Source of the DNA: a virus
Taxonomy: Duplodnaviria > Caudoviricetes
DNA: 64,000 nucleotides
Virus record (IMG/VR): IMGVR_UViG_3300013936_000017
Location: 1-64,000 of that record
Direction: 5' to 3' (one strand)
Shown here: positions 1 through 64,000 of the stretch, piece by piece
Position numbering within the stretch: position 1 is the first letter of the stretch
Layout of the letters: each line of letters starts with the position of its first letter
Made by a program: the position numbers and the translations under genes
Notes under the pieces: generated by a model
What the model was told of the DNA's origin: nothing
The model's database searches: none
Seen by the model: the letters and a program-made list of their open reading frames with translations, nothing else

Positions 1-357
1 GTAGCCGCAGACTTGCCCCCCGTATTCGTAGCCACAGACTGGTAGCCCGTATTCGTAGCCGCAGACTTGTCGCCCGTATTCGTAGCCGCAGACCAGTCTC
101 CCGTATTCGTAGCCGCAGACCAGTCGCCCGTATTTGTAGCCACAGACTTGTCGCCCGTATTCGTAGCCGCAGACTGGTAGCCCATATTTGTAGCCACAGA
201 CTTGTCGCCCGTATTCGTAGCCGCAGACTGGTAGCCCATATTCGTAGCCACGGACTGGTAGCCCGTATTCGTAGCCACAGACTTGTCGCCCGTATTCGTA
301 GCCGCAGACTTGTCGCCCGTATTCGTAGCCACAGACTTGTCTCCCGTATTCGTCGCC
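1..357 (-). repeat. 27-bp coding tandem repeat, about 13 copies
   Basis: Units such as cccgtattcgtagccgcagacttgtcg abut with no spacers; they encode ATNTGDKSA/ATNTGYQSV variants. Confidence 0.95.
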
Positions 358-674
358 GGTTTGTTGGGAACTTTAGACTTGACATATTCAACACTCGCCT
401 TTACAATCCCGGCTATTCCGATTTCGGCAGATACCTTGATATGCTTCGCGCACACTTTGCTATCATTGCCACGCTCAGCAGATACATTATCTAGCTCGAC
501 TTCGCAAAATCGGTTATCTGCCGGGGGACAATAGGCAAAAACGTCGAGCGGGTATTCGCACGCGTGGAATCCACTTTCGCAAAGCTTCACATTCTCTTCG
601 GTGTACTCGCCGCCGATTTCGTACTGAAAATCGCCGCATTTCAGATTTTTATCAAAGCCTTTATAATATTTCAT
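1..674 (-). CDS. Phage protein with conserved N-terminal domain (YKGFD..C..FQYE.G...GFHAC) and 9-aa ATNTGxxS(A/V) repeats; runs off the window edge
   Basis: Read by hand (absent from ORF track): AGGAGG RBS, then ATG at 674, MKYYKGFDKNLKCGDFQYEIGGEY...GFHACEYPLDVF..., open to position 1. Confidence 0.85.
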   Translation of the reverse strand, partial: MKYYKGFDKNLKCGDFQYEIGGEYTEENVKLCESGFHACEYPLDVFAYCPPADNRFCEVELDNVSAERGNDSKVCAKHIKVSAEIGIAGIVKASVEYVKSKVPNKPATNTGDKSVATNTGDKSAATNTGDKSVATNTGYQSVATNMGYQSAATNTGDKSVATNMGYQSAATNTGDKSVATNTGDWSAATNTGDWSAATNTGDKSAATNTGYQSVATNTGGKSAA

Positions 675-733
675 TGTTATTTCCTCCTATAAGAAATATT
701 GCATTATCAATATATCATACATTCCCCATCTTG

Positions 734-1564
734 TCAAGAGAAATTCATGGCAAAACTTGCATTTTTTACGGCCTCTTCGCTTTTCTTGATATAACGGCTC
801 GTAGTGGAAATGCTGGAATGCCCAAGCACGTCACGAATTGTGGCTACCGGCACGTTATTTTCGCTCATAATCGTCGCACAAGCGGCTCTGAGGGCATGGT
901 TAGCTAGTTCATTCCAAAATGGAATGCCAGCCCGTTTAGCGGCAATCCGAATCATGTTGGCCGTGTTTTTAGAGTTGAGCTTGCTATCCTGATTGCTGAC
1001 AAATAGATATTCGCATCTGCACGGATATCGGTTCTCAAGATAACCATCAATAGCAGCGCACACAGAATCATTGAAATAAACCATACGCTCCTTCGCGCCC
1101 TTGCCAAGAATTTTAATGCAATGTTTATCTTTGAGATAATCAGCCAGTTTGATGCTTGCCAATTCATCAAAGCGCATACCGGTTGAAAGCAGCGCGATAA
1201 TAAACGCTTTATCTCTGCGGCATTTTGCATGGTCGATAATGGCCTGTGCCTGTTCCTGAGAAAGATACGGCTTTGCCTTGTTCTTAATGGCCGGACGGTC
1301 GATGAGGTTGACAGGATTTTTGTCTACAATCCTGAACATCTCAAGAAAATGGAAGTAACTAGACGCCGCACTAAGCCGGACATTGATGGTGGAAGAGGAT
1401 AAATTTGCAAACGACGACTCCCAATCGGAAATGTCCATGGAGGTAATTTCATCTTCGGGCTTGCCGATATAATCAAGCATAGAATTGATAGTTTTACAAT
1501 AAGACTCGATCGTGCGCTCAGATTTCTTTTTATTCTTCATATACTGAATAAACATCTCGTTCAT
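734..1564 (-). CDS. Tyrosine recombinase/integrase (XerC/D family)
   Basis: STGMRFDEL, GKGAKER, HALR and LGHSSISTTSRY catalytic motifs; upstream TTGACT-17-TATAAT promoter near 1599-1626. Confidence 0.95.
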   Translation of the reverse strand: MNEMFIQYMKNKKKSERTIESYCKTINSMLDYIGKPEDEITSMDISDWESSFANLSSSTINVRLSAASSYFHFLEMFRIVDKNPVNLIDRPAIKNKAKPYLSQEQAQAIIDHAKCRRDKAFIIALLSTGMRFDELASIKLADYLKDKHCIKILGKGAKERMVYFNDSVCAAIDGYLENRYPCRCEYLFVSNQDSKLNSKNTANMIRIAAKRAGIPFWNELANHALRAACATIMSENNVPVATIRDVLGHSSISTTSRYIKKSEEAVKNASFAMNFS

Positions 1565-1679
1565 TGTTTTTGTCCTCCTTTGTTTTATCTGACTTGATTA
1601 TAGCATATCGTACAGACAAGTCAAGCATTTGCAAATAAAAAAATATTGCCGCATAGAAATCATCTACACGGCAATATGA

Positions 1680-1967
1680 TTATTTAATTTCGATGGCATA
1701 AATGTCTTCTTTGAGCTGCTTACACGGCTTAAATCTTAGTTCCATACGAGCTGGAATTGTAAGTGGTTCGCCAGTGTATGGGTTCCGCGAATTTCGCTCT
1801 GCTTTCTGCTTAATTTCAAAATTGCCAAATCCATTGATTGTAAGCGGCTCGCCAGATGCGAGAACATCGTAAATACACTCGAAAATAATGTCGACTTTCT
1901 CTTGTGCATCCTGCTTAGATACACGCAGCCGGTCGGAAATGATGTCTGCAAATTCTTTCTTGGTCAT
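1680..1967 (-). CDS. hup: HU/IHF-family DNA-binding protein
   Basis: MTKKEF..., GFGNFEI, RNPYTGE and RFKP signature. Confidence 0.93.
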   Translation of the reverse strand: MTKKEFADIISDRLRVSKQDAQEKVDIIFECIYDVLASGEPLTINGFGNFEIKQKAERNSRNPYTGEPLTIPARMELRFKPCKQLKEDIYAIEIK

Positions 1968-2007
1968 GATTTCACCTCATTTTTTTGGTTGATATGTTGA
2001 TTATTTT

Positions 2008-2083
2008 TGGTGATGCGGAGGTGATTCGGACACCTGTGAAGCAATTATAAGTTGCCCATACTAGACCGCTGTATGACCGCATC
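2008..2083 (-). tRNA. tRNA-Ile (anticodon UAU)
   Basis: GATGCGG/CCGCATC acceptor stem, anticodon arm GGCAA-CTTATAA-TTGCT, T arm AGGTG-TCCGAAT-CACCT, encoded ACCA. Confidence 0.82.
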
Positions 2084-2240
2084 ATAATTATTCGATATAT
2101 CTAATGGGAAGTCGGAAAATGCATCAGACTTAACGAATCTGATATGAGGGCCACTGATTGTGCGCCAACATCGCTCGTTCGCGATACCAATCTTCATCCA
2201 ACGAGTGTCGCTTTCCTAGTGATTGGTTCAAGCGACCGAT

Positions 2241-2325
2241 TGGTGCGAGATGAGGTATTTGAAACCTCACGCCTTTCGGCATCCGAGCTTGAATCGGATG
2301 TGTCTTCCAGTTCCACCAATCTCGC
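2241..2325 (-). tRNA. tRNA-Leu (CAA)
   Basis: GCGAGAT/ATCTCGC acceptor stem, TCCGA-TTCAAGC-TCGGA, long variable arm GCC-GAAA-GGC, ACCA end. Confidence 0.92.
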
Positions 2326-2541
2326 ATATTCAAATATCTGCCTTTATTCATCCAACTTGTTACCAGCAAGTAGCAGATATGAGGATTATTTTTCACGAAA
2401 GGAGGCAACACAATGCCCAGCTCATAGCTGGGAAGTCTAATCTACCCGAGCAGTCTATACAATCAACAGAGGTATACATATCAATTGTACGGCTTACACT
2501 CCCACAAACCACATTCACTATTCCGCCCTCGATTAGACTTC

Positions 2542-2616
2542 TGGTTGCGGATGCACGTACTGCCCGTGCTTCTTTCGGCGTATGAGACCGAGGTGTTACT
2601 TTTACACTAATCCGCT
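2542..2616 (-). tRNA. tRNA-Met (CAT), initiator-like 1:72 mismatch, atypical T loop
   Basis: GCGGAT/ATCCGC stem, TCGGT-CTCATAC-GCCGA, T arm GCACG-GGCAGTA-CGTGC, ACCA end. Confidence 0.8.
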
Positions 2617-2743
2617 ATGTGGAGGATGGCGGTTTAGAGTATATGCGCCGCCAACTTGATTAGCAAAAGAAAATACAGAACCTTTTCGACAGGATTTCAT
2701 TTCCAATTTTCTCGACCTATGTACACTTGGCCAATTTATTGGA

Positions 2744-2817
2744 TGGAGCGAGATAACGGCATCGAACCGTCACTAACAGATTGGAAGGCTGCTGTGCTAC
2801 CATTACACCAATCCCGC
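2744..2817 (-). tRNA. tRNA-Gly (TCC)
   Basis: GCGGGAT/ATCTCGC stem, anticodon loop CTTCCAA, GGTTCGATGCC T arm, TCCA end. Confidence 0.92.
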
Positions 2818-3117
2818 ATATTTACCGAATTATCGGCCTGACGACCAATCCACTGGTTTATGATTCCGAACATCGTCGTGGTGCGCCACTTACTCCCGAG
2901 TTATGATTCGACGTCATCAATCATTTTGTCGGGTCGCATTTTTAATCTATTACGCACGTTCCCAAATTTGCCATGAATAGAGTCAACTTTCACATGGCTA
3001 TGGCCACTCTTGTCGTTGTCTGGCCTTTGTCTAGCTTTTCGCACTAGAAACGTCTCACACAAGCGTAGGCCACTCATGATTGATTGCCTTTGATAAATAA
3101 AGCCGTCCTACATCGGC

Positions 3118-3191
3118 TGGCAGCGAGCGTTGGTTCTGCCCCAACGTCTACGGGTTCAAAGTCCGTTGTACTACTATTGTACTAGCCCGCT
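3118..3191 (-). tRNA. tRNA-Gln (TTG), atypical T loop
   Basis: AGCGGGC/GCTCGCT stem, loop CTTTGAA, T arm GTTGG-GGCAGAA-CCAAC, GCCA end. Confidence 0.85.
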
Positions 3192-3249
3192 ATATTTGCT
3201 GCTTGGCTTAACGTACCAAGCCTGAAGGATATTTCCTAACGACACTTGA

Positions 3250-3436
3250 ATTATACCACACTGAATAACCATTGTCAAGTGTTTTTTTGAAATCGTTAAA
3301 ATTTTCTTTTCTCAATTCATGAATCCATTGTAGCATATCTTGCCATAGTTGTCAACAACTTTTTCAGAATCAAGACTTAATTTTTAACCCTCTCAATCAA
3401 CAATGCCATTGTACTATATGCTCGACTATTTGTCAA
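3250..3436 (-). promoter_or_regulatory. Three tandem sigma-A promoters upstream of the tRNA cluster
   Basis: TTGACA-17-TATAAT (3278-3250), TTGACA-17-TACAAT (3355-3327) and TTGACA-17-TACAAT (3436-3408). Confidence 0.85.
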
Positions 3437-3445
3437 GCACTATTT

Positions 3446-4126
3446 TTACCATCTAGCAAAAAATTTCTGAGTTCCAAATGTACCAGCATAATCTTGACTT
3501 TCATGCCAGCTGCTATAGCACCATGCCGGAGCATAGAAATACAAAATATATTTATCAGTTACAGTCTCACCATTATCAAACACACGAGTAATAGCTTCCT
3601 GAATGCTGGCTTCCATAGCCAACGATTCATTCCATCCACTATATTGATAATTTCGGCGCACTTGCTCTGGCGTATATCCTTCAAGCAACATGGCATTCAG
3701 AATGCACTGAGCAACAGCCATTTTGCCATCCATGGATTCAGCGCCAGCTTCACCAGCAACAATTGCGCCGACATACCAACGCTCATAATCCGTCAGCGTA
3801 TATTTACATTTGGATTCTTCGGCTTGTTCTGCAATAGTTTCAATTACATCATTGGCCGCATTAGCAGCCTTTCGTATTTGAGCTTCTGCCCTAATTTCCT
3901 TCCATGATTCTGGGATGTCAACTTGTCGCTTGGAAATTGTCAATACTGTATATTCTGGCGCAGAAGATAACATAATACATTGCTCATCATTTTCAATTCT
4001 ATATTCAATTGTTGATTCTTCGGGCTGAGAATCGTTATTAACATTTGCCGTTGCAATCGTTACAATGGACACACAAGCAACGGTCGCAACCGCTACTGTT
4101 ATTCCTTTAATCAGACCCGTATTCAT
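3446..4126 (-). CDS. Cell wall hydrolase, SleB/CwlJ (Hydrolase_2) family, with N-terminal signal/anchor
   Basis: IVAGEAGAESMDGKMAVAQCILN catalytic Glu motif, YQYS, LYFYAP; hydrophobic N terminus. Confidence 0.85.
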   Translation of the reverse strand: MNTGLIKGITVAVATVACVSIVTIATANVNNDSQPEESTIEYRIENDEQCIMLSSAPEYTVLTISKRQVDIPESWKEIRAEAQIRKAANAANDVIETIAEQAEESKCKYTLTDYERWYVGAIVAGEAGAESMDGKMAVAQCILNAMLLEGYTPEQVRRNYQYSGWNESLAMEASIQEAITRVFDNGETVTDKYILYFYAPAWCYSSWHESQDYAGTFGTQKFFARW

Positions 4127-4275
4127 TTAGCAACACTCCATTCTTTCTTGCAAATCATGCAATAAGATGGGCGTGGCTTATTTGAATATTTTCTATGATA
4201 CTCGGCATTACAATAAGGGCAAACCCAAGATTCTTTCACATAATCATAGTACAATGGTTCCATTTCAAATTTCAT
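4123..4275 (-). CDS. 50-aa zinc-ribbon protein
   Basis: Read by hand: MKFEMEPLYYDYVKESWVCPYCNAE...YCMICKKEWSVAK; ATGA overlap with the hydrolase start; promoter at 4349-4321. Confidence 0.7.
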   Translation of the reverse strand: MKFEMEPLYYDYVKESWVCPYCNAEYHRKYSNKPRPSYCMICKKEWSVAK

Positions 4276-4351
4276 TTTTGCAAGCCACCTTTTCTATATT
4301 TCATGATTTGCAACGAAAACATTGTAACAGATTGTAATCAATTTGTCAATA

Positions 4352-4449
4352 GTCAAAATCAAAATTCGATTCTAAATTTTCGATTTCGAAAATTCAAAAA
4401 CGAAAATCAAAATTCAAATTTCGAATTCAAAAATGGAATTCGATTTTCT
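4352..4449. repeat. Low-complexity array of AAAATC/AAATTC/TTCGA motifs
   Basis: caaaatcaaaattcga...cgaaaatcaaaattcaaatttcgaattcaaaaat visible directly. Confidence 0.6.
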
Positions 4450-6076
4450 GAAATCATATCTATCTGCATATACATTATCATAACCATATGCAGAAACAGT
4501 AGCATTTTCACAGCCTCATACATTATAATAGCAGCTTAAACTAACATGAAGCATTTTCTAGCACAACTACCACAATGGCCGCTAACACCAAAATTTTTAC
4601 CAATAACCAACACAACTACAAGCCCGCCGGTCATTCCATTGCCAACACTATCGCCATTACCATGCGCAAATTCATAGCCAATATCACAAGCGCTTTCATC
4701 TACATTGCCGCTATCGGCAAGATTTCCATTGACAATCAAACACACAATTTTGCCGATATAATGTGTGCTTGTCGTCACAAAAAAAATATCATCATCAATA
4801 AATCCGAAGACGATAAAAATTTCTTGTAATACTAAAATTTTAGTGTAAAATCAAACCAATTTGCAAGCGCTCATTAGTAAATATATCGCTACCAATCAGC
4901 CCACAAACAGCACGATTATTACGTCGCATATAACACTACATCATATTTTGCTATCACTATATATAGTATTATTATAGCAGATGCAATACATCATATGGTA
5001 TATATTGTATAACTATCCATATATATGAATATATATACATACTACTATATGCCCGCAAATTTCACAAATTTTCCGTAATGCGCAGCCGGGGAAATTTCCC
5101 AAAACTTCAACGTCCTAAAGGCCAGGGGTTTTTGAAAATTTGATTGTTGATGATTCGCACTCAAATATCTCACAGAGTAAACCATCAGCGTCCAAACAAT
5201 CCGTCTGGCAACTGTTGACACGTAAACAGTTCGCATCCAAACAATTCTAGCTGCTGGCCGTATGGTAGCATACAAAATATTACATATAAAATGGTTTAGT
5301 ATTGAACTGTTGACCTATTTACTTTTCTGATTCATCCTGATTATATCACTCGCATTTAAAAAAGTCAATAAAAATTTTTTTAGTTACTTATATTATCCCA
5401 TACTGTCTGGAATGTCAATCATTATTTTATGATTTTTATGGTAAAATAATTTCCCTGTTTTTTCGCGTTCTGCGCCGCGCGGGCGTCGACCTATCAATTT
5501 ATACCAGCCGAACACAAAAACCGCTCACGGCGCGGAAAAACGGTCTTGTGTACAATTCTAGCTACATTGTATCTCCTGACCTTGCAAGCCCGTAAAATAA
5601 CCATGCCTAAAATTCGCGCCCCATGCCGTCGAACATTGCAGATGTGAAATCATACGGCTGCATGCTTAAAAGTCCGTACAACGCAAAAAAACGGCCTTCA
5701 TTTTAACGTAGCGCCGAACTGCATTGCATCCGATGCACAATGCCGTAAAATAGTTGTTAGTTCTAACTAACTCGACCCAGACCTTCCCCTCCATATCCCC
5801 TTCCCGGAGTGGACGTATATATTATAAACTATATAATGCAAGAAGTCAAGTCGTCAAAATGACGAAACAGCACATGGCGCAATATTTTATATAACATCGC
5901 TAATTCAGGTCATTATAATCGTCATGTTTTTGTGCAATATGCAATAGACCGGCGGGCTATGTGTGCACAAATGTTCCATTATAGGCCGCTGCGAGCATTG
6001 ACTATATGATTGTGTTCGTCGAATTGCATAAAAAAATAACCCGGCCTAAATGACCGGATTATTTTATATCATATAT

Positions 6077-6316
6077 TCAATATCCTAACCATGCCTTTAG
6101 TACGTTAATGGTCAACTCCTCACTGCTTCCGGCTGATTCTACCAGATACCACTTTCCATTGGTGTATTGATTATATCGAATGCAATCATAAGCATCTGAA
6201 TATGCATACACATAACATTTAAATTCAATGGACTGATTATTTGTATTGCAATAATCATAGATAACACCGTGAGCATCCAAAGCATCACGAATATACTTAA
6301 CAGTCATATTATTCAT
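6077..6316 (-). CDS. Hypothetical early protein
   Basis: ORF with ATGA coupling to upstream gene; followed by a terminator hairpin near 6032-6065. Confidence 0.7.
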   Translation of the reverse strand: MNNMTVKYIRDALDAHGVIYDYCNTNNQSIEFKCYVYAYSDAYDCIRYNQYTNGKWYLVESAGSSEELTINVLKAWLGY

Positions 6317-6708
6317 TCTCCTATCTTAAAACGCGACGGGATAGCCAATTTTTCCTCTCCCTCTAGCTCGTCAATAGCTGCCGAAATCGCACTCTCCAGC
6401 AGATAACAACGAATTGCGACATCAGCGGATTCCGCACCATTGGAGACAAGCTCGCCCACGTCCTGCCTGAAGTCTGTTGCTGCTTCTTCCAGCAAGTCCA
6501 AATTGTGACAAATCGCCTCTTCTGCGCGCCATGCATTGCAATAATAGCTGCCGGAAGCGTTGCCCGTCACGCAATCGTCTACCCACAGTCTGTCATTGGC
6601 GATTTCTTCGAGTTCGTCGCGATCTTCAAAGACCCACTCGTTAATATGCTCAAGAATTGCGGTTTTTGCATCGGCGGTCACGGCTGCGAGATAGTCATAC
6701 TTTTCCAT
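6313..6708 (-). CDS. Highly acidic helical protein, possible Ocr-like DNA mimic
   Basis: Strong AGGAGG RBS; very D/E-rich; VTGNASGSY motif. Function is inference. Confidence 0.6.
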   Translation of the reverse strand: MEKYDYLAAVTADAKTAILEHINEWVFEDRDELEEIANDRLWVDDCVTGNASGSYYCNAWRAEEAICHNLDLLEEAATDFRQDVGELVSNGAESADVAIRCYLLESAISAAIDELEGEEKLAIPSRFKIGE

Positions 6709-6810
6709 TTTTTATTCCTCCTGTTTTTTGGCGGTCGGTTGTTTTGCTTACGTGACTTATTCTAGCCGATAATATCGCGATTTTCAATAGGTATATTGCA
6801 CAAATAATGA

Positions 6811-7038
6811 TTATTTTATCGGCTCTGTTTTGTCGACACTGTACAATGCGACTTCTGCGAGGTAGAAACATCGACCTGACCGTTTCCAGATTTTAACATG
6901 ATGGTTCGCGGCTTCGTGCGGTATAACACGCCGCCCGTGATTCGGCCACTCATGGAGAGTATATAACGGCGCATCCGATGCGAGGCCATGAGACGCGCGA
7001 TATTCGCGCAAGATATCGGCGTTACTTTTTCGGCTCAT
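6811..7038 (-). CDS. Small protein resembling the ArdC-type ssDNA-binding domain
   Basis: YTLHEW..HGRRV..HEAA...KIWK...FY pattern resembles TF..W...G..V..GEKA...IW; ATGA coupled. Confidence 0.45.
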   Translation of the reverse strand: MSRKSNADILREYRASHGLASDAPLYTLHEWPNHGRRVIPHEAANHHVKIWKRSGRCFYLAEVALYSVDKTEPIK

Positions 7039-7295
7039 TTCTCCCACCATCCCCGCCCGTCACTGGTGTGGTGGAAAGCGCCCGCCCAATCCTGATATAT
7101 TGCGCCGCCCTCACCTACAGCAGTAACCCAGCCATGCACAATAGCCGCGACTCGGCATGGTGTGCGGGGATAACGCGGACCGACATCCAACCATAAGCGC
7201 ATACCATGTTTCGAAGCGGCTCGAATTTCGTCTTCAGAGTGCCATATATGATGGCAAGTAGGTGAAATATTGTATCGTTTCATTGTATACTTCAT
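7035..7295 (-). CDS. Hypothetical early protein
   Basis: GGAGG RBS, tightly packed in operon. Confidence 0.65.
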   Translation of the reverse strand: MKYTMKRYNISPTCHHIWHSEDEIRAASKHGMRLWLDVGPRYPRTPCRVAAIVHGWVTAVGEGGAIYQDWAGAFHHTSDGRGWWEK

Positions 7296-7298
7296 GGT

Positions 7299-7787
7299 TT
7301 ATACCTCCTCCAATTCAGCACAACGGAGATCGTTTCGCATCTCAATGATTGCACTGTCAATCATTTTAAGTGTTTCTTCGTAGTCAAAATATCTTGTGCA
7401 CCATCCGGGATAGCACGCGATAAACCCAATGCCCGCCAGTTCATTTAGGCATTTAAGCATTTGCTCTATCTCGTCCAAAGCGTCGCGCTTGTCTTCATCG
7501 CAGCAAAACACGAAATTGCTTTGAATGTTAATGCTTAATCCTTCATAGTAACCGGGTTCGATTGAAATATTAAAATACTGAAAATTATAATGCGAAAAAA
7601 CGTCGTTTGCATTGCGATAGTTACAATCATAATAGTCTGAAATATAATCGTCGACATACTCATCAATCGAAATATTACATTCGCGCGCATCGTCTGCAAG
7701 TTCGATTGCAAGGCAATCCGCGACACCGGATAGCGGTTCAATAGCGAGCGTGATATAATCCGATGTTTTATAATTAATAGCGCCCAT
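7299..7787 (-). CDS. Hypothetical acidic early protein
   Basis: 162-aa ORF with RBS, operon context. Confidence 0.75.
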   Translation of the reverse strand: MGAINYKTSDYITLAIEPLSGVADCLAIELADDARECNISIDEYVDDYISDYYDCNYRNANDVFSHYNFQYFNISIEPGYYEGLSINIQSNFVFCCDEDKRDALDEIEQMLKCLNELAGIGFIACYPGWCTRYFDYEETLKMIDSAIIEMRNDLRCAELEEV

Positions 7788-7788
7788 A

Positions 7789-7932
7789 TTAAAGCATCTC
7801 CTTAAAATATTTTTTGAGGCTCATTTTACCTCCGTCACGGCGATAGATTGCATATAAGGCAAGTGTGCCAATGGTAGCGGAAACAAGCAGCAAAGCCGAA
7901 AAAACGGCGATAAAGGCGATAGGGTAAAGCAT
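7789..7932 (-). CDS. 47-aa single-TM membrane protein
   Basis: MLYPIAFIAVFSALLLVSATIGTLALYAIYRR...; hydrophobic segment followed by basic tail. Confidence 0.6.
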   Translation of the reverse strand: MLYPIAFIAVFSALLLVSATIGTLALYAIYRRDGGKMSLKKYFKEML

Positions 7933-7934
7933 AA

Positions 7935-8174
7935 TTAAACTTCCTTCAATTCGGGCGATAACTTGTATTCGAACTGACGACGAAATTCTTTTTGGTGGCG
8001 CGTGGTCGTCTGGCTCCACTTGCCGAGATCCTCTACATTGCCGTTGGTGCAGCGGCTGACGATGGTATTATAGCTTTGCAGCTCGAGAACGCCGTTTTCG
8101 TAGTCGATAACATGTGCTTTTCCGTAAAAAGATTTTCGGACATCGTAACGGGCTTCAAGTTCGTAAATATGCAT
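7935..8174 (-). CDS. Conserved phage early protein (KSFYGKA...LQSYNTIV...SQTT.RH..EF)
   Basis: Motif pattern recurrent in small phage early genes; GGAGG RBS. Confidence 0.75.
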   Translation of the reverse strand: MHIYELEARYDVRKSFYGKAHVIDYENGVLELQSYNTIVSRCTNGNVEDLGKWSQTTTRHQKEFRRQFEYKLSPELKEV

Positions 8175-8175
8175 A

Positions 8176-8467
8176 TTATTTGTCCTCCTTCAATACAATA
8201 TAGCCGGTGCTATCTGTTTCAAAATAATGGGGAATATAGTTCTCGTCCCGATATGCTACGGGGTAGATGAAGCTATCTGCATGATATGCAAATGCGGGGT
8301 CATTCCGGCGGCGTTGCCTCTCTGCTCTTGCATATTCGATTGCTTCTTTTCACATGATATTGGTTGCGCCAAGGGAAGCCAATTCATTTTTCTTCTGCGC
8401 TGTTTTCGGTCCAATACAAGGCATAGCAGTTGCCAAAGTCACCACGGATAATATAGTACTTTTTCAT
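8176..8467 (-). pseudogene. Degraded early gene
   Basis: AGGAGG-ATG, then protein-like sequence (YYIIRGDFGNCYALYW...; KEAIEYARAERQRRRNDPAFAYHADSFIYP) broken by frameshifts and internal TGA/TAG. Confidence 0.55.
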
Positions 8468-8505
8468 TTCGTTTGCCTCCTAAAATGTTTTGCCCTCATA
8501 CATGC

Positions 8506-9126
8506 TCACGCCTCCTTTTTGCCTTCGGTGTTGCCTGTATTGGGGCGATACCGCTCGGCAATTTCGCGGAAAGTTTCGTTACCCTGTACCGACGAACTAC
8601 GCGTAGTCATAATGAGACACTCAACGAAGCCGCCGTAAAATTTTCCGAGGACGGGGCCAAGAGAGGAATATCCGAACCAGTCAACAGCTTCGGGCGCGCC
8701 GAGCTGCTCAATGAACTTGTGGTCGACGATTGCGGGTTCAATCGAGGCAGGGCCAGCAATTGAGAAAATGTCGTGCGTGGTACCGCTCTTCCCTCTGAAA
8801 CTGAACGGCGTCATAACGGCCGGGTAGGTGCAGACGGAAGCGTTGCTTTCCCACACTTTTAGGATTGTTTCGATGTCGAGAATTTTGTTGCCGAGATTGA
8901 CGAACTCGCCAGGCGCCGGTTGCGCAACCATGGAGGCGGGCTGAATCAGCTCGTAAAGAACGGGCGCGATTCGATAGGAGACGCTTCCGTTGATGATATA
9001 GATCCAGTCGTCCGCGCTGAACTCCTCAACGTTCGGGCGCCCGATTGTAAAAGCGGACGTTTTCGCGGCGCGCTTGAAAAATTGAACAAACTTCGGGGTG
9101 AAATAAGAGGCTGTTTTCTTTCCCAT
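8506..9126 (-). CDS. Hypothetical protein
   Basis: 206-aa ORF with AAAGGA RBS in the leftward operon. Confidence 0.7.
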   Translation of the reverse strand: MGKKTASYFTPKFVQFFKRAAKTSAFTIGRPNVEEFSADDWIYIINGSVSYRIAPVLYELIQPASMVAQPAPGEFVNLGNKILDIETILKVWESNASVCTYPAVMTPFSFRGKSGTTHDIFSIAGPASIEPAIVDHKFIEQLGAPEAVDWFGYSSLGPVLGKFYGGFVECLIMTTRSSSVQGNETFREIAERYRPNTGNTEGKKEA

Positions 9127-9173
9127 AGTAAACGTGTCCTTTCTGCCATCGTGACCTCCGGGGCGGGATTTTG

Positions 9174-9644
9174 TTAATATCCTAAAATTGCAAGCACCTT
9201 TTTGATGTGCGCGGCGCGCTCGAGGTCATCGGCCTTGTTTGCGACGCCGCCATCAATATAATCATTGTCAGTGATGTATTGATTAAGCCCGGAAAGCTCC
9301 GATTGCATGTCGCGGACAAAAAACGGATTGACTTTACCACGCGATACCTGGTTTTCCGCAGATTCAATTTCCCGCGCCCACTGCGTTTTTTTTGCGGCCA
9401 TGCGCGCTGCCTGCTGCTCCTCGGGCGTCGGACCAAATGATAGCATATAATAATGCCCACGATGAGACAAGGTGACATCTCGGTCATTCCAGCGCATATA
9501 TTTACACACCTTACCCGTTTGCATCATTGCACCGACATAGGCGGCCTGTTTGTCCGTAACGATGATGCCATTATAACGCTTATCGCGCCCAAGATACCGC
9601 AATAGCAACGACGGGAGCAGGGTATCAGTCGTCCAATTTGGCAC
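9174..9644 (-). CDS. Hypothetical protein, first gene of the early block
   Basis: GTG start with AAGGAGG RBS. Confidence 0.7.
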   Translation of the reverse strand: MPNWTTDTLLPSLLLRYLGRDKRYNGIIVTDKQAAYVGAMMQTGKVCKYMRWNDRDVTLSHRGHYYMLSFGPTPEEQQAARMAAKKTQWAREIESAENQVSRGKVNPFFVRDMQSELSGLNQYITDNDYIDGGVANKADDLERAAHIKKVLAILGY

Positions 9645-11038
9645 GTTATATTACCTCCTTTTTGTTTTTTTTGTCGTTGTGGTTGTTTTGCTTTCTGGCA
9701 TTATACTATCACGGGCATTCCCCTATTGCAAGCGTTTTTTATGTTTTTTTACTATAACTTATATTTCTGCTTGCGGCCTATATTGTCTATTATATTGTAT
9801 ATGCTGTGTCCACGCACGACGCACATTTGTCTATTTAGTTCGATAAAGAAAACGGCGTTCACGATTTCCGAGGGTAGTTATAGCGGTACGAGGCCAAAAC
9901 GGCTCACAGGCTAAAAAAATGGCCTTATATTTGATTCGTTGGCTGATTGTATGGAGGACGAACATATATAGCTGCATTCAGGCCTGATATTATATTATAT
10001 TATATTAAACTATCTATATTTCAACTCACTACGTTCATTGGAATATAGATAGTTTTCAATCAAACAATACGTCCTTGCGGCCGATTGTTTGATTGTACTA
10101 TATATTATTTATATAGTTATTATATTGTTCGTGGCCTGAACTATTATAGCGATGATTGATAGCTACATAATTATTGATACTATATATGATTGCAACACTG
10201 ATTATTGAATATGAAAATTGATAGTAGATTTAATAATTATAGCATTAACGAACGTTGTATTCAGAATGTAAATAATGAATGTGATGACTATATATATTAT
10301 AAGTGCAGTGAATGTGGTGAGTATATCTATAACTATGGCATATATGTTTATAAGTATATCAATAGGTATATCGAGGGATGATATATTGGGAGATGATATA
10401 TTGAGGGATGATATACTAGTTCACGTTGCTTTCGTAATGCGCGTAGAATTAGTATATAAATTAGTCTCGACTAACACTCCGAAAAATTTTCGACTCCGGA
10501 AATTCGTTGAAAATTCAACGTTTTCAGGGCTAAACACTTCATTTAACTAAAAAACGCTTGCCAATGTGCATTATACGTTGTATGTTCTGGAAAACCTTCC
10601 AGATTTGGTAATTTATGGTAGAAATGTTGTTGTTAGTCCGAACTAACTAGCCCGGGGGTATGTTTAGGATACTGATTGTCAGTCTACGAAGAAAGCATGT
10701 GTAGCACCAACACACCCAAAAAACGTAATCAACTACACCAATAATTATCATTGTTACATTTTCATTTACTACAATCATAAACATCACTAGAACTATTCAT
10801 AATATATAATAAATATTTATGATTACATCAACTAACACGCACTCAAAACGTAATCGATTACCGTTATAATCACTAATATATTAACTATATTATATCAAAC
10901 TGCCACTATCATTATCGCGACACTAATTAACACTTGGAACATATATTAAGCTCGTATGAACTATCACTATAATTATTCAAAATAATAATCATTATCATTA
11001 TGCTAAATAATCCTACCCTCATGAGAATCATAAAATAC

Positions 11039-11067
11039 TTGACAAACTAAGAAAAGTATGATATAAT
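11039..11067 (+). promoter_or_regulatory. Consensus sigma-A promoter with extended -10
   Basis: TTGACA-17-TATAAT with TG upstream of -10. Confidence 0.85.
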
Positions 11068-11256
11068 TAAACAAAGCGGCAAAATTATCGCTCTATGGGC
11101 AATATCCGCAAGAATCGCCTTTATTTATTAGTGATTATGAATTTTTGTCACTTTGGTGAAGCTAATATAGCGTAGCTATATATATTACTGTCACGAAAGT
11201 GACAAAAATTTTTTAACAAGTGACAAAAAAAATAAAAAGAAAGGATAAATAAGAAA

Positions 11257-12288
11257 ATGAAAGAATTATGGCCCATTGAAGCAAACATGACAGAAGAACA
11301 GCAGCTCATGGCTAAAATGAAAAAAGTAGAGGGGCAAGAATTAAAATATCCGGCTTTATGTTCTGCGTTAGGGATTACGAAAAAAGGCGGCAAGTCAAAA
11401 ATTTTACAGATTGAAAATCTTAACCAATATTGCAAACTTGAAGTCCTTCAGAATCCAACACGTTATGTCATCCTTGATGTATATGAAGAAGCTGATGCAA
11501 TAATTAATGAACTAAAAAAAGACAGTTATCAAGCTGCTTTTGAAGCCGCTCTTTACCAAATATTTTTAAAGACAAATTGTGAAACCATTTATGCCTCAAC
11601 CTCAAATCTTCTTACGCTATTTAAGGAAGTTAATCACAATTTCAACTACACATACAGCCAAGAGCTTGTCATGAGTGACCGCTATCGTTACATGAGCACC
11701 ATGAATGATGTTGTCTTTGAAATTCTATCTCAATGGACTCGAAGAAAATTAGAGCGAATGCACGCTCGTCACGTTATTCTATTATCTCGTGGCTATCGGC
11801 TCTACAAAAAGATAAAATCATCAATCAACGGTAAAGAATATGTTTCTACTTATGATGTTCCAATTGATTCAGAAGACTACAAGACTTGTATGACGATTTA
11901 TGCTGACGCCATTAGAAATATCTTACCAAACAATTGGGGCGAGGTTGTCAATGATAAAATTTTCAGGCCATATGTCCAAAAAGAAACATGGGATGCATTT
12001 CAAAATGAACTTGAACGATTAACATTGAGCGAATTCAACGGCGAGTATTTTACAGTTAAAGAAATTTATGTCATCAAACCATCTCAAAAGGATTGGGTTG
12101 CCAAACGACTACTTGAATTATATCAGGATTATCCATCATTTGAGAAAATCAATCAAGAGGCTTGTTCTAAGATAATTAAGACTAGCCAGCTGCCACACGT
12201 CAACGGAGAACAGAAACGTGAATTTATCTCTATCAATATGTTAATTAACCCATCTGTTTCACTAAAAGAGTTGGTTGAAAATGACTAA
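11257..12288 (+). CDS. Hypothetical 343-aa protein, possibly DNA-binding
   Basis: Long ORF with own promoter and terminator; repeated motif upstream. Confidence 0.8.
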   Translation: MKELWPIEANMTEEQQLMAKMKKVEGQELKYPALCSALGITKKGGKSKILQIENLNQYCKLEVLQNPTRYVILDVYEEADAIINELKKDSYQAAFEAALYQIFLKTNCETIYASTSNLLTLFKEVNHNFNYTYSQELVMSDRYRYMSTMNDVVFEILSQWTRRKLERMHARHVILLSRGYRLYKKIKSSINGKEYVSTYDVPIDSEDYKTCMTIYADAIRNILPNNWGEVVNDKIFRPYVQKETWDAFQNELERLTLSEFNGEYFTVKEIYVIKPSQKDWVAKRLLELYQDYPSFEKINQEACSKIIKTSQLPHVNGEQKREFISINMLINPSVSLKELVEND

Positions 12289-12340
12289 AAAATAATCCTC
12301 TCTACAGCCAAAATTCAGGCCATAGAGAGGATTTTATTAT
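12289..12340. terminator. Bidirectional intrinsic terminator
   Basis: aatcctctcta...tagagaggatt stem between convergent genes. Confidence 0.75.
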
Positions 12341-12346
12341 ATCCGG

Positions 12347-13048
12347 TTAAATCAATCGAGACATCAAGATACTGGTTGTCAAATCGCCAATTCTATTGAC
12401 ATAATTGCAGTTGAATAATTCTGGATTTGGCACGGCGTTTCCAAGGTCGATTACAAGTTCATGAGTGTCATAAGCAATTTCATCTGTTAGCTGCGGCGTC
12501 GCATAGATTACAATATCTCTATCCATCGTAGCGAACATCATATCTTTAGTCTGTGAATGCGCCACGGTTACTGTAGCGCCCCTATAAATCAAATGCTTGG
12601 CCAAATTTTGGACTGAATCTCCGCGCCCGACAATTGTTATATCAATTCCCTGAATGTCAAAGAAACATTCACAAATCAATTCATATATTGCTTCAGACAC
12701 TGCTGGCATTCCAAATGATTTCAAGCTGCAATCAACATCCATCAAGTCGGCAATTTCGCTATCAACACCATGCAAGCTCTTAGCCACTAACATTCTATCA
12801 CAGGTTTCGGTGTCGATTATAAATCCATTGCATTTGCAATTTTTAAGTAAATCAAAATCATTGAACGACACTAGGCAGTTGAATTTTGCCGCCTTTTTAG
12901 CCACTTGCCTCAAAAATACACTATTTTCGTTGCCAAACAATACCAGTGGCTTTAATGATTCATAGTGTATATCTAAATACTTTTTTCTTTCCGCCGTTTC
13001 TTCGTCAATCTTGCCTGCAAGAAATTTGACGATTCCATTTGCATTCAT
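12347..13048 (-). CDS. folD: FolD-like methylene-THF dehydrogenase/cyclohydrolase, divergent and short
   Basis: DVDC...PA, ITIVGRG..V..LA..L...GATVTVAHSQT, VIDLG, IG.LT resemble the FolD NAD(P)-binding domain. Confidence 0.7.
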   Translation of the reverse strand: MNANGIVKFLAGKIDEETAERKKYLDIHYESLKPLVLFGNENSVFLRQVAKKAAKFNCLVSFNDFDLLKNCKCNGFIIDTETCDRMLVAKSLHGVDSEIADLMDVDCSLKSFGMPAVSEAIYELICECFFDIQGIDITIVGRGDSVQNLAKHLIYRGATVTVAHSQTKDMMFATMDRDIVIYATPQLTDEIAYDTHELVIDLGNAVPNPELFNCNYVNRIGDLTTSILMSRLI

Positions 13049-13051
13049 ATA

Positions 13052-13216
13052 TCATCCGTCCTTATCGTTTACACAAGTTCCTTTTGTCCATACATAGCAA
13101 TTACATTTATTACACCAAGCACGCACATCTTCACCATATCCAAACCGCCCGGTATCAGACTCGTCAAGCTGTGGACAATTTGCACATCTATGCAATGGAT
13201 TCGTATTATTATTCAT
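13052..13216 (-). CDS. 54-aa Cys-rich protein
   Basis: Read by hand: MNNNTNPLHRCANCPQ...WCNKCNCYVWTKGTC; fills the operon gap. Confidence 0.55.
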   Translation of the reverse strand: MNNNTNPLHRCANCPQLDESDTGRFGYGEDVRAWCNKCNCYVWTKGTCVNDKDG

Positions 13217-13325
13217 CTTTATATTCATTCGTCATTGCAGCATTTGTACAACATGGACAAGTGGTCATATCATGGCTAGAAACAATGAATTCAATTACGC
13301 ATTTAGGGCAGTAGCATTTAATCAT
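13209..13325 (-). CDS. 38-aa zinc-ribbon protein
   Basis: MIKCYCPKC...TTCPCC; GAGGTG RBS; overlaps both neighbours. Confidence 0.55.
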   Translation of the reverse strand: MIKCYCPKCVIEFIVSSHDMTTCPCCTNAAMTNEYKDE

Positions 13326-13743
13326 AATCAATCACCTCATGAGCATATCCGTCATATGTTGTGTAGTAGATATTCTTAATCCCCATCTCTTTGATTAGCT
13401 GCATACAAGCAGGACATGGATGCGCCATAGCACGTTTTTCATCTTTGTGTTGACGATATACAAACAGCTCTATCTTGCTAAAATCAACGTCAAGGGCTTT
13501 AATTTTGCCCAGAACGACCGTTTCGCTATGTAGGGTATGATTCATGCCACTGGCCTCAATATCAAAGCCACGGGCGAAATTTAGGCGTTTCTGGACAGGG
13601 CTTGTTTTGTTCATATTGTAGCCAACAGCGAGAATCGAGCCTTTGTACATAATTGCCGACCCAAGATGATGCTGTTTAAACGTGCTATTCATGCTGGCCT
13701 TTTTGGCTGCTTCAAAGCCTCGTTCAATTCTCTTCTGGCTCAT
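13318..13743 (-). CDS. Zinc-dependent cytidine/dCMP deaminase-family protein
   Basis: HxE (LHSE) and PCxxC (PCPAC) motifs; GGAGG RBS before ATG 13743. Confidence 0.88.
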   Translation of the reverse strand: MSQKRIERGFEAAKKASMNSTFKQHHLGSAIMYKGSILAVGYNMNKTSPVQKRLNFARGFDIEASGMNHTLHSETVVLGKIKALDVDFSKIELFVYRQHKDEKRAMAHPCPACMQLIKEMGIKNIYYTTYDGYAHEVIDYD

Positions 13744-14146
13744 AGTTGAATGAAGCCTCCTCGTATTCATCTGTTCCATAGATGAAATTGCATTTGCATG
13801 ATTTACATGGTTCTTCTGTGCATTTATCTATCTCTGGGTCGTATGATGTCATTCCAAGTGCATCGTATTTGCAAGTATCGCAATCATATTCGTCATTGTA
13901 TTTGTCTGCTGATTCCACATTTTTAGCTTCAAGCTCTTGAATTAGACGGTCAATGTACCAGCGGCTCTTAAATGCGTCCTCCAAGCCATTCTTGTTCTCG
14001 TAGCGCCAGAGATATTTGATTACATTAGCTACACATACAGCCTCGATTCCAGTTTTACCAACAGTAGCAGATTTAATTGCGTCGATGCATTCAATGCCGC
14101 CCTGACAATAATGTGCTGGATGCAAAACGTTGTCCATATTGTTCAT
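13724..14146 (-). CDS. DUF3310 family protein with Cys-rich C terminus
   Basis: VLHPAHY.QGGIECIDAI, NVIKYLWRY..KNG.ED..K..WY. Confidence 0.88.
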   Translation of the reverse strand: MNNMDNVLHPAHYCQGGIECIDAIKSATVGKTGIEAVCVANVIKYLWRYENKNGLEDAFKSRWYIDRLIQELEAKNVESADKYNDEYDCDTCKYDALGMTSYDPEIDKCTEEPCKSCKCNFIYGTDEYEEASFNYEPEEN

Positions 14147-14196
14147 TCTTTCCATTTCCACACAAATCCTCCTGCCGTTCTAGAATGGCGTCCATT

Positions 14197-14688
14197 CTAA
14201 GAATATTCTCTACAAACATTGCATATGTTGCTTCTATTTATACCTGTTATTTTTGAAGCTTCAGAAGCAGATTTATATTCTGCGATTATAAGTCCATTTT
14301 TTAATTGCAATACCGGTTTGTCTCCATCCGTTTTATGCAATCCAGTTCTTCTCGCATGAAGATTATTTTGTCTAGCAGTCACCCATTCTAAGTTAGATAC
14401 ATTGAAATTTAATTTATTTCCATCAATATGATTCACTTGTGGCAGATTATCTGGATTTTCAATGAACTCTATTGCTACGCATCTATGTACGTTTACAACT
14501 TTATATTTTCCATCTACATTACAACTAAACACTAAATATCCTCGTTTACTTGGGCTTAATTTTAATATTTGTTTTGTTGACGAATTTCTAATTCTTCCCA
14601 AGTTACTTACTTCATATTTCTCATCTAAGAATTTTATTGTTTTCCAAATTTCATCTATTTCATTCGGATGTTCGACATTATTATTCAT
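14197..14688 (-). CDS. Free-standing NUMOD4-HNH-NUMOD1 homing endonuclease (premature TAG; frame continues to 14143)
   Basis: EIWK..YEVSNLGRIR, VHR.VA..F, VNHIDGNKLN..VSNLEW; RTAGGFVWK lies after the TAG. Confidence 0.9.
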   Translation of the reverse strand: MNNNVEHPNEIDEIWKTIKFLDEKYEVSNLGRIRNSSTKQILKLSPSKRGYLVFSCNVDGKYKVVNVHRCVAIEFIENPDNLPQVNHIDGNKLNFNVSNLEWVTARQNNLHARRTGLHKTDGDKPVLQLKNGLIIAEYKSASEASKITGINRSNICNVCREYS

Positions 14689-14751
14689 TATTCATCCTCC
14701 CAAGTTCTATTTTTCTTAATAATTTCAAAATGTTCTTTTTTACTCACACGA

Positions 14752-15903
14752 TTATTCATTCTCTTGTTCATCATATGTGCCATAATGCACATCTTGCTCA
14801 AACACGTCTCTAAGTGCATTAATCGCAACCTTGACATCCCCATAGAAAAATTCACGGTTTGGTGCAACACGGTCTTTATCAAAGAAATTGTGCATAGATG
14901 ATTCGATTTCAAATGCATCATCACTAAAGCAATATGCTTTAAGCTCGAACGGAAACGGAATGCTGCTCGAACTAAGCTCAGAAATTCTGGCTTGCGGCCC
15001 AGACAATCTACGACTAACACCGCATTTGTACATTCCCGGAAGCGACGGAGATGTGATTAAATAAACCCAGCCGCTCTTTGGGTGCTCGATGCGCCAGTCA
15101 ATATCTGTTAGTCGCTTATCAAGGTTTGCCATTTCAGCCTTGATTTCTTTTCTTTCGGCCTCAGACAATGCTTTGGCAAATGCAATATCGAGGGCTTCTT
15201 TCTCTGCTTTAATGCGCTTACGTTCCTTTTCTGCATCAAGCAAAAGCTGTTCTTGTTCTTTCATGCGTCTACGCTCTTCACGAATAGCTGCTTTTTCACA
15301 GTCTTTGGCGTTCTTCAAGTCTAAACTCAGGGCAAGTCGTTCAATGCATAATTCGAGATATTTCTTGCTCATGCTGATGCCAAGTAAATCGCCCTGTTTA
15401 TTCATAGCTTCAAATTTTTTATTAAGCAGTTCAACTGTTTTTGAATAATTTGCCGTTGTCACAGCTTTAGCTTTTTTCTCGTAGTAGCTATTAAATCCCA
15501 TGACGAGATTATTGCAAAATGTCTGCTGGAATCTAGCGCCTCTGGATTCGGACTTGTCGATAGTGTAAACGCGACTTGTGATAGCAATCTGCTTATTGCC
15601 AATCATGGACGCAATTCTATCATCGACTTTGTTGATTTGTAGCTCAATGTCTGATAAACAATCTTTGGCCGGAGTATATTCCATTCCCAACTCCTGCATT
15701 TCAACGACGCCATTAACGAGGCCAAGTTCTTGCTTTTTGTCGTTAACCTCTCTGGTGACATCGGCAACTTCTTTCATCTTGGTGCGAAGATTCCCATTGG
15801 CCTTATCCAGTTCATAGTTCTTTTTGTTGATTTCTGCTTGGAGATGACAAATCTGATTGTTTAGCTTTTCAATCTTCTGCTTTTTCTTTCTGGTTTCAAA
15901 CAT
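14752..15903 (-). CDS. Coiled coil + DUF4041 + T5orf172/MUG113 GIY-YIG nuclease (SNIPE-like architecture)
   Basis: EKAAIREERRRMKEQE coiled coil, GWVYLITS...MYKCGVSRR...RISEL...PFPF...E..MH...REFF; own TTGACA-17-TACAAT promoter near 15965-15937. Confidence 0.8.
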   Translation of the reverse strand: MFETRKKKQKIEKLNNQICHLQAEINKKNYELDKANGNLRTKMKEVADVTREVNDKKQELGLVNGVVEMQELGMEYTPAKDCLSDIELQINKVDDRIASMIGNKQIAITSRVYTIDKSESRGARFQQTFCNNLVMGFNSYYEKKAKAVTTANYSKTVELLNKKFEAMNKQGDLLGISMSKKYLELCIERLALSLDLKNAKDCEKAAIREERRRMKEQEQLLLDAEKERKRIKAEKEALDIAFAKALSEAERKEIKAEMANLDKRLTDIDWRIEHPKSGWVYLITSPSLPGMYKCGVSRRLSGPQARISELSSSSIPFPFELKAYCFSDDAFEIESSMHNFFDKDRVAPNREFFYGDVKVAINALRDVFEQDVHYGTYDEQENE

Positions 15904-16301
15904 TGGCTTCACGGCCTTTCGTTTACTGATGGCATGATTGTAGCACAATGAACTTTATTTGTCAAGCAGAGAATTGTTACAAAGTTTGTAACAAAATTTT
16001 CAATCTTTCTTTCCTTTCCCCCACACCCCCTATTCTATCTATCTAACTATACTAGTTATTATATATATATTCATACTACTAATAGTTAATACTCTTAGTA
16101 TATATACTAAGTAACTCTAGTAATTTCTTCTTTCTTTATATATTTCTTTCTTCTTTTTTAATTGTATATAGTAATACTATGTATTACTATATAATACTAT
16201 ATTAGATTATAACATAGATTACATAGTTTGTCAAGTAGTAAATTAACGCGCGCGCGAGGACTTCGTAACATTGATGTGAAAAATTTTTCTAAAATTCATA
16301 C

Positions 16302-16330
16302 TTGACAAAATTGATTTAATGTGATACAAT
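16302..16330 (+). promoter_or_regulatory. Sigma-A promoter for the BRO/RNA polymerase operon
   Basis: TTGACA-17-TACAAT with TG extension. Confidence 0.8.
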
Positions 16331-16358
16331 TGACACAAAGAATGAATCCTAGAGAGAG

Positions 16359-17027
16359 GTGGATTTAATGGAATTTAAGGAATTTGCGTACACTACACAG
16401 AAAATTCGCACGATTGATATTGATGGTGAGCCGTGGTTTGTTGTGAAAGATGTATGTGACATTCTTGGTGTGAAAAATTACAAGAATGTTACCGCAAGAC
16501 TTAGAGAGAACGAAAAGAAAGTGATTAACGTCCACGACGTGGACTTAAATCATAAACGTAGGGGTTCTCCAAAATTGACAATGGTGAATGAGCCGGGATT
16601 ATATAGGACAATCTTTTCGTTTGAACCGAAGAACGTTAGAGGCAAGTCTATCGATGAAGTGCAGGAAAGAATTGAACGTTTAGATAAATTCAAGGACTGG
16701 ATTTATTATGAAGTCCTCCCGTCTATTCGCAAAACTGGCCAATATGTAGACTTCGAGCATAAATTCGATAAACTTTGTCCAATTTCGTTTGACCGCGAGA
16801 ATTCGACTCACGCAATTCATAAGTTGGCATTATCTCGTGGAATGTCGTACAAAGATAGTGAGAAACTTTGGCGTGAAATGTATATCAAATTTAGCCGTAA
16901 GTTAGGTTTTAATATCGACGCCAAAGCCAAAGCGGAAGGAATTACAAAGATTGAGTGGTTGGAGAAGCATGAACTAATCAATCAATTCAACGATTTTATC
17001 GAGCAGCAAGTAGGTGAGAAAAATTAA
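16359..17027 (+). CDS. BRO-N domain antirepressor-like regulator
   Basis: IRTIDIDGEPWFVVKDVCDILG, VNEPGLY, FKDWIYYEVLPSIRKTG. Confidence 0.92.
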   Translation: MDLMEFKEFAYTTQKIRTIDIDGEPWFVVKDVCDILGVKNYKNVTARLRENEKKVINVHDVDLNHKRRGSPKLTMVNEPGLYRTIFSFEPKNVRGKSIDEVQERIERLDKFKDWIYYEVLPSIRKTGQYVDFEHKFDKLCPISFDRENSTHAIHKLALSRGMSYKDSEKLWREMYIKFSRKLGFNIDAKAKAEGITKIEWLEKHELINQFNDFIEQQVGEKN

Positions 17028-17159
17028 GTGTGGACAGAGATGAGTTATTATAAATACCATCAATCGACAAGATTTGATGACGAAGAGGTTGATGATGTTA
17101 TTTTGGCATTAGATGAGCTGATTGTTGAAGAAGAAATGTTTGATATTGAGGATGAATAA
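17028..17159 (+). CDS. 43-aa highly acidic mini-protein
   Basis: Read by hand: MWTEMSYYKYHQSTRFDDEEVDDVILALDELIVEEEMFDIEDE; TAATG overlap with the polymerase start. Confidence 0.55.
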   Translation: MWTEMSYYKYHQSTRFDDEEVDDVILALDELIVEEEMFDIEDE

Positions 17160-19968
17160 TGGCATTAGATAAATTTATATATATTCACTCAATTGGCACA
17201 GATGCGTTATATACAGACGATGAAAAATATCGACATGACCGGCTGATTAAACTATATAAGCTGCGAAATTCTATCAAGGAATCCGGGCAAGATAAAGAAA
17301 TTCGTGATTGGCGATTAAAAAGCATAAACCGCGTACTAAAAAAAGAAAAATCTATCCTCTCTGAAATGCTTGATAAATCGTTGGAACATGACTATGCTCG
17401 AATATTGCGTTCAGATGCAATTCGAGACAAAGACGTTATCAATTTGTTTTGTTCTGAACTTACGCGAGCATTAAAAATTGAGCCGTTTACGCTTACTGAC
17501 GAGCTTATCATGGTTAACGTGTTTTTCTTTCAGGTGTTTAACAGTATTGTGCGCCATGGATTTATTTACAATGGCGAGAAGTACGTATTTTACACAGCCT
17601 CGGCTGGGCAGATAAGAACTAAACGAATGATTGCTATCAAGGAATCGTCTTACGAAAAAATCAAAAAACGCTTGATGTGTGGATTGACTGTCGAAAAGAT
17701 AAATGAGCTTGGTGGAATGAATCAGAACAAGTATTGCAGCTATCTGGCACTCACAAATTCGGCTACAGATGTTTGGGAAGGATTTGATATTCGCAAGTCT
17801 ATTGTTGTCGATGACTTTGAGACGATATTCAAGTCTGATGTTGATTATATTGACTATCAGACATATGACATTGAGCGGCGAAATATGGATGTTACGATTC
17901 CTTGTACTGATGGCTGGGGTATGGTCGATGGCGAGACGACTCGAATGTGTCGATTGCCATGGATAAAGGGACTTTTGGTAAATTTTAGATTCAAGGATTG
18001 GCTCAGAGAAAATTGTACGTCAGACCAATGGATTATTTCTGACATCTGGGGCGATGAGCATGATGTTGTGAATGATGACGTCAAATATATTTTCACCAAG
18101 AGTCAGATGAAATTGAGTAAATTTTATGATTCATGGGTTGAATATTGTGACGCGTTTGAAAAATACGGATGTCAAGCGTGTTATTGCAATATGGAAGAAG
18201 AAAATCTTCGTCCGTCCAGAATAAATTATCAGATGCTTCAGCAGCTTGTCAACCCGACTGATTATGAGCTTGATAGGATTGTAACTCGAACGAATCGAGA
18301 GATTTCGGCAATCGGCGTTGATTATCGAACGACTATGCGATTGCTCGGGGCGGTTGAAGAAAATGAGAATAAGAGCTTATTGCAAGAGGCATTGTTAATA
18401 TATCCTGAATTATTCAGAGACGAATATTTCAAAGATATATTAAAACAGACAAAAAAGAGTTTGGTTAAACAGGCGCGAGCTGGTCGGTTGAGAATCAATG
18501 GAAAATATTTATTCGTTTCGCCGAATCCCATTACGTTTTGTAGGTGGTTATTCAAGGATGAGAAATTGCCTGAAGAAGATTTTGGCCGAGATGAAATATA
18601 TACAAATCAATTCTTCGATGGTGATGAATTAGCTGTGCTTCGTTCGCCGTCCTTAGGCAAAGAATGGGCGATTCGCAAGAATAAGCGAAGTGAATATTTA
18701 GACAAGTGGCTTGGAGATTCCAAGTGTATATATACGAGTAGCTACGATACAATCAGTAAAATGCTGGCGTTCGACTGCGACGGGGACCGCTTACTCGTAG
18801 TAAAAGACCGAACGCTTATCAATGTTGCAAAACGTACAATGCAAGGTGTCGTTCCGCTTTACTACGAGATGAAAAAAGCAAAGGGTGGATTGCTTAATTC
18901 TGATTCGATGTACAAGAGTATGTCATTGGCATATACTTGTGGGAATATTGGGCCAATTAGCAATTTAATTTCTGTTGTTCATAATAACAACGAGGAAGAT
19001 AGAGAAGAAGCCGACAAGGTTATCAAGTGGCTTACAATGGAAACAAATTTTACGATTAACATTAGTCGCCTTGAGCAGTAATGTTCAAGTGAAAATCTGG
19101 TGAACCTGTAAATACAGGGTGTGCAGAAATGTGCTAACGGTGAAAATCTAAAGGCTGATGTCTATGACAATACCGTGCCAAGCCTTTAATGAGGAAGGTG
19201 TAACGACTATCCGAAAGGAGTAGCTTGTAGGTGAAATTCCTACTTGCGAAGTGCCAGACATCCATATTATGGATGAAGATATAGTCTATTCCCCTACTGA
19301 AATATCGGGAAACCGAGGGTATATAAAGAGATGGAGCTAAGACGCTATTTTTTTTAACGCGCCCAAAGTCAGTTGATAAAATTGTAAAAAAACATACAAA
19401 GGGCAAATTGCCAAACTTTTTCCAATATGCCAAAGATAAGACCGAATATCAGGTCGAACCAATAAATAATTCGACTATGAATCGAATTTCGGCTAAGATT
19501 GAGTCGTCGCGCCTGAAATTTTCAAAGACGATTGGCTCTTTGGATTATTTGATGCTTATGAATCATAATCGAGATTGCATGACAATGGTCGCGTCAGATG
19601 ATATTGTGATTCAGAGATATGATTATTGGTTGCGGCATCAATATTTGTTTAATCTTGAAGCGGATAAAGGTGTCAAGCAAGAAGATATGTATGTGTATCG
19701 CAAGATTCGAGAGGCGATTATTGACGAGACTGGCCTTGATGCTGAAGATGTGACAAATCGGCTTGTAAAATTTTTATATGTTAATCGAAAGTCGAGCCAA
19801 AAGAAAATGTTTTGGGCTTGTTTTGGAGAGGAAATTGTAAATAATCTCCAAAACAATACGAAGCAACTTGGAAATATTTGTCCGATTTGTGGCCGGAGAT
19901 ATATCCCTAAGAGGGCAAACCAAGCTGTATGTTCGGCAGAATGTGCCAGTTTGGCAAAACATATATAA
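17159..19968 (+). CDS. yonO: YonO-like single-subunit RNA polymerase; two exons 17159-19056 and 19329-19968, about 845 aa
   Basis: SAGQIR, TDGWG, R.PWIKG, LRSP, FDCDGD catalytic motif; splicing restores NFTIDGAKT; C-terminal CxxC..CxxxC. Confidence 0.88.
19057..19328 (+). mobile_element. ORF-less group I intron (272 nt) in the RNA polymerase gene
   Basis: P1 with U-G pair (CGAT/GTCG), P7 aacGACTAt...gaagataTAGTCt, terminal G, in-frame exon ligation. Confidence 0.9.
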
Positions 19969-20077
19969 GGTGGGGCTTGTGGGAAAGTTTTTTCGTCATA
20001 ATTGCAAATAAACATTAGCGATTACGACGATGTGTATGTAAATTTAATACCCCTATTATGGAGAAGATGGATAAAAT

Positions 20078-20548
20078 ATGAAAGATAAGAATGGATTTCT
20101 TTGCCTGAGATACGGAGAGGTCAAGCAACAAATTAAAGAGAGAACCGGACTTCCATCCGAGTATATTACAAAGTTTATGGATTGTTATCATGAGATTATT
20201 CGAGAGGCGCTTCTCATGGGGATTGAGGTTCCGATTTCTAATATCGGCAGATTTTCATTTGATGTTACGCAACCTCGCCCAGCCGGTGTTTATTGGGATG
20301 GCCTTAGAAAGACGAGACATGAATTTCTGCCAAGACAAGGATATTATCGGTTGAAATTTGACACCGACAAGCATTTTAAGAAGCAGCTCAAGGGTGCTAC
20401 ATTATTTGGCGAACGAGCCAATGATGATGAGTATTGGGCTAAGATGGCAGAGGATTTTGGTTGGGAATATGTCGAGACAAGAAATTCTTATAGGAAATAC
20501 ATGAGAGAAAAACTGGAAAAAGAGGAACAAATGGAAAAGGAGGTTTAA
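20078..20548 (+). CDS. Divergent HU/IHF-like protein
   Basis: IIREAL..GIEVPISNIGRFSF...RLKF fold pattern. Confidence 0.55.
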   Translation: MKDKNGFLCLRYGEVKQQIKERTGLPSEYITKFMDCYHEIIREALLMGIEVPISNIGRFSFDVTQPRPAGVYWDGLRKTRHEFLPRQGYYRLKFDTDKHFKKQLKGATLFGERANDDEYWAKMAEDFGWEYVETRNSYRKYMREKLEKEEQMEKEV

Positions 20549-20552
20549 GCCG

Positions 20553-21056
20553 ATGACGAAGGAGGAAAAAGACTTTTACCTCCTAGCGTGTAGATGGCTA
20601 GAAACCGATAATGTCAACACGGTAAAAAAGTATTGGGATGCTTTTGTTGAGGTTATCGTTCATGAGGTCTTTGTAAAAGGATTTTGTTATGTTCCTAGTA
20701 TTGGTACGATTCATACGAAGACCAGAAAAGGGTATCAGGAAAAAATAAAAAATGAAGATGGCGGATATGATATATATGATGTGCCGCCATACTCTACGCC
20801 GTTTCTTTCGCCCGAAGATGGTTTCATCAATGACGTTAATATGTTTGGCGTGACGACTACATATCGCAAGAGATATAAGAAAAAGAAGCTATCTCAGCGC
20901 GACATTAACCGTATTGCACGAGCCGAAACATATAAGTTGATGTCCAATATTTCAGAGGAAGATAAAAAGCGCAGTCGCCAAGAATTCCAAGAATATTTAC
21001 GCAAGAAGCAAGAAGAATTAAAAGCAAAGGAGCAACCGCCCGATGAAGAGAAATGA
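20553..21056 (+). CDS. Hypothetical protein, weakly HU-like
   Basis: FVEVIVHEV...VPSIGTI..K pattern; GGAGG RBS. Confidence 0.5.
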   Translation: MTKEEKDFYLLACRWLETDNVNTVKKYWDAFVEVIVHEVFVKGFCYVPSIGTIHTKTRKGYQEKIKNEDGGYDIYDVPPYSTPFLSPEDGFINDVNMFGVTTTYRKRYKKKKLSQRDINRIARAETYKLMSNISEEDKKRSRQEFQEYLRKKQEELKAKEQPPDEEK

Positions 21057-22239
21057 TGGCGAGAGCTATATTGGCTTTTGCCAAAGAGTAACGCAAGCTG
21101 TAGATGATGGCTTGCTGTCGTATGATGATTGGTCGGAGTCACTGCTTGGCGCAGTTCGTTATTCTCCTGAGACATTGCGCAGATGTTTTGTTTTTGTTAA
21201 GCAAATTCTTCAAAATGCAGAAGATGATGAAATTGAAGGAATTGATGATAAAGATAAGCTGGCTCAGTTACTAGAGGCCAAGGAAGAACTCGTCGTTGAG
21301 CGCAAAAAATTGCAAACTGTGAATCTTCAAGCGCAAGAATATTATCGAGCTGTAGGTCGAAGCGAGCTGCTTGTTGAGCAAATTAAAGAGGCTATTGCTG
21401 GTCTTGAACCAGTAAAGCCAGTAGATATTATTCTTTCTAAGAATTGTGAAAAAACAGGCATTCTTGTGGTTGCTGATGCTCATTATGATAGCAATTTCAC
21501 AGTTAATGGCTTATTTGGAGAAGTTGTCAACGTCTATAATAAAGACGTTTTCAAAACACGTATGTGGAATCTATTGGCTAAGATTGACCGAGATGATATT
21601 GACATTGATAAACTAAAGATTGTATTCGGTGGCGATTCTCTTGAGGGGCTTATTCGAGCCAGTAGTCTAACAAAGTTGCGTCAACCAGTGGTTAAGTCAA
21701 CCATTGAATTCGCGGAGTTTGTGTCGCAATGGCTTATTGAAGTTCAAAGCCGGCTTGGCTTGCCGCTTGAGGTGGCTTTTGTTCCGGGCAATCATACTGT
21801 TTGCCGTTATTTGTCACAGAAGCCAGAATTCCCAGAAGAGAACTTAGAATACATTATTCATTCATTCGTATCGCTGCGGCTTGAAAATTGCCGCGACATC
21901 AAGGTTGAGTCATATGACGATGTGTATTTTACGACTGTTTACAATGAAAATCTTTTATTTGCTCATGGTGAAACAAGGGATTTAGAGCAGTTGATGGTTT
22001 ACTTCGAGAACCTATACAATATTTCAATTGATGCTTGCTATGGGGCGCATCTTCATAGTGAATCAAGTAAAGCAATTGGGGTTGGCAGTGTGGGTTCTAA
22101 GAGAATTATTAGAGTACCGTCGATGTGCGGAACCGACCAATATGCCAAGTCGATTCAGAAGAATAACCGTGCTGGCGCGTATTTCGCGTGTTTTGATGAA
22201 GACGGCGAGTGCTTTAATAAGATTTATTATCTAAATTGA
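21043..22239 (+). CDS. Calcineurin-like metallophosphoesterase with N-terminal coiled coil
   Basis: DxH (ADAHYD), GD, GNH, AHG and HxH motifs; same position as in SPbeta-like phages. Confidence 0.85.
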   Translation: MKRNDGESYIGFCQRVTQAVDDGLLSYDDWSESLLGAVRYSPETLRRCFVFVKQILQNAEDDEIEGIDDKDKLAQLLEAKEELVVERKKLQTVNLQAQEYYRAVGRSELLVEQIKEAIAGLEPVKPVDIILSKNCEKTGILVVADAHYDSNFTVNGLFGEVVNVYNKDVFKTRMWNLLAKIDRDDIDIDKLKIVFGGDSLEGLIRASSLTKLRQPVVKSTIEFAEFVSQWLIEVQSRLGLPLEVAFVPGNHTVCRYLSQKPEFPEENLEYIIHSFVSLRLENCRDIKVESYDDVYFTTVYNENLLFAHGETRDLEQLMVYFENLYNISIDACYGAHLHSESSKAIGVGSVGSKRIIRVPSMCGTDQYAKSIQKNNRAGAYFACFDEDGECFNKIYYLN

Positions 22240-22584
22240 TTCATGCTTGACCGCATATGCCTAGCAAAGCTGTAAAATCAATGCGGTTAAGTTTTGAATA
22301 TAACTGGATTTGTCAGGCTATTAGCTGGACACTTAACTAATTCAAGGCGTTCCGCTGCCGTAAATGCGGGACTTTAATTATGATAAAGATTGGAGGTCAT
22401 CAAATTTTGTCCACCTGTTTGATGTTTCAAACTAAAGCATGAAAGGAGATGGTCAACTATCTCGTGCAAGTCGGACGAGCCGATACTACACGTTGCAATT
22501 TGATAATTTAATATTGATGTAATTAGTCCTCGGCAGATATGTTCTGTCGGGGATTTTTCTATAACTAGATAAGGATGAAATAAA

Positions 22585-23454
22585 ATGGGAGCTTCATGGA
22601 ACGAGAATTTAGAGCGCGTTTGCGGAAAATGCCAAAAGGCAAAGCATAAGACGCAATTTTATAAAATTCCAAAGACTAAAGACTATATTCCTGTTTGCAA
22701 GATGTGCCTGAAGCAGTATTTCAATGAAATTCAAAAGAATACTAGCAGCGACGACGTGGCATTATGGGCATCTCTCATGGCCGCTGGCGTTCCAATGATG
22801 CGCGATGTATATGATACAATGATGTCTGCCGGTGATGTTGCGGGGAACAATATGTTGCCGACATATTTTACATTGGCCGAACAAAGCAATCGTGATTTTG
22901 TTAATTTATATGATAGCAATATGCAATTCAGCGATTTCGTTGATTATGGCGAATATGATTTGAAGTCAGAGCCAGAGGACATAACAAATGTTGCGGTAGA
23001 TGCAAAAACTCGTCGCCGTTGGGATAAGGAATGGGGCGCTGCTTATAGTGATGTTCAGTGTCAGCAATTAGACGAGTATTTTGAAGGATATACCGGTGAT
23101 TTGTCTGATATGGATGTTGGTATGACGCTGCGCTATCGTGACTTGTGTAAGGCCGAATTACGCAAGTTCGAGGGTGATGATGATAAGGGGCAGACCACAA
23201 AGGAAATTGTCGATTTGATGAAATTGCTTAAAATTTCTGATTTTCAGAGTGCCGCTGATAAATCTGATTCGCTGATTGCTTATGAAAAAGTTATTGCGAT
23301 GATTGAATATAATAAGCCAGCAGAATTAGAGGACATACAGAAATATCGTGATATATGCGAATATGAAAAGGACAGAGCGGAGGATATGAGATGTTTGAGA
23401 AATGCAATTGCAAATTCTCGTGAATACCCAGACATCCCATATGAAGAACAATGA
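22585..23454 (+). CDS. Zn-finger protein preceding the terminase (candidate small terminase)
   Basis: CGKC...CKMC; ATGA-coupled to the large terminase. Confidence 0.6.
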   Translation: MGASWNENLERVCGKCQKAKHKTQFYKIPKTKDYIPVCKMCLKQYFNEIQKNTSSDDVALWASLMAAGVPMMRDVYDTMMSAGDVAGNNMLPTYFTLAEQSNRDFVNLYDSNMQFSDFVDYGEYDLKSEPEDITNVAVDAKTRRRWDKEWGAAYSDVQCQQLDEYFEGYTGDLSDMDVGMTLRYRDLCKAELRKFEGDDDKGQTTKEIVDLMKLLKISDFQSAADKSDSLIAYEKVIAMIEYNKPAELEDIQKYRDICEYEKDRAEDMRCLRNAIANSREYPDIPYEEQ

Positions 23455-25292
23455 AATCTGCTACTGGTGCGCTTCGTAGGCGCTTTATGCAAAATCAACT
23501 TAGTAGAACTGTCGATACTACAAAAGGTATAAAAGTCGACGTTGAAAGCAATGTTATTGAGTGGACGAGCTTATTTCGTAGAAATTGGGATGTTTATGTA
23601 GAGCTTGTTCTAGGTATAAAATTAAAACCATTTCAACGTGAAGCAATACATCTTTTAGGTGTGTCGGATGTGTTCTTTTGGCGAGCAAGTCGCGGAACTT
23701 CGAAAACGTTTGTTTCCGCGTTGGCATCTTTAGTGAAGCTCTTGCTTTATCCGAACAGTTGGGTTGTTCTTACTGCATCTACTTCTGACCAAGCAAATAA
23801 GATTGTTGAAGATAAGATAGTTGGTGAGATAATATTAAAGCTATCTAAGTATCTTCAATATTATTATGAGCAGGAATGGATTGTTGTGACAAAGCCGGGG
23901 GATGGCTATGTTATAAAATGCACGTTAAATAATTCTACGTTAAAAGTTCTTGCGCCTGTTCCTAGTTCTAAAGGTAGCCGCAGCACCTTTACAATTTATG
24001 ATGAGGTTGCCATTATGAAAAAGAATGATATTGACGATATTTTTGATGGAATGTTATTCCCAAGGCAAGCTGCATATCTTAGTAAGCCGGAATATGCGAA
24101 AAATCGTCGATGGGTGGAAGAGTCAAAGGCGATATATTTGACGTCTTCATATTATTCGTTCATGTGGTGGTATAAGACATGGAAAGATTGTGTAACTGGC
24201 TACTATGTTGATAAGAGAACTAAATATAATGTTTGTGCGTCCGACTTTTTTGTTAGTATTAACAATAATTTAAAAACATGGGGCGATTATAGAAGAGCCA
24301 AACATATTAATGGCGATATTGAGTTCAGGATGAACTATTTGAATGAAGCTGTTGGTAATAGTGAAGATGCGTTCTTTAGCCTTGAATCATTCAAGAATAA
24401 TCAAGTTCTTGAAAAATGTTTTATGCCGCCAACACCAACAGATATGATAATTGGGAATGAAATAGAAAATCGCAAAAAGAAGCAAAAAGAAGTTCGTATT
24501 GTTGTCTCTGATTTTGCGTGGACTGAAACAAGAAAGAAACACGAATCAGATAATAGTATTGCATTTTGTATCAGTGGTATTTGGAAGAAAGATCACTTTG
24601 AGAAATATGTAGACTACATAGAAACATTGCCGACCGCTGATGATGCAGATGGGTGTGCTAATAGATTAAAAGAACTTTATTGGCTTTATGATGCAGATTA
24701 TCTCGTCCCGGACGCTCGTTCGGGTGGTGAGGCGGTAATGAATTCTCTTAGCAAGCCGTATGATGGTGAATATGGGTCTTATATAAATCTACATGGGCTT
24801 ATTATTAGTAATATGATGCAATATCAAGTTGCGCCTAGTGACAAACTTGATTATTATCGTTCTAAAGCAGTAGACCAAGATGGTCATAAATGCGTAATCC
24901 CAATTTTTGGTAGTGCAGCATTAAATACATCATATTGGCGCTCCATGAAACGCGCGTTGGAACGCGGAAGATTAAAAATGCTTATAAGTATGGCCGACAA
25001 ACAGAATCAACTACAAGATTCTGGGGAATATTTTAAGATGTCGTCCGAAAAACTTGCAAATACTGTTGCGCCATATGGACAAACAGATTTATTTATTATG
25101 GAATCTGTTAATCTCAAGACGGAGATTAAGAATGACAATATTAAATTAGAAGCACCTCGTGGCGGACATCGTGACCGAGTAGTCACGTGTGCCATGGGAC
25201 TTTTGATTTTTGACCTTATTGAAAATGAATGGTTAAAACAGGAGCAATCCAATACGGATATTGACCTAGAATCAATAGAATTAGTATTTTAA
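23451..25292 (+). CDS. terL: Terminase large subunit
   Basis: LKPFQ, Walker A ASRGTSKT, Walker B TIYDE, nuclease VSD...RDR motifs. Confidence 0.92.
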   Translation: MKSATGALRRRFMQNQLSRTVDTTKGIKVDVESNVIEWTSLFRRNWDVYVELVLGIKLKPFQREAIHLLGVSDVFFWRASRGTSKTFVSALASLVKLLLYPNSWVVLTASTSDQANKIVEDKIVGEIILKLSKYLQYYYEQEWIVVTKPGDGYVIKCTLNNSTLKVLAPVPSSKGSRSTFTIYDEVAIMKKNDIDDIFDGMLFPRQAAYLSKPEYAKNRRWVEESKAIYLTSSYYSFMWWYKTWKDCVTGYYVDKRTKYNVCASDFFVSINNNLKTWGDYRRAKHINGDIEFRMNYLNEAVGNSEDAFFSLESFKNNQVLEKCFMPPTPTDMIIGNEIENRKKKQKEVRIVVSDFAWTETRKKHESDNSIAFCISGIWKKDHFEKYVDYIETLPTADDADGCANRLKELYWLYDADYLVPDARSGGEAVMNSLSKPYDGEYGSYINLHGLIISNMMQYQVAPSDKLDYYRSKAVDQDGHKCVIPIFGSAALNTSYWRSMKRALERGRLKMLISMADKQNQLQDSGEYFKMSSEKLANTVAPYGQTDLFIMESVNLKTEIKNDNIKLEAPRGGHRDRVVTCAMGLLIFDLIENEWLKQEQSNTDIDLESIELVF

Positions 25293-25309
25293 TAGAAAGG
25301 AGGGTTTGA

Positions 25310-26896
25310 ATGGCAGAGATAAAAGAGCCGCTTATTACATTTGAACAATCTGAAGCGGTAGTAAAATTCGCACAAGCGCTATATGCTTATGACCGATACG
25401 GTGCGTGGTCGCCTTGGATGAGTAATGAACTGCTCAGAAATCTGAATTACAATGGTCGGCCAGTTAATTCCGACAAGATTCGTGAAGCACTGACAAAGGC
25501 GCAATCAGACCCCGGCGTTGTTCAGGATTATATGCAGTTTATGCGAACGTTTGATATGATTTTTGCTAGGACGCTGAAATCGTATGCGAATGCGCTCAGT
25601 TTTGATGTTGTCCCAGTGTGCAATAATATTTATACTAAAGACGAGTACGAATCTAAGGAGTATCTGGCCGACAAGAAACGCATGGAAGATTTCCTTGTTC
25701 GATTTGATTATCGTAAAGAATTTCGGAATGTTGTTGAAAATGTGTTGACGAATGAAGTTTATTACACATGGTTCAGAAAAGTCAAGTGGAAGAATAAGGG
25801 GATGAAGTATGCCCTTCAGATTCTTCCGCAAAAAGAGTGTATGATGACCGGATATTGGGAACGCGGCATACTTTTTGATTTTAATATGGCGTATTTCCTT
25901 AACCCCGGTGTTGACATTGATGCTTACGACCCGGCCTTTAAGAAATATTTTAATCGTGTATTCGGGGACAATGAGACGATTGAGAATTATCGGCCAACAA
26001 ATCCGCTTGCAAAGCGTGATGGCACGTATGCGCTTTGGACGCAGACAAGCCCAAATGATGGCGCATTTGTATTTAAGTTCGACACTAGCAACTTCAACGA
26101 AACGCCGTTCTTAGCACCATTTCTTAAAAACGCAATTAACAACGATGAAATTCAAGAGCTTCAGTACGATAAAGATATTGCCGAGGCGTATGGTATTCTA
26201 GCTGGTGAAATTGCAACATTTGAATCGGCTAAGTCTGGTACACAAACAGACCAGATGGTATTTAAGCCTGAGACGTTGGCTGGCTTTATGCGTAATGCAA
26301 AACGCGGCCTCAGTAATAGAATCAAATTAGCTGCGTTGCCAGTCAAGAATCTTGATTTTTATCAATTTGAGGACAAAAATACAGATATGTACTCGAATCA
26401 ATTGTCGTCGTCGGCTGGCGTTGGCACTGGTATTAGTCGCGTTATCTATTCATCTGATAGAATGAGTAGTGCTGAAATTGAAGCCGCATTAAATGAAGTT
26501 TATGAGACAATGAAACCTCTTTATGCGCAGTTTGGTAATTTCCTTGAATTTTATGTGGGGCAGATTACCAAAAAATATAAGTGGTCATTTATTTTCCCGA
26601 ATGGATGCACTTATCCGCATAAACGTAAGGAATATTTTGACAATCTGACAAAGATGGCTGATAAAGGACTTGTTCCGCCTCCTGCTATGTGGGCGTCATC
26701 TGTTAATACTACTCCTGTATTGTTTGAGCGTATGCTTGAAGAAAGTAAATATACAGGCTGGCTTGATAAATATTCACAACTTATGGCAAATGCAAATACC
26801 GCGTCATTCGGTAGTACGTCAGAGGATAAAGGCGGACGACCAGAAATGGATGATGGTGATTTATCAGATTCAGCTGAAATGAATAGGAATCAGTAG
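25310..26896 (+). CDS. Portal protein
   Basis: 528 aa directly after terminase; C-terminal KGGRP motif. Confidence 0.8.
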   Translation: MAEIKEPLITFEQSEAVVKFAQALYAYDRYGAWSPWMSNELLRNLNYNGRPVNSDKIREALTKAQSDPGVVQDYMQFMRTFDMIFARTLKSYANALSFDVVPVCNNIYTKDEYESKEYLADKKRMEDFLVRFDYRKEFRNVVENVLTNEVYYTWFRKVKWKNKGMKYALQILPQKECMMTGYWERGILFDFNMAYFLNPGVDIDAYDPAFKKYFNRVFGDNETIENYRPTNPLAKRDGTYALWTQTSPNDGAFVFKFDTSNFNETPFLAPFLKNAINNDEIQELQYDKDIAEAYGILAGEIATFESAKSGTQTDQMVFKPETLAGFMRNAKRGLSNRIKLAALPVKNLDFYQFEDKNTDMYSNQLSSSAGVGTGISRVIYSSDRMSSAEIEAALNEVYETMKPLYAQFGNFLEFYVGQITKKYKWSFIFPNGCTYPHKRKEYFDNLTKMADKGLVPPPAMWASSVNTTPVLFERMLEESKYTGWLDKYSQLMANANTASFGSTSEDKGGRPEMDDGDLSDSAEMNRNQ

Positions 26897-26906
26897 GAGA
26901 ATAAAT

Positions 26907-27083
26907 ATGATTATCATTGGCGAACCAGATAATATTGAAGATTATTATTTCGCAGATGGAGAATTAGCAGTTCGGCTGCATCAAGCTGGTTTTATTCCGA
27001 AATATAAGGCCGACTGCGGGATGTATTTTAAGATTTCACATAAGTTGTTAAAGTTTCTAGCTAAGATTGGCGAGGAAATTTAA
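26907..27083 (+). CDS. 58-aa hypothetical protein
   Basis: Read by hand: MIIIGEPDNIEDYYFADGELAVRLHQAGF...; AGGAG RBS. Confidence 0.65.
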   Translation: MIIIGEPDNIEDYYFADGELAVRLHQAGFIPKYKADCGMYFKISHKLLKFLAKIGEEI

Positions 27084-27116
27084 CATATATCATTCTTAAA
27101 GAAAGGAGGAGGCTAT

Positions 27117-28622
27117 TTGGAGAAATATGCAAGTTTTTCTGTGGACGACATTAAGAAGATTGACTTTTCCGAGTATGACGAGGATGAGTATATGGCGGCA
27201 CGCCTAGGGTATTTTTCCACACGTCCAAATTCCCATGAAATTGGCGTTTCAGAAGATGTCCTTTGTGAATTTGCCCCGTCAGTTCTTGGCAAATGGGTAG
27301 TTGCGAAAATGCACAATGGTGATGCAGGGACTCACGAAAAAGACGAGTGTATTGTTGGCATCGTTCCTAAAGAGCAGGATGTTGAATTTATTGAAGATGA
27401 TGATGGGTATCTTCGTGCTTATGTAGATTGTGTACTGAGCAAGAGATATGCAAGTGATTTCTGCGATATTTTTAGTGAGGAAGATTCAACGCGCGCCGTT
27501 TCTATTGAGGCTAAATTCGTCATGGACGGGAACGATGCTACGGCGTTTGATATTTGTGGCGTAACGTGTCTCGGTCGCAAATTCCGTCCCTCGGTCCCTG
27601 AGTCAGAAATTGCTATCGTTCGTTTTTCCGAAGAAGATGCTGAAACCTATTATGAAAAGATGCACGAGGACAAACTTGTCAAATTAAAGCAATTTGTCGA
27701 TGATAATAAATCCGAGTATGTTTCTCATCCAGTTAATACCAGTAAAGACGCTATTTACACTGGCGAATGGGATGGTCAGAAAGCCAAACAAGATTTGGTT
27801 AAAGAAAAGAATTATAATACCTTGGCCAAGAAAGTTTGTATGAAACTAGAACCGGGCTGGGAAGATAGAGAAGTTACAAAACTCGGTTATCCAGTCATGG
27901 GGCTTTATGATGGCGAATGGCGCTATTCTGCTAAAGGATTAGCGTCTGCGCTTGGTTATGCGAAGAAAGAAAATGAAACAGAGGTCATTTCTAAGATTGA
28001 AAAAATCTATAAGAAACTAGACATAGAATCTGAAGGAAAGGAGGAAAAGATGGCTATGGAGATTGAAAATATTGAGCCAGAGGTCATTGAGACTGAACAA
28101 CATTTTGAAGAAACTCCTGTTCCAGAGGATAAAGATGTCAAGACGGAAGAAATGGCGCATGATGAACCATGTGATGGCGAATGCGAGTCAGAGGAAGAAC
28201 ATGAAATGTCTGCCGATGAAATGAAAGCAGAGATTGAACGCCTCACTGCCGATGTCGAAGAAAAGCAAAATATCATCATGGATAAGGATTCTTCTATTGA
28301 GGCCATGACTACCGAGCTTGAGGAGCTTCGTGCGTACAAAGAGGCGATTCTTGCAAAAGAGCGCGCCATCTGCGTTGAGGCCATTATGGCTGACGTCAAG
28401 AGTTTTGTCGATGACGAGCAGTATAAGTCTTTCCGCGAGGAAGGTCTTGCTTGTAAAGAAGATGAGCTAGAGGCTTGGACAAATAAGGTCAAGGCCACTT
28501 GCTTTAGTGAAGTAAAGAAGAATATTAAAAAGGATGATGCGGGCGTCTTTACGTTCGCGGCTCCAAAAGCCCCTGATACTAAGAAATCTACTAGTATTTG
28601 GGATAGACTTAAAAATCAATAA
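27117..28622 (+). CDS. Prohead protease/scaffold fusion
   Basis: GTHE, AVSIE and GVTCLG...P protease-like motifs; acidic coiled-coil C terminus; position between portal and capsid. Confidence 0.75.
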   Translation: MEKYASFSVDDIKKIDFSEYDEDEYMAARLGYFSTRPNSHEIGVSEDVLCEFAPSVLGKWVVAKMHNGDAGTHEKDECIVGIVPKEQDVEFIEDDDGYLRAYVDCVLSKRYASDFCDIFSEEDSTRAVSIEAKFVMDGNDATAFDICGVTCLGRKFRPSVPESEIAIVRFSEEDAETYYEKMHEDKLVKLKQFVDDNKSEYVSHPVNTSKDAIYTGEWDGQKAKQDLVKEKNYNTLAKKVCMKLEPGWEDREVTKLGYPVMGLYDGEWRYSAKGLASALGYAKKENETEVISKIEKIYKKLDIESEGKEEKMAMEIENIEPEVIETEQHFEETPVPEDKDVKTEEMAHDEPCDGECESEEEHEMSADEMKAEIERLTADVEEKQNIIMDKDSSIEAMTTELEELRAYKEAILAKERAICVEAIMADVKSFVDDEQYKSFREEGLACKEDELEAWTNKVKATCFSEVKKNIKKDDAGVFTFAAPKAPDTKKSTSIWDRLKNQ

Positions 28623-28643
28623 TTTATAAAGGAGATTATTATT

Positions 28644-29195
28644 ATGCCTAATACCCATGCAATTGCGAATGGCATTTCTTGTGCATATTGGGATGTTGAT
28701 AGCCTCAACATGGCTGGTATTTGCGAGACTGCCGACCTTGATAATGGCGCACTTGTTACGCTAAAGAAGATGAATGTCGACGCTACCACTGGCAAGGTTC
28801 AGGGCTTCGAGTATGTCGTTGAGCCAGCTGCTGATGGCGCTGACAATGTTTGGTTTGTTGATAGTCCAGAGGTTGGCTATTCCCTTGAGATGCAGATTCA
28901 TGACGACCCCCGTTATTTCTACAATGAACAGGGTAAGCCGATGTCTATCAAGGGTATTCTTTCCGGCGTTGATTGCGTCGAAGTTACCGCTCCACTTTTC
29001 GTTGGTGGCACGCTTCCGACTGTTGCCCAGATTGGCCAGTATGTTGCTCCTGCCGCTGGCGGTAAGTATGCGGCTCCTGTTGCTCAAGCCCCAGATGCCG
29101 GTGCTTATTTCCGCGTTGAGGCACTAAATACTATCACTTGTGGCGCAGATGAGGTTCCCTCTGTTATTCTCCGCTGCATGGCCAACCATCTATAA
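28644..29195 (+). CDS. Capsid decoration/head structural protein
   Basis: DLDNGALV motif, high-expression codon bias, directly before the major capsid gene. Confidence 0.65.
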   Translation: MPNTHAIANGISCAYWDVDSLNMAGICETADLDNGALVTLKKMNVDATTGKVQGFEYVVEPAADGADNVWFVDSPEVGYSLEMQIHDDPRYFYNEQGKPMSIKGILSGVDCVEVTAPLFVGGTLPTVAQIGQYVAPAAGGKYAAPVAQAPDAGAYFRVEALNTITCGADEVPSVILRCMANHL

Positions 29196-29231
29196 TTGAT
29201 GGAATAATACAGAAAAGGAGAATATATAGAT

Positions 29232-30272
29232 ATGCTAACTAATCAAGAGCTTATCAAGTTTGCTAATGGCAACACTGATTTTTATGAAGCTGCTATGGCC
29301 TATTTCTGCGATGGCGAGAAGTCTAGCGAGAACAAGGGTCTAATGCAGGAAGCATTCCTCGCTGAGGTCGAGCACAAGTCTGGTGTTGCTCGCAACGGTC
29401 TTGAGGTTAATGCTTGGATTAACCACCCGTCCGTTCGTTGGGCTTCGATGGCAATTGTCGAGAGCACTATTCGAGCTATCGTTCCCGTTACGATTCTTCC
29501 TCAGTTTGAGGCATTTTCTGATTTCCGTACTCAGGACTTTGGTGATGTTACAAAGTTCGATATTATGCCTCATAGCTTTTATGTTGTCAGCAAGGGTGGC
29601 AGGGGCGAAAGAACAAGTTTCCGTCAGAGAAAGTACGTTTCTGAACTTACTCTTGCTCCTGTCGAGCATATTGTAACCGTTTATAAGAAGTTTTATAATG
29701 TTCTTGCAAACAAGGACAATATCGCTGATTTTATGGGCTGGGTTCTTCTCTCTGTTCGTACCGAGATGTATAGCGATGCACTTATTGCGCTTAATACTGG
29801 CCTTGCTACTATCCCTGTTGGTGCGCTAAATGTTGCTGGCGCTTTCGACCTCAAGACGCTTATTAAGATGTGTGAGACTGTTCAGTACCGCAATGGTGGT
29901 GTTCGTCCTGTCATCGCTGGTTCTGCTACTGCTCTTATGAACGTCATCCCGGATAGCACCTCTGGTTATCGCATGAATGTTGATGGCGAGGGTGATGGCC
30001 GCATCAATCTTATGAAGTCCGTCATGACGTATGATATTCTCAAGCTTGATAATGCTGTTACTGAAGATGGCAATCTCATTCTTCCTGACAATAAGCTGTT
30101 TGTTATTAGCCCGTCTCAAGATAAGCTTCTTAAGGGCGTTATGACGCGTTCTCTTAGTAACCAGAATGAGTATTACGACAACGCAGACCTTACATCGAAC
30201 TATACGACCAGAGTCGAGTGGGCCTTTGCATACGCGTCGTCTGCATACGCTGGTGTATATACGGTTCAGTAA
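29232..30272 (+). CDS. Major capsid protein
   Basis: 346 aa, strong codon bias, position, terminator directly downstream. Confidence 0.82.
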   Translation: MLTNQELIKFANGNTDFYEAAMAYFCDGEKSSENKGLMQEAFLAEVEHKSGVARNGLEVNAWINHPSVRWASMAIVESTIRAIVPVTILPQFEAFSDFRTQDFGDVTKFDIMPHSFYVVSKGGRGERTSFRQRKYVSELTLAPVEHIVTVYKKFYNVLANKDNIADFMGWVLLSVRTEMYSDALIALNTGLATIPVGALNVAGAFDLKTLIKMCETVQYRNGGVRPVIAGSATALMNVIPDSTSGYRMNVDGEGDGRINLMKSVMTYDILKLDNAVTEDGNLILPDNKLFVISPSQDKLLKGVMTRSLSNQNEYYDNADLTSNYTTRVEWAFAYASSAYAGVYTVQ

Positions 30273-30310
30273 TTGATAATTTAATCAATTATATGAATCA
30301 ATTAAATAGC

Positions 30311-30344
30311 TAATAAGCGGCTGGATTCGTCTGGCCGCTTATTA
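30311..30344 (+). terminator. Hairpin/terminator after the capsid gene
   Basis: taataagcggc...gccgcttatta. Confidence 0.7.
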
Positions 30345-30384
30345 TATGGAAAATAAAGGGAAAAATAGAAGGGAAATAATATAA

Positions 30385-31050
30385 ATGGCTACAGGTACTA
30401 CAAAGACTACTAGTGCTAAGAAATCTACTACCCCTGTTGAGACTCCGGTCGTTTCCGGTGTAGAGGCGGAAAATTCTGAATTAAAGGCGAAACTGGCTGA
30501 ACAAGAGAAACAGATGCAGGAAATTATGACTCAGATGAAAATAATGAGCGAAATGATGATGACCGCAAATGTTAGTTCGCGTCCGGCAGAGAAGAAAAAT
30601 GACCGACCAATTCGATTTGTTAATCTGTTTCCGGGAACGCTTGTTCTCAAAGGTTCTACGATTTGGAAGATTGAGGGACAGTTTAATTATCGTGATTTCA
30701 TGGAAACTGAGGCCGCGATTATCGTAAGCAATATGGGTGAGATGATTCGTGCTGGTAGTTGTTGGATTGCTGACGCAGAATTTGTTGACACGCATAATCT
30801 TACAGAGGTTTATAAGTATCTACTATCCGATGATACGCTGAAGAATCTATTTGATAGAGACGCCAAGTATGTAATCGAGAGTTATAAAATGGCGAATGAT
30901 AACCAGAAGCAAATTATTCTTGATATGATTGGCGAAAAGATTGATAAGGGCGAACAGGTGGATGCAAATATTCTTCTTACGATTGGCAAGTTGTCTGGTC
31001 GCGATTTAATCGCCGAAGCAAATTCTGACGAAGGTGAGCCAGTTGCATAA
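30385..31050 (+). CDS. Hypothetical head-module protein
   Basis: 221-aa ORF; synteny after the capsid gene. Confidence 0.7.
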   Translation: MATGTTKTTSAKKSTTPVETPVVSGVEAENSELKAKLAEQEKQMQEIMTQMKIMSEMMMTANVSSRPAEKKNDRPIRFVNLFPGTLVLKGSTIWKIEGQFNYRDFMETEAAIIVSNMGEMIRAGSCWIADAEFVDTHNLTEVYKYLLSDDTLKNLFDRDAKYVIESYKMANDNQKQIILDMIGEKIDKGEQVDANILLTIGKLSGRDLIAEANSDEGEPVA

Positions 31051-31061
31051 GGAGGGAAATT

Positions 31062-31493
31062 ATGACCCCCTTTGATGAAATTGAAGAGATGGCTTTGGTC
31101 GTTGTAAATGATTATAAGTTGTCGAAACTTTATCAGCAGAGTTTAGAGGCCTTTCAGTCCAAGATGGACGGTTTGCTTATTAAGTCTGCTATGGATTTTT
31201 CTACTTGCAAACAAAGTTTAGTGTATGATGTAGAGGATAGATATTTCCAGAGCGATTTAACGCAGATGGAAAGATATATCTTATCATGTTACTTTGTTGT
31301 TGCGTGGTGGGAATGGCAGAATAATGATGCAGCTCAGATTGCATTAAAGCTCGGCTTAAAGAATGTATTTACTTATAATAGTGAATCACAGAACTTTAAG
31401 GAAAAGCAGAATGTAATCGACAAACTACGCGAAGAAGTTAGTAGAAAAATCACTGAATATCAGCTTCAAGATATTGACAATTTGGATTATTGA
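31062..31493 (+). CDS. Head-tail adaptor
   Basis: TPFDEI..., DLT..E..IL; position. Confidence 0.65.
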   Translation: MTPFDEIEEMALVVVNDYKLSKLYQQSLEAFQSKMDGLLIKSAMDFSTCKQSLVYDVEDRYFQSDLTQMERYILSCYFVVAWWEWQNNDAAQIALKLGLKNVFTYNSESQNFKEKQNVIDKLREEVSRKITEYQLQDIDNLDY

Positions 31494-31502
31494 GGGTTTG
31501 CC

Positions 31503-31787
31503 ATGAAGAAAAAGAAAAACATGGTTAAGCCGCTCTACACAATTCTTTTATTGTATGAAGACGTGTTTAATCCGGAGTCGGATGTTGAGTTGGAGGATTA
31601 TCTAGCTTATCTTGATAGAACATCGTTGTTATATATTGGAGCTGGGTATGATGAGATTTATCATACTATCAAGGGGCTTAAATTCTTAAAAGATACGGCC
31701 ACACACCGAATTGTCAAATCGTCTGTGTTTCATATGATTGGAGCATTGGACGAAAAAGATAAGGAGGCGGCGAAGCGTGGCGTATGA
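31503..31787 (+). CDS. Hypothetical protein
   Basis: ORF with RBS in the structural operon. Confidence 0.65.
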   Translation: MKKKKNMVKPLYTILLLYEDVFNPESDVELEDYLAYLDRTSLLYIGAGYDEIYHTIKGLKFLKDTATHRIVKSSVFHMIGALDEKDKEAAKRGV

Positions 31788-33048
31788 ATTTATGGATTAT
31801 GCACAGTCTCCGAATGAGTATTATAGAGATTTAGCACAAGCATTTCTTGATTCACAGTGGGAAAACACAGCTGCTAGGTCGCCTGAACAAGGCGGTCAAA
31901 TTTTTGAGCAACAGAGTATTGGGTTAGATGTCTATTGCCCAATTGAGGCGTGGATTAAGCCAACTGTTGGCGATGTAACTAGTGGTCTTGGTGATAGTCG
32001 TGATTATCTTAAGCTCGTATTCAGAGATATCAACCATACATCTGTGCGTGGTTTATATTATAAATTCATGCAAGATTATTGGATTGTCAATGATTACAAT
32101 GAGTTTACTGACTTAGTTCAGGATGTTGGAATCAGACGTTGCAATAACCAGATGCGGATTGTCGACCCAGATAATGGCTCGATTTTTAGCATTCCATGCG
32201 TTATTGATTACGATATGGCATCTCCTAGCGCACAGATATCTCAAAATATCATTACGCCAAACAATCATGCGGTTGTTAAGGTGCAAGGTAATAAAGATAC
32301 GTTGCGGCTATTTAAGTTGAATACACGTTATATTTTTGGCGGTCGTCCATTCAAACTATATGGCTATCAAAATGCGCTGAATTATGACTTAGATAGACAG
32401 GCTCCAACATACTTGGAGCTTGATTTGTATTTAGATGAGATTCATGATGGCGATGATTTAGAGCGACAACTTGCAGATAATGGAAGTTATGTTTATCATG
32501 TAAGCATAGATTCTGGAAATATTTATCATGTTGTTGGGTATGGGGGAACATTGACGGCATCTGTCCTGTTAAATGGCGTTGAAGTAAACAGAAATGTTAA
32601 ATGGAAAACATCAGATAATGAGGTTGTTACAATTGATAATCGTGGGCAGTATAGCATTGTTGGCCATGATAGTCAATCCGCCATAATTACGGCATATTTG
32701 GATGACGACGAATCAATATCGGATTCTATACAAATTGTTGTATCTGATAAGGATGTTGACGACGGGAAGATTGTCCTCGATAATGAATTTAACAAAATTC
32801 GCCAGAACGAAACGCGCCGGTGTGGAGCGTTTATTGTTCTGGGAGGAATTCCGCAAATGCCGGATTCTATATTTGCAACATCAAACAATATAGATTGTTT
32901 ATTTGTAAATGTTGACGATAAGTTGAATGTTGAATTCCAATGCGTCAAGCCGTCAAAAACTCCAATTCTTATCACGCTTGAGGCTGTATTAGATGGGAAA
33001 ACATATACGCGAGAAATGAATGTTTCTTGTGTTAGTATGTTTGGATGA
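31777..33048 (+). CDS. Head closure/neck protein with Ig-like domains
   Basis: G.YY.F..DYWIV, IRRCN; VKWKTSDNEVVTIDNRG Big_2-like motif; GTG after AAGGAGG. Confidence 0.7.
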   Translation: MAYEFMDYAQSPNEYYRDLAQAFLDSQWENTAARSPEQGGQIFEQQSIGLDVYCPIEAWIKPTVGDVTSGLGDSRDYLKLVFRDINHTSVRGLYYKFMQDYWIVNDYNEFTDLVQDVGIRRCNNQMRIVDPDNGSIFSIPCVIDYDMASPSAQISQNIITPNNHAVVKVQGNKDTLRLFKLNTRYIFGGRPFKLYGYQNALNYDLDRQAPTYLELDLYLDEIHDGDDLERQLADNGSYVYHVSIDSGNIYHVVGYGGTLTASVLLNGVEVNRNVKWKTSDNEVVTIDNRGQYSIVGHDSQSAIITAYLDDDESISDSIQIVVSDKDVDDGKIVLDNEFNKIRQNETRRCGAFIVLGGIPQMPDSIFATSNNIDCLFVNVDDKLNVEFQCVKPSKTPILITLEAVLDGKTYTREMNVSCVSMFG

Positions 33049-33062
33049 TGGAGGTGTAGTAT

Positions 33063-33629
33063 ATGTACAATTCTTATGCGAGGCTTCCATTTATCCCATA
33101 TCGCATTCTAGAACATCTTGCACTTACAGATGAAAACATCTGGAAGATGATGAAATATAATGATTATAATGCTTTAAACAAGCCAAATTTATCCATGTCT
33201 GAAAAGCTGGATATGATTTGGAAGAATGGCAAGCAAGATTCTTTTAGTGTATTCTTTACCAATTTAGTAGAGGATGCTATAAGCGAATCTCGTGCCATTT
33301 TGAAGATATATGATTATTATGTTCACGCTTCAGACCTATATACGGGCACAGTTGTATATGCGTTCGACTTTTTATATGGTGGGCAAATGAGTCTTGTGGA
33401 CTTAGATGGCATTCCTGTTAATCGCGGCGACGTATTTATCAATAGCCTTATGACTGCGTTGAATGGCGCAGAGGTCGATGGCATTGGCAAGATGACATTC
33501 TATAATGATATGTCTGCTTATGATAGCGCAAAGTCTATTTTGGCGAATAATAGGACGTTTAGTGGCGTTTCGGTTTATATTAGTGTTCTCGTCGGCGATA
33601 CAGGAGAGGAAGAGGGTTGTGGCACTTAA
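33063..33629 (+). CDS. Tail completion/neck protein
   Basis: Position; LNG...GIG motif. Confidence 0.55.
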   Translation: MYNSYARLPFIPYRILEHLALTDENIWKMMKYNDYNALNKPNLSMSEKLDMIWKNGKQDSFSVFFTNLVEDAISESRAILKIYDYYVHASDLYTGTVVYAFDFLYGGQMSLVDLDGIPVNRGDVFINSLMTALNGAEVDGIGKMTFYNDMSAYDSAKSILANNRTFSGVSVYISVLVGDTGEEEGCGT

Positions 33630-34443
33630 CCTTGACCTGTTGGCAAAAGCCTATTTTTATTGGGATGAGCCGGTTGATTATAAATTGAAAGATGGGAAAT
33701 TTCTAAAAATATATCCAGTGCAACTATCCCAAAGCGAGGCTTTTTTATCGGCGTGTGATGTTTTGGCGATTGACAAAAATAGCACGTCCGACGTTCGTAT
33801 CATTCAGATGTCGTACTTGGAATTTATTATAACCGCAGCGCAAGCAGATGCTCAAGTTGCAATGAAGTTAAATCTCATATTGTCATTGTGTCTACACATG
33901 GAAAAGCCATTGGTAGGCACAGATGAAAAAGGCCGGTACGTTATCTTTGACCGGTCTAACAGTTTGGTGATATACGCCAAACAATTTGAGGATATTCGGC
34001 GCATTATTATGTATCAGAATATCCTCCACTATGACGATTCGTATATCGACGCAGACTTAAAAAAGGCGATGCAAGAGACGGATGAGCTAAAAAATAAAAA
34101 TATTGTTGTCCCTAGTGTTGAGAGAAAAATGGCGATTATTACATCTCATTGTGGATTATCGAAACTCGACCAATTAAAGATGACATATAGAGCGCATTGT
34201 GTCTTATTTGAAGAGGTTTGCGGCGAGGTGGAATTCACCACGGTTCGTCCAATCGCCTTGTATGGTGGTCAAAAAATTGACCATTGGATATATAAGGAAA
34301 AGAAAGGCCGTTTTGACGGCTACATTATGGAGGCCAGTACATACACTGGTAAATTTGGTGCTGATTATAATTCGTTGCCTGAGAATTATACTGAAGCAAA
34401 TTCCAATGCTATGGAAAACCTATATTCACAATTTAGTAAATAG
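33619..34443 (+). CDS. Hypothetical tail-module protein
   Basis: IIQMSYLEF, F.DIRRIIMYQN; directly before the tail tube gene. Confidence 0.65.
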   Translation: MALNLDLLAKAYFYWDEPVDYKLKDGKFLKIYPVQLSQSEAFLSACDVLAIDKNSTSDVRIIQMSYLEFIITAAQADAQVAMKLNLILSLCLHMEKPLVGTDEKGRYVIFDRSNSLVIYAKQFEDIRRIIMYQNILHYDDSYIDADLKKAMQETDELKNKNIVVPSVERKMAIITSHCGLSKLDQLKMTYRAHCVLFEEVCGEVEFTTVRPIALYGGQKIDHWIYKEKKGRFDGYIMEASTYTGKFGADYNSLPENYTEANSNAMENLYSQFSK

Positions 34444-34457
34444 GAGGAAAGCAGTAA

Positions 34458-36974
34458 ATGGCTGAAAAATATATTTATACTGCTGGCCCTGCGCGTGCTC
34501 TATTCTTCTACGGACAAACTCTAATCGGCGTGGTAACTTGGCCATCCTTATAATGTGAGTTGTAAGGACTTTGGGTTAAATGCTTTGAATCCCTAAAGCT
34601 CATACACCTAAACAGTAGCTAGAAATGGCAAGCTGAATGGTTGCGAAAGCAGAAAAAAGTTATGAGATATTCATATGGTCAAATCCTAAGTGAATGTAAA
34701 TGGGTCTTTAGCAGGGAAATCCCTAAGTATGATATTGACATATCATTGTTTATATGTTATAATGTCATATATGGGAAACCCTCAACGACTATCCCTTTGC
34801 GAGGGAGTAGAGGTAAGTATCTCGAAAAATCCACTTCTTATTTCATATAAAAATGGTGTTATAAAATGTTGTTAGATAAGTATGTTGAAGTATCTGTAAC
34901 TGCTAGAAATTTTAATCATTATAAAAATCTCGGATATAATATTCCTATGCAGTATGACGAAAAAACAAAATCGTATAAGATGATTGTTGGGTCGAAAATT
35001 TTAGTAAAATTTGAAGATATTCCAAAAAATTCTCACAAAGAGATAAAATATCAATGTGATGCTTGTGGCGGGATATTTGAAACTAAGGTTGCCGATTGGA
35101 ACAAACGCAAAATTTCTGATGATGTAACGTATTGTAAAAATTGTGCAATTAAATTGTTATTACCTGAACGTCTTCTAGAAAAATATGGCGTCCGCAATGT
35201 CACTAAACTTCCATTTGTAATTGAGAAACAAAAGAAAACTAATCTCGATAAATATGGCGTCGAGTGGGCAGTTGCATCGGATGTTGTTCAAGAAAAACGA
35301 AAAAGTCTTTTTATGAAAAATACGGTGTTGATAATCCGATGAAAAATGCAGACGTCCAACAAAAGGCGAGGAATACAAATATAGAAAGATATGGCGGAGA
35401 AAGCCCGATGTGTTCTGAACAAGTAAGAGAAAAATCTAGAAATGCTTGTATGGAAAAATACGGAGTTCCAGTTTCTTCTCAATCCAAGGAAGTTCAGGTG
35501 AAAGCTAGAAAAACATTGAACAAAAATGGGACGACTCCGAGTTCAAAGACGGAATTGAAATTATATTCAATTCTGTGCGATATGTATGGAAAAGATAATT
35601 GCGTTCATAATTTCTCGGAAGAAAATCTTTCTCTTGATTGTCTCGTGGTTCTTGGCGATGTTAAAATAGATATTGAATATGATGGAATATATTGGCACAA
35701 AGAAAGAAAACAAAAAGACGCTGCTAGGAATGCAGTATTGATGAATTTAGGGTATAGAATCATTAGAATTAATGGCAACAATCAAGATATTCTTCCAACA
35801 GAACAACAAATTCAAGGTGCAGTTGATTATCTAATAAATGAAAATCACCATTTAACTTATATTGATATGAATAAATAAGAAGAACATATAGTCTTATCTT
35901 ATGCGAAAGCATAAGCAGCTTATTAAGCGGTGCAAGATTAACGACCTTGCATGAAAATTTTATGGCAAGACACTTTCGGACACCACGTTCAATATGGATT
36001 TGTCTAGTGAGGACGTTCGCGGTGGCCCGGGCAATCTACTCTATGGGCGTTATTTCCATGATTCCAGTATGAATATTGACATAACAGATGTCATGTTCAA
36101 TATTAATTATGTTGCCGCTTCTCTTGGTGTTAATGTCGAGCGGGGTGGCCTGTCTCTTTACGAGTCTGCAAAGGCTGGTGAAGAGATCAAAACAGATGGC
36201 CAGATTACACTAGCGAATCAAGCCGTCGCATTTGAGGGTTCTATTGTTGGTTGGTATAAAAAGCCAGCCGATGCGAACTGGTCTATTGGCACAATTTCTG
36301 GTGGCGTTATGACGATTCCGGGCGCAAAGACCGGTGAATCTTATTGCGTTAAGTATTTCTATCAAAATCCAGACGCCAAGCAGATTACTATTAAGGCGCA
36401 GTATGTTCCAAAGGTTCTTCACCTTGTTCTACTGAACGACCTTTATTCTGGCGACGTTGCAAATGTTGCATCTTCTAGCTCAAAGTATGGCCGTCTAATT
36501 ACGGACGTACCACAATATCAATTATCTGGCACACAAGATATTGCATGGTCTGCAACTTCTACAGCTACCATTAGTCTTAGCGGCTCCGCTCTTGCCTATG
36601 AGAGTGGCGAGTCCTGCGAGGAAGACCCAGTCTATGGCACTATGACGCAGGAAATTTTCGGCGCTAAGTGGCAGGACGATGTTGTTGCACTCGCCGTCGA
36701 GAATGGTAATGTTGAGATTAATCAGAGCGAGCAGGAGCAGATTATTGTTCGTGCTGTCTTTGGTGGCAATGTTGCGTCTAAGGTCTACGATAATAGCAAC
36801 TTTACGTTTGCTGTTGAGCCAAAGCCAGCTGCTACGGCTACTGGCGTCACTATTGGCGCTGATGGCATCGTCAAGGCTGGGCAAGTCGAGGGTGAAGCGC
36901 TAATTTCTGTTAATCTGACTGGCTATACAGCTTCTGTTGAGCCAGCATATGTCCGCGTTACTGTCGGGGGCTAA
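34458..36974 (+). CDS. Major tail (tube) protein; exons 34458-34534 and about 35966-36974, about 361 aa
   Basis: GGAGG-ATG, MAEKYIYTAG...LIGV joined to KTLSDTTF...EDVRGG.GN; codon bias; terminator at 36982-37024. Confidence 0.8.
34535..35965 (+). mobile_element. Group I intron in the tail tube gene, carrying a homing endonuclease gene
   Basis: P1 TGGT/GCCA, tcaacGACTAtccc...cataTAGTCt; removing 1431 nt restores frame; junction uncertain by 1-2 nt. Confidence 0.85.
34866..35878 (+). pseudogene. Intron-encoded endonuclease (Zn finger, KYGV repeats, DUF559/Vsr-like domain) split by a -1 frameshift near 35300
   Basis: Two overlapping ORFs share the KYGV repeat series; IEYDGIYWH...D..RN..L...GY.IIRI. 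Confidence 0.8.
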
Positions 36975-37027
36975 TATATATAAATGGGGAAGAATTTGAT
37001 TATTTCGATTCTTCCCCATTTTTTAGA

Positions 37028-37348
37028 TTGGAGGAAACCCCGATAATGTGCGAATATGTCAATTTAAATATTTGCTCTATTACAAATGAGGCGTGTCCTT
37101 TTATGGAATGGTGTACAAAGGTAAAACGATGGAAGCCACTAAAATCCATGCCAGATAAATGCAAGGTGGCGGAACGTCAGGAAGTTCCAAAGGGCTATTA
37201 TAGAGTATTGTTTGAGCAGAGCCATTGTTTGTATATTGATATGCCCGAAATAAATCAAACAATTGCCGTTAAAAACCCATTTGATGACGTGCCGAAATTT
37301 GTTAAGACTACGAAGCTGAAAAGTGGGGAATGGCGCTTGAGAAAGTGA
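37028..37348 (+). CDS. Cys-containing hypothetical protein
   Basis: ORF (likely start MCEY) after the tail tube terminator. Confidence 0.65.
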   Translation: MEETPIMCEYVNLNICSITNEACPFMEWCTKVKRWKPLKSMPDKCKVAERQEVPKGYYRVLFEQSHCLYIDMPEINQTIAVKNPFDDVPKFVKTTKLKSGEWRLRK

Positions 37349-37356
37349 GGGCTATT

Positions 37357-37794
37357 ATGGCCGATGAGAAAGACGTTGACGTCCTATATGGGAAGATTAA
37401 CAAACTTGACGTTCGCGTTACGAAATTAGAATCAACTAGACCATATTTGGAAGAAATGATTGAAAGAGACATTAAGAGTAATGAACGTCTTGCAGGGACA
37501 TTGCAAGAGGTTCAGATGTCGATGACAAAAATGAATACCAAGATGGATGAAAATGCCAAAGCCCTCGAAGAAATGCGTGAACAGTTTGCTGAAGCCAATA
37601 AGGCGACGACTGAGCGTATCGAAAAAATCGACAAAGATACGACGGCCAATATTAAGGCGGTATCGCAAAAAGTCGATGGGCTTGAGGATAAGACAAAATT
37701 TGACATTCTTGATTATATCAAAAAGAATTGGCCACTAATTCTGATTCTTTTGGGAATTGGCGGAGTGGCTGTTAGTTCTTTTTTTAAGGTATAA
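37357..37794 (+). CDS. Coiled-coil protein with C-terminal TM (XhlA/holin-like)
   Basis: RVTKLE coiled coil; WPLILILLGIGGVAV tail. Confidence 0.55.
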   Translation: MADEKDVDVLYGKINKLDVRVTKLESTRPYLEEMIERDIKSNERLAGTLQEVQMSMTKMNTKMDENAKALEEMREQFAEANKATTERIEKIDKDTTANIKAVSQKVDGLEDKTKFDILDYIKKNWPLILILLGIGGVAVSSFFKV

Positions 37795-37826
37795 TTGTGG
37801 CGAAATTGAAAGGAAATTAAAAGGAA

Positions 37827-38204
37827 ATGAATACACTAGATTCTAACGATATGAAGTATCTGGAAAAGTATGACATTGGTGTGTATGAATATTTGTCATA
37901 TGCTCAAGTTCAAGCTATTGCAGAAGCGGTGACAAAGTTTGATTCTTGGGCTGATAGAGCACAATGTTATGATATGCTGATGATGCTATTCGTTACTGAT
38001 ATTGGCAAAGAAGAGCTTGAAAAGCATACGCATGAAGAGTTACTTCGTTGCGGTATGATTGATGCTGTTAAGCATGAGATTCATAATTTGCATGATATTG
38101 ATGAGGCGATTAAATATATGGAGTCTCTTAGTACAGTTGCTATGTCGCTTATTCGTGAATATCAGAAGAATCCAGATATGTTGAAGAATCTAATTAAGGA
38201 GTAA
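37827..38204 (+). CDS. Putative tail assembly chaperone
   Basis: Acidic helical protein between tail tube and tape measure genes. Confidence 0.5.
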   Translation: MNTLDSNDMKYLEKYDIGVYEYLSYAQVQAIAEAVTKFDSWADRAQCYDMLMMLFVTDIGKEELEKHTHEELLRCGMIDAVKHEIHNLHDIDEAIKYMESLSTVAMSLIREYQKNPDMLKNLIKE

Positions 38205-38209
38205 TCCTT

Positions 38210-38755
38210 ATGGCCGAAAAAATCACGAATGACGAGCAGTTATTAAAAGCACTCCAACCGGCGTTTCAAAAGGCTTGTCATTATGTGGCCGAAAAGATTT
38301 ACGAAACAAACAGAGAAATAGTCCAAAAGGTAGTGTATCAAGCTGGCAACCCTGTAGAATATGAACGCACAGGTGAATTTTTAGACGCATGGGCTGTTAC
38401 CAAGGAAAAATTTAATAAGAGCAAATACGCTTATTCTAAATTCTACTACAGACCGTCCGCTATGACGACTGGTTCCCCAAATTATGGCGACCCAGACTAT
38501 GCACAGCACGTAGGCGTTTGGGGCGATTACTATGGTAAAGCGTCTAAGGAATATTTAGCTGAAATTATTTACGAGGGTATGGCTGGCTCCATATTTGGAA
38601 GTGGCTATTGGACTAAAAAAAGAGATGCTTGGGATGCTTTGATTAAAGAGATTGATAAATGGGCGATTCGTAGCTGGTTTGAAGAAGCTATGGAAGCTCA
38701 GGGCGTTAAATTGCATCGTCATAGAACTACAAGCATTAAATTCATTGAGGATTAA
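38210..38755 (+). CDS. Hypothetical virion protein
   Basis: VY....P.EYERTG.F motif typical of neck-type proteins. Confidence 0.55.
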   Translation: MAEKITNDEQLLKALQPAFQKACHYVAEKIYETNREIVQKVVYQAGNPVEYERTGEFLDAWAVTKEKFNKSKYAYSKFYYRPSAMTTGSPNYGDPDYAQHVGVWGDYYGKASKEYLAEIIYEGMAGSIFGSGYWTKKRDAWDALIKEIDKWAIRSWFEEAMEAQGVKLHRHRTTSIKFIED

Positions 38756-38759
38756 CAAT

Positions 38760-39281
38760 ATGATATATTGTGGGATTGACGCAAGTACGTCTTGTACGGG
38801 GTGGTCGATATTCGACGAAGATTCTCTTATTGCACATGGAGCAATTCATCCTAAAGAATCTGCTGAATGGCGAGATAGAGTCATGCAGGAATGCATGGAA
38901 TTATCCAGAATCTTTAAGGAATATCGACCACAAATCCTATTTGCAGAAGATGTGCCGAACAAGCCCGGACATCTTACCATGCAAAAATTAGGAGTTATGC
39001 AAGGCGTGTTACTATCTTTGTGCGCCGCATATCATATTAAGCCATATTTTTTATTGCCGTCTAATTGGCGACGAGATATGGAATTATTTGATGGTACGCG
39101 TGGCGGTATGCACAGAGACGTATTGAAAGAAAAAGCCATACTGATGGCGAATGATATTTTTGGATTGAATCTGTTATGGAATGGAGCAAAAAGCAAGAAA
39201 ACCGAGGATGATGAGGCCGAGGCGATTCTTATTGCTTATTCGCAGATTCGCAAATCACACAAAAAGGAGTGTGATGGATAA
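38760..39281 (+). CDS. ruvC: RuvC-like Holliday junction resolvase
   Basis: CGIDASTSCTGWSIF, AED, PSNWR, DDEAEAILIA. Confidence 0.85.
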   Translation: MIYCGIDASTSCTGWSIFDEDSLIAHGAIHPKESAEWRDRVMQECMELSRIFKEYRPQILFAEDVPNKPGHLTMQKLGVMQGVLLSLCAAYHIKPYFLLPSNWRRDMELFDGTRGGMHRDVLKEKAILMANDIFGLNLLWNGAKSKKTEDDEAEAILIAYSQIRKSHKKECDG

Positions 39282-42200
39282 TGGCTAGTAGTGGTGGATA
39301 TAGTATTTATGTAGATGCAGAACTTAACTTAGATAAGTTAAAGAAGGATTTACAGACAAAAGGATTAAAACTGCCTCTTACTGTCGATAATTCCGGTGCG
39401 AAGAAGGCATCTAAAACATTAGAAGATATATCCAATAAAATGGAGGATGCAAATAGCCAAGTTTCACAATTTGGACTAACATGGCAAGAGGCATCGTCTA
39501 TTATGAGTAAGTGCGTCGACATTATTGAGAAAATGACCGACCAAGTATTTGAACTTGATACGTCATTAACAGAGTTAATATAAGCTCGCTTTCATTGTAA
39601 AATGAATGAATAATAATCTATTGAATTGCTGGAAACCCCTTAGAGCTATACAAACTACAACATAAGTATGAAATAAAACTAGGTGTGAGAGTTTGAAAAT
39701 TGTATAGATTGGGCAATCAGCAGCCAAGCCTTGAATAGAGGAAGGTTCAACGACTATCCCGCAAGGGAGTACACTGCAAGCGATTGGCGGTGGAAGTGGT
39801 AGACATCCAAGATTTGGATGAAGATATAGTCTGAACTCATATAGAAATATATGGAAATGTGTGGGAGTAGCGTCCTTTTAATAATGGGATTAAATTAGTT
39901 AGAATTCCTTATTGGGATTATAAAAATATTGAAAATATATTATCATCATTATTACACTAAAACATACTTGTTAAGAAGGTCTCCGACTTGTCGGGAAGCG
40001 CCTTAGATTTATATGTCGATAAACTTTCTGATATGGGAAAAGAAGTTGCTAGAACCGGTAAACCAAATCGGTCTGAGCCGGTATGTTGTGATGGTAAAGC
40101 AGCATAGAGAACGTCCCCTAAACCCTTGAAATCCTAAAGCCTTATCAGCTACAACATAAGGATGAGATATGCTTACGTGTGAATGCAAGAAATTATAAAA
40201 ATGATAAGGATTGCATATGGCGGAAACGCCTAAGTGCTGTAACAATGGAAGATTGGGCGCGAAGTCTTGATGAGAGATGTGTCAACAGAATATACGGGGT
40301 GGCCCTCCAACAATATAGGGTAAAGAATTATTCGGGCGGTATTTGAAAAAATATCGGATTATTGTATTGACAAATTACGAGATGTGTGCTATGGTTGTCT
40401 CATCAAATGAATGGAGGCAATAAATATGGGCAAGATGATGTTGATATTCGTAGCGGCTCTTATCTCTATTGATTATTTGAATAGTGGAATTCTAGGCACT
40501 ATTTTTTATATTTGGGGGCTTATTGAAGCATATAAAGTGCTTATTAGGCCGTTAATTCAGATTGCAAAAAAGCCGAAAAATAGTGATATTGATAATTATT
40601 TATATCATTGGAATAAGGCACAAAATGACATGGAAAAAGAATATGGTACTATTGATTGGCAGAATAGCCACAAAAAATAATTTGTTGATATAATAATAAT
40701 TTATGGCCGTCAGAGATGGTTGATGCGGCGACTTAACGGAATAGGTCGATTATGTAGAAATACATATAGAGAACGGGGTGAATTGCCGGAAACTCCTTAG
40801 AGCCTTTAACACCAAAGTGTAACAGAGTAAGGGATTGGACAATCGGCAGCCGAGCCAATATTGATTTATTGGAAGGTTCAACGACTAGGATTGAAATAAT
40901 ATCCGTAGACTTCAAGTGAAGTCGAAGTGCTCCGCAACCGCACAGGTTGAAGATATAGTCTAAACTTATATGAAAGTATAAGAGGTATTTATGATTAGGA
41001 AGAAAAAAGAAGCAGAAGTGCGCCAATGGTGTTCCGAAAATGGATTTGAACCATTGTCAATAAAAGGAGACTATTATAAAAACGGAAAATCCGTTATAAA
41101 GATTTCATTGAAATGCGAAAAATGTGGGACTAGATACGATAGAGATTGGAATAACTTAAAAAAGCAAAAATTCCCACATTGTTGTACTTCTTGCGCACAC
41201 ACAGAGATTCAAAATGAACGCAGGCTGAACGCGCAAAAGGTAGTTGATTTGTTTGCGAAGTACGGTTATAAAGTATTGACTCCAACAGACAGAATCAAGC
41301 CTGTAGGAAAGAGAAATCTTTATAATTTTGCAAAAGTAGATATTGAAGATAGGTTTGGTGTTGTGAGAAACATATGCTGGAATACTTTTCAGTCAAAATT
41401 GCAATATTACATTGACTTAAACGAAGGTGGTCATTGTTCTGCTGAGCTGACGAAGCCTAGTTCTTTAGAGCAAAAAGTAATTGATTTTTTGGACGAGAAT
41501 GAGATTCCATATAAGCGAGAATTTAAGTTTTCCGGATGTAGGAATAAATGTATGTTGCGCTTTGACTTTTGTTTATTTTATGATACAGAGAACAGAATTT
41601 TAATTGAGGTTGATGGTGAGCGGCACTATAAATCTTTATTTAAGGATTTGCAACATAATGATGAAATAAAAAATTATTATTGCACAACTAATAATATTCC
41701 ATTGCTTAGAATCCCATATTGGGAATTTAAGACAGACGATTACAAAAAGTCTATTCAAAATTTTATAAATACCAATAAAGTGTAACGAGCTTTATAAATA
41801 ATATTGATTTTCCGCAAAAATAGTTTCAACGATGAAGATTCTGCTAATTTAGCAAAAATTGCGGTTATGTTTACCAATGTAGCCGATGAAGAAATATCAG
41901 CTGCTGATAGTGCAGGCTTCATCATTTCTCAGATGAAAGCATTTGGTATTGAAGCCGAAAATGCAATACATATAATCGACTCTATCAATGCCGTTTCAAA
42001 CAACTATGCTGTTTCATCTGGGGATTTAGCTAATAGCATTGGCAATATGTCGGCGGCTTTGGCTGTTGGCAACAATTCATTTGAAGAATCTCTTGCGCTC
42101 CTCGCGAGTGGGACTGAGGTGACTCGAAACGCAAACAAAGTCTCTCGTGGACTTGTGAGTGTGCAGAGTCGCTTAAACCAAATTGTCGATGAAGGTTCCG

Positions 42201-45200
42201 ATGTTGGTCAAAAATTGACTGATTGGTATAAAGAGCATGATATTGCCATCAAAGACCAAGATGGGCAATTAAGAAGTCTATATGATGTTCTTAAAGATGT
42301 TGCTGGAATTTGGCCGACATTGACTAAGAACGAGCAAGCGTATTATCTTAATCAGCAAGCGGGTAGATTTATGCCCCAAATCAAGGCGTATATGCGGGGA
42401 ATTGCTTAGAGCCTTAGTTACTTGGAAGGGTAATGACCAACCAATAGTAAAAACACTAAGGATTGTTTAATCCGCAGGGAATTGTTCTTAATAGAGCTTG
42501 CCCTCAACGACTATCCCAAAAACGTGGCGAGGTGAGACGCTCGCAATAGGAGTACGGCCCAAGTGGGTGGGTGAAAATCCCTTAAATGGAAGTGCCTTGA
42601 CATTGAGAAATCAATGGAGATATAGTCTGAACATTATGGGAAATCCATAAGAAAGAAAGTTTTATTAAATTAAAAAATGGAATAATCGAGAGATATTGAT
42701 AGAGGTGGACGGGCAACAGCATTTTTATGTTGGTGGATGGACAGATGTGGATAAACTGCAATACAATCAAAAAACAGACAAGATAAAAGATGACTATTGT
42801 AAACTAAATTGGTATGAACTTGTACGCATTCCACATTGGATATATCGACACACGACACATAAAGATATATTAAATAAAACTTTCTTTGGCTAGAGTAACG
42901 ACCTAGCTTAACAAACTGTCGAATCAATCTCAGAATCTAGCGGCCATTTTATCGAATTTCAAGACGGCAACGTATGCGACAACGACTGCGCTTGAATCTG
43001 CTGGTTCTGCTGAACAAGAGAATCAACGTTATCTTGAATCGTTAAATGCTTCAGTTCAACAGTTGAAAGCGACATTCCAAGATTTTGCTAATAATGTAAT
43101 TAACAAAGATTTGGTACAAAATGCGCTGAAATTCCTAAATGCTATTCTAGAAGGATTAAGTAGTGGTGTTTGGACAACAATAACGCAGATTGGGTTACTT
43201 GCTGGCGTTTTAACGGGCGTGATTAGTATTGGTGGAACTGTTGGAAGTAAACTAATCGGGATGATTGGCGGTATGGGGGCATTTGGCACCGCTACTGCCG
43301 CCGCAACTGTGACAACTACAGGATTCGCCGCTTCATTAAAAGCCGCTGCGGCCGCTGCGGGGCCGTATGCTGCTGTTGCCGCTATTGTTGCAACAGTTGG
43401 TTATAAAGTCGTAAAATGGCTATTAAATCAGCGAGAAACATTAGAATCTGTCACTGAAGAGTTAGATAAAAATAATAGTGAGTTAGAAGCTAATAAAAAT
43501 AGGCTTCATGAACTATATCAAACTTCGTGGTATGATAGAACACCTGAGATTTCAGAGGAAATTGCAGCTCTCGAAGAAGAAAATAAAGAGTTGCAAGACC
43601 AAATAGACAAATTACAAGAACGTAAAAAAATTCTTGAGGGAGAAAAAGAACCCGGGAAGTCGCCTAAATATATTAGCGGTGGAACTGTAACAGAAACAAC
43701 TTCTGGTGGCTTTGCGCACACATATACTCTTCAATCGTGGCAAGAATATCTTGAGGGGATCAAAGATGCTCCGGGATATGCGGGAAAAACGCTTCGAGAG
43801 ATAGAGGATATGCTTGTAGATTCTGGTTCTACTATTATCTACGAAGCAGATAACACTATTACTCAACTTCAAGAAAAGCTATCTAGAGGAGTTAGACCAT
43901 CAAGTGATGAACTTGTAATGTACAATAATTTAATGTCTGAACTTGGTTCTTTTAGAGACGAAGATGGGATTATTCATTTTACGGAATTAAATTATTCTGC
44001 TGTACAATATGTTAGTTCATTGCTTGATTTGCAAGATGCGTATGAAGCAACAGCCGCAAAAGCCCGTACATATGCAGAGCAAGTAGCTTACACTAAGTCT
44101 AAAGATGCTCAAAATCAAGCGATTCTTAATGATGCCGTAGCTCAAGGTTTGACAACGCAATCAGAATATAACAACATGATTAAGGTTTATACTGATTATG
44201 GAATGTCATATTCCGATGCGTTGGCTGCTGTTGCAAAGCGATTTAAGGATGCAATTAGTGCTCTTGGGAATCTAAATAATGTTAGCGACCTAGCAAATGA
44301 AACCATTCAAGACTTAATCAAAGAGCTAACTAATGCTCAGACCGCCTATAATTTTTTCACAGAAGATGGCAATCTAAGCATTGATACTCTAGTAGATATT
44401 CGTGATGCATTTTCCGATGTTTCTGGTATTGACACATATATTGACCGCCTAGGCGCAGCTGGCAATACCGCTGATGATGTCCGCGAGATTCTTGGCCAAT
44501 TAGTAGAAGCTAAAGTTAAAGCGACATTCTCGACTGAGCAATTAGCCGGTTCTGAAGCAACCGTAGTAGCCAAGATGCTTGATGAGGCCGGTGTCGCCAA
44601 TTCGCTTGAAGTTGCTACGCGCCTAATTACTGAGGCGAAGTATGATTTAGCAAGTCAGAATATTGCGACAGATGGTACGATTGAGGATGCAATTAAACTC
44701 CTTAGTGCAGAAAAAAATGTATCTGAAGATGTTAGAATTGCATTTGTTAATCTTGTAGCTCAAGAGAAAATTTTCAACAATTCTACACTTGATGTTTCTC
44801 AAAAGCGGCAAGCGCTTATGGAACTTTATACAGCTGCCAATATGGTAAATGGTGCGTTGTCGTTTAATGCGGCATATGGCACGTTTGCTAATAATTATAT
44901 TGCTGCTGTTGGGGATGCCACAGAAGAAGAAATTCTTAATGCATTTAATCAATATTCTATTGATAAATACACACAACAGATTATAGATGCAACCAAAGAT
45001 GTCACATTTAAAGATAAAGATAAGAGTGGTACATCTGGTGGTGGCGGCTCGTCTAAATCTACAGAGGACACCAAGCTAACGGCGCTCAAAGAATCTGTTG
45101 AACTTCGCAAGTCTGAGCTTGACCTTATGGACGCTCAAGGCGCATCTGATACATCTCGGATTGAGAAAATCCGTGAAATTATTAAAGCTCTACAGAACCA

Positions 45201-46437
45201 GATTGATTATATGAAGAAATCTGGTGCAAGTCAAGCCGATATTAACGCGCTTATCAAAGAGCAGCTCAGTTATGAAGATAAAATCAAGGATATTTATAAT
45301 GAAATAATTGAGGCTCAAAAGGAAGCGTTGGAGACGCGGCGCGATAATCTCAAGTCTGCGTTTAGCACTATTACTGATATGGCGCAAGACGAGCTTGATA
45401 AAATCGAAGAGCTTGAAGATGAAATCAATAAGAAATATGATGATAAACTAGACGCTCTTGAAGATGCGAATGATGCACTTGAAGACCAGATTCAGCTTGA
45501 AGAAAAATTAGAAGCATTGGCCAAGGCTAAGACCACTAAAAAAATGGTTTATAGCAATGGCCAATTTGTCTATATGGATGACATTGACTCGATTTCTGCG
45601 GCTCAAAGTGAACTTGATACACTAAATCGTGAGCGCGAGCAAGAGCAACAAAAAGCAGAGATTGAGGCTCAACGCAAGCAAGAGCTTATTGATAATCGCA
45701 TAGAAGAGCGCAAAAAAGAATGGCAAGATTATATTGATACATGGGGTTCTATTGTCGATAATTACGAGAAGCAGCAAGATAAGTTGCTTGCATCACAGAT
45801 TTTCGGTATTAACCTAGAAGAACAAAATTGGCAGAAACGAATTGACAACGCCAAAAAGTTTGCAGACGAATATGCTAACATCATGAGTCAGATTAGCATG
45901 ATTGAAAACATTCAATCTGCGGCGTCTGCTAGTGGTGGCTTGACTGTTGACCCAAGCATTGATTATTCGGCCAAGATGCTACAAGCAAAGAGCGAGGATG
46001 AATTCTTGTATTGGTCTGCGTATCGTGATGCGAAGATTCAGCAAACAGGTTCGGAGTCTAAGATTACTAGCGGCAAAATTCGCAGTAATGAGCAATTGTA
46101 TAATGATTGGAAGAAAGCTCAAGGCTACGCCGTTGGCACATATTCTTCCAAGTCTGGTTTGGCTATGCTTGGAGAAAATGGCCCAGAGCTTGGCGTCCTC
46201 AAGGGCGGCACTGGCATTCTTCCTGCCGACATTACCAAAAATCTATGGGCGTGGGGAAGTACGACGCCAGCCCAGATGATGTACGCACTAGATTCTGTGT
46301 CTGGGCAAAATTCTGGCGGTGTAAACATGAACAATGTTGTGCTTGAATTCCCGAATGTTCGGGATGGTAACGACGCAAAAGATTTTGTAACTAATGTGGT
46401 CAATCTTGCTTATCAAAAGGCATATAAGAGGGCATAA
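39281..46437 (+). CDS. Tail tape measure protein; five exons 39281-39575, 39971-40059, 40710-40733, 41807-42364, 42919-46437; about 1494 aa
   Basis: Splicing rebuilds LDTSLTEFKKVSDL...VARTGSEMVDAATIFRKNSF...QQAGSNQ; NAVSNNYAVSS, LRSLYDVL and YAVGT...GENGPEL motifs. Confidence 0.88.
39576..39970 (+). mobile_element. Group I intron TMP-I1 (395 nt) with a 26-codon endonuclease remnant at 39880-39960
   Basis: P1 GAGT/GCTC, aattgctgg/aatcagcag, GACTA/TAGTC, terminal G; remnant NNGIKLVRIPYWDYKNIENIL. Confidence 0.9.
40367..40395 (+). promoter_or_regulatory. Intron-internal sigma-A promoter
   Basis: TTGACA-17-TATGGT with TGn extension. Confidence 0.7.
40426..40680 (+). CDS. 84-aa two-TM membrane protein inside intron TMP-I2
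   Basis: GGAGG RBS; MGKMMLIFVAALISIDYL and GILGTIFYIWGLIEAY hydrophobic segments; charged tail. Confidence 0.75.
   Translation: MGKMMLIFVAALISIDYLNSGILGTIFYIWGLIEAYKVLIRPLIQIAKKPKNSDIDNYLYHWNKAQNDMEKEYGTIDWQNSHKK
40734..41806 (+). mobile_element. Group I intron TMP-I3 with intact endonuclease gene
   Basis: P1 CGACT/GGTCG, aattgccgg/aatcggcag, GACTA/TAGTC, terminal G. Confidence 0.9.
40991..41785 (+). CDS. Intron-encoded Vsr/DUF559-like homing endonuclease with Zn finger
   Basis: CEKC..CTSC, S.LE, LRFDF, LIEVDGERHY, D..KN.YC....IPLLRIPYW. Confidence 0.85.
   Translation: MIRKKKEAEVRQWCSENGFEPLSIKGDYYKNGKSVIKISLKCEKCGTRYDRDWNNLKKQKFPHCCTSCAHTEIQNERRLNAQKVVDLFAKYGYKVLTPTDRIKPVGKRNLYNFAKVDIEDRFGVVRNICWNTFQSKLQYYIDLNEGGHCSAELTKPSSLEQKVIDFLDENEIPYKREFKFSGCRNKCMLRFDFCLFYDTENRILIEVDGERHYKSLFKDLQHNDEIKNYYCTTNNIPLLRIPYWEFKTDDYKKSIQNFINTNKV
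42365..42918 (+). mobile_element. Group I intron TMP-I4 with truncated endonuclease (about 42690-42893)
   Basis: P1 GGGT/GCCC, tgcgg/ccgca, GACTA/TAGTC, terminal G; only IEVDGQQHF...LVRIPHW remains. Confidence 0.88.
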
Positions 46438-46476
46438 AATACTGCCCTCTTATAAAGATATATAGTATGAAAGGGG

Positions 46477-46845
46477 TTGATGCGTATGGGTCAAGCAGAC
46501 GAATTTCTTAACGCCATAGATGTCATTGTAGATAAAAAACTGGCCGAAACATCAACTCGGGTTTATTCTGGTAGATGTGTGTCGGTCGACAGTGCGGCTA
46601 AGTGTACTGTAGCTATGAATGGCCGGAATAATTCTGTACAGTATTATGGTCAACAGCCGCTTATAGGTGCTACATATCGTGTAGTAGTGCCAGCTGGTAA
46701 TATGTCTAATGCGTATATTATCGTGGCGAATCCAAGCCCATATATCGCCTCTAAGACGGCCCCTAGTGATACTGGCGCGCTATGGATTGATACCAATTAT
46801 AACCAGATGAAATATTATAATGGAACCGCATGGGTTTCATGTTAA
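46477..46845 (+). CDS. Baseplate/tail protein
   Basis: Directly after tape measure; APSDTGALWIDT motif. Confidence 0.65.
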   Translation: MMRMGQADEFLNAIDVIVDKKLAETSTRVYSGRCVSVDSAAKCTVAMNGRNNSVQYYGQQPLIGATYRVVVPAGNMSNAYIIVANPSPYIASKTAPSDTGALWIDTNYNQMKYYNGTAWVSC

Positions 46846-46861
46846 AGGAGGGGCATAATAT

Positions 46862-48019
46862 ATGGCTTTAACCACTCCTAGTTTACTTACGGTTGATGCG
46901 TTTGATGCATCGGTCGTATATGATTCACAATCTATTGGTGGCGTAGAAGTAGGCGGCAAGGCGTTTAGATTCAATGTTCGTGGTGGCGACCAAGTAGTAG
47001 CCAATACACTGACAATTCTAAACAATGTTACCCTGCAACAGGCGTATTCGGCCACTCAGCAGACATATGCTTTCCAGCATATTCTTCCTGTCAACACACT
47101 GGCAAACGGCTCGTATTATCAAGCTACATTGGCTACAAAGAATGCGGCTGGTGATACATCCGCTTCATCTAGTGCAATTCAGTTTTATTGTTATGCTACG
47201 CCAAGCGTAGAATTTACGAACTTGCCAAGTCCGGCTTTAATTCAGAACAGCAGTTATACATTTGAGGTTGCATATACAAAGACTGGAATGGACGCTGTTG
47301 ATACGCTTAACGAGTATGCTTTTAATCTATACAATCAGAGCGGAACTTTGGTATCTACTAGTGGAACGTTGTATGATTCATCCGGCTCGATTCCTCTGCG
47401 GCTAAGCTATACATTTACTGGCTTTGAGGACAATTCACAGTACACAATTCAAATGGTTGGTCGTACAACACATGGTATGCGCGTATCTACTGCTCTTGTG
47501 GCATTCAATGTAAGATATAGTCGCCCATCCGCTTATTCATATTTAGTCTTGACAAATAACTGCCAAGATGGTAATATTACAGTACAGTCAAACGTAACGA
47601 GTATTAAAGGCGAGTCTAATCCAAGTCCTCCTGTATACATTGATGATAAAGAAGTCGATTTACGCGGTGATGGCTCGTGGGTTAAATGGGCTGATGGATA
47701 TGTTGTTACTAATGATTGGACGACGCGCGTGTGGGGGCGGCAATTTACATCCGATGCTGATATTTTCCAATTCAGCAATACATCTGGGGATATTGTCAAA
47801 ATTATTTACCATGAGGGGCAATATGACGTAGAGGATGCCGCTACGAAGGATATGGCTTGGATGGAATTAAATGCAATCAATAGTGGCCTAGATATTGGTT
47901 ACACTATTTTTAGTAATGCTATTGGCAAGCCAGACAATACAGAGCAGATATTTACATGGATTCGTCGAATCAATAATTTGTATGATTTGAAGATTGAGAA
48001 TAGAGGTGTGCAAGCGTGA
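46862..48019 (+). CDS. Beta-rich (FN3/Ig-like) tail protein
   Basis: S/T/Y-rich beta composition; tail operon. Confidence 0.65.
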   Translation: MALTTPSLLTVDAFDASVVYDSQSIGGVEVGGKAFRFNVRGGDQVVANTLTILNNVTLQQAYSATQQTYAFQHILPVNTLANGSYYQATLATKNAAGDTSASSSAIQFYCYATPSVEFTNLPSPALIQNSSYTFEVAYTKTGMDAVDTLNEYAFNLYNQSGTLVSTSGTLYDSSGSIPLRLSYTFTGFEDNSQYTIQMVGRTTHGMRVSTALVAFNVRYSRPSAYSYLVLTNNCQDGNITVQSNVTSIKGESNPSPPVYIDDKEVDLRGDGSWVKWADGYVVTNDWTTRVWGRQFTSDADIFQFSNTSGDIVKIIYHEGQYDVEDAATKDMAWMELNAINSGLDIGYTIFSNAIGKPDNTEQIFTWIRRINNLYDLKIENRGVQA

Positions 48020-48927
48020 TAGGACTTTTAGGGTATTCATTCTTAGGCGATATTAACGCGGCAGACCCATTTCCAAGCAATGTTGTAGGAATTACGGAGA
48101 CGACGATAAAGAACGGTATTTTTGACCATGTAGATATTAGTAAAAATACGACGTTTGATTACACGTCTGAAATTCCTGAAGGATGGGATTTTGATACGAT
48201 TCTTGACGCGAATCTTGATGGCAATATCAATGGTGGCAACGTCGACGAGATTATTGGCGGCATTACATTGGTAAAAATCAAGCGCCGTGCCAAGGGCGAT
48301 TTTGACTGGACGACCATTAAAGAAGTGTCTGTTTCTAGCGCTCTTGATTTGTCATTTGTGTTTACTGATAATCTTAACCTAAATGACACGCAATACGAAT
48401 ACGCATGGGTTCCGGTTATCGGCGATGTTGAAGGTGACTATATTACAAATGAAGTTTACTCTACGTTCCGTGGCGTATTTATTTGTGATGTTGATACGGT
48501 CTATAAATTCTTTTCTGGTGTTAAGTATGGCACGACTAATATAGTTCAGCAAGTAGGCGTATTTACGCCTTATGGCCGTCAATATCCAGTCGTCGTGAGC
48601 AATGGACTCGTTAATTATAGTACTGGCAGTATGAGTGGAAAGATTTTGCCTGATGGATATGAAGAGGGCAAAAATCATGACCTCAATTCGTCTATGATGA
48701 CGGCTAAATCTAAGCTGCTCATGAATTTCTTGACGAATAAAAAGCCAAAGATTGTAAAAGATTATCTGAATAATTCTTGGCTTTGCTTCATCACTGGCAA
48801 TCCATCGCTATCTTATGATAACTACGGCCTTGGTATGATGGACGCTTCGTTCAACTGGACAGAAATTGGCGATGTTCATAGCCGCACCGATTTGTATAAT
48901 GCTGGGTTGATTCCTTCGGAGGATTGA
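48016..48927 (+). CDS. Distal tail-like protein
   Basis: FLTNKKPKIVKD motif; YEYAWVPV. Confidence 0.6.
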   Translation: MIGLLGYSFLGDINAADPFPSNVVGITETTIKNGIFDHVDISKNTTFDYTSEIPEGWDFDTILDANLDGNINGGNVDEIIGGITLVKIKRRAKGDFDWTTIKEVSVSSALDLSFVFTDNLNLNDTQYEYAWVPVIGDVEGDYITNEVYSTFRGVFICDVDTVYKFFSGVKYGTTNIVQQVGVFTPYGRQYPVVVSNGLVNYSTGSMSGKILPDGYEEGKNHDLNSSMMTAKSKLLMNFLTNKKPKIVKDYLNNSWLCFITGNPSLSYDNYGLGMMDASFNWTEIGDVHSRTDLYNAGLIPSED

Positions 48928-48931
48928 TGAT

Positions 48932-50377
48932 ATGGCTATCAATATTTCCAATGAAGATTATAAGGTAATTAAACAGCAATATATTGTTAAATATCTACGG
49001 CTAAACATTCTTGATTTCAAGTTCAACGTCGTCAATGAGCTATCTGGCCGATTGACAGGTTGCAATATACAGTGCAATGCCGATAGCGATATTCGGCGCA
49101 CCTGCTCTGTTGATATGGTTGTAACCGACACATCGCTTGATATTCAGCCCGGAGGCCAGATTTTCCTTGATAAATATTGCCAGCCATATGTTGGCTATGA
49201 GGATATTTATACTGGTGAGATTCAATGGTACAATCAAGGAATCTATATGATTAACCAACCATCATTCCAGTATTCTGCAACGACGCATACGTTGTCTTTT
49301 AGCGGCATTGACCTTATGGGCAAGATGACGGGCGTAAGGAATGGCAATCTTGAGGGATTGCCCACAGTTATTCCACAAGGCTCGAATGTGCGCGAAGCAA
49401 TGATTGCTACAATTGGATTGGCTGGTTTTAATAATTACATTATAGAAGAATGTAAATTAAATGATGGCACAATTCAGCCAGTTCCTTATGATATTGAGAT
49501 TCAACAGGGCGGCACTGTATATAATATCCTCACTGAATTGCGTGATATTATGCCGAACTATCAGATTTATTTTGATGTGAATGGCGTATTTCATTATGAG
49601 CCAATTCCTGATGGAAAAGACGACCCGATTTTGATTGATGATGATTTGTGGCCTAGTGTGCTGATTCAAGAAAATGTATCAACGGATTTTGAATCAGTAA
49701 AGAACTACGTTGAGGTATATGGCAAAAGTCATGATGTTGACCATTATCCGTCAGAAATTTCCGTCAGTGGCTCAGATATAACATTGACCATCGCGTCATT
49801 ACCGACTTCGATTGATAAATATACCATGATTGGATTTACTACGCCAGAGGGGAATGCTATTAGCGGTAATATTACAATCAAAGTAAATTCGATTGATGCC
49901 ATTGCGCTTGTAGATAGTTCTGGAAAGCAAATTCAGTCGCTAGATGCCAATACATATTATGTGGCATATTATCAACCGGCAGAGGATAACGTAGCTGCTA
50001 CATGGCTATTTTTAGGACATCAACAGGCGACTGCAATCTCATGGGACGATAATCCAGATAGCCCATTTTATGTGAATGGTCCAGTTGGACAGATTCGTAT
50101 CGTGTTATATGGCGGTGATTATGATAACATCATGTCCGATGAACTGGCCAAGCAACGTGCAGACATTGAGGTTTACTGGCGATGTCGATTGAATGATAGT
50201 ATCTCGCTATCTTGTGTGCCAATTCCATGGATGGATGTTAATATCGTTATGAACCATGCAATGCGAGGTCATACAGAACAGGGTAAATATATTATTAAAT
50301 CATATAGCGTAGATTATGGTAGCGAGACTGGCCAGATGACCATCAATGCTATTACATTCTATGAATATTATAAATAG
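48932..50377 (+). CDS. Baseplate hub/Tal-like tail protein
   Basis: SDIRRTC, QGIY, DLMGKM, YFDVNGVF, IPWMDVN. Confidence 0.7.
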   Translation: MAINISNEDYKVIKQQYIVKYLRLNILDFKFNVVNELSGRLTGCNIQCNADSDIRRTCSVDMVVTDTSLDIQPGGQIFLDKYCQPYVGYEDIYTGEIQWYNQGIYMINQPSFQYSATTHTLSFSGIDLMGKMTGVRNGNLEGLPTVIPQGSNVREAMIATIGLAGFNNYIIEECKLNDGTIQPVPYDIEIQQGGTVYNILTELRDIMPNYQIYFDVNGVFHYEPIPDGKDDPILIDDDLWPSVLIQENVSTDFESVKNYVEVYGKSHDVDHYPSEISVSGSDITLTIASLPTSIDKYTMIGFTTPEGNAISGNITIKVNSIDAIALVDSSGKQIQSLDANTYYVAYYQPAEDNVAATWLFLGHQQATAISWDDNPDSPFYVNGPVGQIRIVLYGGDYDNIMSDELAKQRADIEVYWRCRLNDSISLSCVPIPWMDVNIVMNHAMRGHTEQGKYIIKSYSVDYGSETGQMTINAITFYEYYK

Positions 50378-50390
50378 GGGGGGCGTGTAA

Positions 50391-50720
50391 ATGCCTACTA
50401 CTTATCCGGGAAGCATTCAGCGCTTCCCGACAATGGAGAACATTACTGCGGCTGATTTGGCGCTCGTCAAGCAATATCATGATGCGATTGATGCTGGCGA
50501 TGCGACATTAGCACAGCAGATTTATAATTCCATTGAAAACGCAGATGCTAAATTCTTGACATCTGAGCTGTTCAATACAATGGCTGATACTGTGGTAGCA
50601 GTTCAGACAAGGATGAAAAATGAATATACTCCTGCATATATTTTATCTACGACGCAGCCGACAAGCCAGAGCAATGGTGATTATTGGTTTGAGATTACGG
50701 CCGTAGAGAATGGGGGTTGA
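50391..50720 (+). CDS. Small tail protein
   Basis: TYP..IQ.F start and QP..Q..GDYWF motif shared with 55722. Confidence 0.65.
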   Translation: MPTTYPGSIQRFPTMENITAADLALVKQYHDAIDAGDATLAQQIYNSIENADAKFLTSELFNTMADTVVAVQTRMKNEYTPAYILSTTQPTSQSNGDYWFEITAVENGG

Positions 50721-51097
50721 TGGCGATGTTTCAAGATATACATCTAGAAGATTCTAACCATCGGCTCCAATTTAGAAAGTATATGGAAGATGGAGATTAT
50801 GCCTCGGCGGCTTCTGTGTTGCAGATTGCGGCATTAAAGCAAAAGACGCTGACGGCAGAGTATATCAATAAAATCACGGGGCTGATTGAGCAAATTGAAG
50901 AATTAGACGACCCGGATTTTATGGCCAAGTTGATTATTTGTTCATTGGAGCCGCCCGCCGATATTAAATCCGGCGATGTTTGGTTCCAGAAATTTGTGCT
51001 ATATATTTGGTCGCAAGTTAATGCGCTAAACTATACGTGGCAGACGATGAATAATAAGGCGCTTGGTTGGGATGAAATAAATAGAGGAGGTTGGTGA
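50717..51097 (+). CDS. Small tail protein
   Basis: EPP....GDVWF motif; operon coupling. Confidence 0.65.
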   Translation: MMAMFQDIHLEDSNHRLQFRKYMEDGDYASAASVLQIAALKQKTLTAEYINKITGLIEQIEELDDPDFMAKLIICSLEPPADIKSGDVWFQKFVLYIWSQVNALNYTWQTMNNKALGWDEINRGGW

Positions 51098-51098
51098 T

Positions 51099-51326
51099 AT
51101 GGCGGTAACTCCATTTGAACTAACTGAGGCTTTTACAATGGAAAATTTCAATCTGCGCATTCAGCAGATGAATGATTCCATTACGGAGGCTGGTGGCTTT
51201 GTCGCACAAAGCACAGCACCTACTAATACTGGCAAATTGTGGATTGACACTGGCAATGCAAATGTCATGAAATTTTATGATAAGGCCACATCCACATGGA
51301 AGCCAATTACGGCGGCATGGGGGTAA
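51099..51326 (+). CDS. Small tail protein
   Basis: APTNTGKLWIDT motif shared with 46477. Confidence 0.65.
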   Translation: MAVTPFELTEAFTMENFNLRIQQMNDSITEAGGFVAQSTAPTNTGKLWIDTGNANVMKFYDKATSTWKPITAAWG

Positions 51327-51333
51327 TTAGGGT

Positions 51334-52233
51334 ATGTTAACTGCTCAACAAATGAAGGAGCTTAAAGCTCTGGTTAAGGCAGAAGTTCTACGCCGCAATG
51401 CAAGTGCCGGTTCGCTTTCTTCTTATGGCTCAGAAGAATGGGATTTTGATGTCGAGCCAACAAAAGGAAATATTACACTTGCATCACAAGGTAAAAAAGT
51501 CCTAGAGCCACTACTCGCTATTTCTGATTGGGAAAGCGAGAAATATGGAATCGCGCACCATGCTGTTGGCGTACCACAAGCGGGCGGCATTTATCCACCT
51601 GATTTTTCATATGAAGCCGGTATTTTTACATGGGTAAATAAACTCAGAGAAGAAACTATGACTGGTAGCTATAGCTCGTGTAGAACGCAATGTAGTGGAT
51701 TATGCTCTGGTACTTGCGGAGATACGTCGTCTCAAGGAAGTACATATTGGGGGTGTTTGAATTCGTGTGGTGGTGGGTGTGCTACTGGATGTACGAACCA
51801 TTGCTCCGGAGGGTGCGGCCTTGCTTGTGATTATGCTTGTTCTAGCGTGTGTTTTAATACTTGCGATGACCAATGCACAGGATATTGCACAGGAACGTCT
51901 GGGCCGGGAACTAGTCAATGTACAGGTAGTTGTTCTACTGTTTGTACAGGCGGGTGCTCTGGAAGTTGTTCTGGAACGTGTCAATCTGCTTGCGGTGGTG
52001 CTTGTGCTTATAGTTGTTCTGCTGCTTGCGGAGGGTGCAGCTCAGGCTGTACAGCTACTTGTGGCGGGTGCTCTGGAAGTTGTGGAGCTGGGTGTTCAAC
52101 TGGGTGTTCTGGACAATGTCAAGATGCTTGTTCTGCTGGTTGCACCAATGCTTGCAAAGGAAACTGTGGTTTTAGTTGTGGCGGTCAATGTTGGAAAACT
52201 TGTACGGCTGGTTGCTGGGGAACTGCTCAGTAA
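51334..52233 (+). CDS. CXXX-repeat Cys-rich protein, putative radical-SAM modification target
   Basis: About 115-aa Cys-free N-terminal domain, then 42 Cys almost all at 4-residue spacing in three runs. Confidence 0.88.
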   Translation: MLTAQQMKELKALVKAEVLRRNASAGSLSSYGSEEWDFDVEPTKGNITLASQGKKVLEPLLAISDWESEKYGIAHHAVGVPQAGGIYPPDFSYEAGIFTWVNKLREETMTGSYSSCRTQCSGLCSGTCGDTSSQGSTYWGCLNSCGGGCATGCTNHCSGGCGLACDYACSSVCFNTCDDQCTGYCTGTSGPGTSQCTGSCSTVCTGGCSGSCSGTCQSACGGACAYSCSAACGGCSSGCTATCGGCSGSCGAGCSTGCSGQCQDACSAGCTNACKGNCGFSCGGQCWKTCTAGCWGTAQ

Positions 52234-52268
52234 TATATAAAGGAAATTGAAAGGAAAATAAAGCGGAA

Positions 52269-52568
52269 ATGAAAACAATCGAAATTACTGTTGATAATCA
52301 GCAGATGGTCGAACTTCTCGAATCTCTTACTCTTGAAACAGAATCTCGTAGAGATGTAATTTCTTTTATGTTGTCGAATGATATGATGACGACAAGTTCT
52401 GAATCGTTTAAGAAGTATCATGATGAATACCAGAAGTTTTACAAGCAGTATGATATTGCAAAGCAGGAATTTCAGAAGATTTATGTCGACGTTATTCCAA
52501 ATGCGGTTCATTGGTCGCTGAATTTTAACGAATCTCTGCTTACTGTGACAGTCGATGAAAAAAACTGA
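52269..52568 (+). CDS. CXXX-repeat modification system accessory protein
   Basis: 99-aa helical protein ending W.LNF between target and radical SAM, as in TIGR04116-type loci. Confidence 0.65.
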   Translation: MKTIEITVDNQQMVELLESLTLETESRRDVISFMLSNDMMTTSSESFKKYHDEYQKFYKQYDIAKQEFQKIYVDVIPNAVHWSLNFNESLLTVTVDEKN

Positions 52569-53874
52569 AGAATACGGGAATACGATTGCTCGGCTATTCC
52601 CACATCAAATTGTAGAAACGGCAGGGAATAGCCCGATGCATCATGCTGTCAAAACTGTTACAATCCAAACAAATGATAGCTGCCCATTATCTTGTGTCTA
52701 CTGCTACCAGATTAACAAAGGGAATCATATCATTCCAATCGAGATAGCTAAGGCATTCATCGATAAGTTGCTAACAAATCAATATGCCGAATATATCGAC
52801 GTTAATGATACAGATGGTATTATCCTTGAATTTATTGGTGGCGAGCCGCTAGTGGCAATCGACATTATTGATGAAATTACAGATTATTTCATTAAGCAGA
52901 TGATTCTTATGAATCATAAGTGGCTACCTCGATTCCGTCTTAGTATGATTAGTAATGGCGTATTATATTTCGAGCCAAAAGTGCAAGAATATCTGCGAAA
53001 GAATGCGGCGCATTTGAGTTTTGGCATTAGTATTGATGGCAATAAGGAACTGCATGATGCTTGTCGTGTATTTCCTGATGGTTCTGGTAGCTATGATATG
53101 GCTATGGCCGCAGTTCGTCATTTTAGGGAGCATTTTACTGATAAAATTGGCTCCAAGATGACATTGTGCCCAGCTAATATCATGTACACTTATGACGCTG
53201 TGGTGTCGCTAATTGAGAACGGCTATGATGAAATAAATCTTAATTGTGTTTATGAAGAGGGCTGGACTGACGATGATGCGAAAATTATGTACCAGCAGCT
53301 CAAGAAGTTGGCCGATTATATCTTTGAGCATGACCTATGGGATAAAGTATATTTGTCCATCTTTGAGCAATCTATGTTCCATCCATTGAGCGAATCGGAC
53401 AATACGAACTACTGCGGCGGCAATGGCGCAATGCTTGCTATCGACTGGAAGGGCGATATGTATCCTTGCATTCGATATATGGAATCTAGTGTCGGTGATG
53501 ATGTCGAACCGATGATTATTGGCAATGTGTATGATGGTATCATGAAAACGCAGAAGCAGTGTGATTGCGTACACTGTCTGTGGTCGATTACACGCCGTTC
53601 ACAAAGTACAGACGAATGCTGGAATTGCCCGATTGCGTCTGGGTGTGGGGCTTGTACTGCATATAATTATCAGCATTTTGGTGATGCAAATCATCGTGCG
53701 ACATATATTTGCTGTACACATAAGGCACGTGCGTTGGTCAATGCGTATTATTGGAATAAAGGCTTTAAGCTAAATAACGAGATGAAGCGATTTCATCTTT
53801 ATCTGCCAGATGATGATGCATTAAAGATTATTGATAAAGATGAGCTTGCAATGCTAAAATCTCTGGAAACTTAA
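52555..53874 (+). CDS. Radical SAM/SPASM peptide maturase, CXXX-repeat target family
   Basis: CPLSCVYC, FIGGEPL, ISIDG...HD..R; SPASM CGG...G.MYPC...CWNCPIASGCGAC...C. Confidence 0.92.
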   Translation: MKKTEEYGNTIARLFPHQIVETAGNSPMHHAVKTVTIQTNDSCPLSCVYCYQINKGNHIIPIEIAKAFIDKLLTNQYAEYIDVNDTDGIILEFIGGEPLVAIDIIDEITDYFIKQMILMNHKWLPRFRLSMISNGVLYFEPKVQEYLRKNAAHLSFGISIDGNKELHDACRVFPDGSGSYDMAMAAVRHFREHFTDKIGSKMTLCPANIMYTYDAVVSLIENGYDEINLNCVYEEGWTDDDAKIMYQQLKKLADYIFEHDLWDKVYLSIFEQSMFHPLSESDNTNYCGGNGAMLAIDWKGDMYPCIRYMESSVGDDVEPMIIGNVYDGIMKTQKQCDCVHCLWSITRRSQSTDECWNCPIASGCGACTAYNYQHFGDANHRATYICCTHKARALVNAYYWNKGFKLNNEMKRFHLYLPDDDALKIIDKDELAMLKSLET

Positions 53875-53883
53875 AATGCGGAG

Positions 53884-54345
53884 GTGATGCTTATGGGAAT
53901 AACATATAGTATTACGATGCACCAAAATAATGGCACGGATTATGACACACTTAATCCAGCCACTACTAGCACACAGGTCATGGCAAGCTCTACGATTGTT
54001 AATGAGCTTGGCATACCTGCTGGAAGTAGTATTGATGCGGCAATTTCTGGGGTTGTGCGAGCGCCCGTCATTTGCACATTTACTACTGCGGGATGGACTG
54101 CAAACGGAACAAATACTTGGACACAAACGGTGAATTGTGCTGGATTGCTTGCCACTGACGATTATAGAACTCGAGTTGTGCCGGTTGGCAATGCGACTAG
54201 TTCTGATGAACAAGCGCAGACGGATGCCGCATATATGATGGTCAATAGGTTCTCGTGTGATGCAGATGGTAAACTAACTGCTCGCGTATATGCTACGGCA
54301 AAGCCAGCAGTAGATTTCCAAGTTGCAGTGGTGATTTGTAGATGA
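53884..54345 (+). CDS. Tail fibre-associated protein
   Basis: NGTDYDTL.P.T; AGW.....TQTV...G C-terminal module also seen at the end of 61010. Confidence 0.65.
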   Translation: MMLMGITYSITMHQNNGTDYDTLNPATTSTQVMASSTIVNELGIPAGSSIDAAISGVVRAPVICTFTTAGWTANGTNTWTQTVNCAGLLATDDYRTRVVPVGNATSSDEQAQTDAAYMMVNRFSCDADGKLTARVYATAKPAVDFQVAVVICR

Positions 54346-55124
54346 GCGAATTATCACGTTGGGGCGTTGGCTGTGACTGCTTGGGCAGCGGAATTATTGG
54401 TGGTAATAAAGAAAAAAAATATATTATCACGAACTTAATTGGTGAAATTGGCAACTTTGAACGTGGTACATATCAATCTGCTACCGGAATTGCTTATAGT
54501 ACTCGTCATAAATATGGCGAATATTCTATTGCGCTACGAGGCTCGGCTGATGCGGTTGAGACAACATATACGCTAGTAAAGGCTGATGGTACGGTTGTTA
54601 AGCCTCATCTATATCCAACTCATAAATATTATATGTCGTGCTGGTTGTTGCAAACAGAGCTTAACGGTTCAATGGATTTTTATTGGCCAATAGCAGAACC
54701 GGTTGCTGCGTCCGGCTTAACTTGCCCAGTTGCGGCTGAGCAAGATTTTTATCGTGTATCGTCCGTGTTTACCCGCGAATCGTTTACTGAGGGCGATTAT
54801 GAGGTAAGAATTGACTACAACAATAATAATGTCGCTAACTATATGTGGTTTGATGGCTTGATGTTGGTGGATTTGACTGCTACATTTGGTGCTGGAAATG
54901 AGCCAAGTAAGAATTGGTGCGACTTAAATATTGAGTTCGCTGAGTCGGGTTATGAGATAGAAGACCCTGATTTTGTTGGCGAAACATATATTTTTAATGA
55001 ATCAGTAGATTTTCGTTCATTGATTAGCGCATATGACCCGGATACAACGCTTGAGGCGAAGATTCCAATAAAATCAGTATATTTTGGGGAAGCATATACT
55101 GGGCTTACTGTTGGGTATCAATAA
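54342..55124 (+). CDS. Tail protein with carbohydrate-binding-like domain
   Basis: NLI...NFE, HKYY, MLVDLTATFGAGNEPSK.WCD. Confidence 0.65.
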   Translation: MSELSRWGVGCDCLGSGIIGGNKEKKYIITNLIGEIGNFERGTYQSATGIAYSTRHKYGEYSIALRGSADAVETTYTLVKADGTVVKPHLYPTHKYYMSCWLLQTELNGSMDFYWPIAEPVAASGLTCPVAAEQDFYRVSSVFTRESFTEGDYEVRIDYNNNNVANYMWFDGLMLVDLTATFGAGNEPSKNWCDLNIEFAESGYEIEDPDFVGETYIFNESVDFRSLISAYDPDTTLEAKIPIKSVYFGEAYTGLTVGYQ

Positions 55125-55135
55125 AGAGGTAAAAT

Positions 55136-55339
55136 ATGGCGATTGATGTAAGATACTTTGAAGCGAATAATAAAGATACGAATAAAAGCAAACAATTGTG
55201 GAATACGGATGGAACGACCGGGTGGAGCAAAGAAAAAAGTGTGCGAACCATTACATTCATGGAAAAGCCAACCGGTTATTTCGCAACATGGCTTGAGGCC
55301 AATGCTACAAAAGTTACAGATAAATCTAGCGACAATTAA
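55136..55339 (+). CDS. Small tail-associated protein, possibly a split C-terminal part of the previous gene
   Basis: RTITF...PTG....WL.ANATK motif; GAGGT RBS. Confidence 0.5.
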   Translation: MAIDVRYFEANNKDTNKSKQLWNTDGTTGWSKEKSVRTITFMEKPTGYFATWLEANATKVTDKSSDN

Positions 55340-55377
55340 ACGCCGCATAGGCGATTAAAAGAAAAGAGGAAATAATT

Positions 55378-55650
55378 ATGAATATCAATGATTACAAGAG
55401 CGTATATTTTGAAAACAAGGCATTTGCCAAGCACCCAGAGTGGGAGCGCATTGACAAGGTTACTGGCATTGATATGGCTATGGGTACTGCATCTACCAAG
55501 GATGGTCTAACGTGGACTGTAGTTGATGGAGCAGCTAACTACATTGGCGAGATTGATGCTGTCACTGGCAAGGCTAAGTTTGACGATTATGTTGGCGAGA
55601 TTGAGGAGACGTTTATCAAATACGCCAAGGAAGCGCTTGGCCTCAAGTAA
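55378..55650 (+). CDS. Hypothetical protein with capsid-like codon bias
   Basis: GAGG RBS; terminator at 55661-55694. Confidence 0.7.
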   Translation: MNINDYKSVYFENKAFAKHPEWERIDKVTGIDMAMGTASTKDGLTWTVVDGAANYIGEIDAVTGKAKFDDYVGEIEETFIKYAKEALGLK

Positions 55651-55721
55651 TATAAATAATAAAACAGGCTGGCGTTCATTCGTCAGCCTGTTTTCTAATC
55701 TATATGGAAGGGATGTGCGCA

Positions 55722-56885
55722 ATGAGTACAAAATTTCCTAATAACATCCAGACGTTTGGCCAGTTTCAAGATATGACTTATAATGATTGGGAGATGTTGG
55801 CGCAGTATCGTAAGGCTATGGCTGATAGTGACTTTGCAACTGCACAACAGGCGCTCAGAGGCATATCCAAGCTAAAGAATAAACTACTAACTAATGGATT
55901 TATGAATGATATGCTGGATACGTGTTATGCCGTTCAAGATTTCTTTGATAATAGGCAGGTTCCGGATTATATTGTTGGAGCGATTGAACCAACTGGCCAA
56001 AAAAAAGGAGATTTATGGTTTGAATCTCCGGAAATGGGATATATTAAATTTTCGTCGCCAACGTCATTTACTATCGGACACGAAGCAAATCAAAAAACAT
56101 GGGATGGAACGATATATTATTCGGCAGATGCAAATACATGGAGTGTTTGGGATGGAACGACCATTCTTTCTTCTGGAGTTGGTAATAAGTTGTATTTTCG
56201 CGGAGAAGGAAATACAGTTCTCGGAAAATATGTTGCTACAGATGATTATAAGGCTAGATGGGTTTTAACCGGGGAAAACATTTCATGTAGTGGAAATCTT
56301 GGGAATTTATTAGATTTTCGTGATGTGGCGGCGGGAAGAACGGTAACTATGGGCGTTAATGGGTTTAGGTATCTTTTTTCTCGTCAAGCGGCTTTGATTT
56401 CTGCTCCGCAACTTCCAAACATTCCAGAAGTCCCACAAAATGGTTATATTTCATTATTTTACGGAACTTCCATTACGGAAGCCCCAAACATATACGCTAA
56501 AACTATTGGAGATTCTGGATGTTTGAATATGTTTGAAAATTGTACAAAACTCAAAAAACCATCATTGATTATGGCGACAACCGTCGAAAGATATGGTTGT
56601 GGGTGGATGTTTGCTGGATGTACAGAATTAAATATTTTACCAAAATTATATGCAAAATCATTAGCTCGTGGAGCTTGTAATAATATGTTTGAAAATTGCT
56701 CAAATATTAAAATCTCTGAAACCAAGACTGATGAATATATAAATGAATATTCAATTCCAGCAACAAAAGACGGAATAACGGCAGACACATATTCTTTTAG
56801 TAGTATGTTTTCTGGTACTAGTGGTACATTCACTGGAACTCCAACAATCAATACAACCTATTACACGTCAAATGAGGTGATTTAA
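55722..56885 (+). CDS. Tail protein with BspA-like leucine-rich repeats
   Basis: Repeats MF.NCT.L...P.L.A; N terminus paralogous to 50391. Confidence 0.72.
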   Translation: MSTKFPNNIQTFGQFQDMTYNDWEMLAQYRKAMADSDFATAQQALRGISKLKNKLLTNGFMNDMLDTCYAVQDFFDNRQVPDYIVGAIEPTGQKKGDLWFESPEMGYIKFSSPTSFTIGHEANQKTWDGTIYYSADANTWSVWDGTTILSSGVGNKLYFRGEGNTVLGKYVATDDYKARWVLTGENISCSGNLGNLLDFRDVAAGRTVTMGVNGFRYLFSRQAALISAPQLPNIPEVPQNGYISLFYGTSITEAPNIYAKTIGDSGCLNMFENCTKLKKPSLIMATTVERYGCGWMFAGCTELNILPKLYAKSLARGACNNMFENCSNIKISETKTDEYINEYSIPATKDGITADTYSFSSMFSGTSGTFTGTPTINTTYYTSNEVI

Positions 56886-56886
56886 C

Positions 56887-57240
56887 ATGGATATTCTAAT
56901 CAATCTAGAAAAAGTAGGAATTGGAGCTGCGCTATTTCTTGGCGCTTATATTTCTAATATCCTATTCGGCATTTGGAAGAATGTAAAAATTTCTGGATAT
57001 GCGTTTAATTGGCGACTTATCATTGAGTCTGCATTAAAATATATTATCCTTGGCGTTGGAATTGCGATGCTGTCCGTTGTGATTAGTGCCGTCCCGCAAT
57101 ATGCCACATATGTCGGCATTGAGATTGGGCAAGATACGATCGAGTTGATTGACAGTATTGTGATTATTGGCGCTTTTCTTACTGCTACTCTAAGATATGC
57201 TGTAGATTCCATTAGCAAGCTAAAAGATATTCTTAGCTAA
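56887..57240 (+). CDS. Holin-like multi-TM protein
   Basis: Three hydrophobic segments in 117 aa. Confidence 0.6.
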   Translation: MDILINLEKVGIGAALFLGAYISNILFGIWKNVKISGYAFNWRLIIESALKYIILGVGIAMLSVVISAVPQYATYVGIEIGQDTIELIDSIVIIGAFLTATLRYAVDSISKLKDILS

Positions 57241-57283
57241 CTAATGTTTATATAGATATTTTAGTGGAAAGGAGGATGATATT

Positions 57284-58300
57284 GTGGGATATTTTAAGGC
57301 TCCGGATGGGGCGTATTTGTTTGATGATGAACAAGTCGAGATTAAACGAGACGCTCTTGGGCGTCCTATTGTAACACTTAAAACCGGCGGTCAAATTGGC
57401 GTCATGTCTGTAAATGGCAAGGCTGGGGATGTTGTGTTGTCGTGCGACGACCTCAATGCAGCAACAAAAGACGACTTAGCCAAGTATCTTCCGCTTGCTG
57501 GTGGTAAGATGGATAATATGGCTACTATTTCTACTGACAATATGCTTACTTTAAGTGCAAAGGAGAAATCTGAACTTAGTCTAACGGACGCTGGCTACAT
57601 TTTTATGCAAGGCAATGCTGGCGTTTATGTCATGGGCGGCGAGCATACAGTAGGATTTAATTCTAATGGAACAGTTGATTTTGGCAACCAAAGGATTGTC
57701 AAAGCGGCAAATCCAACGGACGACACCGATGTAGCCACTAAGAAATATGTTGACAATTCGACCAAAGACCAGACGACGCAGATGAAAACTATGGAAGATA
57801 CCGTTCAGGCGCTCAATAGCGAAGTTGGCGATTGCGAAAAGAAGTTGGACAACTTTAACACTCGTGTTACCGATGTTGAAGGTGCTATTGCTACCAAGTT
57901 AACATTATCTGGTGGAACAATGGAAGGAAATATTGACATGAATGATTATGCCGTTACAAATGTGCAGAAGATTCATGTTGATGGCACGACTCCTGTGTAT
58001 ATTGGCTCAGTTATCGAACAATCTGAAAATGGTGTGCGCCTTACTAGCACGACTGCTGGTGAAGCCGCGTTTGTTAAGCCAAATACTCAAAGCTCATATG
58101 CGCCCGTATTCGGTGGGACTCCTACAAATGTTAATCATCTAACTACAAAAGGGTATGTTGATAATTCGCTTAATGCAATGATTCCGAAAATCCCAAGCAA
58201 TGATAAGCAATATATTCTTACTGCGACGAACGGAGAATTAAAATGGGTTTTGACGATGGACTTGGATTATGTTGACCCAACTGAAGGGAGTGGAACTTAA
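57284..58300 (+). CDS. Trimeric fibre protein
   Basis: SVNGKAGDV, LPLAGG.M, ANPT...DVATKKYVD motifs. Confidence 0.72.
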   Translation: MGYFKAPDGAYLFDDEQVEIKRDALGRPIVTLKTGGQIGVMSVNGKAGDVVLSCDDLNAATKDDLAKYLPLAGGKMDNMATISTDNMLTLSAKEKSELSLTDAGYIFMQGNAGVYVMGGEHTVGFNSNGTVDFGNQRIVKAANPTDDTDVATKKYVDNSTKDQTTQMKTMEDTVQALNSEVGDCEKKLDNFNTRVTDVEGAIATKLTLSGGTMEGNIDMNDYAVTNVQKIHVDGTTPVYIGSVIEQSENGVRLTSTTAGEAAFVKPNTQSSYAPVFGGTPTNVNHLTTKGYVDNSLNAMIPKIPSNDKQYILTATNGELKWVLTMDLDYVDPTEGSGT

Positions 58301-58488
58301 TGGAAACTCCTATCATGGCTCCTGACGGCGGCTATCTGCTCAATGGAGACAACTTCTCAATTACACGCGATAAATATGGGCGTCCTATTGTAAACATTGT
58401 TGGTGGAACTGGAGGTAGCGTTTCAGAACACAACAATGACCCAAAAGCACACGGTCCGATTGAAATGGACTGTGGAGAAATTCTATAA
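58300..58488 (+). CDS. 62-aa mini-paralogue of the preceding fibre N terminus
   Basis: APDGGYLL...RD.YGRPIV, HNNDPKAH, C-terminal MDCGEIL. Confidence 0.7.
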   Translation: METPIMAPDGGYLLNGDNFSITRDKYGRPIVNIVGGTGGSVSEHNNDPKAHGPIEMDCGEIL

Positions 58489-58550
58489 AACCTTATCTAT
58501 TTGATTGGTTGTAATAAAATTTTTTATTATAAGAAAGGAAAAATAATATT

Positions 58551-60215
58551 ATGCCTTCTATTCAAATTAAGCGCGGCCTTGAAGCTGCTGTAAAAGCCTA
58601 CGCCCTAAAAGCTGGCGAGTTTGGTTTTGCGACCGATACAAGTATCCTTTATATTGGCACTAACGGCACTGCCGCTGGTGTTATGCCTATCAAGGCTGTT
58701 GCTAATGGTGGTGCTGCTACCACTGCCGCCACTCTTGCGACTGCCCGCAAGATTGGTCTAACTGGCGAGGTTGAGGGCGCTGGTGTTGCGTTTGATGGCT
58801 CCAAGGATATTACTATTAGCACCACAATTAAGAACGGCTCTGTTGACAAGGCTGCTCTTGATGCTGACCTTCAGGCCGCTATTGATGCCGCTGGCACTGC
58901 TCTTCAAAAAGCTGACATTGCTGAAGGCGCGACTGATGGCACTATCTCTGTCGACGGCGCGAATGTAAAGGTTCATGGTCTTGGCTCTGCTGCCTATACT
59001 AGCTCCGATGCTTATGATGCCGCTGGCGCTGCTGATGCAGTCAAGGCCGCTGTTGTCAATACGCTCGGTGCTGGCGATAATAGCGTTACTATCGGTGGTA
59101 CTGCTACTGCTCGTACCGTCGTTGTTAAGCTCGACCCTGCCGCTTCCAATAAGCTCACTCTCACTGATGCTGGCCTCAAGGTCGAAGTTCCTGCCGCTGC
59201 CGAGTACGAGATTGTCAAGGCTGAGACTGCTACCGAGGGCTACTTCGCTACTTATACCCTTATGAAGGACGGCACTCAGGCTGGTGCTTCCATTGATATT
59301 CCAAAGGATTATCTCGTAAAGTCTGCTTCCATCAAGGCCTCTACTGGCGAAGATGACCCCTCTGGTTTTGCCGCTGGCGTTAAGTACATTGATTTCGTCA
59401 TCAACACCAAGGTTGGTACTGGCAACGAAGACCACATCTATCTCAATATCCAAGACCTAGTCGATGTTTACACCGGCTCTCAGGGCGCTGAAATTAACGT
59501 CACCATTGGCGCTGACAACTCTATTGCCGCTTCTATCGTTAATGGCTCCATTGCCAAGGCTAAGCTCGCCGAGGCCGTTCAAACCTCTCTTGGTCTTGCT
59601 GACTCTGCTCTTCAGGTCGCTGATGTTGCCGAGGGTGCTACCAATGGCACTATCAAAGTCCGTGATGACGAGGTCGCTGTCCATGGTCTAGGCACTGCCG
59701 CTTATGAGGCTAAGACTGCATTTGACGCCGCTGGTGAGGCCGCTAAGGTTCTTGGCGTAGATGGCGATGCTGATACTAAGGCTACTGTCTATGGCGCTCG
59801 TGCTCTTGCTCAGAAGGGTGTAGACGCTGCCGCCGCCGCTGAGGCTGTTGCTGATGGCAAGGTTGCATCTGTTACTGCTACTGATAAGTCCATTGTTGTT
59901 GGTGGTACGGCTGTTGCACCCACTGTCAAGGTTGGTGTTTCCACGACTGGTGGCAATGCCCTTGTCCTTGACGAGAATGGTCTTTATGTTGCCACTTCTG
60001 ATTCCATGGAGACTGGTCAAGGCATTGACATCACCGACAACACGATTTCTGCCAAGGTTGTTGGCGGCAATGGCCTTGCTCTTACCGATAATGGCATTAC
60101 CATGAATGTTGCTACAGATGCCACTGCTGGCGCTGTTAAGGCTGATGGCACGACTATTCTCAACACTTCTGGTGTTCTTTCTATCAACAATATTGACTGT
60201 GGTGAGATTGGCTAA
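58551..60215 (+). CDS. Tail fibre with hyaluronidase/Mtd-type N-terminal domain
   Basis: IQIKRG...LKAGEFGFATDT..LYIG; LATARKI.L.G...FDGS.DI; internal duplication; strong codon bias; terminator at 60258-60302. Confidence 0.8.
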   Translation: MPSIQIKRGLEAAVKAYALKAGEFGFATDTSILYIGTNGTAAGVMPIKAVANGGAATTAATLATARKIGLTGEVEGAGVAFDGSKDITISTTIKNGSVDKAALDADLQAAIDAAGTALQKADIAEGATDGTISVDGANVKVHGLGSAAYTSSDAYDAAGAADAVKAAVVNTLGAGDNSVTIGGTATARTVVVKLDPAASNKLTLTDAGLKVEVPAAAEYEIVKAETATEGYFATYTLMKDGTQAGASIDIPKDYLVKSASIKASTGEDDPSGFAAGVKYIDFVINTKVGTGNEDHIYLNIQDLVDVYTGSQGAEINVTIGADNSIAASIVNGSIAKAKLAEAVQTSLGLADSALQVADVAEGATNGTIKVRDDEVAVHGLGTAAYEAKTAFDAAGEAAKVLGVDGDADTKATVYGARALAQKGVDAAAAAEAVADGKVASVTATDKSIVVGGTAVAPTVKVGVSTTGGNALVLDENGLYVATSDSMETGQGIDITDNTISAKVVGGNGLALTDNGITMNVATDATAGAVKADGTTILNTSGVLSINNIDCGEIG

Positions 60216-60329
60216 TTTTTAACAATCTTAGTGCATTCAACAACCTAAATAACTAGTAAATTAGGCGATATGGGCGAAAAATCCTATATCGCCTAATTTT
60301 TTATCTTAATTGAAAGGGGTGTGGTGTAG

Positions 60330-60992
60330 ATGAATATAAATCAATTTCGAGTTGCTATTACTCCTGATGTAAACCGGCAAATTCAGCTGTTTGATGGAAA
60401 TATTTTATGCTATGAATCTGATAATGATATTATTGATTTTGTATTGATTGTTGATGCCGCGACCAATTATAAATTAGACTTAGAGTCAAAACATGACGGA
60501 TGTTCACACTATAATACAATCTCGCTTGATAAGGGCGCTGAGGACGAATATCCTCATGTGTTGCTAAAGGCCGGTATGCTGTTTAACGGCAAAAATATCG
60601 TCCAGATTCGGTCAATCAATAACAATCAAGTATGGAACTCAGAGAAGGTTAATGTATGGGTCAAAAAGACAATTTTAAGCTCATGTGGTGCTTATCAAGA
60701 AATGGGCTTTATCCCATCTGAGTTCTATCAGATTGAGAGTAATCTTGACGAATTCAACCAACATCCTCCAACAATTGATTCTTCTGGATATTGGAGTGTT
60801 TGGGATGTATCAGAGCATAAATACAAAATCACAGATATTCCATACGCTGGTAGTTCAGTGGCAATTAAGGCCGGAGACGGAATTGTAGTCAAAGATGACG
60901 CAATTTCTGTCCGGCCAGATATGTCCACGCTTAATTTTGATGAATTCGGTAGATTGCAGCTTGGCTCTGCCGATTTAGGAATAATTGTATAA
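60330..60992 (+). CDS. BppU-like/fibre adaptor protein
   Basis: P.EF.Q.E, P.I...GYW.VWD, C-terminal ADLGII. Confidence 0.5.
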   Translation: MNINQFRVAITPDVNRQIQLFDGNILCYESDNDIIDFVLIVDAATNYKLDLESKHDGCSHYNTISLDKGAEDEYPHVLLKAGMLFNGKNIVQIRSINNNQVWNSEKVNVWVKKTILSSCGAYQEMGFIPSEFYQIESNLDEFNQHPPTIDSSGYWSVWDVSEHKYKITDIPYAGSSVAIKAGDGIVVKDDAISVRPDMSTLNFDEFGRLQLGSADLGIIV

Positions 60993-61009
60993 TAGGAGGA
61001 TAAATAAAA

Positions 61010-63169
61010 ATGAGAAGATTACAGATTCTTCGTGGCCAGCTTCAATATAAGCCGGAACTTAAAGACGGAGAGTTCTTTTTAGATAAAACAAATCATTCAC
61101 TCCTTATTGGTGATACGGCTGTTGCTGATGGCCAATTTGAGCTTGCTAAGGTTAGTGCCATTACCAATCTTCAACAACAATTAGACACAACTGTGCCAAC
61201 TAGTACATCTCAGCTCACCAACGACTCAGGCTTTATCACGTCTGCACAAGCCCCTGTTCAATCAGTGGATGGCGCAACTGGTGCTGTTACGACCAACGCA
61301 GTTAAGTATACGTCACAGGCGCTAACAGACGCTCAAAAGACACAAGCCCGTACTAATATTGGTGCTGGCACTAGCTCATTCTCTGGCAGTTATAATGACC
61401 TTGACAATAAGCCAGCAATTCCTAATAAAACAAGCGAGCTAACCAATGATAGCAATTTCATCACGTCTGCTGGTGCTCCTGTCCAATCTGTCAATAGCAA
61501 GACGGGCACTGTAACCCTTAGTGCATCTGATGTAGGAGCGGTTCCTAATACTCGCACTGTTAATGGTAAGGCGCTATCTGCCAATATTACACTTACGGCA
61601 AGCGATGTTGGCGCACTACCTGATACAACGGTTATTCCAACAGTTCCTGTTTATAGCTTAACAAAAGATGCAACTAGCGCTGATTATGCCGCTGTTTATC
61701 ATCTAACAAAAGATGGTACAAATGTTGGCGAGCCAATCAACATTCCTAAAGACCTATTCGTAGAGTCTGGTGAAATTGTTGATAATCCTACTGGCCAACC
61801 TGCTGGCAAGTATATCAAGCTAACTCTACAGAATCAAGAAGACCCGATTTACATCAATGTTGCAGACCTAGTTGATGCGTATACTGCTGGCAATGGTATT
61901 ACTATTAGTGATAATAATGTCGTGTCTGCAAATGTGTCTGCGGGTAATGGTTTGAGCGTTGATGCTAATGGCATTAAGATGGGCGCGGCTAGTAGTACAT
62001 CTGCCGGTGCAATGTCAAGTGCTGATTTTACTAAGCTATCTGGCATTGAAACAGGCGCTCAAAAGAACACCGTTACTAGTGTTAATGGCTCTACTGGTGC
62101 TGTTACAATCACAGTTCCTACTAAAGTAACTGACCTTACTGATGCCGCTGATTATGCAACTGTCACTAGTGTCAATGCTGTTGCTGATGATGTTGAGATG
62201 CTTAATGATGAAGTTGGTACACTAACTACTGATGTAAGCACGCTCAAGACGAACATCACATCTAAGCAGAATACAATCACGGGTGGCGCTAGTACGATTA
62301 CAGATAATAATCTTACTGCTAGTAGAGCACTTATTTCTAATAGCAGTGGCAAAGTTGCTGTTAGCGATATTACAGCTACTGAGCTTGGTTATCTTGATGG
62401 TGTAACGAGTAATATTCAGACACAGATTGATGGAATTACAGTCCCCACTAAAACATCTGAACTAACTAATGATAGTGGATATATTACTCAGAGTGATGGC
62501 GATGATAGATATTTACAGTTGACGGGTGGTACTGTTACTGGGCCTTTAGGTATGGGTGACCAGTTAAATATGAATAATAATCCAATATATGCCGCAAGTA
62601 AGATAACTACGAATATGATAGATGTTTCTATAAAAATGACTACAGATGACTTAGTGGCAAATGGTACTATTGACTTTAGGAATGCAAATGATGAGGATAG
62701 GTTTACATTATACAATCCTAATATTTCTATAAGACCTTCGGCCGATGACCTTTCTAGGATTCCTTATTATATAAGTTTAAACTCTAATGCGGATTATTAT
62801 CAGATTTATTTCTCGAATCCAAAGCTGAAAATTATTGGTCTTACAGACCTTGATTCTAATGCGACTGGTTATTATGCCGCTAATAAAAATTACGTCGACC
62901 AGTACGCCACTCACGCCACTCTCGTTACCCTCACTGTTGCTGGCTGGGATTCCACTTCTAAGACGCAGACGGTCACAGTATCTGGCATTCTTGCCGATGA
63001 ATCCAAGCAGCTAATCATCCCCATGCCAGCAGCTGCATCTATGACTGCATATAATGATGCTGGTATTCAATGCACAGGTCAAGCTGCTAATAGTCTAACA
63101 TTTACTGCCACTACTGTGCCTACTGCGGCTATCAGTGTGTACGTTACTTATCAGGCAGTAATTAGTTAA
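61010..63169 (+). CDS. Long tail fibre with Mtd-type N terminus
   Basis: LQILRG...LKDGE; TSELTNDS.FIT, VQSVN, ASDVGA repeats; AANKNYVD. Confidence 0.82.
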   Translation: MRRLQILRGQLQYKPELKDGEFFLDKTNHSLLIGDTAVADGQFELAKVSAITNLQQQLDTTVPTSTSQLTNDSGFITSAQAPVQSVDGATGAVTTNAVKYTSQALTDAQKTQARTNIGAGTSSFSGSYNDLDNKPAIPNKTSELTNDSNFITSAGAPVQSVNSKTGTVTLSASDVGAVPNTRTVNGKALSANITLTASDVGALPDTTVIPTVPVYSLTKDATSADYAAVYHLTKDGTNVGEPINIPKDLFVESGEIVDNPTGQPAGKYIKLTLQNQEDPIYINVADLVDAYTAGNGITISDNNVVSANVSAGNGLSVDANGIKMGAASSTSAGAMSSADFTKLSGIETGAQKNTVTSVNGSTGAVTITVPTKVTDLTDAADYATVTSVNAVADDVEMLNDEVGTLTTDVSTLKTNITSKQNTITGGASTITDNNLTASRALISNSSGKVAVSDITATELGYLDGVTSNIQTQIDGITVPTKTSELTNDSGYITQSDGDDRYLQLTGGTVTGPLGMGDQLNMNNNPIYAASKITTNMIDVSIKMTTDDLVANGTIDFRNANDEDRFTLYNPNISIRPSADDLSRIPYYISLNSNADYYQIYFSNPKLKIIGLTDLDSNATGYYAANKNYVDQYATHATLVTLTVAGWDSTSKTQTVTVSGILADESKQLIIPMPAAASMTAYNDAGIQCTGQAANSLTFTATTVPTAAISVYVTYQAVIS

Positions 63170-63229
63170 GAATGATAATATTGGGAGATAGGCAATTAAG
63201 TCTATCTCCCAATGAAAGGTGGATTGAAT

Positions 63230-63991
63230 ATGATTTATAATGTGATTGAAAGAAAAGCTGCTAAGTTTGATTGGGGCGATGAAACAGCTATTGGCGATGC
63301 AGACTGGTGGGCTGGATTAAAGAGATGGATTACTACTAATGCTAGTGCTGATGATAGAGCTGCTTGTGTTGGTAAGAAGAAATTGGTTAGCTTGTCAACT
63401 GCTGTGCTTGGTGCTAATGCTGCTACTATGGTTTGTATTGGAGCCGACCAAGATGGGGATAATACGTTGGCGTTTCAAACATTAGGAGTTTTGCCAAATA
63501 CATTGACATTTGATATTTATGGCAGAGTTGCTTGGATTGGTTCTAATGTTAGGTCGGAATGTGAAAACTTCTACAATTACGGCTCGGCTAAAAATGCAAT
63601 TAAAATTGTCAATAAAGGCACTTGTCCAAATTATAGTTCTTCTCGCAATGCATCAGTTACATACTCTGATGAAACAGTATTTCTCTTATCGGAAAGAGAA
63701 ATGGGATTAAATAAATATTCTTCTCTTTCAACCAATAATAGTACAACAACAAAGGCTGAATGTACATATGGTTATAATGCATCGTATAGCTATTACACAT
63801 CCAGCGCGCAAAGACTTAAATATGTTATGGATGCAAATGGCATATTGACTTCAACTACGTCCAACTATTATGAGCGCTCGCGTTGTTATAATGTCACTAA
63901 TGCGGTATGCTATATTTGGATGGATGGAACAGCAGACTATACTGGTTCTAGTGCTTTATATCGTCTTGCACCAGCATTTGTAATTGGATAA
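63230..63991 (+). CDS. DUF6273-like (C-type lectin fold) receptor-binding protein
   Basis: VFLLS.RE, YYERS and C-terminal APAF.I motifs. Confidence 0.7.
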   Translation: MIYNVIERKAAKFDWGDETAIGDADWWAGLKRWITTNASADDRAACVGKKKLVSLSTAVLGANAATMVCIGADQDGDNTLAFQTLGVLPNTLTFDIYGRVAWIGSNVRSECENFYNYGSAKNAIKIVNKGTCPNYSSSRNASVTYSDETVFLLSEREMGLNKYSSLSTNNSTTTKAECTYGYNASYSYYTSSAQRLKYVMDANGILTSTTSNYYERSRCYNVTNAVCYIWMDGTADYTGSSALYRLAPAFVIG

Positions 63992-64000
63992 GGAGTAATT

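Follow-up and report, generated by a model that had tools for sequence, protein, structure and literature searches.

A phage tape-measure gene with 89-nt and 24-nt exons, probably split by four group I introns

The window, a 64,000-nt stretch of a Caudoviricetes virus record, very probably contains one tape-measure gene of an SPbeta-like, ~98-kb gut-anaerobe phage, from which four self-splicing group I introns would be removed to yield a single ruler protein of 1494 aa. Introns included, the gene spans 7157 nt on the plus strand. Exon 1 (39281..39575, 295 nt) encodes residues 1-98 plus 1 nt and ends with U39575; its ATG overlaps the stop codon of a RuvC-like gene upstream. Exon 2 (39971..40059) comprises 89 nt, and exon 3 (40710..40733) only 24 nt, which encode SEMVDAAT. 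Exon 4 (41807..42364, 558 nt, 186 aa) holds the PhageMin_Tail core and ends with U42364, and exon 5 (42919..46437, 3519 nt) contributes 1172 aa plus the stop codon and includes an ORF with a TTG start at 43063 that was reported by the gene caller. Joined, the five exons amount to 4485 nt, and the sole stop codon is the terminal one. Exons 1 and 2 sum to 384 nt and exons 3 and 4 are therefore bordered in phase 0. The preliminary description had proposed this five-exon map, the eight-residue exon and the retention of the frame upon skipping of exon 3 or 4; the map proved exact to the base, and translation and exon lengths agree with the other two statements.

The identity of the gene as a tape measure, also proposed at the outset, was confirmed by several lines of evidence. 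Exon 4 matches the Pfam family PhageMin_Tail (PF10145) with 78.3 bits (cut-off 33.2), and the tape-measure family PHROG 4211 is matched by both exon 4 (E=1e-28) and exon 5 (E=8e-19). Exon 1 has a weak match to Pfam TMP_N. The order of the RuvC-like gene and the tape-measure gene corresponds to that in the annotated phage PMBT24, where a baseplate hub gene comes after the tape measure. In a MAFFT alignment of the spliced protein with the tape measures of the Enterocloster phages PMBT24 (1508 aa) and CB473P3 (1510 aa), whose genes are uninterrupted and lack all four introns, none of the four junctions contained a gap, including those of the 89-nt exon. The length of 1494 aa compares with 1500-1510 aa in relatives. 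The spliced product thus combines the core domain, the length and the tail-gene synteny of a tape measure.

Gene-calling programs divide this gene into ORFs of 100, 201 and 1124 aa. Taken at face value, and with introns 2 and 4 not recognised at the Rfam cut-off, these calls would suit a tape measure made without, or with incomplete, splicing from separate polypeptides (the exon 1 ORF, the exon 4 ORF and the 43063 ORF), or a decaying gene in a defective phage. We regard this as very unlikely. The exon 5 ORF alone is devoid of the PhageMin_Tail domain, and the five exons have no stop codon before the terminal one and align collinearly with the intronless homologues. Exons 2 and 3 themselves have neither a start codon nor a ribosome-binding site, but they show conservation at the protein level: among 35 variants compared, variation in the micro-exons was concentrated at third codon positions. 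The unchanged sequence moreover recurs in several samples, and compensatory changes were found in the ribozyme helices, which argues for selection for folding. Translation continuing past the 5' splice sites of introns 1-4 would meet in-frame stops after 2, 16, 0 and 15 codons, respectively. A scan for terminator-like sites on the plus strand found none inside the gene. As annotated by gene callers, such a tape measure is broken into three or four "hypothetical proteins".

The source is a metagenome-derived virus record and related introns are present in many co-occurring phages; introns of co-occurring strains might in principle have been stitched into one contig, with no single genome containing all four. 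This explanation is hardly credible. All 7157 nt are 100% identical in an independent ENA assembly, and three Logan assemblies, made from other samples, are identical as well over the parts of the gene that they cover (matches in ERZ808292, SRR29834450, SRR1747018 and SRR29834472). Identity in assemblies from four other samples goes far beyond chance and rules against an assembly artefact; the best explanation is a phage in circulation, which needs a working tape measure. Single reads can link neighbouring introns over exon 2 (89 nt) and exon 3 (24 nt), and the link between introns 3 and 4 is strain-specific, given that exon 4 has diverged from intron-poor relatives. Finally, the clade contigs L007 and L017 independently carry four tape-measure introns.

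The four intervening sequences all have the appearance of group I introns. The base before the intron is U in each case (U39575, U40059, U40733 and U42364), the last intron base is G (G39970, G40709, G41806 and G42918), and a P1 helix with a U.G pair can be read from every sequence. In introns 1 and 4 this helix has only 4 bp (GAGU/GCUC and GGGU/GCCC, respectively). The Rfam group I model (RF00028, curated cut-off 50 bits) recognises two of the four. The initial assignment of all four to group I hence stood as far as ribozyme features are concerned, whereas the gathering score is reached by introns 1 and 3 only; the group I appearance of introns 2 and 4 is based on the comparative evidence presented here and not on an Rfam score. 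Its accompanying label, eukaryote-like multi-intron processing, was a misnomer, as the introns conform to the ordinary self-splicing type of bacteria and phages with homing-endonuclease genes or their remnants. One further intron, located in the tail-tube gene, is also under the Rfam cut-off.

Intron 1 (39576..39970, 395 nt, core ~39576-39854) scores 95 bits and intron 3 (40734..41806, 1073 nt, core ~40734-40982) 76.8 bits; the divergent intron 4 (42365..42918, 554 nt, core ~42365-42651) remains under the cut-off with 26.5 bits (E=0.0014). The Rfam consensus structure aligns with these three introns. They have in common CUUAGAGCC, UCAACGACUAUC, GAGAUAUAGUCUGAAC and a terminal hairpin; in all three, as in IA introns, P7 and P3' are separated by a long insertion, which is missing in intron 2. 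Judged by these elements, introns 1, 3 and 4 are related introns, probably IA2-like, and intron 2 is an unrelated ribozyme type. In intron 3, P1 is formed by the last five nucleotides of exon 3 (CGACU) and GGUCG of the guide; the homologue in contig L004, which has the same 24-nt exon, reads CAGCU/GGCUG and thus differs by two compensatory pairs. At the site of intron 4, contig L046 carries a homologous intron with the P1 GGGU/GCUC, and in two other introns at that site (L007, L050) P1 covaries with their exons.

A putative Vsr/EDxHD-like homing-endonuclease gene occupies the 3' part of introns 1, 3 and 4 and is intact only in intron 3 (40991-41785, 264 aa). The encoded protein matches PHROG 559, 9084 and 7140 (homing or intron-encoded nucleases) with E-values from 7e-28 to 2e-13, and falls just below the cut-off for Pfam DUF2726 (22.7 bits, cut-off 24.7); a sequence search of the PDB found no relative of it. 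Like its relatives in L007, it has Cys-pair repeats followed by a C-terminal nuclease-like module (...FDF...IEVDGxxH...); these proteins show weak matches to DUF2726 and DUF559 and also match homing-endonuclease families of PHROG. From these motifs and weak profile matches we infer its Vsr/EDxHD-like membership. The remnant in intron 4 (42669-42893, 74 codons) shares 44% identity with the intron 3 endonuclease (E=1e-9) and also matches PHROG 559 (E=6e-11); that in intron 1 (39871-39960) has shrunk to 29 codons matching the C-terminus of the intron 3 protein (E=2e-5).

Intron 2 (40060..40709, 650 nt, ribozyme ~40060-40365) gave no match to RF00028 even at E<=10. Its P1 (ACCGGU/GCCGGU) is invariant in nine sequences. 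Within the guide sequence (40072-40082), UCUGA directly upstream of the P1 strand pairs with UCAGA, the first five nucleotides of exon 3, to form P10. The proposed structure, including a P3/P7 pseudoknot with P7 as C-A(bulge)-G-A-A-U-A / U-A-U-U-C-G-G, is paired in 94.9% of cells, against 29-45% when the 3' partner was slid, and 23 pairs exhibit compensatory change compared to 0-3 in the slid controls. Compensatory pairs occur in P2, P3, P7 and P9. In P4 and P8, conservation is seen but no compensatory change; P4 has a C/U mismatch in the present copy, and no helix could be assigned as P5. This covariation supports the reading of intron 2 as a group I ribozyme whose type escapes Rfam. It resides at the identical site in every relative examined (8 + 42 viral contigs), which suggests vertical inheritance, and the base before it is C instead of U in three of the 42 copies from other phages.

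In place of an endonuclease gene, intron 2 carries a small membrane-protein gene. A promoter scan found a promoter-like site (40367-40395), and GGAGG (40413-40417) precedes an ORF of 84 aa with two transmembrane segments (40426-40680). Its family comprises 122 unannotated clusters; it is matched weakly by PHROG 2508 only (E=0.007), and a Pfam search gave no match. A holin identity is not supported by profile matches or position: the ORF matches no holin profile adequately and is not beside the endolysin, and the resemblance to holins is confined to its size, transmembrane segments and charged tail. An Amidase_3 gene (77974-79458, minus strand) is located 38 kb away.

The intron-poor relatives L054 and L056 are 85-97% identical to the present gene in exons 1-2 (97% between the exons 1 of L054 and the present gene) and 89-91% in intron 2, and only about 50-75% in exon 4. 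They run straight through the sites of introns 1 and 3, where the introns are precisely absent, and their exons 3-5 form a single ORF with no intron at the intron 4 site. Since introns 1, 3 and 4 are missing from these closest relatives, they are recent gains here or losses there. Across the clade, at least seven tape-measure sites are in use, and the other members that reach four introns do so at different sites.

No RNA run was found to contain this phage, and the splicing of all four introns and the order of its steps are deduced from sequence. A late transcript would contain all five exons, and every intron would fold independently, its internal guide pairing with the 3' end of the preceding exon and forming a U.G wobble at the cut. 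An external guanosine would make the first cut and the terminal G of the intron would be used in the second, joining the exons into an mRNA for one 1494-aa ruler protein. In introns 1, 3 and 4 the ribozyme core is at the 5' end and the endonuclease gene in the 3' tail, and the intact (intron 3), truncated (intron 4) and nearly lost endonuclease (intron 1) probably represent successive stages of the homing cycle.

Beyond this, we tentatively consider that the conserved N-terminal domain of the tape measure has been a long-lived landing pad for introns in the SPbeta-like clade, a reading we would not rate as probable. Intron 2, its endonuclease lost or never present and its type missed by current models, would have been domesticated to carry a cassette that diversifies fast and holds one to three small membrane-protein genes behind a promoter-like site. 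Precise deletion of the intron would be the only way to lose this cargo, because both lie within an essential late gene. The cargo proteins could serve lysis timing or the exclusion of other phages.

A different use of the exon borders, raised in the preliminary description, is programmed alternative splicing, in which some transcripts would lack exon 3 (8 aa) or exon 4 (186 aa) and encode shorter in-frame isoforms that alter tail length or function. The lengths of both exons, multiples of three with phase-0 borders, would permit it, the ribozymes of introns 3 and 4 are related, and alternative splicing has been reported for one Bastillevirinae gene (PMC11878797). Yet the most conserved domain, PhageMin_Tail, is encoded by exon 4, and exon 3 was retained in all relatives compared, of which the closest have exons 3-5 fused, so that skipping is impossible there. 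The ribozymes of introns 2 and 3 are unrelated and their guides pair with their own downstream exons; that of intron 2 fits exon 3 (UCAGA) and not exon 4 (AUUUU). At 0.15 nm of tail per tape-measure residue, loss of exon 3 (8 residues) would amount to ~1 nm. An effect of isoforms on tail length is thus unsupported and programmed skipping very improbable; splicing to a single ruler protein is the reading retained here.

A tape measure must be whole for tail assembly, and yet its gene has four introns and exons of 89 and 24 nt. The clade therefore offers a natural system for the folding and splicing of neighbouring ribozymes that share a 24-nt exon, and for homing, endonuclease decay and intron fixation side by side. 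With two of the four introns and the one in the tail-tube gene below the Rfam cut-off, it also bears on the question of overlooked phage introns. In introns 1-4 the core is at the 5' end, the ORF follows in the 3' tail and the 3' splice site is remote from the core, much as in the nrdD (sunY) intron of T4, whose ORF is downstream of the ribozyme core; T4 genes are not known to have more than one intron each. Phage introns can also encode homing endonucleases of the EDxHD/Vsr-like kind that contain CapR-like DNA-binding repeats (PMC12350094), and the intron 3 protein and its L007 relatives would belong with them on account of their Cys-pair repeats and nuclease-like module.

Published precedents exist both for phage genes that hold two or three group I introns each and for such introns in tape-measure genes (PMC2504315, PMC11878797, PMC3073962). 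According to secondary accounts, one gene of phage Twort contains three group I introns and undergoes exon skipping (Landthaler and Shub 1999, as cited in PMC3073962 and PMC11878797). As far as these accounts go, Twort resembles the present phage in having several group I introns in a single protein gene and many per genome, but its three introns are similar whereas the four described here are of two unrelated ribozyme types, and skipping, hypothetical here, was observed experimentally in Twort. In Bastillevirinae, DNA polymerase and terminase genes contain two or three group I introns that were detected with RF00028 and afterwards confirmed in splicing assays (PMC11878797). These too are multi-intron phage genes with homing-endonuclease cargo; the host genes, however, function in replication and packaging and have a maximum of three introns, in contrast to four in a tape measure. 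The closest parallel in host gene is given by the tape-measure introns TMP-IVS1, IVS2 and IVS3 of Bacillus cereus-group prophages (Tourasse and Kolsto 2008, PMC2504315). Both systems have IA-type introns at several alternative sites, a mosaic of presence and absence among related phages, guides adapted to each site and some introns without a complete endonuclease gene. The B. cereus-group prophages use three sites with up to two introns per gene, as opposed to four introns in one gene and at least seven sites in the clade described here; the 24-nt exon and an Rfam-invisible intron with a non-nuclease ORF are found only in the latter. In the literature searched, no phage gene had more than three introns and no tape-measure gene more than two, numbers that the four introns of this tape-measure gene exceed.

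The full record of 97,963 bp was rated complete by CheckV, and the window covers its first 64 kb. Among cultured phages, the Enterocloster bolteae phages PMBT24 and CB473P1-3 are closest to the region, and the host is probably a species of Enterocloster/Lachnospiraceae. Close metagenomic relatives carry YomU, YomW, YomX and YomN domains of the SPbeta type in their tail module. In PMBT24, a RuvC-like endonuclease gene precedes an intact, annotated tape measure gene of 4527 nt, which is followed by a baseplate hub gene. As in PMBT24, a RuvC-like gene (38652-39281) directly precedes the split tape-measure region (39281-46437) in the window. Joined together, the five exons (39281-39575, 39971-40059, 40710-40733, 41807-42364 and 42919-46437) comprise 4485 nt and encode 1494 aa with zero internal stops. 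In a MAFFT alignment with the tape measures of PMBT24 (1508 aa) and CB473P3 (1510 aa) all junctions were gap-free, LDTSLTEFKKVSDL aligning with LDASVTEYRKVSEL, VARTGSEMVDAATIFRK with VARTADEMVEAATEFKK and YYLNQQAGSNQSQNLAAILSNF with YYASLIGGKTQVDVVTAILKNF; junction peptide regions of the predicted spliced protein include TEFKK and ARTGSEMVDAATIFRK. Exon 4 matched the Pfam domain PhageMin_Tail with 78.3 bits (cut-off 33.2), its protein shares about 40% identity with the E. bolteae phages PMBT24 and CB473P1-3, and exons 4 and 5 both matched PHROG tape-measure families. The stop-free frame and the gapless junctions bear out the five-exon tape measure proposed in the preliminary description. Its phase assignment is also correct: since exons 1 and 2 sum to 384 nt, exons 3 (24 nt) and 4 (558 nt) have phase-0 borders.

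Two metagenomic relatives, the contigs L054 (94,987 bp) and L056 (100,301 bp), share 85-97% identity with the window in exons 1-2 and 89-91% across intron 2 (40060-40709). In their DNA, window positions 38602-39576 run straight into 39971-40732, after which the match picks up at 41810, four bases later in the relatives. Their gene calls comprise exons 1 and 2 as a single ORF of 143 aa and exons 3, 4 and 5 as a single ORF of 1370-1372 aa, and removal of intron 2 alone brings their tape measures to 1502 and 1500 aa, respectively. This continuity and the single ORFs indicate that introns 1 (39576-39970), 3 (40734-41806) and 4 (42365-42918) are precise insertions without counterpart in the closest relatives, with intron 2 common to both. 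An assembly chimera was ruled out by the ENA assembly ERZ808292, a 97,808-bp contig of which contains the whole 7157 nt at 100% identity, and by Logan contigs from three runs (SRR29834450, SRR1747018 and SRR29834472) with 100% identity over the parts covered. The intron 3 endonuclease protein was found on ten contigs. Along the spliced coding sequence, identity to L054 and L056 falls from 92-97% to about 50% between nt ~360 and 2000 (exon 3 to early exon 5); the fall begins at the intron 3 site, and identity is back to 85-90% farther along. Either co-conversion during homing or the usual mosaicism of tape-measure genes would fit this drop, and the latter may explain it because further low-identity tracts occur far from any intron.

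The Rfam group I intron model RF00028 (cut-off 50 bits) matched intron 1 at 39572-39854 with 95 bits and intron 3 at 40724-40982 with 76.8 bits; the match to intron 4 at 42343-42651 (26.5 bits, E=0.0014) was under the cut-off. Intron 4 has CUUAGAGCC, UCAACGACUAUC and GAGAUAUAGUCUGAAC as well as the terminal hairpin in common with introns 1 and 3, and where its P6 strands are unlike theirs, both sides are changed. A homologue of intron 4 occupies the identical site in the relative L046. The three introns appear to be related group I introns of an IA2-like type. Their Rfam matches stop well short of the true 3' splice sites, and the gap is filled by an endonuclease gene or its remnant. Intron 3 encodes an intact ORF of 264 aa with its own AGAGG ribosome-binding site, which affiliates with PHROG homing and intron-encoded nuclease families (E 7e-28 to 2e-13); its DUF2726 match was near threshold, and a PDB sequence search returned nothing meaningful. 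Intron 4 retains a 74-codon C-terminal endonuclease fragment with 44% identity to the intron 3 protein (E=1e-9), intron 1 a 29-codon fragment (E=2e-5), and the tape-measure introns of the relative L007 hold full-length endonuclease relatives of 380 and 391 aa. EDxHD/Vsr-like endonucleases with CapR-like repeats were recently described in phage introns (PMC12350094), and the domain pattern of the present family may fit this type. A megablast search against known phages returned short intron-core matches only, e.g. 86% over 143 nt in Enterocloster phages; in CB457P2 and CB473P1-3 the stretch with this identity to the intron 1 core is unannotated and lies ~8.6 kb into the records. This match implies that related introns probably also circulate in cultured Enterocloster phages, in a different gene.

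For intron 2, an Rfam cmscan of 40045-40725 (E<=10) gave noise only (mir-184, IS009), RF00028 being absent. The eight relatives retrieved with exon 5 all carry the intron at the identical codon (...RTG | SEMV...), as do 42 of 42 viral contigs having its first 22 bases, from several metagenomes. Its helices were read from an alignment of nine copies. P1 is formed by ACCGGU/GCCGGU with U40059.G40077 at the cut; for P10, UCUGA (40072-40076), immediately 5' of the P1 strand, pairs with bases 1-5 of exon 3. P2, P3, P7 and P9 each contain compensatory pairs, the P9 loop being GAAA; P4 and P8 are conserved and free of compensatory change, and the classical UAUGG/CCUAAG tetraloop-receptor motif is present in one hairpin. 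P7 (C-A-G-A-A-U-A/U-A-U-U-C-G-G) has a bulged base beside a G-C pair, as does the site at which known group I introns bind guanosine. In the nine-copy alignment P5 could not be placed and P7.1/P7.2 are absent. An RNAalifold model was dropped, as the P3/P7 pseudoknot cannot be drawn in it and the P3 strand was given a false partner. A hand-built structure including this pseudoknot was tested against controls with slid 3' partners: 94.9% of cells were paired versus 29-45% in the controls, and 23 pairs had compensatory change versus 0-3. Intron 2 is, on this comparative evidence, most probably a group I intron escaping Rfam detection. In three of the 42 copies (L015, L034 and L042) the last exon base is C and not U (ACCGGC|AAACC), and the U.G wobble at the cut becomes a C-G pair.

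Instead of a nuclease, intron 2 encodes an ORF of 84 aa (40426-40680) that is preceded by GGAGG; its product combines two hydrophobic segments with a charged tail. A promoter-like site (TTGACA-17-TATGGT with an upstream TG) is located 3' of the ribozyme at 40367-40395; the region is AT-rich, and 40 such matches were found versus 27 expected, so that one match by itself carries little weight. Both hexamers are in place in nine of nine aligned copies, and their flanks diverge. In other copies of intron 2 there are between one and three small ORFs like this one, arranged in tandem, each with N-terminal transmembrane segment(s) and, at the C-terminus, a motif such as KYDNDWGYIR or RINEWGLDDDWRWGKL (EKEYGTIDW in the window). 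Six copies of 799-1066 nt (L022, L027, L035, L037, L038 and L051) contain two or three tandem small membrane-protein ORFs from this one family, and the tandem arrangement suggests that the cargo duplicated and diversified within the intron. A profile from 13 cargo ORFs retrieved 122 clusters, all unannotated, without any Pfam domain and mostly on phage-sized contigs; in the window's genome the family is present as a single copy only. A literature search for membrane-protein genes in phage group I introns found nothing relevant. A holin function was not adopted, as it rests on size, topology and a match to PHROG 2508 at E=0.007. A homologue of the annotated holin of PMBT24 was undetected in this genome and in the sampled flanks of relatives. 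In the late module, a 117-aa ORF (56887-57240) has three or four hydrophobic segments and no Pfam or PHROG family. An Amidase_3 endolysin-like gene of the full record (77974-79458, minus strand) is surrounded by replication genes and has no small membrane ORF as a neighbour.

Several features point to selection for splicing. The last base of the 5' exon is U and the last intron base G in all four introns. Intron 3 and its homologue in the relative L004 have guides that differ at two positions, precisely those at which their exons differ too (exon/guide CGACU/GGUCG versus CAGCU/GGCUG), and the two unrelated introns of L007 and L050 at the intron 4 site show the same behaviour (CGGGU/GCCCG versus CUGGU/GCCAG). 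Third-position diversity was 15.2 versus 8.4 and 5.9 in the 29 codons before intron 2 (35 variants), and 3.1 versus 1.1 and 0.65 in the eight codons after it (22 variants). The micro-exons of the window are without a start codon of their own. An in-frame stop follows every 5' splice site within 0-16 codons; by analogy with T4 introns, such early stops would keep ribosomes off the ribozyme cores. On the plus strand, no terminator-like site was found inside the gene. A search for sequencing runs containing the phage listed no RNA run, and the three runs of DNA or unknown type yielded short Logan contigs only. The "joints" at 39759>42543 were rejected as splicing, being cross-matches among homologous intron cores of other phages, and count neither for nor against it. 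We infer that the tape-measure introns are spliced, and likewise the order and efficiency of splicing. The preliminary description had further envisaged isoforms affecting tail length through skipping of exon 3 or exon 4. The frame would indeed be kept; however, the guide sequences fit the adjacent exons and skipping would delete the most conserved parts of the tape-measure protein, so that such isoforms are very improbable.

A rough exon-chain map of the N-terminal 420 residues in 24 relatives placed one to four interruptions in each tape measure, after about aa 99, 128, 136, 199, 215, 232, 241-248 and 309-322. L017 has four, at 99, 128, 199 and 241; the four of L007 include two Rfam-positive introns separated by a micro-exon of ~36-40 nt; and in L004 a 24-nt exon is again flanked by a copy of intron 2 and a homologue of intron 3. 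On these maps, the four introns of the window are one such case among several, and the hot spot is the conserved PhageMin_Tail region.

Other genes are split as well. The YomU_Tube-like tail-tube gene (34458-36974), contiguous in L054, encodes residues 1-25 at 34458-34532 and residues 26-361 from 35964. Between the two parts, ~1431 nt (about 34535-35965, with +/-2 nt at either boundary) contain a frameshifted endonuclease-like ORF pair. As the ORF lies within the core, the RF00028 matches (16.5 and 18.4 bits) are weak and split. Outside the window, an nrdD-like anaerobic ribonucleotide reductase gene (G000:C1:69284-72569 of the full record, minus strand) appears split around a weak RF00028 match (70281-70541), with endonuclease-like ORFs at 70417-70995 and 71949-72569 and an nrdG-like activase at 68766-69290; the nrdD and nrdG identities are based on sequence motifs only. 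With a further RF00028 match above cut-off at 19047-19309 (53.1 bits), the 98-kb genome holds at least seven intervening sequences (tube, tape measure, nrdD and 19047-19309).

Group I introns in phage genes, including tape measures, are already known. Prophages of the B. cereus group carry them at three sites of their tape-measure genes, with at most two introns of the IA1/IA2 types per gene, some without a full endonuclease gene (PMC2504315). Three introns in a single gene together with exon skipping are known for phage Twort (PMC3073962), and polymerase and terminase genes of Bastillevirinae have up to three each (PMC11878797). A literature search, not exhaustive, found no report of four group I introns in one phage gene. 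The four introns of the present gene thus exceed the maximum of two in the B. cereus-group tape measures and of three in Twort and Bastillevirinae. In view of these cases, the gene extends a familiar phage pattern and not, as first described, a eukaryote-like one; intron 2 is the less ordinary part, given its cargo and the constancy of its site throughout the clade.

Follow-up and report, generated by a model that had tools for sequence, protein, structure and literature searches.

The tail tape-measure gene of a phage of approximately 98 kb, analysed here through a 64,000-nt stretch of its genome (the window), is interrupted on the + strand by a 650-nt element, intron A (40060-40709). Judged by its sequence and that of its relatives, intron A is very probably a self-splicing group I intron, with the anatomy described below, which is spliced out of the tape-measure transcript. 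Its 3' part carries a cassette consisting of a putative promoter, a ribosome-binding site (RBS) and the coding sequence of a membrane protein of 84 aa, referred to here as the cargo. The same layout was found in about 50 related phage contigs, each with one to three small membrane ORFs in tandem. To our knowledge, phage group I introns have been regarded as selfish elements whose sole passengers are the nucleases that move them, and no description of a group I intron with a promoter and small membrane-protein cargo was found in the literature. Seen in this way, the intron is a fixed vehicle for an accessory gene that resembles a moron. The explanation which best accounts for the whole, an intron with a cassette whose product would block the entry of other phages, is given not quite an even chance.

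The ends of intron A are exact. Two IMG/VR relatives without the insert, L067 and L068, read unbroken through ...RTGSEMV(E/D)AAT..., and their exons are contiguous precisely at 40059/40710. On either side of the insert the pieces of ORF have matches among tape-measure PHROGs (phrog_4211, E 1e-29), and a single open frame, ...TEFKKVSDLSGSALDLYVDKLSDMGKEVARTG-SEMVDAAT-IFRKNSFNDED..., results once the proposed junctions are joined. Exon 1 (39281-39575) begins with the ATG at 39281, is homologous to the N-terminus of the relatives' tape-measure proteins and joins in frame to exon 2 (39971-40059, ending ...KKVSDLSGSALDLYVDKLSDMGKEVARTG), which was matched by tblastn to 11 relatives and adjoins SEMV in L067 and L068. 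A micro-exon of 24 nt follows intron A (40710-40733, encoding SEMVDAAT); its first 5 nt take part in P10 of intron A and its last 5-6 nt in P1 of the next intron, intron B. Exon 3 (41807-42343, the 3' end being approximate) is in frame, begins IFRKNSFNDED and gives the phrog_4211 match. In relatives which do not have intron B, the final G of intron A and the sequence TCnGARATGGT run directly into exon 3, and in the close relative L066 intron A is the sole intron in an otherwise continuous tape-measure gene. The empty alleles, the in-frame join and the covariation described below uphold the claim of a preliminary description, made from the window alone, that a group I-type intron lies within the tape-measure gene.

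Both neighbouring introns are readily recognised. Intron 1 (39576-39970) is an upstream group I intron (Rfam RF00028, 95 bits, 39572-39854) with the decayed tail of a nuclease ORF, of which the remnant ...RIPYWDY... is found at 39878-39957; it is missing from L066. Intron B (40734-41806) is a canonical group I intron (Rfam, 76.8 bits) with an intact 264-aa homing endonuclease gene at 40991-41785 (PHROG 559 HNH endonuclease, E 7e-28), and is absent from L001-L007, L009 and L066. A twintron arrangement, with intron B inserted in intron A, was considered and rejected, since in relatives lacking intron B the 24 nt that separate the introns prove to be coding exon. These nuclease-bearing neighbours come and go, whereas intron A is present in nearly all alleles found. 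The two empty-site records contain no member of the cargo family, the records being only 31% and 58% complete.

The persistence of an intron without a nuclease could also be read as the work of a cassette that serves the intron itself, a mildly toxic membrane peptide or other stabiliser which penalises loss and so replaces homing. Type I toxins are typically small hydrophobic peptides. However, no antisense RNA resembling an antitoxin is evident, nor is a second gene; a toxin on its own leaves loss unpunished; and co-conversion through the nuclease of intron B, which lies just 24 nt off, could spread intron A with no need of such a cassette. We regard such a role as very unlikely.

The 5' 300 nt of intron A form a conserved RNA of group I architecture, comprising P1 with an adjacent P10, P2, a P3/P8/P7 pseudoknot, P5/P5a/P6, a GAAA-capped P9 and a terminal G. 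The non-coding core has 70-78% nucleotide identity in all relatives. Compensatory changes were seen in 28 of the 49 pairs tested, a number reached by none of 500 shuffles, and 97.9% of cells were paired in the group I fold compared to 29-40% in slid controls. P1 and the guide half of P10 occupy 40054-40082, with P1 formed by 40054-40059 and 40077-40082, and compensatory changes occur in two further P1 pairs. At the 5' splice site the pair is a normal wobble, U40059.G40077, and the U-A pair first proposed there was wrong; relatives have U.G (16), G-C (4) or C.A (2) at this place. P10 pairs UCAGA (40710-40714) with UCUGA (40072-40076), immediately 5' of the guide's P1 half, and is missing in the subgroup of L012. 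The final intron base is G40709, and a G precedes TCnGARATGG in every relative examined.

The interior of the fold varies in the manner of a paired RNA. The P2 hairpin (40082-40106), with the conserved loop GAUGGUAAA, shows changes on both sides in all seven of its pairs. P3 (CCCC 40115-40118 with GGGG 40296-40299) encloses P4-P6, and its 3' strand falls between P7 and P8. At least seven different complementary versions of P3 exist, relatives having GCCC/GGGC, GCUC/GAGC, CCUCC/GGAGG, GAAGUG/CACUUC and UUGUACG/UGUACAG. The putative P4-P6 domain (40123-40281) contains P4, P5, P5a, three inner hairpins, two of them GAAA-capped, and P6. P4 (40123-40128 with 40252-40257) has only 3 bp (CCC/GGG) in the subclass to which the window belongs and 5 bp in the other subclass, a shortness that tells against the group I assignment. 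P5 (40132-40134 with 40247-40249), P6 (40258-40281) and the three inner hairpins all covary, and P5a (40140-40147 with 40202-40209) has approximately 11 distinct, fully complementary versions. The extension of P5 is homologous to that of canonical group I introns, and 40125-40249 shares 73% identity with a segment of Clostridium phage D-1873 that bears the annotation 'Group I catalytic intron'. P7, placed by the preliminary description as GAAUA/UAUUC, was borne out at 40288-40292 and 40329-40333, where it encloses the 3' strand of P3 and P8 (40303-40305 with 40318-40320). Both P7 and P8 covary; P7 is GACUA/UAGUC, GAACA/UGUUC or GAGUA/UAUUC in relatives, and its middle pair is AU, CG, GC, GU or UA. 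The P7 region has an R-like (UCAACAGAAUA) and an S-like (AAGAAUUAUUC) element, the sequences UCAACAGA(A/C)UA and AAGAA(A/U)UA(U/G)UC being those that recall R and S. In P9 (40337-40357) the stem sequence varies among relatives while the hairpin and its GAAA tetraloop are kept.

The term 'divergent' applied at the outset to this core was fair, since a search of 40040-40400 with RF00028 gives no match, even at E<=10; the counterparts of intron A in L012 and L021 are likewise unmatched. The gathering threshold of RF00028 (Intron_gpI) is 50 bits, and a covariance model is a detector, not a definition. The introns of L019 and L027, which have a 26-nt P6/J6-7 motif in common with intron A, score 36 and 31 bits on it. 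The core of intron A is a group I subclass undetected by the Rfam model, which bears on surveys of introns in metagenomes. The missing Rfam match might also be taken for decay, as if a non-working insertion were tolerated and its ORF were a chance or unexpressed one; such a reading could draw too on the abundance of promoter-like sites in AT-rich DNA and on the public runs listed with the sequence, which include no RNA run. (Two public DNA-contig runs gave just short pieces, identical or related, none with a joint at either end of the intron.) Such a reading is most improbable. Stops occur in all three frames across 40060-40425, so that the insert, were it not spliced out, would disrupt the tape-measure gene in about 50 contigs of phages, including one rated 100% complete, and strong covariation, a conserved promoter, RBS and protein motif, and a pN/pS of 0.13 in the cargo gene all stand against it.

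Downstream of P9 lies a putative promoter of the sigma-70/sigma-A type (40367-40395), with TTGACA at 40367-40372, a 17-nt spacer and a TG-extended -10 (TG-n-TATGGT, with TATGGT at 40390-40395). It is followed by the strong RBS GGAGG (40413-40417), 8 nt upstream of the ATG at 40426, and the cargo gene (40426-40680, stop at 40678-40680); the remaining 3' tail of the intron is 40681-40709. A strict pattern finds the hexamers in 37 of 47 sequences, most of the others having one-mismatch variants, and AAGGAGG-type sites stand at equal spacing in relatives. Promoter-like sites are common in this AT-rich DNA (22 found compared to 12 expected from shuffles), and a lone site carries little weight here; what counts is its conserved place in about 50 diverged relatives. 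The promoter, RBS and two-transmembrane ORF named in the preliminary description were thus all located, and their joint occurrence in these relatives puts the cassette beyond chance. The unit has the predicted promoter of its own that a moron would have, with a consensus -35. It lies inside a gene, within an intron, rather than between genes, and no terminator-like site was found on the + strand in 39200-42000. The unit therefore departs from the textbook form of a moron, and transcription from its promoter could also run on into sequence downstream.

The order of elements suggests how one stretch of DNA might serve two transcripts. In late transcripts of the tail operon the ribozyme would fold, P1 and P10 would unite exon 2 with the micro-exon, and all 650 nt would be excised with the cassette, so that the tape-measure protein is made intact. 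Independently of the tail operon, host RNA polymerase probably initiates at about 40402, within the intron. A transcript begun there would contain no ribozyme core and be unable to splice, and it is probably the mRNA for the small protein, as the conservation of the cassette indicates. Masking of the RBS in the long transcript, as in T4, was considered; the P8 loop has a conserved CCUCC (40304-40308) which could base-pair with the RBS, yet the idea was unsupported. Computed accessibility showed no consistent difference between full-length and promoter-started RNA over 34 relatives (mean unpaired 0.54 vs 0.40; 0.19 vs 0.17 in the window). A tyrosine integrase-family gene is present at 734-1564, and expression from a prophage is possible.

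The cargo, present in a single copy in the source genome, combines a pair of hydrophobic helices with a basic stretch, an amphipathic helix and the C-terminal motif EKEYGTIDW, and AlphaFold predicts helices at residues 2-20, 22-47 and 53-73. Compared to its counterpart in L066, pN/pS is 0.13 (pN 0.044, pS 0.345), and the ORF is under purifying selection. A peptide-word search of viral contigs with the 84-aa protein recovered none, and neither the ESM Atlas nor Foldseek against viral structures gave anything usable; the family was reached only through the DNA motif of the intron and a profile, which retrieved 87 short relatives from 1.84 billion cluster representatives. Members have 58-116 residues, one to three transmembrane helices and a highly charged C-terminal tail. 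The hallmark is an invariant C-terminal glycine (G74) preceded by an aromatic residue, whereas the membrane part varies freely. The cargo is a new family of small proteins with a sharp C-terminal motif. As first claimed, it is not a nuclease: none of the 21 cargo proteins scanned matched a nuclease family. Pfam, PHROGs and PADLOC gave no meaningful E-value, and these searches disclosed no similarity to a known exclusion, takeover or anti-defence protein.

A survey of the same intron position in relatives revealed the variable cargo that had been anticipated. It consists of one to three small membrane ORFs, its length differs among introns whose cores are 93-99% identical, and copy number ranges from zero to three between close relatives. 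The idea of an intron domesticated as a cargo vehicle fits these observations, together with the non-nuclease ORF, its own promoter, the pN/pS of 0.13 and near-fixation of the intron.

What the protein does may be considered in the light of its shape, its motif and its address. We tentatively favour a block on phage entry like that by HK97 gp15, an assignment made by analogy. The protein would reside in the cytoplasmic membrane, where it would probably present its basic/acidic tail and the conserved aromatic-Gly motif to the cytoplasm, and would act in the manner of the HK97 gp15 moron or T4 Imm by preventing genome entry of related phages at the step where the incoming tape-measure protein would open the membrane. 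Variable number and sequence of cargo among near-identical cores are as expected for an arms-race gene, and selection on the cargo would explain how intron A, without a nuclease, came to be nearly fixed at its site. Superinfection exclusion, and matching of the cargo to its own tape-measure allele, are suggested by analogy only with HK97 gp15 and T4 Imm, and the predicted cytoplasmic location of the motif counts against exclusion, not being the first expectation for a protein that meets an incoming tail. The fullest version, in which the intron lineage gave up homing to become a fixed gene-carrying platform and the fast-changing cargo provides entry exclusion specific to a tape-measure allele, is doubtful. 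If it were true, lock (the exclusion protein) and key (the tape-measure allele) would be inherited together, inseparable by recombination, and gut phages that circulate together would fall into exclusion groups according to the type and copy number of their cargo. Should the exclusion idea itself be correct, the locus would be a compact natural example of an immunity factor tightly linked to its target.

The same conserved motif would suit an early host-takeover factor, tethered in the membrane, whose tail binds a conserved host protein, for example one of a division, transport, signalling or defence system. A predicted cytoplasmic motif that is kept while the membrane part is free to vary fits a tether with a peptide ligand, and the host-type promoter implies expression before or apart from the late genes. 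SPO1 gp56 is reportedly a small single-pass phage protein of this kind which inhibits division. A weak relative of the cargo, P0073 (E 2e-4), has ABC-transporter and MntP genes as neighbours, is separately promoted and is not in an intron, a context that hints at a cellular origin of the cargo; the link is a weak one, however, and Pfam, PHROGs and PADLOC disclosed no likeness to known takeover or anti-defence proteins. A takeover role leaves the fixed address inside the tape-measure gene unexplained, and we consider it unlikely.

The small size, the one to three transmembrane helices and the highly charged C-terminal tail are the classic outline of a holin, which the family of 58-116 aa shares, so the protein could instead be a holin, antiholin or lysis-timing factor that accumulates in the membrane and sets the moment at which a cell wall enzyme is released. 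The sole cell-wall amidase found (Amidase_3, genome positions 78184-78699, minus strand) lies among replication genes with no small membrane ORF adjoining it, and so points to no other holin. The amidase gene is, however, approximately 38 kb from the cargo gene, which is thus far from any lysin and has a host-type consensus promoter instead of a place in a late lysis cassette. A copy number of zero to three among close relatives would be odd for an essential timing gene, and the invariant aromatic-Gly motif is not a holin trait. The best holin match, to a PHROG by one of the 21 members scanned, has an E-value of 0.036, and no holin family was matched at a meaningful one. A role in lysis is distinctly unlikely.

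Returning to the entry block, its nearest model is HK97 gp15, a small inner-membrane protein encoded by a moron with its own promoter directly upstream of the tape-measure gene, which blocks DNA entry in a manner dependent on the tail region of the incoming phage (PMC3594210). The cargo resembles gp15, which is YebO-like, in being a small membrane protein whose gene has a predicted promoter of its own and is sited at the tape-measure gene, within the late tail operon. In HK97 the unit is intergenic and has a terminator, whereas the cassette of intron A is intragenic, would be neutralised by the ribozyme and has no terminator. No sequence relationship exists between the two proteins, and the entry block established for gp15 is proposed here by analogy. 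T4 Imm is said to be a small membrane protein of about 83 aa, encoded by an ordinary early gene, that blocks DNA injection by superinfecting phage. It is thus close in size to the 84-aa cargo but is not intron-borne and has no detectable similarity to it, and the function established for Imm is only proposed for the cargo.

As an intron, intron A is most readily compared with those of the T4 td, nrdB and nrdD (sunY) genes, which reportedly have an ORF outside the catalytic core (after P9 in sunY) and a promoter inside the intron. Those ORFs are said to encode the homing endonucleases I-TevI, -II and -III, which move the intron, and to have an RBS hidden in long transcripts. Intron A likewise interrupts a phage protein gene and has a peripheral, 3' ORF with a separate, in this case predicted, intron-internal promoter. 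It differs in that the ORF encodes a small membrane protein with no nuclease fold, and in the absence of consistent RBS hiding. The IStrons of Clostridia, reportedly group I introns fused to IS200/IS605 whose TnpA/TnpB cargo moves the element, also carry a cargo other than a homing endonuclease in the 3' part of the ribozyme, spliced out so that the host gene survives. Intron A, unlike these, has cargo without a mobility function, as the 3' part, in its relatives too, contains no IS200/IS605 transposase or TnpB and only the 58-116-aa membrane ORFs. A group I intron in fungal mitochondrial rnl is said to encode the ribosomal protein Rps3 and, like intron A, is fixed at one site with a non-nuclease gene useful to the host genome; it is organellar, and neither a separate promoter nor variation of its housekeeping cargo is known. 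Nucleus-forming jumbo phages are reported to use an intron-encoded nuclease in phage-phage competition. Intron A, as proposed, would share with that case a cargo acting between co-infecting phages, but the jumbo-phage cargo is still an endonuclease and acts on the DNA of the rival, not at the membrane.

Across a clade of gut phages of approximately 100 kb, the intron family is close to fixation at a single site, and its conserved passenger, a small membrane-protein gene with a putative promoter, varies in sequence and copy number. A ribozyme would in this way let accessory genes lodge safely within a gene that is essential. 'Morons' added by this route escape gene-by-gene annotation, which breaks the tape-measure gene into pieces and records the ORF as hypothetical. 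Among 50,697 phage records searched by megablast and blastn, no isolate had intron A at the same site, and the only match was a stretch of 125 nt to group I introns of the Clostridium phages c-st and D-1873. In a set of genomes from 185,579 species the intron motif was present in one contig, of 81 kb and from a metagenome-assembled genome, which looks like a phage contig binned into that genome.

The exon map of the tape-measure gene (39281-46437) was built from three-frame translation and comparison with 11 related loci. At least four group I introns interrupt the gene, at 39576-39970, 40060-40709, 40734-41806 and approximately 42344-42900. Exon 1 (39281-39575) is followed by a canonical group I intron (39576-39970; Rfam match 39572-39854, 95 bits) and exon 2 (39971-40059, ending ...GKEVARTG). 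Intron A (40060-40709) and intron B (40734-41806) then flank a 24-nt micro-exon (40710-40733, SEMVDAAT), the first 5 nt of which form P10 of intron A and the last 5-6 nt P1 of intron B. Exon 3 begins at 41807 (IFRKNSFNDED...), and the exons joined in this way give one open frame. Intron B contains an intact 264-aa HNH-type nuclease gene and a canonical Rfam group I match (40724-40982, 76.8 bits); the match in the fourth intron is weak (42343-42651, 26.5 bits). Decayed nuclease ORF tails are present in two introns, at 39878-39957 (...RIPYWDY...) and 42660-42890 (...VRIPHW...), and both resemble the C-terminus of the intact nuclease (...LLRIPYWEF...).

The limits of intron A given in the preliminary description, 40060 and 40709, proved exact. 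Relatives lacking intron B read G^TCnGARATGGT... (caret, junction) directly into exon 3, and a degenerate DNA pattern search for ...TG^SEMV(D/E)A... found two contigs (L067 and L068) where exon 2 adjoins the micro-exon, ie empty sites for intron A. In a close relative (L066, a 94,987-bp contig) intron A is the sole intron, exons 1 and 2 are fused, and a single 1372-aa ORF with a PhageMin_Tail domain lies downstream. On these comparisons intron A is the constant interruption and the nuclease-bearing introns are presence/absence variants.

The weak points of the group I assignment are the lack of any Rfam group I match on 40060-40709 and a P4 of just 3 bp in this subclass. The first 300 nt of intron A are nevertheless 70-78% identical across all relatives, though every reading frame is closed. 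A 26-nt core motif (P6/J6-7) used as a probe retrieved 46 viral stretches, and 22 distinct sequences entered the structure alignment. P1 (40054-40059 with 40077-40082) places U40059.G40077 at the splice site, where a U-A pair had been claimed, wrongly for this DNA. P10 (40710-40714 with 40072-40076) lies immediately 5' of the guide-sequence half of P1, and the terminal G is 40709. P2 has compensatory changes at all 7 of its pairs, and P3 (CCCC with GGGG) has at least 7 other complementary strand pairs in relatives. P4 is bordered by J3/4 and J4/5, both AAA. Next come P5 and the extended helix P5a (CCUUAUCA with UGAUAAGG), of which about 11 versions occur, each fully complementary, and then hairpins with GAAA caps and P6. 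P7 is GAAUA with UAUUC, as first described, and is replaced in relatives by GACUA/UAGUC, GAACA/UGUUC or GAGUA/UAUUC. P8 precedes P9, a hairpin with a GAAA cap. Over the 49 pairs scorable in register 97.9% of cells are paired, with changes on both sides at 28 pairs. None of 500 shuffles equalled these values, and pairing fell to 29-40% when the partner was slid by 1-3 columns.

The splice-site pair (columns 27/45 of the intron A alignment) is U.G in 16 sequences, G-C in four (L021, L023, L040, L056) and C.A in two (L012, L050). It follows the third base of the Gly codon, and the guide sequence always changes to match; G-C is an unusual pair for a group I cleavage site. Two unpaired elements are strictly conserved, the 9-nt P2 loop GAUGGUAAA (40090-40098) and CCUCC in the P8 loop (40304-40308). 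The latter is complementary to the ribosome-binding site of the cargo ORF, but computed folds did not consistently indicate masking.

Two bridges connect intron A to accepted group I introns. Introns with the same 26-nt motif in L019 (motif 3048-3073, minus strand) and L027 (motif 1592-1617) reach 36 and 31 bits against RF00028, spanning the whole model, and 40125-40249 matches a stretch of Clostridium phage D-1873 that is annotated as 'Group I catalytic intron'. The L019 and L027 introns interrupt the tape-measure gene at another position, near ...WYQEHKIAIRDQNGQL; a 385-aa nuclease-like ORF is present in one and absent from the other, so the ribozyme lineage occurs both with and without nuclease cargo.

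The sigma-A promoter sequence, GGAGG site and intact 84-aa ORF originally proposed are all present, in a layout conserved across relatives. TTGACA (40367-40372), 3' of P9, is separated by 17 nt from the hexamer of TG-n-TATGGT (40390-40395); GGAGG follows at 40413-40417, and the ORF runs from ATG 40426 to 40680, ending 29 nt short of the 3' splice site. Since 22 promoter-like sites were found against 12 expected, a lone site in such AT-rich DNA is no evidence by itself, and it is its conservation that supports the promoter. Strict TTGACA-N15-19-TAnnnT occurs in 37 of 47 sequences, 94-109 nt 3' of the core motif, the remainder having TTGACT or TTGATT; in several relatives the -35 element abuts the P9 stem. 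Every tape-measure-site intron of the family has an AGGAGG-type site 3' of the promoter, then one to three ORFs in tandem, each of 58-116 aa, and further contigs retrieved with the protein profile (L059, L060, L065, L066) show an identical layout. As the suggested survey of this intron position revealed, the cargo varies in number of ORFs and in length, even among introns with 93-99% identical cores, lengths of 250, 431-434 and 700 nt corresponding to one, two and three ORFs.

The cargo ORF has no nuclease motif, as claimed, and Pfam, PHROG, PADLOC, atlas and fold searches gave no meaningful match. All family members have 1-3 N-terminal hydrophobic helices, a Lys/Arg-rich stretch, a charged helix and a C-terminal motif of the type (Q/E)(E/D)K(Y/I)(D/E)N(D/E)[WYF]-G-x-(I/D)(D/E), the Gly of which does not vary among 69 sequences. 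With the family alignment as input, AlphaFold predicted helices at 2-20, 22-47 and 53-73, then a short turn at the C-terminus (mean pLDDT 78.6). Searching 1.84 billion cluster representatives with a profile gave 87 matches at E<0.001, all of 43-143 aa except one 276-aa low-complexity sequence; the phage's own genome has one copy. Between the cargo and its 90% identical L066 ortholog pS is 0.345 and pN 0.044, and the ratio of 0.13 indicates purifying selection on the protein. At the level of sequence, these comparisons establish a group I-type intron, exactly absent from some alleles, bearing a non-nuclease gene that is conserved and under selection and whose signals for transcription and translation are likewise conserved. 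That intron A is a dead element is strongly opposed by this selection, by the covariation of the ribozyme and by the need of about 50 contigs for an intact tape-measure gene.

Intron A has no nuclease of its own but could be spread by co-conversion, since the nuclease of intron B cuts at a distance of 24 nt. Yet intron A occurs without intron B (L001-L007, L009, L066) and intron B without intron A (L068), which makes selection on the cargo, by inference, the simplest reason for the near-fixation of intron A. Phage group I introns with separately promoted ORFs are known (T4), as are non-nuclease passengers elsewhere, ie Rps3 in fungal mitochondria and the IS605 machinery in IStrons. A full-text literature search of incomplete coverage, so that earlier publication is possible, found neither a phage group I intron with a promoter-driven membrane-protein gene nor such an intron family in tape-measure genes.

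The ribozyme would excise the cassette from transcripts of the tail operon, allowing an intact tape-measure protein to be made, and host RNA polymerase initiating near 40402 would give an unspliceable mRNA encoding the small protein. By the positive-inside rule this protein would be embedded in the membrane, its conserved tail facing the cytoplasm. Its outline fits a holin or lysis-timing protein, and no holin was found beside the sole amidase; a membrane-tethered host-takeover peptide and an intron-stabilising toxin are further candidates. We tentatively favour entry exclusion, at rather less than an even chance. The nearest precedent in function is gene 15 of HK97, a moron that encodes, from its own promoter beside the tape-measure gene, a small inner-membrane protein that stops DNA entry in a manner that depends on the incoming phage's tail (PMC3594210). 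The varying sequence and copy number of the cargo are compatible with a conflict gene. A weak relative, P0073 (L062-L064; 122 aa, C-terminal ...NTYGTIDHW..., E 2e-4), adjoins ABC-transporter and MntP genes; it is free of introns and has a TTGACA-type promoter of its own. P0073 may be related to the cargo family as a cellular counterpart, in the way that YebO is related to HK97 gp15.

The window is the opening 64 kb of an IMG/VR virus record of 97,963 bp that is rated 100% complete. Its plus strand encodes a portal protein, virion proteins and the tape-measure gene, and relatives have the SPbeta-type tail genes YomU and YomN. A temperate lifestyle is possible: there is a tyrosine integrase-family gene at 734-1564 on the minus strand (phrog_1, E 4e-49), but the intron motif occurs in just one contig among about 185,000 species genomes. 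The sole cell-wall amidase found, an Amidase_3 domain in a protein of about 490 aa (77974-79458 of the record, minus strand), is flanked by a DHH/RecJ-like gene and a primase-like gene; no small membrane ORF was found beside it, so no lysis cassette was identified. A RuvC-like Holliday-junction resolvase ORF (38652-39281; phrog_827, E 1e-13) lies within the tail module, an odd location for a recombination nuclease, and its end coincides exactly with the tape-measure start. A further Rfam group I intron (19047-19309, 53 bits) interrupts a PHROG 8308 gene of unknown function, leaving pieces at 17159-19081 and 19408-19968.

Follow-up and report, generated by a model that had tools for sequence, protein, structure and literature searches.

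Research on radical SAM/SPASM maturases has dealt with the small secreted peptides that they produce, and the usual RiPP precursor is a short peptide whose leader is removed by a protease. In the CXXX-repeat system catalogued in NCBIfam/TIGRFAMs, a TIGR04115 enzyme with a ~100-aa companion gene directly upstream is combined with bacterial peptides of ~70 aa, which carry a leader of ~25 aa and a CXXX ladder. Neither a characterised member of TIGR04115 nor a description of a CXXX system in phages was found in the literature searched. Among characterised relatives of the enzyme described here, PapB of the PapB/PapA (freyrasin) ranthipeptide system scores best (165 bits); this SPASM enzyme forms small thioether rings repeatedly along tandem Cys motifs (PMC12373016). 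In Methanococcus voltae, the SPASM enzyme CrpC was shown to put ranthionine cross-links on CrpA, a whole Cys-rich repeat protein whose acceptor carbons were located by NiCl2/NaBD4 desulfurization (PMC13692751); in the literature searched, this is the only recent paper in which such an enzyme acts on a whole protein.

In the window analysed here, which comprises 64,000 nt of a 97,963-bp virus record, a cassette of three genes shares with the catalogued CXXX system the TIGR04115 enzyme, a CXXX-ladder target and a companion gene of ~100 aa (the helper) directly upstream of the enzyme gene. Unlike the bacterial system, the phage version is situated in a tail-fibre module, and in place of the leader a conserved domain of ~105 aa is found. 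Furthermore, the companion does not match TIGR04116, the repeats stay under the TIGR04114 cut-off and no TIGR04119 component is present. Due to the fact that helper and target miss the curated cut-offs, we regard the cassette as a phage-type variant that has diverged from the catalogued one. A sequence-only reading of the same DNA had related the cassette to CXXX-repeat systems; in the HMM searches this was borne out for the enzyme and not for the helper and the target, which stay below the cut-offs of TIGR04116 and of TIGR04114, TIGR04117, and TIGR04118, respectively.

Compared to the usual RiPP precursor, the phage target is long (299 aa), no peptidase gene recurs beside it, and its architecture differs from that of a small peptide. 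The small peptide PapA contains CXXXD motifs. In the phage ladder, by contrast, CXXX is followed by another Cys and Asp is rare; since its 184 residues hold just 5 Asp, the ladder lacks the PapB-type CXXXD acceptor pattern. With its presumed cross-links, the target resembles CrpA in being a whole Cys-rich repeat protein with a leader-like N-terminus. In contrast, CrpC represents a different enzyme family (TIGR04463, which gave 57 bits on the phage enzyme vs. a cut-off of 525), and its system is archaeal and cellular, with 17-residue repeats containing CXXQ/D.

Gene order around the cassette

All three cassette ORFs were confirmed on the + strand within 51334-53874. Together with their neighbours, the features are as follows.

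41804-42409 and 43063-46437: tape-measure pieces, tail-gene flank
48932..50377, + strand: tail/baseplate protein, 481 aa (phrog_1887, tail protein; DUF5048)
50391..51097, + strand: pair of small paralogues, 109 aa and 126 aa (blastp family 111)
51099..51326, + strand: 75-aa protein with fibre-end module (alignment A6)
51334..52233, + strand: Cys-ladder target, 299 aa (ORF; phrog_6085 match)
52269..52568, + strand: helper (ACC), 99 aa (ORF)
52555..53874, + strand: radical SAM/SPASM maturase, 439 aa, TIGR04115 (HMM; phrog_1802 at 5e-58; Cys motifs)
55704..56885, + strand: fibre-like protein, 393 aa, N-terminus paralogous to the 109-aa and 126-aa proteins
57284-58300: weak T7-tail-fibre-like protein, downstream of the cassette
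58551..60215, + strand: Mtd_N protein, 554 aa, tropism-determinant type fibre (Pfam PF18454, 30.6 bits, cut-off 26.3)

The genes are co-oriented and tightly packed, as had been read from the sequence: 7 nt separate the end of the upstream gene from the Cys-ladder gene, a gap of 35 nt lies between the target and helper genes, and the last 14 nt of the helper gene are shared with the enzyme gene. The target end is located 322 nt upstream of the enzyme. G+C content and GC skew of the cassette are the same as those of the neighbouring genes. The proposed embedding in tail genes holds as well, with the tape-measure pieces and the phrog_1887/DUF5048 protein upstream and the T7-fibre-like and Mtd_N proteins downstream. 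The target gene is encoded inside the tail-fibre gene cluster, and fibre-type genes are situated on both sides of the cassette.

The N-terminal part of the 109-aa and 126-aa proteins is common to the 393-aa fibre-like protein of the same blastp family, for which no Pfam or PHROG matches were obtained. In case of the 75-aa protein, the C-terminal ~40 aa (APTNTGKLWIDT...TWKPITAAWG) correspond to the module found in other phages at the end of the fibre gene that precedes the target. A complex prediction for this protein and the conserved domain of the target gave a score of 0.11 (mark 0.32), which was counted neither for nor against an interaction. A profile search of solved structures with the fibre-end module gave no match, and a WW-like assignment, based solely on two Trp ~20 residues apart, was rejected as unsupported. 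In agreement with the claim that a transporter gene is missing, no ABC transporter above cut-off is present anywhere in the 97,963-bp virus record.

Components of the cassette

By its sequence, the enzyme is a complete, true TIGR04115 CXXX-repeat maturase. The NCBIfam model TIGR04115 (rSAM_Cxxx_rpt) matches with 422.1 bits (cut-off 350) over model positions 2-359 of 359. The CX3CX2C motif at residues 43-50 (C43, C47, and C50) and the SPASM cysteines C287, C305, C355, C358, C364, C367, and C386 are intact, as the sequence-only reading had it, and each motif Cys is kept in 54-55 of 55 homologues. The PapB model (NF047865) gave 164.7 bits, below its cut-off of 340, and the sole trace of TIGR04119 (CXXX_matur, cut-off 150 bits) is a 17.4-bit stretch inside the enzyme. 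We infer the Cys chemistry from relatives of 20-25% identity. Close genomic relatives were found in Bacillota only, adjoining baseplate genes; our data suggest that many "bacterial" TIGR04115 matches belong to prophage tail modules.

The target combines a Cys-free helical domain (residues 1-115, nt 51334-51678) with 42 Cys, the first of which is residue 116; the Cys-free N-terminal domain and the number of Cys agree with the earlier claim. The CXXX register is confirmed by 37 of 41 spacings being 4, the others being 3 (twice), 11 and 13. Between the helical domain and the ladder, whose core is composed of C, G, S, T, and A and has few Lys and Arg, a conserved junction (SSCRTQCSGLCSGTC) is located. 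In the AF2 model, pLDDT is 87-97 for residues 1-60 and 33-60 across the ladder. The conserved helical domain (~105 aa) recovered 80 representative clusters at E<=1e-3, ~75 of which are true relatives, and in nearly all of them it is followed by a Cys ladder; none of the target clusters came with a name. Fold searches with this domain revealed no known fold (best Z 4.9), and a BFVD search returned uncharacterised gut-phage homologues only. In the phage collection, the best homologues of the target (38% identity) are encoded on unannotated gut contigs, and no cultured phage with a proteome has a close homologue. With the TIGR04114/PF27846 repeat model, the best single repeat of the target reached 14.7 bits (cut-off 20) and is absent from the hmmscan output; a precomputed PF27846 match exists on homologues of 92-96% identity.

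For the helper, a confident AF2 model (pLDDT 95.5) was obtained, in which a strand (residues 2-7), a helical hairpin (11-36 and 45-73) and two strands (79-85 and 90-95) form a fold with a three-stranded sheet. With regard to a possible PqqD-like recognition element (RRE, winged-helix fold), fold searches gave generic helical matches only (Z below 8) and no known fold, a profile search of solved structures gave no match, and the helper has no Pfam match. TIGR04116 (cut-off 50 bits) has no match at E<=10 anywhere in the virus record. A Vallitalea homologue of the helper reached just 14.8 bits against this model, and hhalign of the helper profile with a TIGR04116-like protein (37.9 bits) yielded a probability of 2%.

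Cassette loci in phages and prophages of Clostridia

A single-protein scan of viral contigs resulted in 2 loci only; the survey, for which an alignment-based scan was needed, covers 67 non-redundant loci in phages and prophages of Clostridia, of which 51 contain the target and 57 the helper. Cultured carriers among them are Neglectibacter timonensis SN17 (L095), Eubacterium pyruvativorans i6 (L098), Vallitalea maricola AN17-2 (L121), and Faecalibacterium prausnitzii strain 2 (L136). Placement of the cassette is non-random: it comes after baseplate (J/gp25/gpI-type) and fibre genes, and the same cassette was found after three different baseplate types. In 55 loci the upstream stretch spans at least 5 kb; in 26 of them, annotated Baseplate_J, sheath-initiator, Mu Gp48, P2 gpI or YQBQ families precede the cassette on the same strand, in 36 a recurrent tail-cluster family does, and in 19 no recognisable tail family is present upstream. 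In 7 other loci, a homologue of the 481-aa tail protein is encoded 3-5 kb ahead of the cassette. An amidase endolysin is encoded within a few kb downstream in 6/55 loci. No transporter or peptidase family recurs among the surveyed loci.

In 36 of 40 matches, the ~40-aa fibre-end module forms the extreme C-terminus, and for 26 of 54 target genes its end lies no more than 400 nt upstream. Even where the gene order is altered (L014, L064, and L070), the fibre gene with this module keeps adjoining the cassette. Fibre genes flank the cassette on both sides in L002, L014, and L123, too. In three lineages (L064, L070, and L077) the helper is fused to the enzyme N-terminus, and in P0004 it is fused to the target.

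Target length varies from ~140 to 567 aa across the loci, with up to about 120 Cys per protein, and tandem paralogues occur. In one abundant phage group (L047-type), the conserved domain and the ladder are followed by a C-terminal domain of 190 aa, for which no match was found in Pfam, PHROGs, PDB sequences or the ESM Atlas. In case of L128 and L129, the conserved domain is situated at the C-terminal end of the target instead.

Possible roles of the Cys-ladder protein

The occurrence of this gene set beside fibre genes in many phages suggests an enzyme-cross-linked tail appendage, and we infer that the cassette serves, as a self-contained system, the maturation of a protein associated with the tail fibre. 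Judged from the sequences, a dedicated system cross-linking such a protein is given an even chance. Somewhat less probable is the fuller reading, in which, for phages of strictly anaerobic Clostridia, part of the host-recognition apparatus would be a protein whose dozens of Cys become a ladder of thioether rings through a phage RiPP-type radical SAM enzyme. In the mechanism proposed for the maturation system, four genes would be transcribed together with the tail genes. The helper, which stands alone here and in some phages forms the N-terminal domain of the enzyme, would hold the target, probably by gripping its conserved helical domain, which would be leader-like and yet uncleaved. The enzyme would cleave SAM, abstract a hydrogen from a carbon near each Cys and join the thiol to that carbon; travelling along the ladder, it would leave a chain of small thioether rings. 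The uncut finished protein would join the tail as a fibre part or tip, beside the fibre with the conserved C-terminal module encoded directly upstream, and its cross-links would provide a stiff, protease-resistant and redox-insensitive appendage in strictly anaerobic hosts. In favour of the maturation system count the complete enzyme and its linkage to helper and target, the placement in the tail module, targets differing from small peptides, the lack of a recurrent transporter or peptidase family, the base composition shared with the neighbours, the inteins in conserved enzyme sites and the action of CrpC on a whole Cys-rich protein. Against it count the low identity (20-25%) of the relatives used to predict the chemistry, the lack of a CXXXD acceptor pattern, the failure of the conserved domain and the helper to match a known fold, the 19 loci lacking a tail family upstream and the position near lysis genes, which phages also use for cargo.

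In two-part fibres of the T4 type, gp37 is combined with a separate distal adhesin, gp38. Like gp38, the target is a small Gly/Ser-rich protein encoded right after a fibre gene, and by analogy it may be placed at the distal end. Unlike the target, gp38 needs no modifying enzyme, and neither sequence nor fold similarity connects the two.

Phages commonly keep cargo genes, too, where the fibre cluster ends and the lysis genes follow. Because of this, a position in the tail module is not by itself proof of a structural role. The product might be non-structural, namely a large RiPP-like modified cargo protein that is released when the phage lyses the cell or is produced in the lysogen, and that targets competing bacteria or the host surface or serves as a decoy; we consider this clearly less probable than a structural role, and still a serious candidate. 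The phage, one of gut anaerobes, is temperate (integrase at 776-1267), the junction of fibre and lysis genes is a frequent site of the cassette, and the enzyme family is otherwise tied to small peptide precursors, as in L168 with its ~70-aa precursors and short leaders. The missing transporter is weak evidence for a structural role, since lysis would free a non-structural product without an exporter. Against a cargo protein speak the length of the targets (up to 567 aa) and their extra domains, the lack of a recurrent leader protease, a G+C content equal to that of the neighbours, the conserved fibre C-terminal module adjoining the target gene in many lineages, and the fibre genes on both sides in the window and in three other loci.

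The order J, I, fibre, and then target gene places the target at the fibre-assembly position of P2-like phages, and the Cys-rich protein could help the fibre to fold as a scaffold or chaperone, in a P2 gpG-type slot, and be missing from the finished particle. This is improbable: a costly dedicated radical SAM enzyme, up to about 120 Cys per protein and tandem paralogues are hard to reconcile with a transient chaperone, and Pfam and PHROG searches revealed no similarity to known fibre chaperones. An equally low probability is assigned to a ladder that binds metal or iron-sulfur clusters, with the enzyme performing a modification other than thioether formation. Such a ladder would fit the metallothionein-like Cys density, the lack of an acceptor pattern such as CXXXD and the low-confidence AF2 ladder, which makes a cofactor-dependent fold conceivable. 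However, the nearest characterised relatives by score (PapB, QhpD, and SCIFF maturase) all form Cys thioethers, and CXXXC spacing is, to our knowledge, not a known cluster-binding motif.

If the tail-appendage reading is true, a widespread group of gut phages applies RiPP-type chemistry to a structural host-recognition protein. A protein of a virus particle would then be cross-linked by a radical SAM enzyme for the first time, which would add a new type of post-translational modification in virions and a redox-independent substitute for disulfides, and would offer a reason for the confinement of these phages to anaerobes. The ladder would offer dozens of thioether rings in tandem as a natural scaffold, and the gene set would be a marker for tail-fibre modules in uncultured Clostridia phages.

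With respect to the Mtd_N gene, which marks the extent of the fibre cluster, a scan for DGR-type repeats nearby yielded just one 47-nt pair of 72% identity. Among the surveyed enzymes, three lineages carry inteins in conserved sites.

Cassette layout, target and helper

The virus record of 97,963 bp, rated complete by CheckV, contributes its first 64 kb as the window. All three ORFs of the cassette proposed in the sequence-only reading are present as described:

51334-52233, + strand, Cys-rich target, 299 aa (ORF)
52269-52568, + strand, helper, 99 aa (ORF)
52555-53874, + strand, radical SAM/SPASM enzyme, 439 aa (ORF, TIGR04115)

Only 7 nt separate the upstream gene from the start of the target gene, the helper and enzyme ORFs overlap by 14 nt, and the cassette matches its neighbouring genes in both G+C content and GC skew.

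As had been read from the sequence, residues 1-115 of the target lack Cys and 42 Cys follow in CXXX register (spacing of 4 in 37 out of 41 cases), with Gly, Ser, Thr, and Ala almost exclusively in between. Queried with residues 1-118, a full HMMER run returned 80 representative clusters, approximately 75 of them true relatives. Nearly all of these relatives start with a common domain of ~105 aa (MLTAxQxxxLKAKVKAEMxRRxGxGSL...); a conserved junction (SSCRGxCxGLCxGxC) comes next, and then a Cys ladder whose length varies. In the AF2 model, residues 1-110 form a small domain with helices at 4-20, 29-32, 50-63, and 97-106 (pLDDT 87-97 for the first ~60 residues), while the ladder is poorly modelled; structure searches with the conserved domain gave no match to known folds. 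Across related loci the target length ranges from ~140 to 567 aa, and many loci contain a second protein consisting of the ladder without the conserved domain. Six tandem Cys-rich genes occur in one 128-kb phage. In an abundant group of ~58-60 kb phages, domain and ladder are followed by a 190-aa C-terminal domain without family match, and in loci L128 and L129 the order is reversed, with the conserved domain located after the ladder (domain E-values 2e-4 and 2e-3).

In its AF2 model (pLDDT 95.5), the helper starts with a strand, continues with a long helical hairpin, and ends in a pair of strands; structural searches gave no informative match. Its family was detected by profile search in 57 out of 67 non-redundant loci, with a duplication in L112. 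In L064, L070, and L077, the enzyme carries the helper as its first ~100 residues, and on contig P0004 it is fused behind the ladder (hhalign probability 98.9%), a single case that is possibly an assembly error. Through these fusions, the helper is functionally tied to both enzyme and target. Other peptide-modifying radical SAM (RiPP) enzymes possess recognition domains, and by analogy the helper would occupy the position of such a domain.

Genomic context and proposed role of the target

Scanning viral contigs with the enzyme alignment identified 156 relatives, and 80 loci were retained; a second scan, in which each species was represented by one genome, identified 47 close relatives (at least 34% identity). 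Removal of redundancy at 85% enzyme identity left 67 loci. Except for one Treponemataceae contig, the close genome relatives belong to the Bacillota, chiefly Clostridia. The best are from Oscillospiraceae (57-58% identity), an indication of the likely host group. Due to its integrase gene the phage is probably temperate, and integrase and tRNA genes together may mark the attachment-site end of a prophage:

776-1267, - strand, tyrosine integrase (112 bits)
2747-2817 and 3121-3191, - strand, two tRNA genes (left end of record, as for the integrase)

According to gene orders and annotated recurrent neighbour families of the 67 loci, the same cassette follows three distinct tail modules:

Type 1: LysM-type protein, YQBQ/M23 hub, sheath initiator, Baseplate_J, Mu Gp48; cassette after
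Type 2: P2 gpI type; cassette after
Type 3: the window's own, with DUF5048 tail protein; cassette after

The embedding in the tail operon noticed in the window recurs in synteny: among the 55 loci whose upstream sequence extends for 5 kb or more, annotated baseplate families were found on the same strand in 26 and a recurrent tail-cluster family in 36. No recurrent transporter or peptidase family was observed among the surveyed loci; in two prophages, two ABC-like ORFs are situated 7-9 kb from the cassette.

The gene directly upstream of the target encodes 75-796 aa, in places with collagen-like repeats and typical fibre motifs, and ends in a conserved module of ~40 aa (APxNTxxLWIDTxNGGxxKYYNGxxWxxVxxVWG-stop). 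Of 40 matches, 36 have the module at the C-terminus, and for 26 of the 54 target genes it ends at most 400 nt away. In loci where the enzyme precedes the target, the module-bearing gene either relocates with the target (L014 and L091) or immediately precedes the gene in which helper and enzyme are fused (L064, L070, L075, L077, and L135). A second copy occurs directly after the tape measure gene of the window, so the module is not confined to the cassette but is a general element of the tail. Surrounding features are as follows:

19047-19309, + strand, group I intron (53 bits, above the Rfam gathering cut-off)
39572-39854, + strand, group I intron (95 bits, above the Rfam gathering cut-off)
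40724-40982, + strand, group I intron (77 bits, above the Rfam gathering cut-off)
40991-41785, HNH homing endonuclease ORF, directly after the preceding intron
41804-42409 and 43063-46437, tape-measure pieces, just after this intron and the HNH ORF
46477-46845, + strand, 122-aa protein after the tape measure, second module copy at its C-terminal end (domain E-value 3e-13)
50391-50720 and 50717-51097, + strand, small proteins of 109 and 126 aa, paralogues of the N-terminal part of the 393-aa protein
51099-51326, + strand, module-bearing gene, 75 aa (alignment of module)
55704-56885, + strand, 393-aa fibre-like protein, downstream of the cassette
58551-60215, + strand, Mtd_N (major tropism determinant) protein, 554 aa (above the Pfam cut-off)

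The 109-aa and 126-aa proteins look like stand-alone fibre anchor modules. A weak T7-fibre-like protein is also present downstream of the cassette. The Mtd_N gene lies within a stretch of raised G+C content, and no template/variable repeat pair was found near it within 57-64 kb. As an intron and the HNH ORF are located just ahead of the tape-measure pieces, the tail genes are apparently interrupted by mobile introns.

The linkage of enzyme, helper, and target is solid. We read the target product as a putative tail-fibre component, since the placement of the cassette is conserved across unrelated tail modules, adjacency to the distal end of the fibre is persistent, and the target combines a conserved domain with a long stretch of repeats, to which one abundant group adds a further C-terminal domain. 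This architecture resembles a fibre more closely than a peptide natural product. The main rival explanation is a non-structural cargo product freed by lysis, with which a position at the fibre/lysis junction and a temperate lifestyle are both compatible.

Enzyme family and relation to the catalogued CXXX-repeat system

With 422 bits the enzyme exceeds the curated cut-off (350) of NCBIfam TIGR04115, "radical SAM peptide maturase, CXXX-repeat target family", and it also matches phrog_1802. It is indeed a complete radical SAM/SPASM protein: the CX3CX2C motif (C43, C47, C50) and seven SPASM Cys (C287, C305, C355, C358, C364, C367, C386) are kept in 54-55 of 55 homologues. The next best families, PapB (165 bits), QhpD (108), and SCIFF maturase (106), each under its own cut-off, are thioether-forming SPASM enzymes. 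Judging by the thioether precedent of the nearest characterised enzymes (PMC12373016) and by a SPASM enzyme recently shown to cross-link a whole Cys-rich protein (PMC13692751), the enzyme would likewise form thioethers.

In the suggested comparison with the bacterial system of TIGR04114-04119, the enzyme passed its curated model and its partners fell short of theirs. The helper matches neither TIGR04116 nor Pfam, the ladder repeats reach at best 14.7 bits on TIGR04114 (cut-off 20) and are weak on TIGR04117 and TIGR04118, and a TIGR04119 component is absent. Among 401 Bacillota genomes, the classical system was found once, in L168, where the enzyme is accompanied by a 101-aa TIGR04116-like protein (37.9 bits) and two ~70-aa precursors with short leaders; the phage helper profile did not align to this 101-aa protein. 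The enzyme family is already catalogued; a description of the target-helper-enzyme system in phages was not found in the literature searched.

Maturase homologues of three loci contain inteins:

L023, 6947-9103, mini-intein in the CX3CX2C motif (CNLC|C...VHN|CSYC), same as L008
L081, 6989-9343, LAGLIDADG intein
L133, 8729-12151, two inteins

Distant kin of the maturase (~23% identity) occur as two adjacent radical SAM genes in giant Seoulvirus and Erwinia phages, e.g., in L172, Salmonella phage STsAS (MH221128.1, 58090-60205), with a DUF4376 gene nearby.
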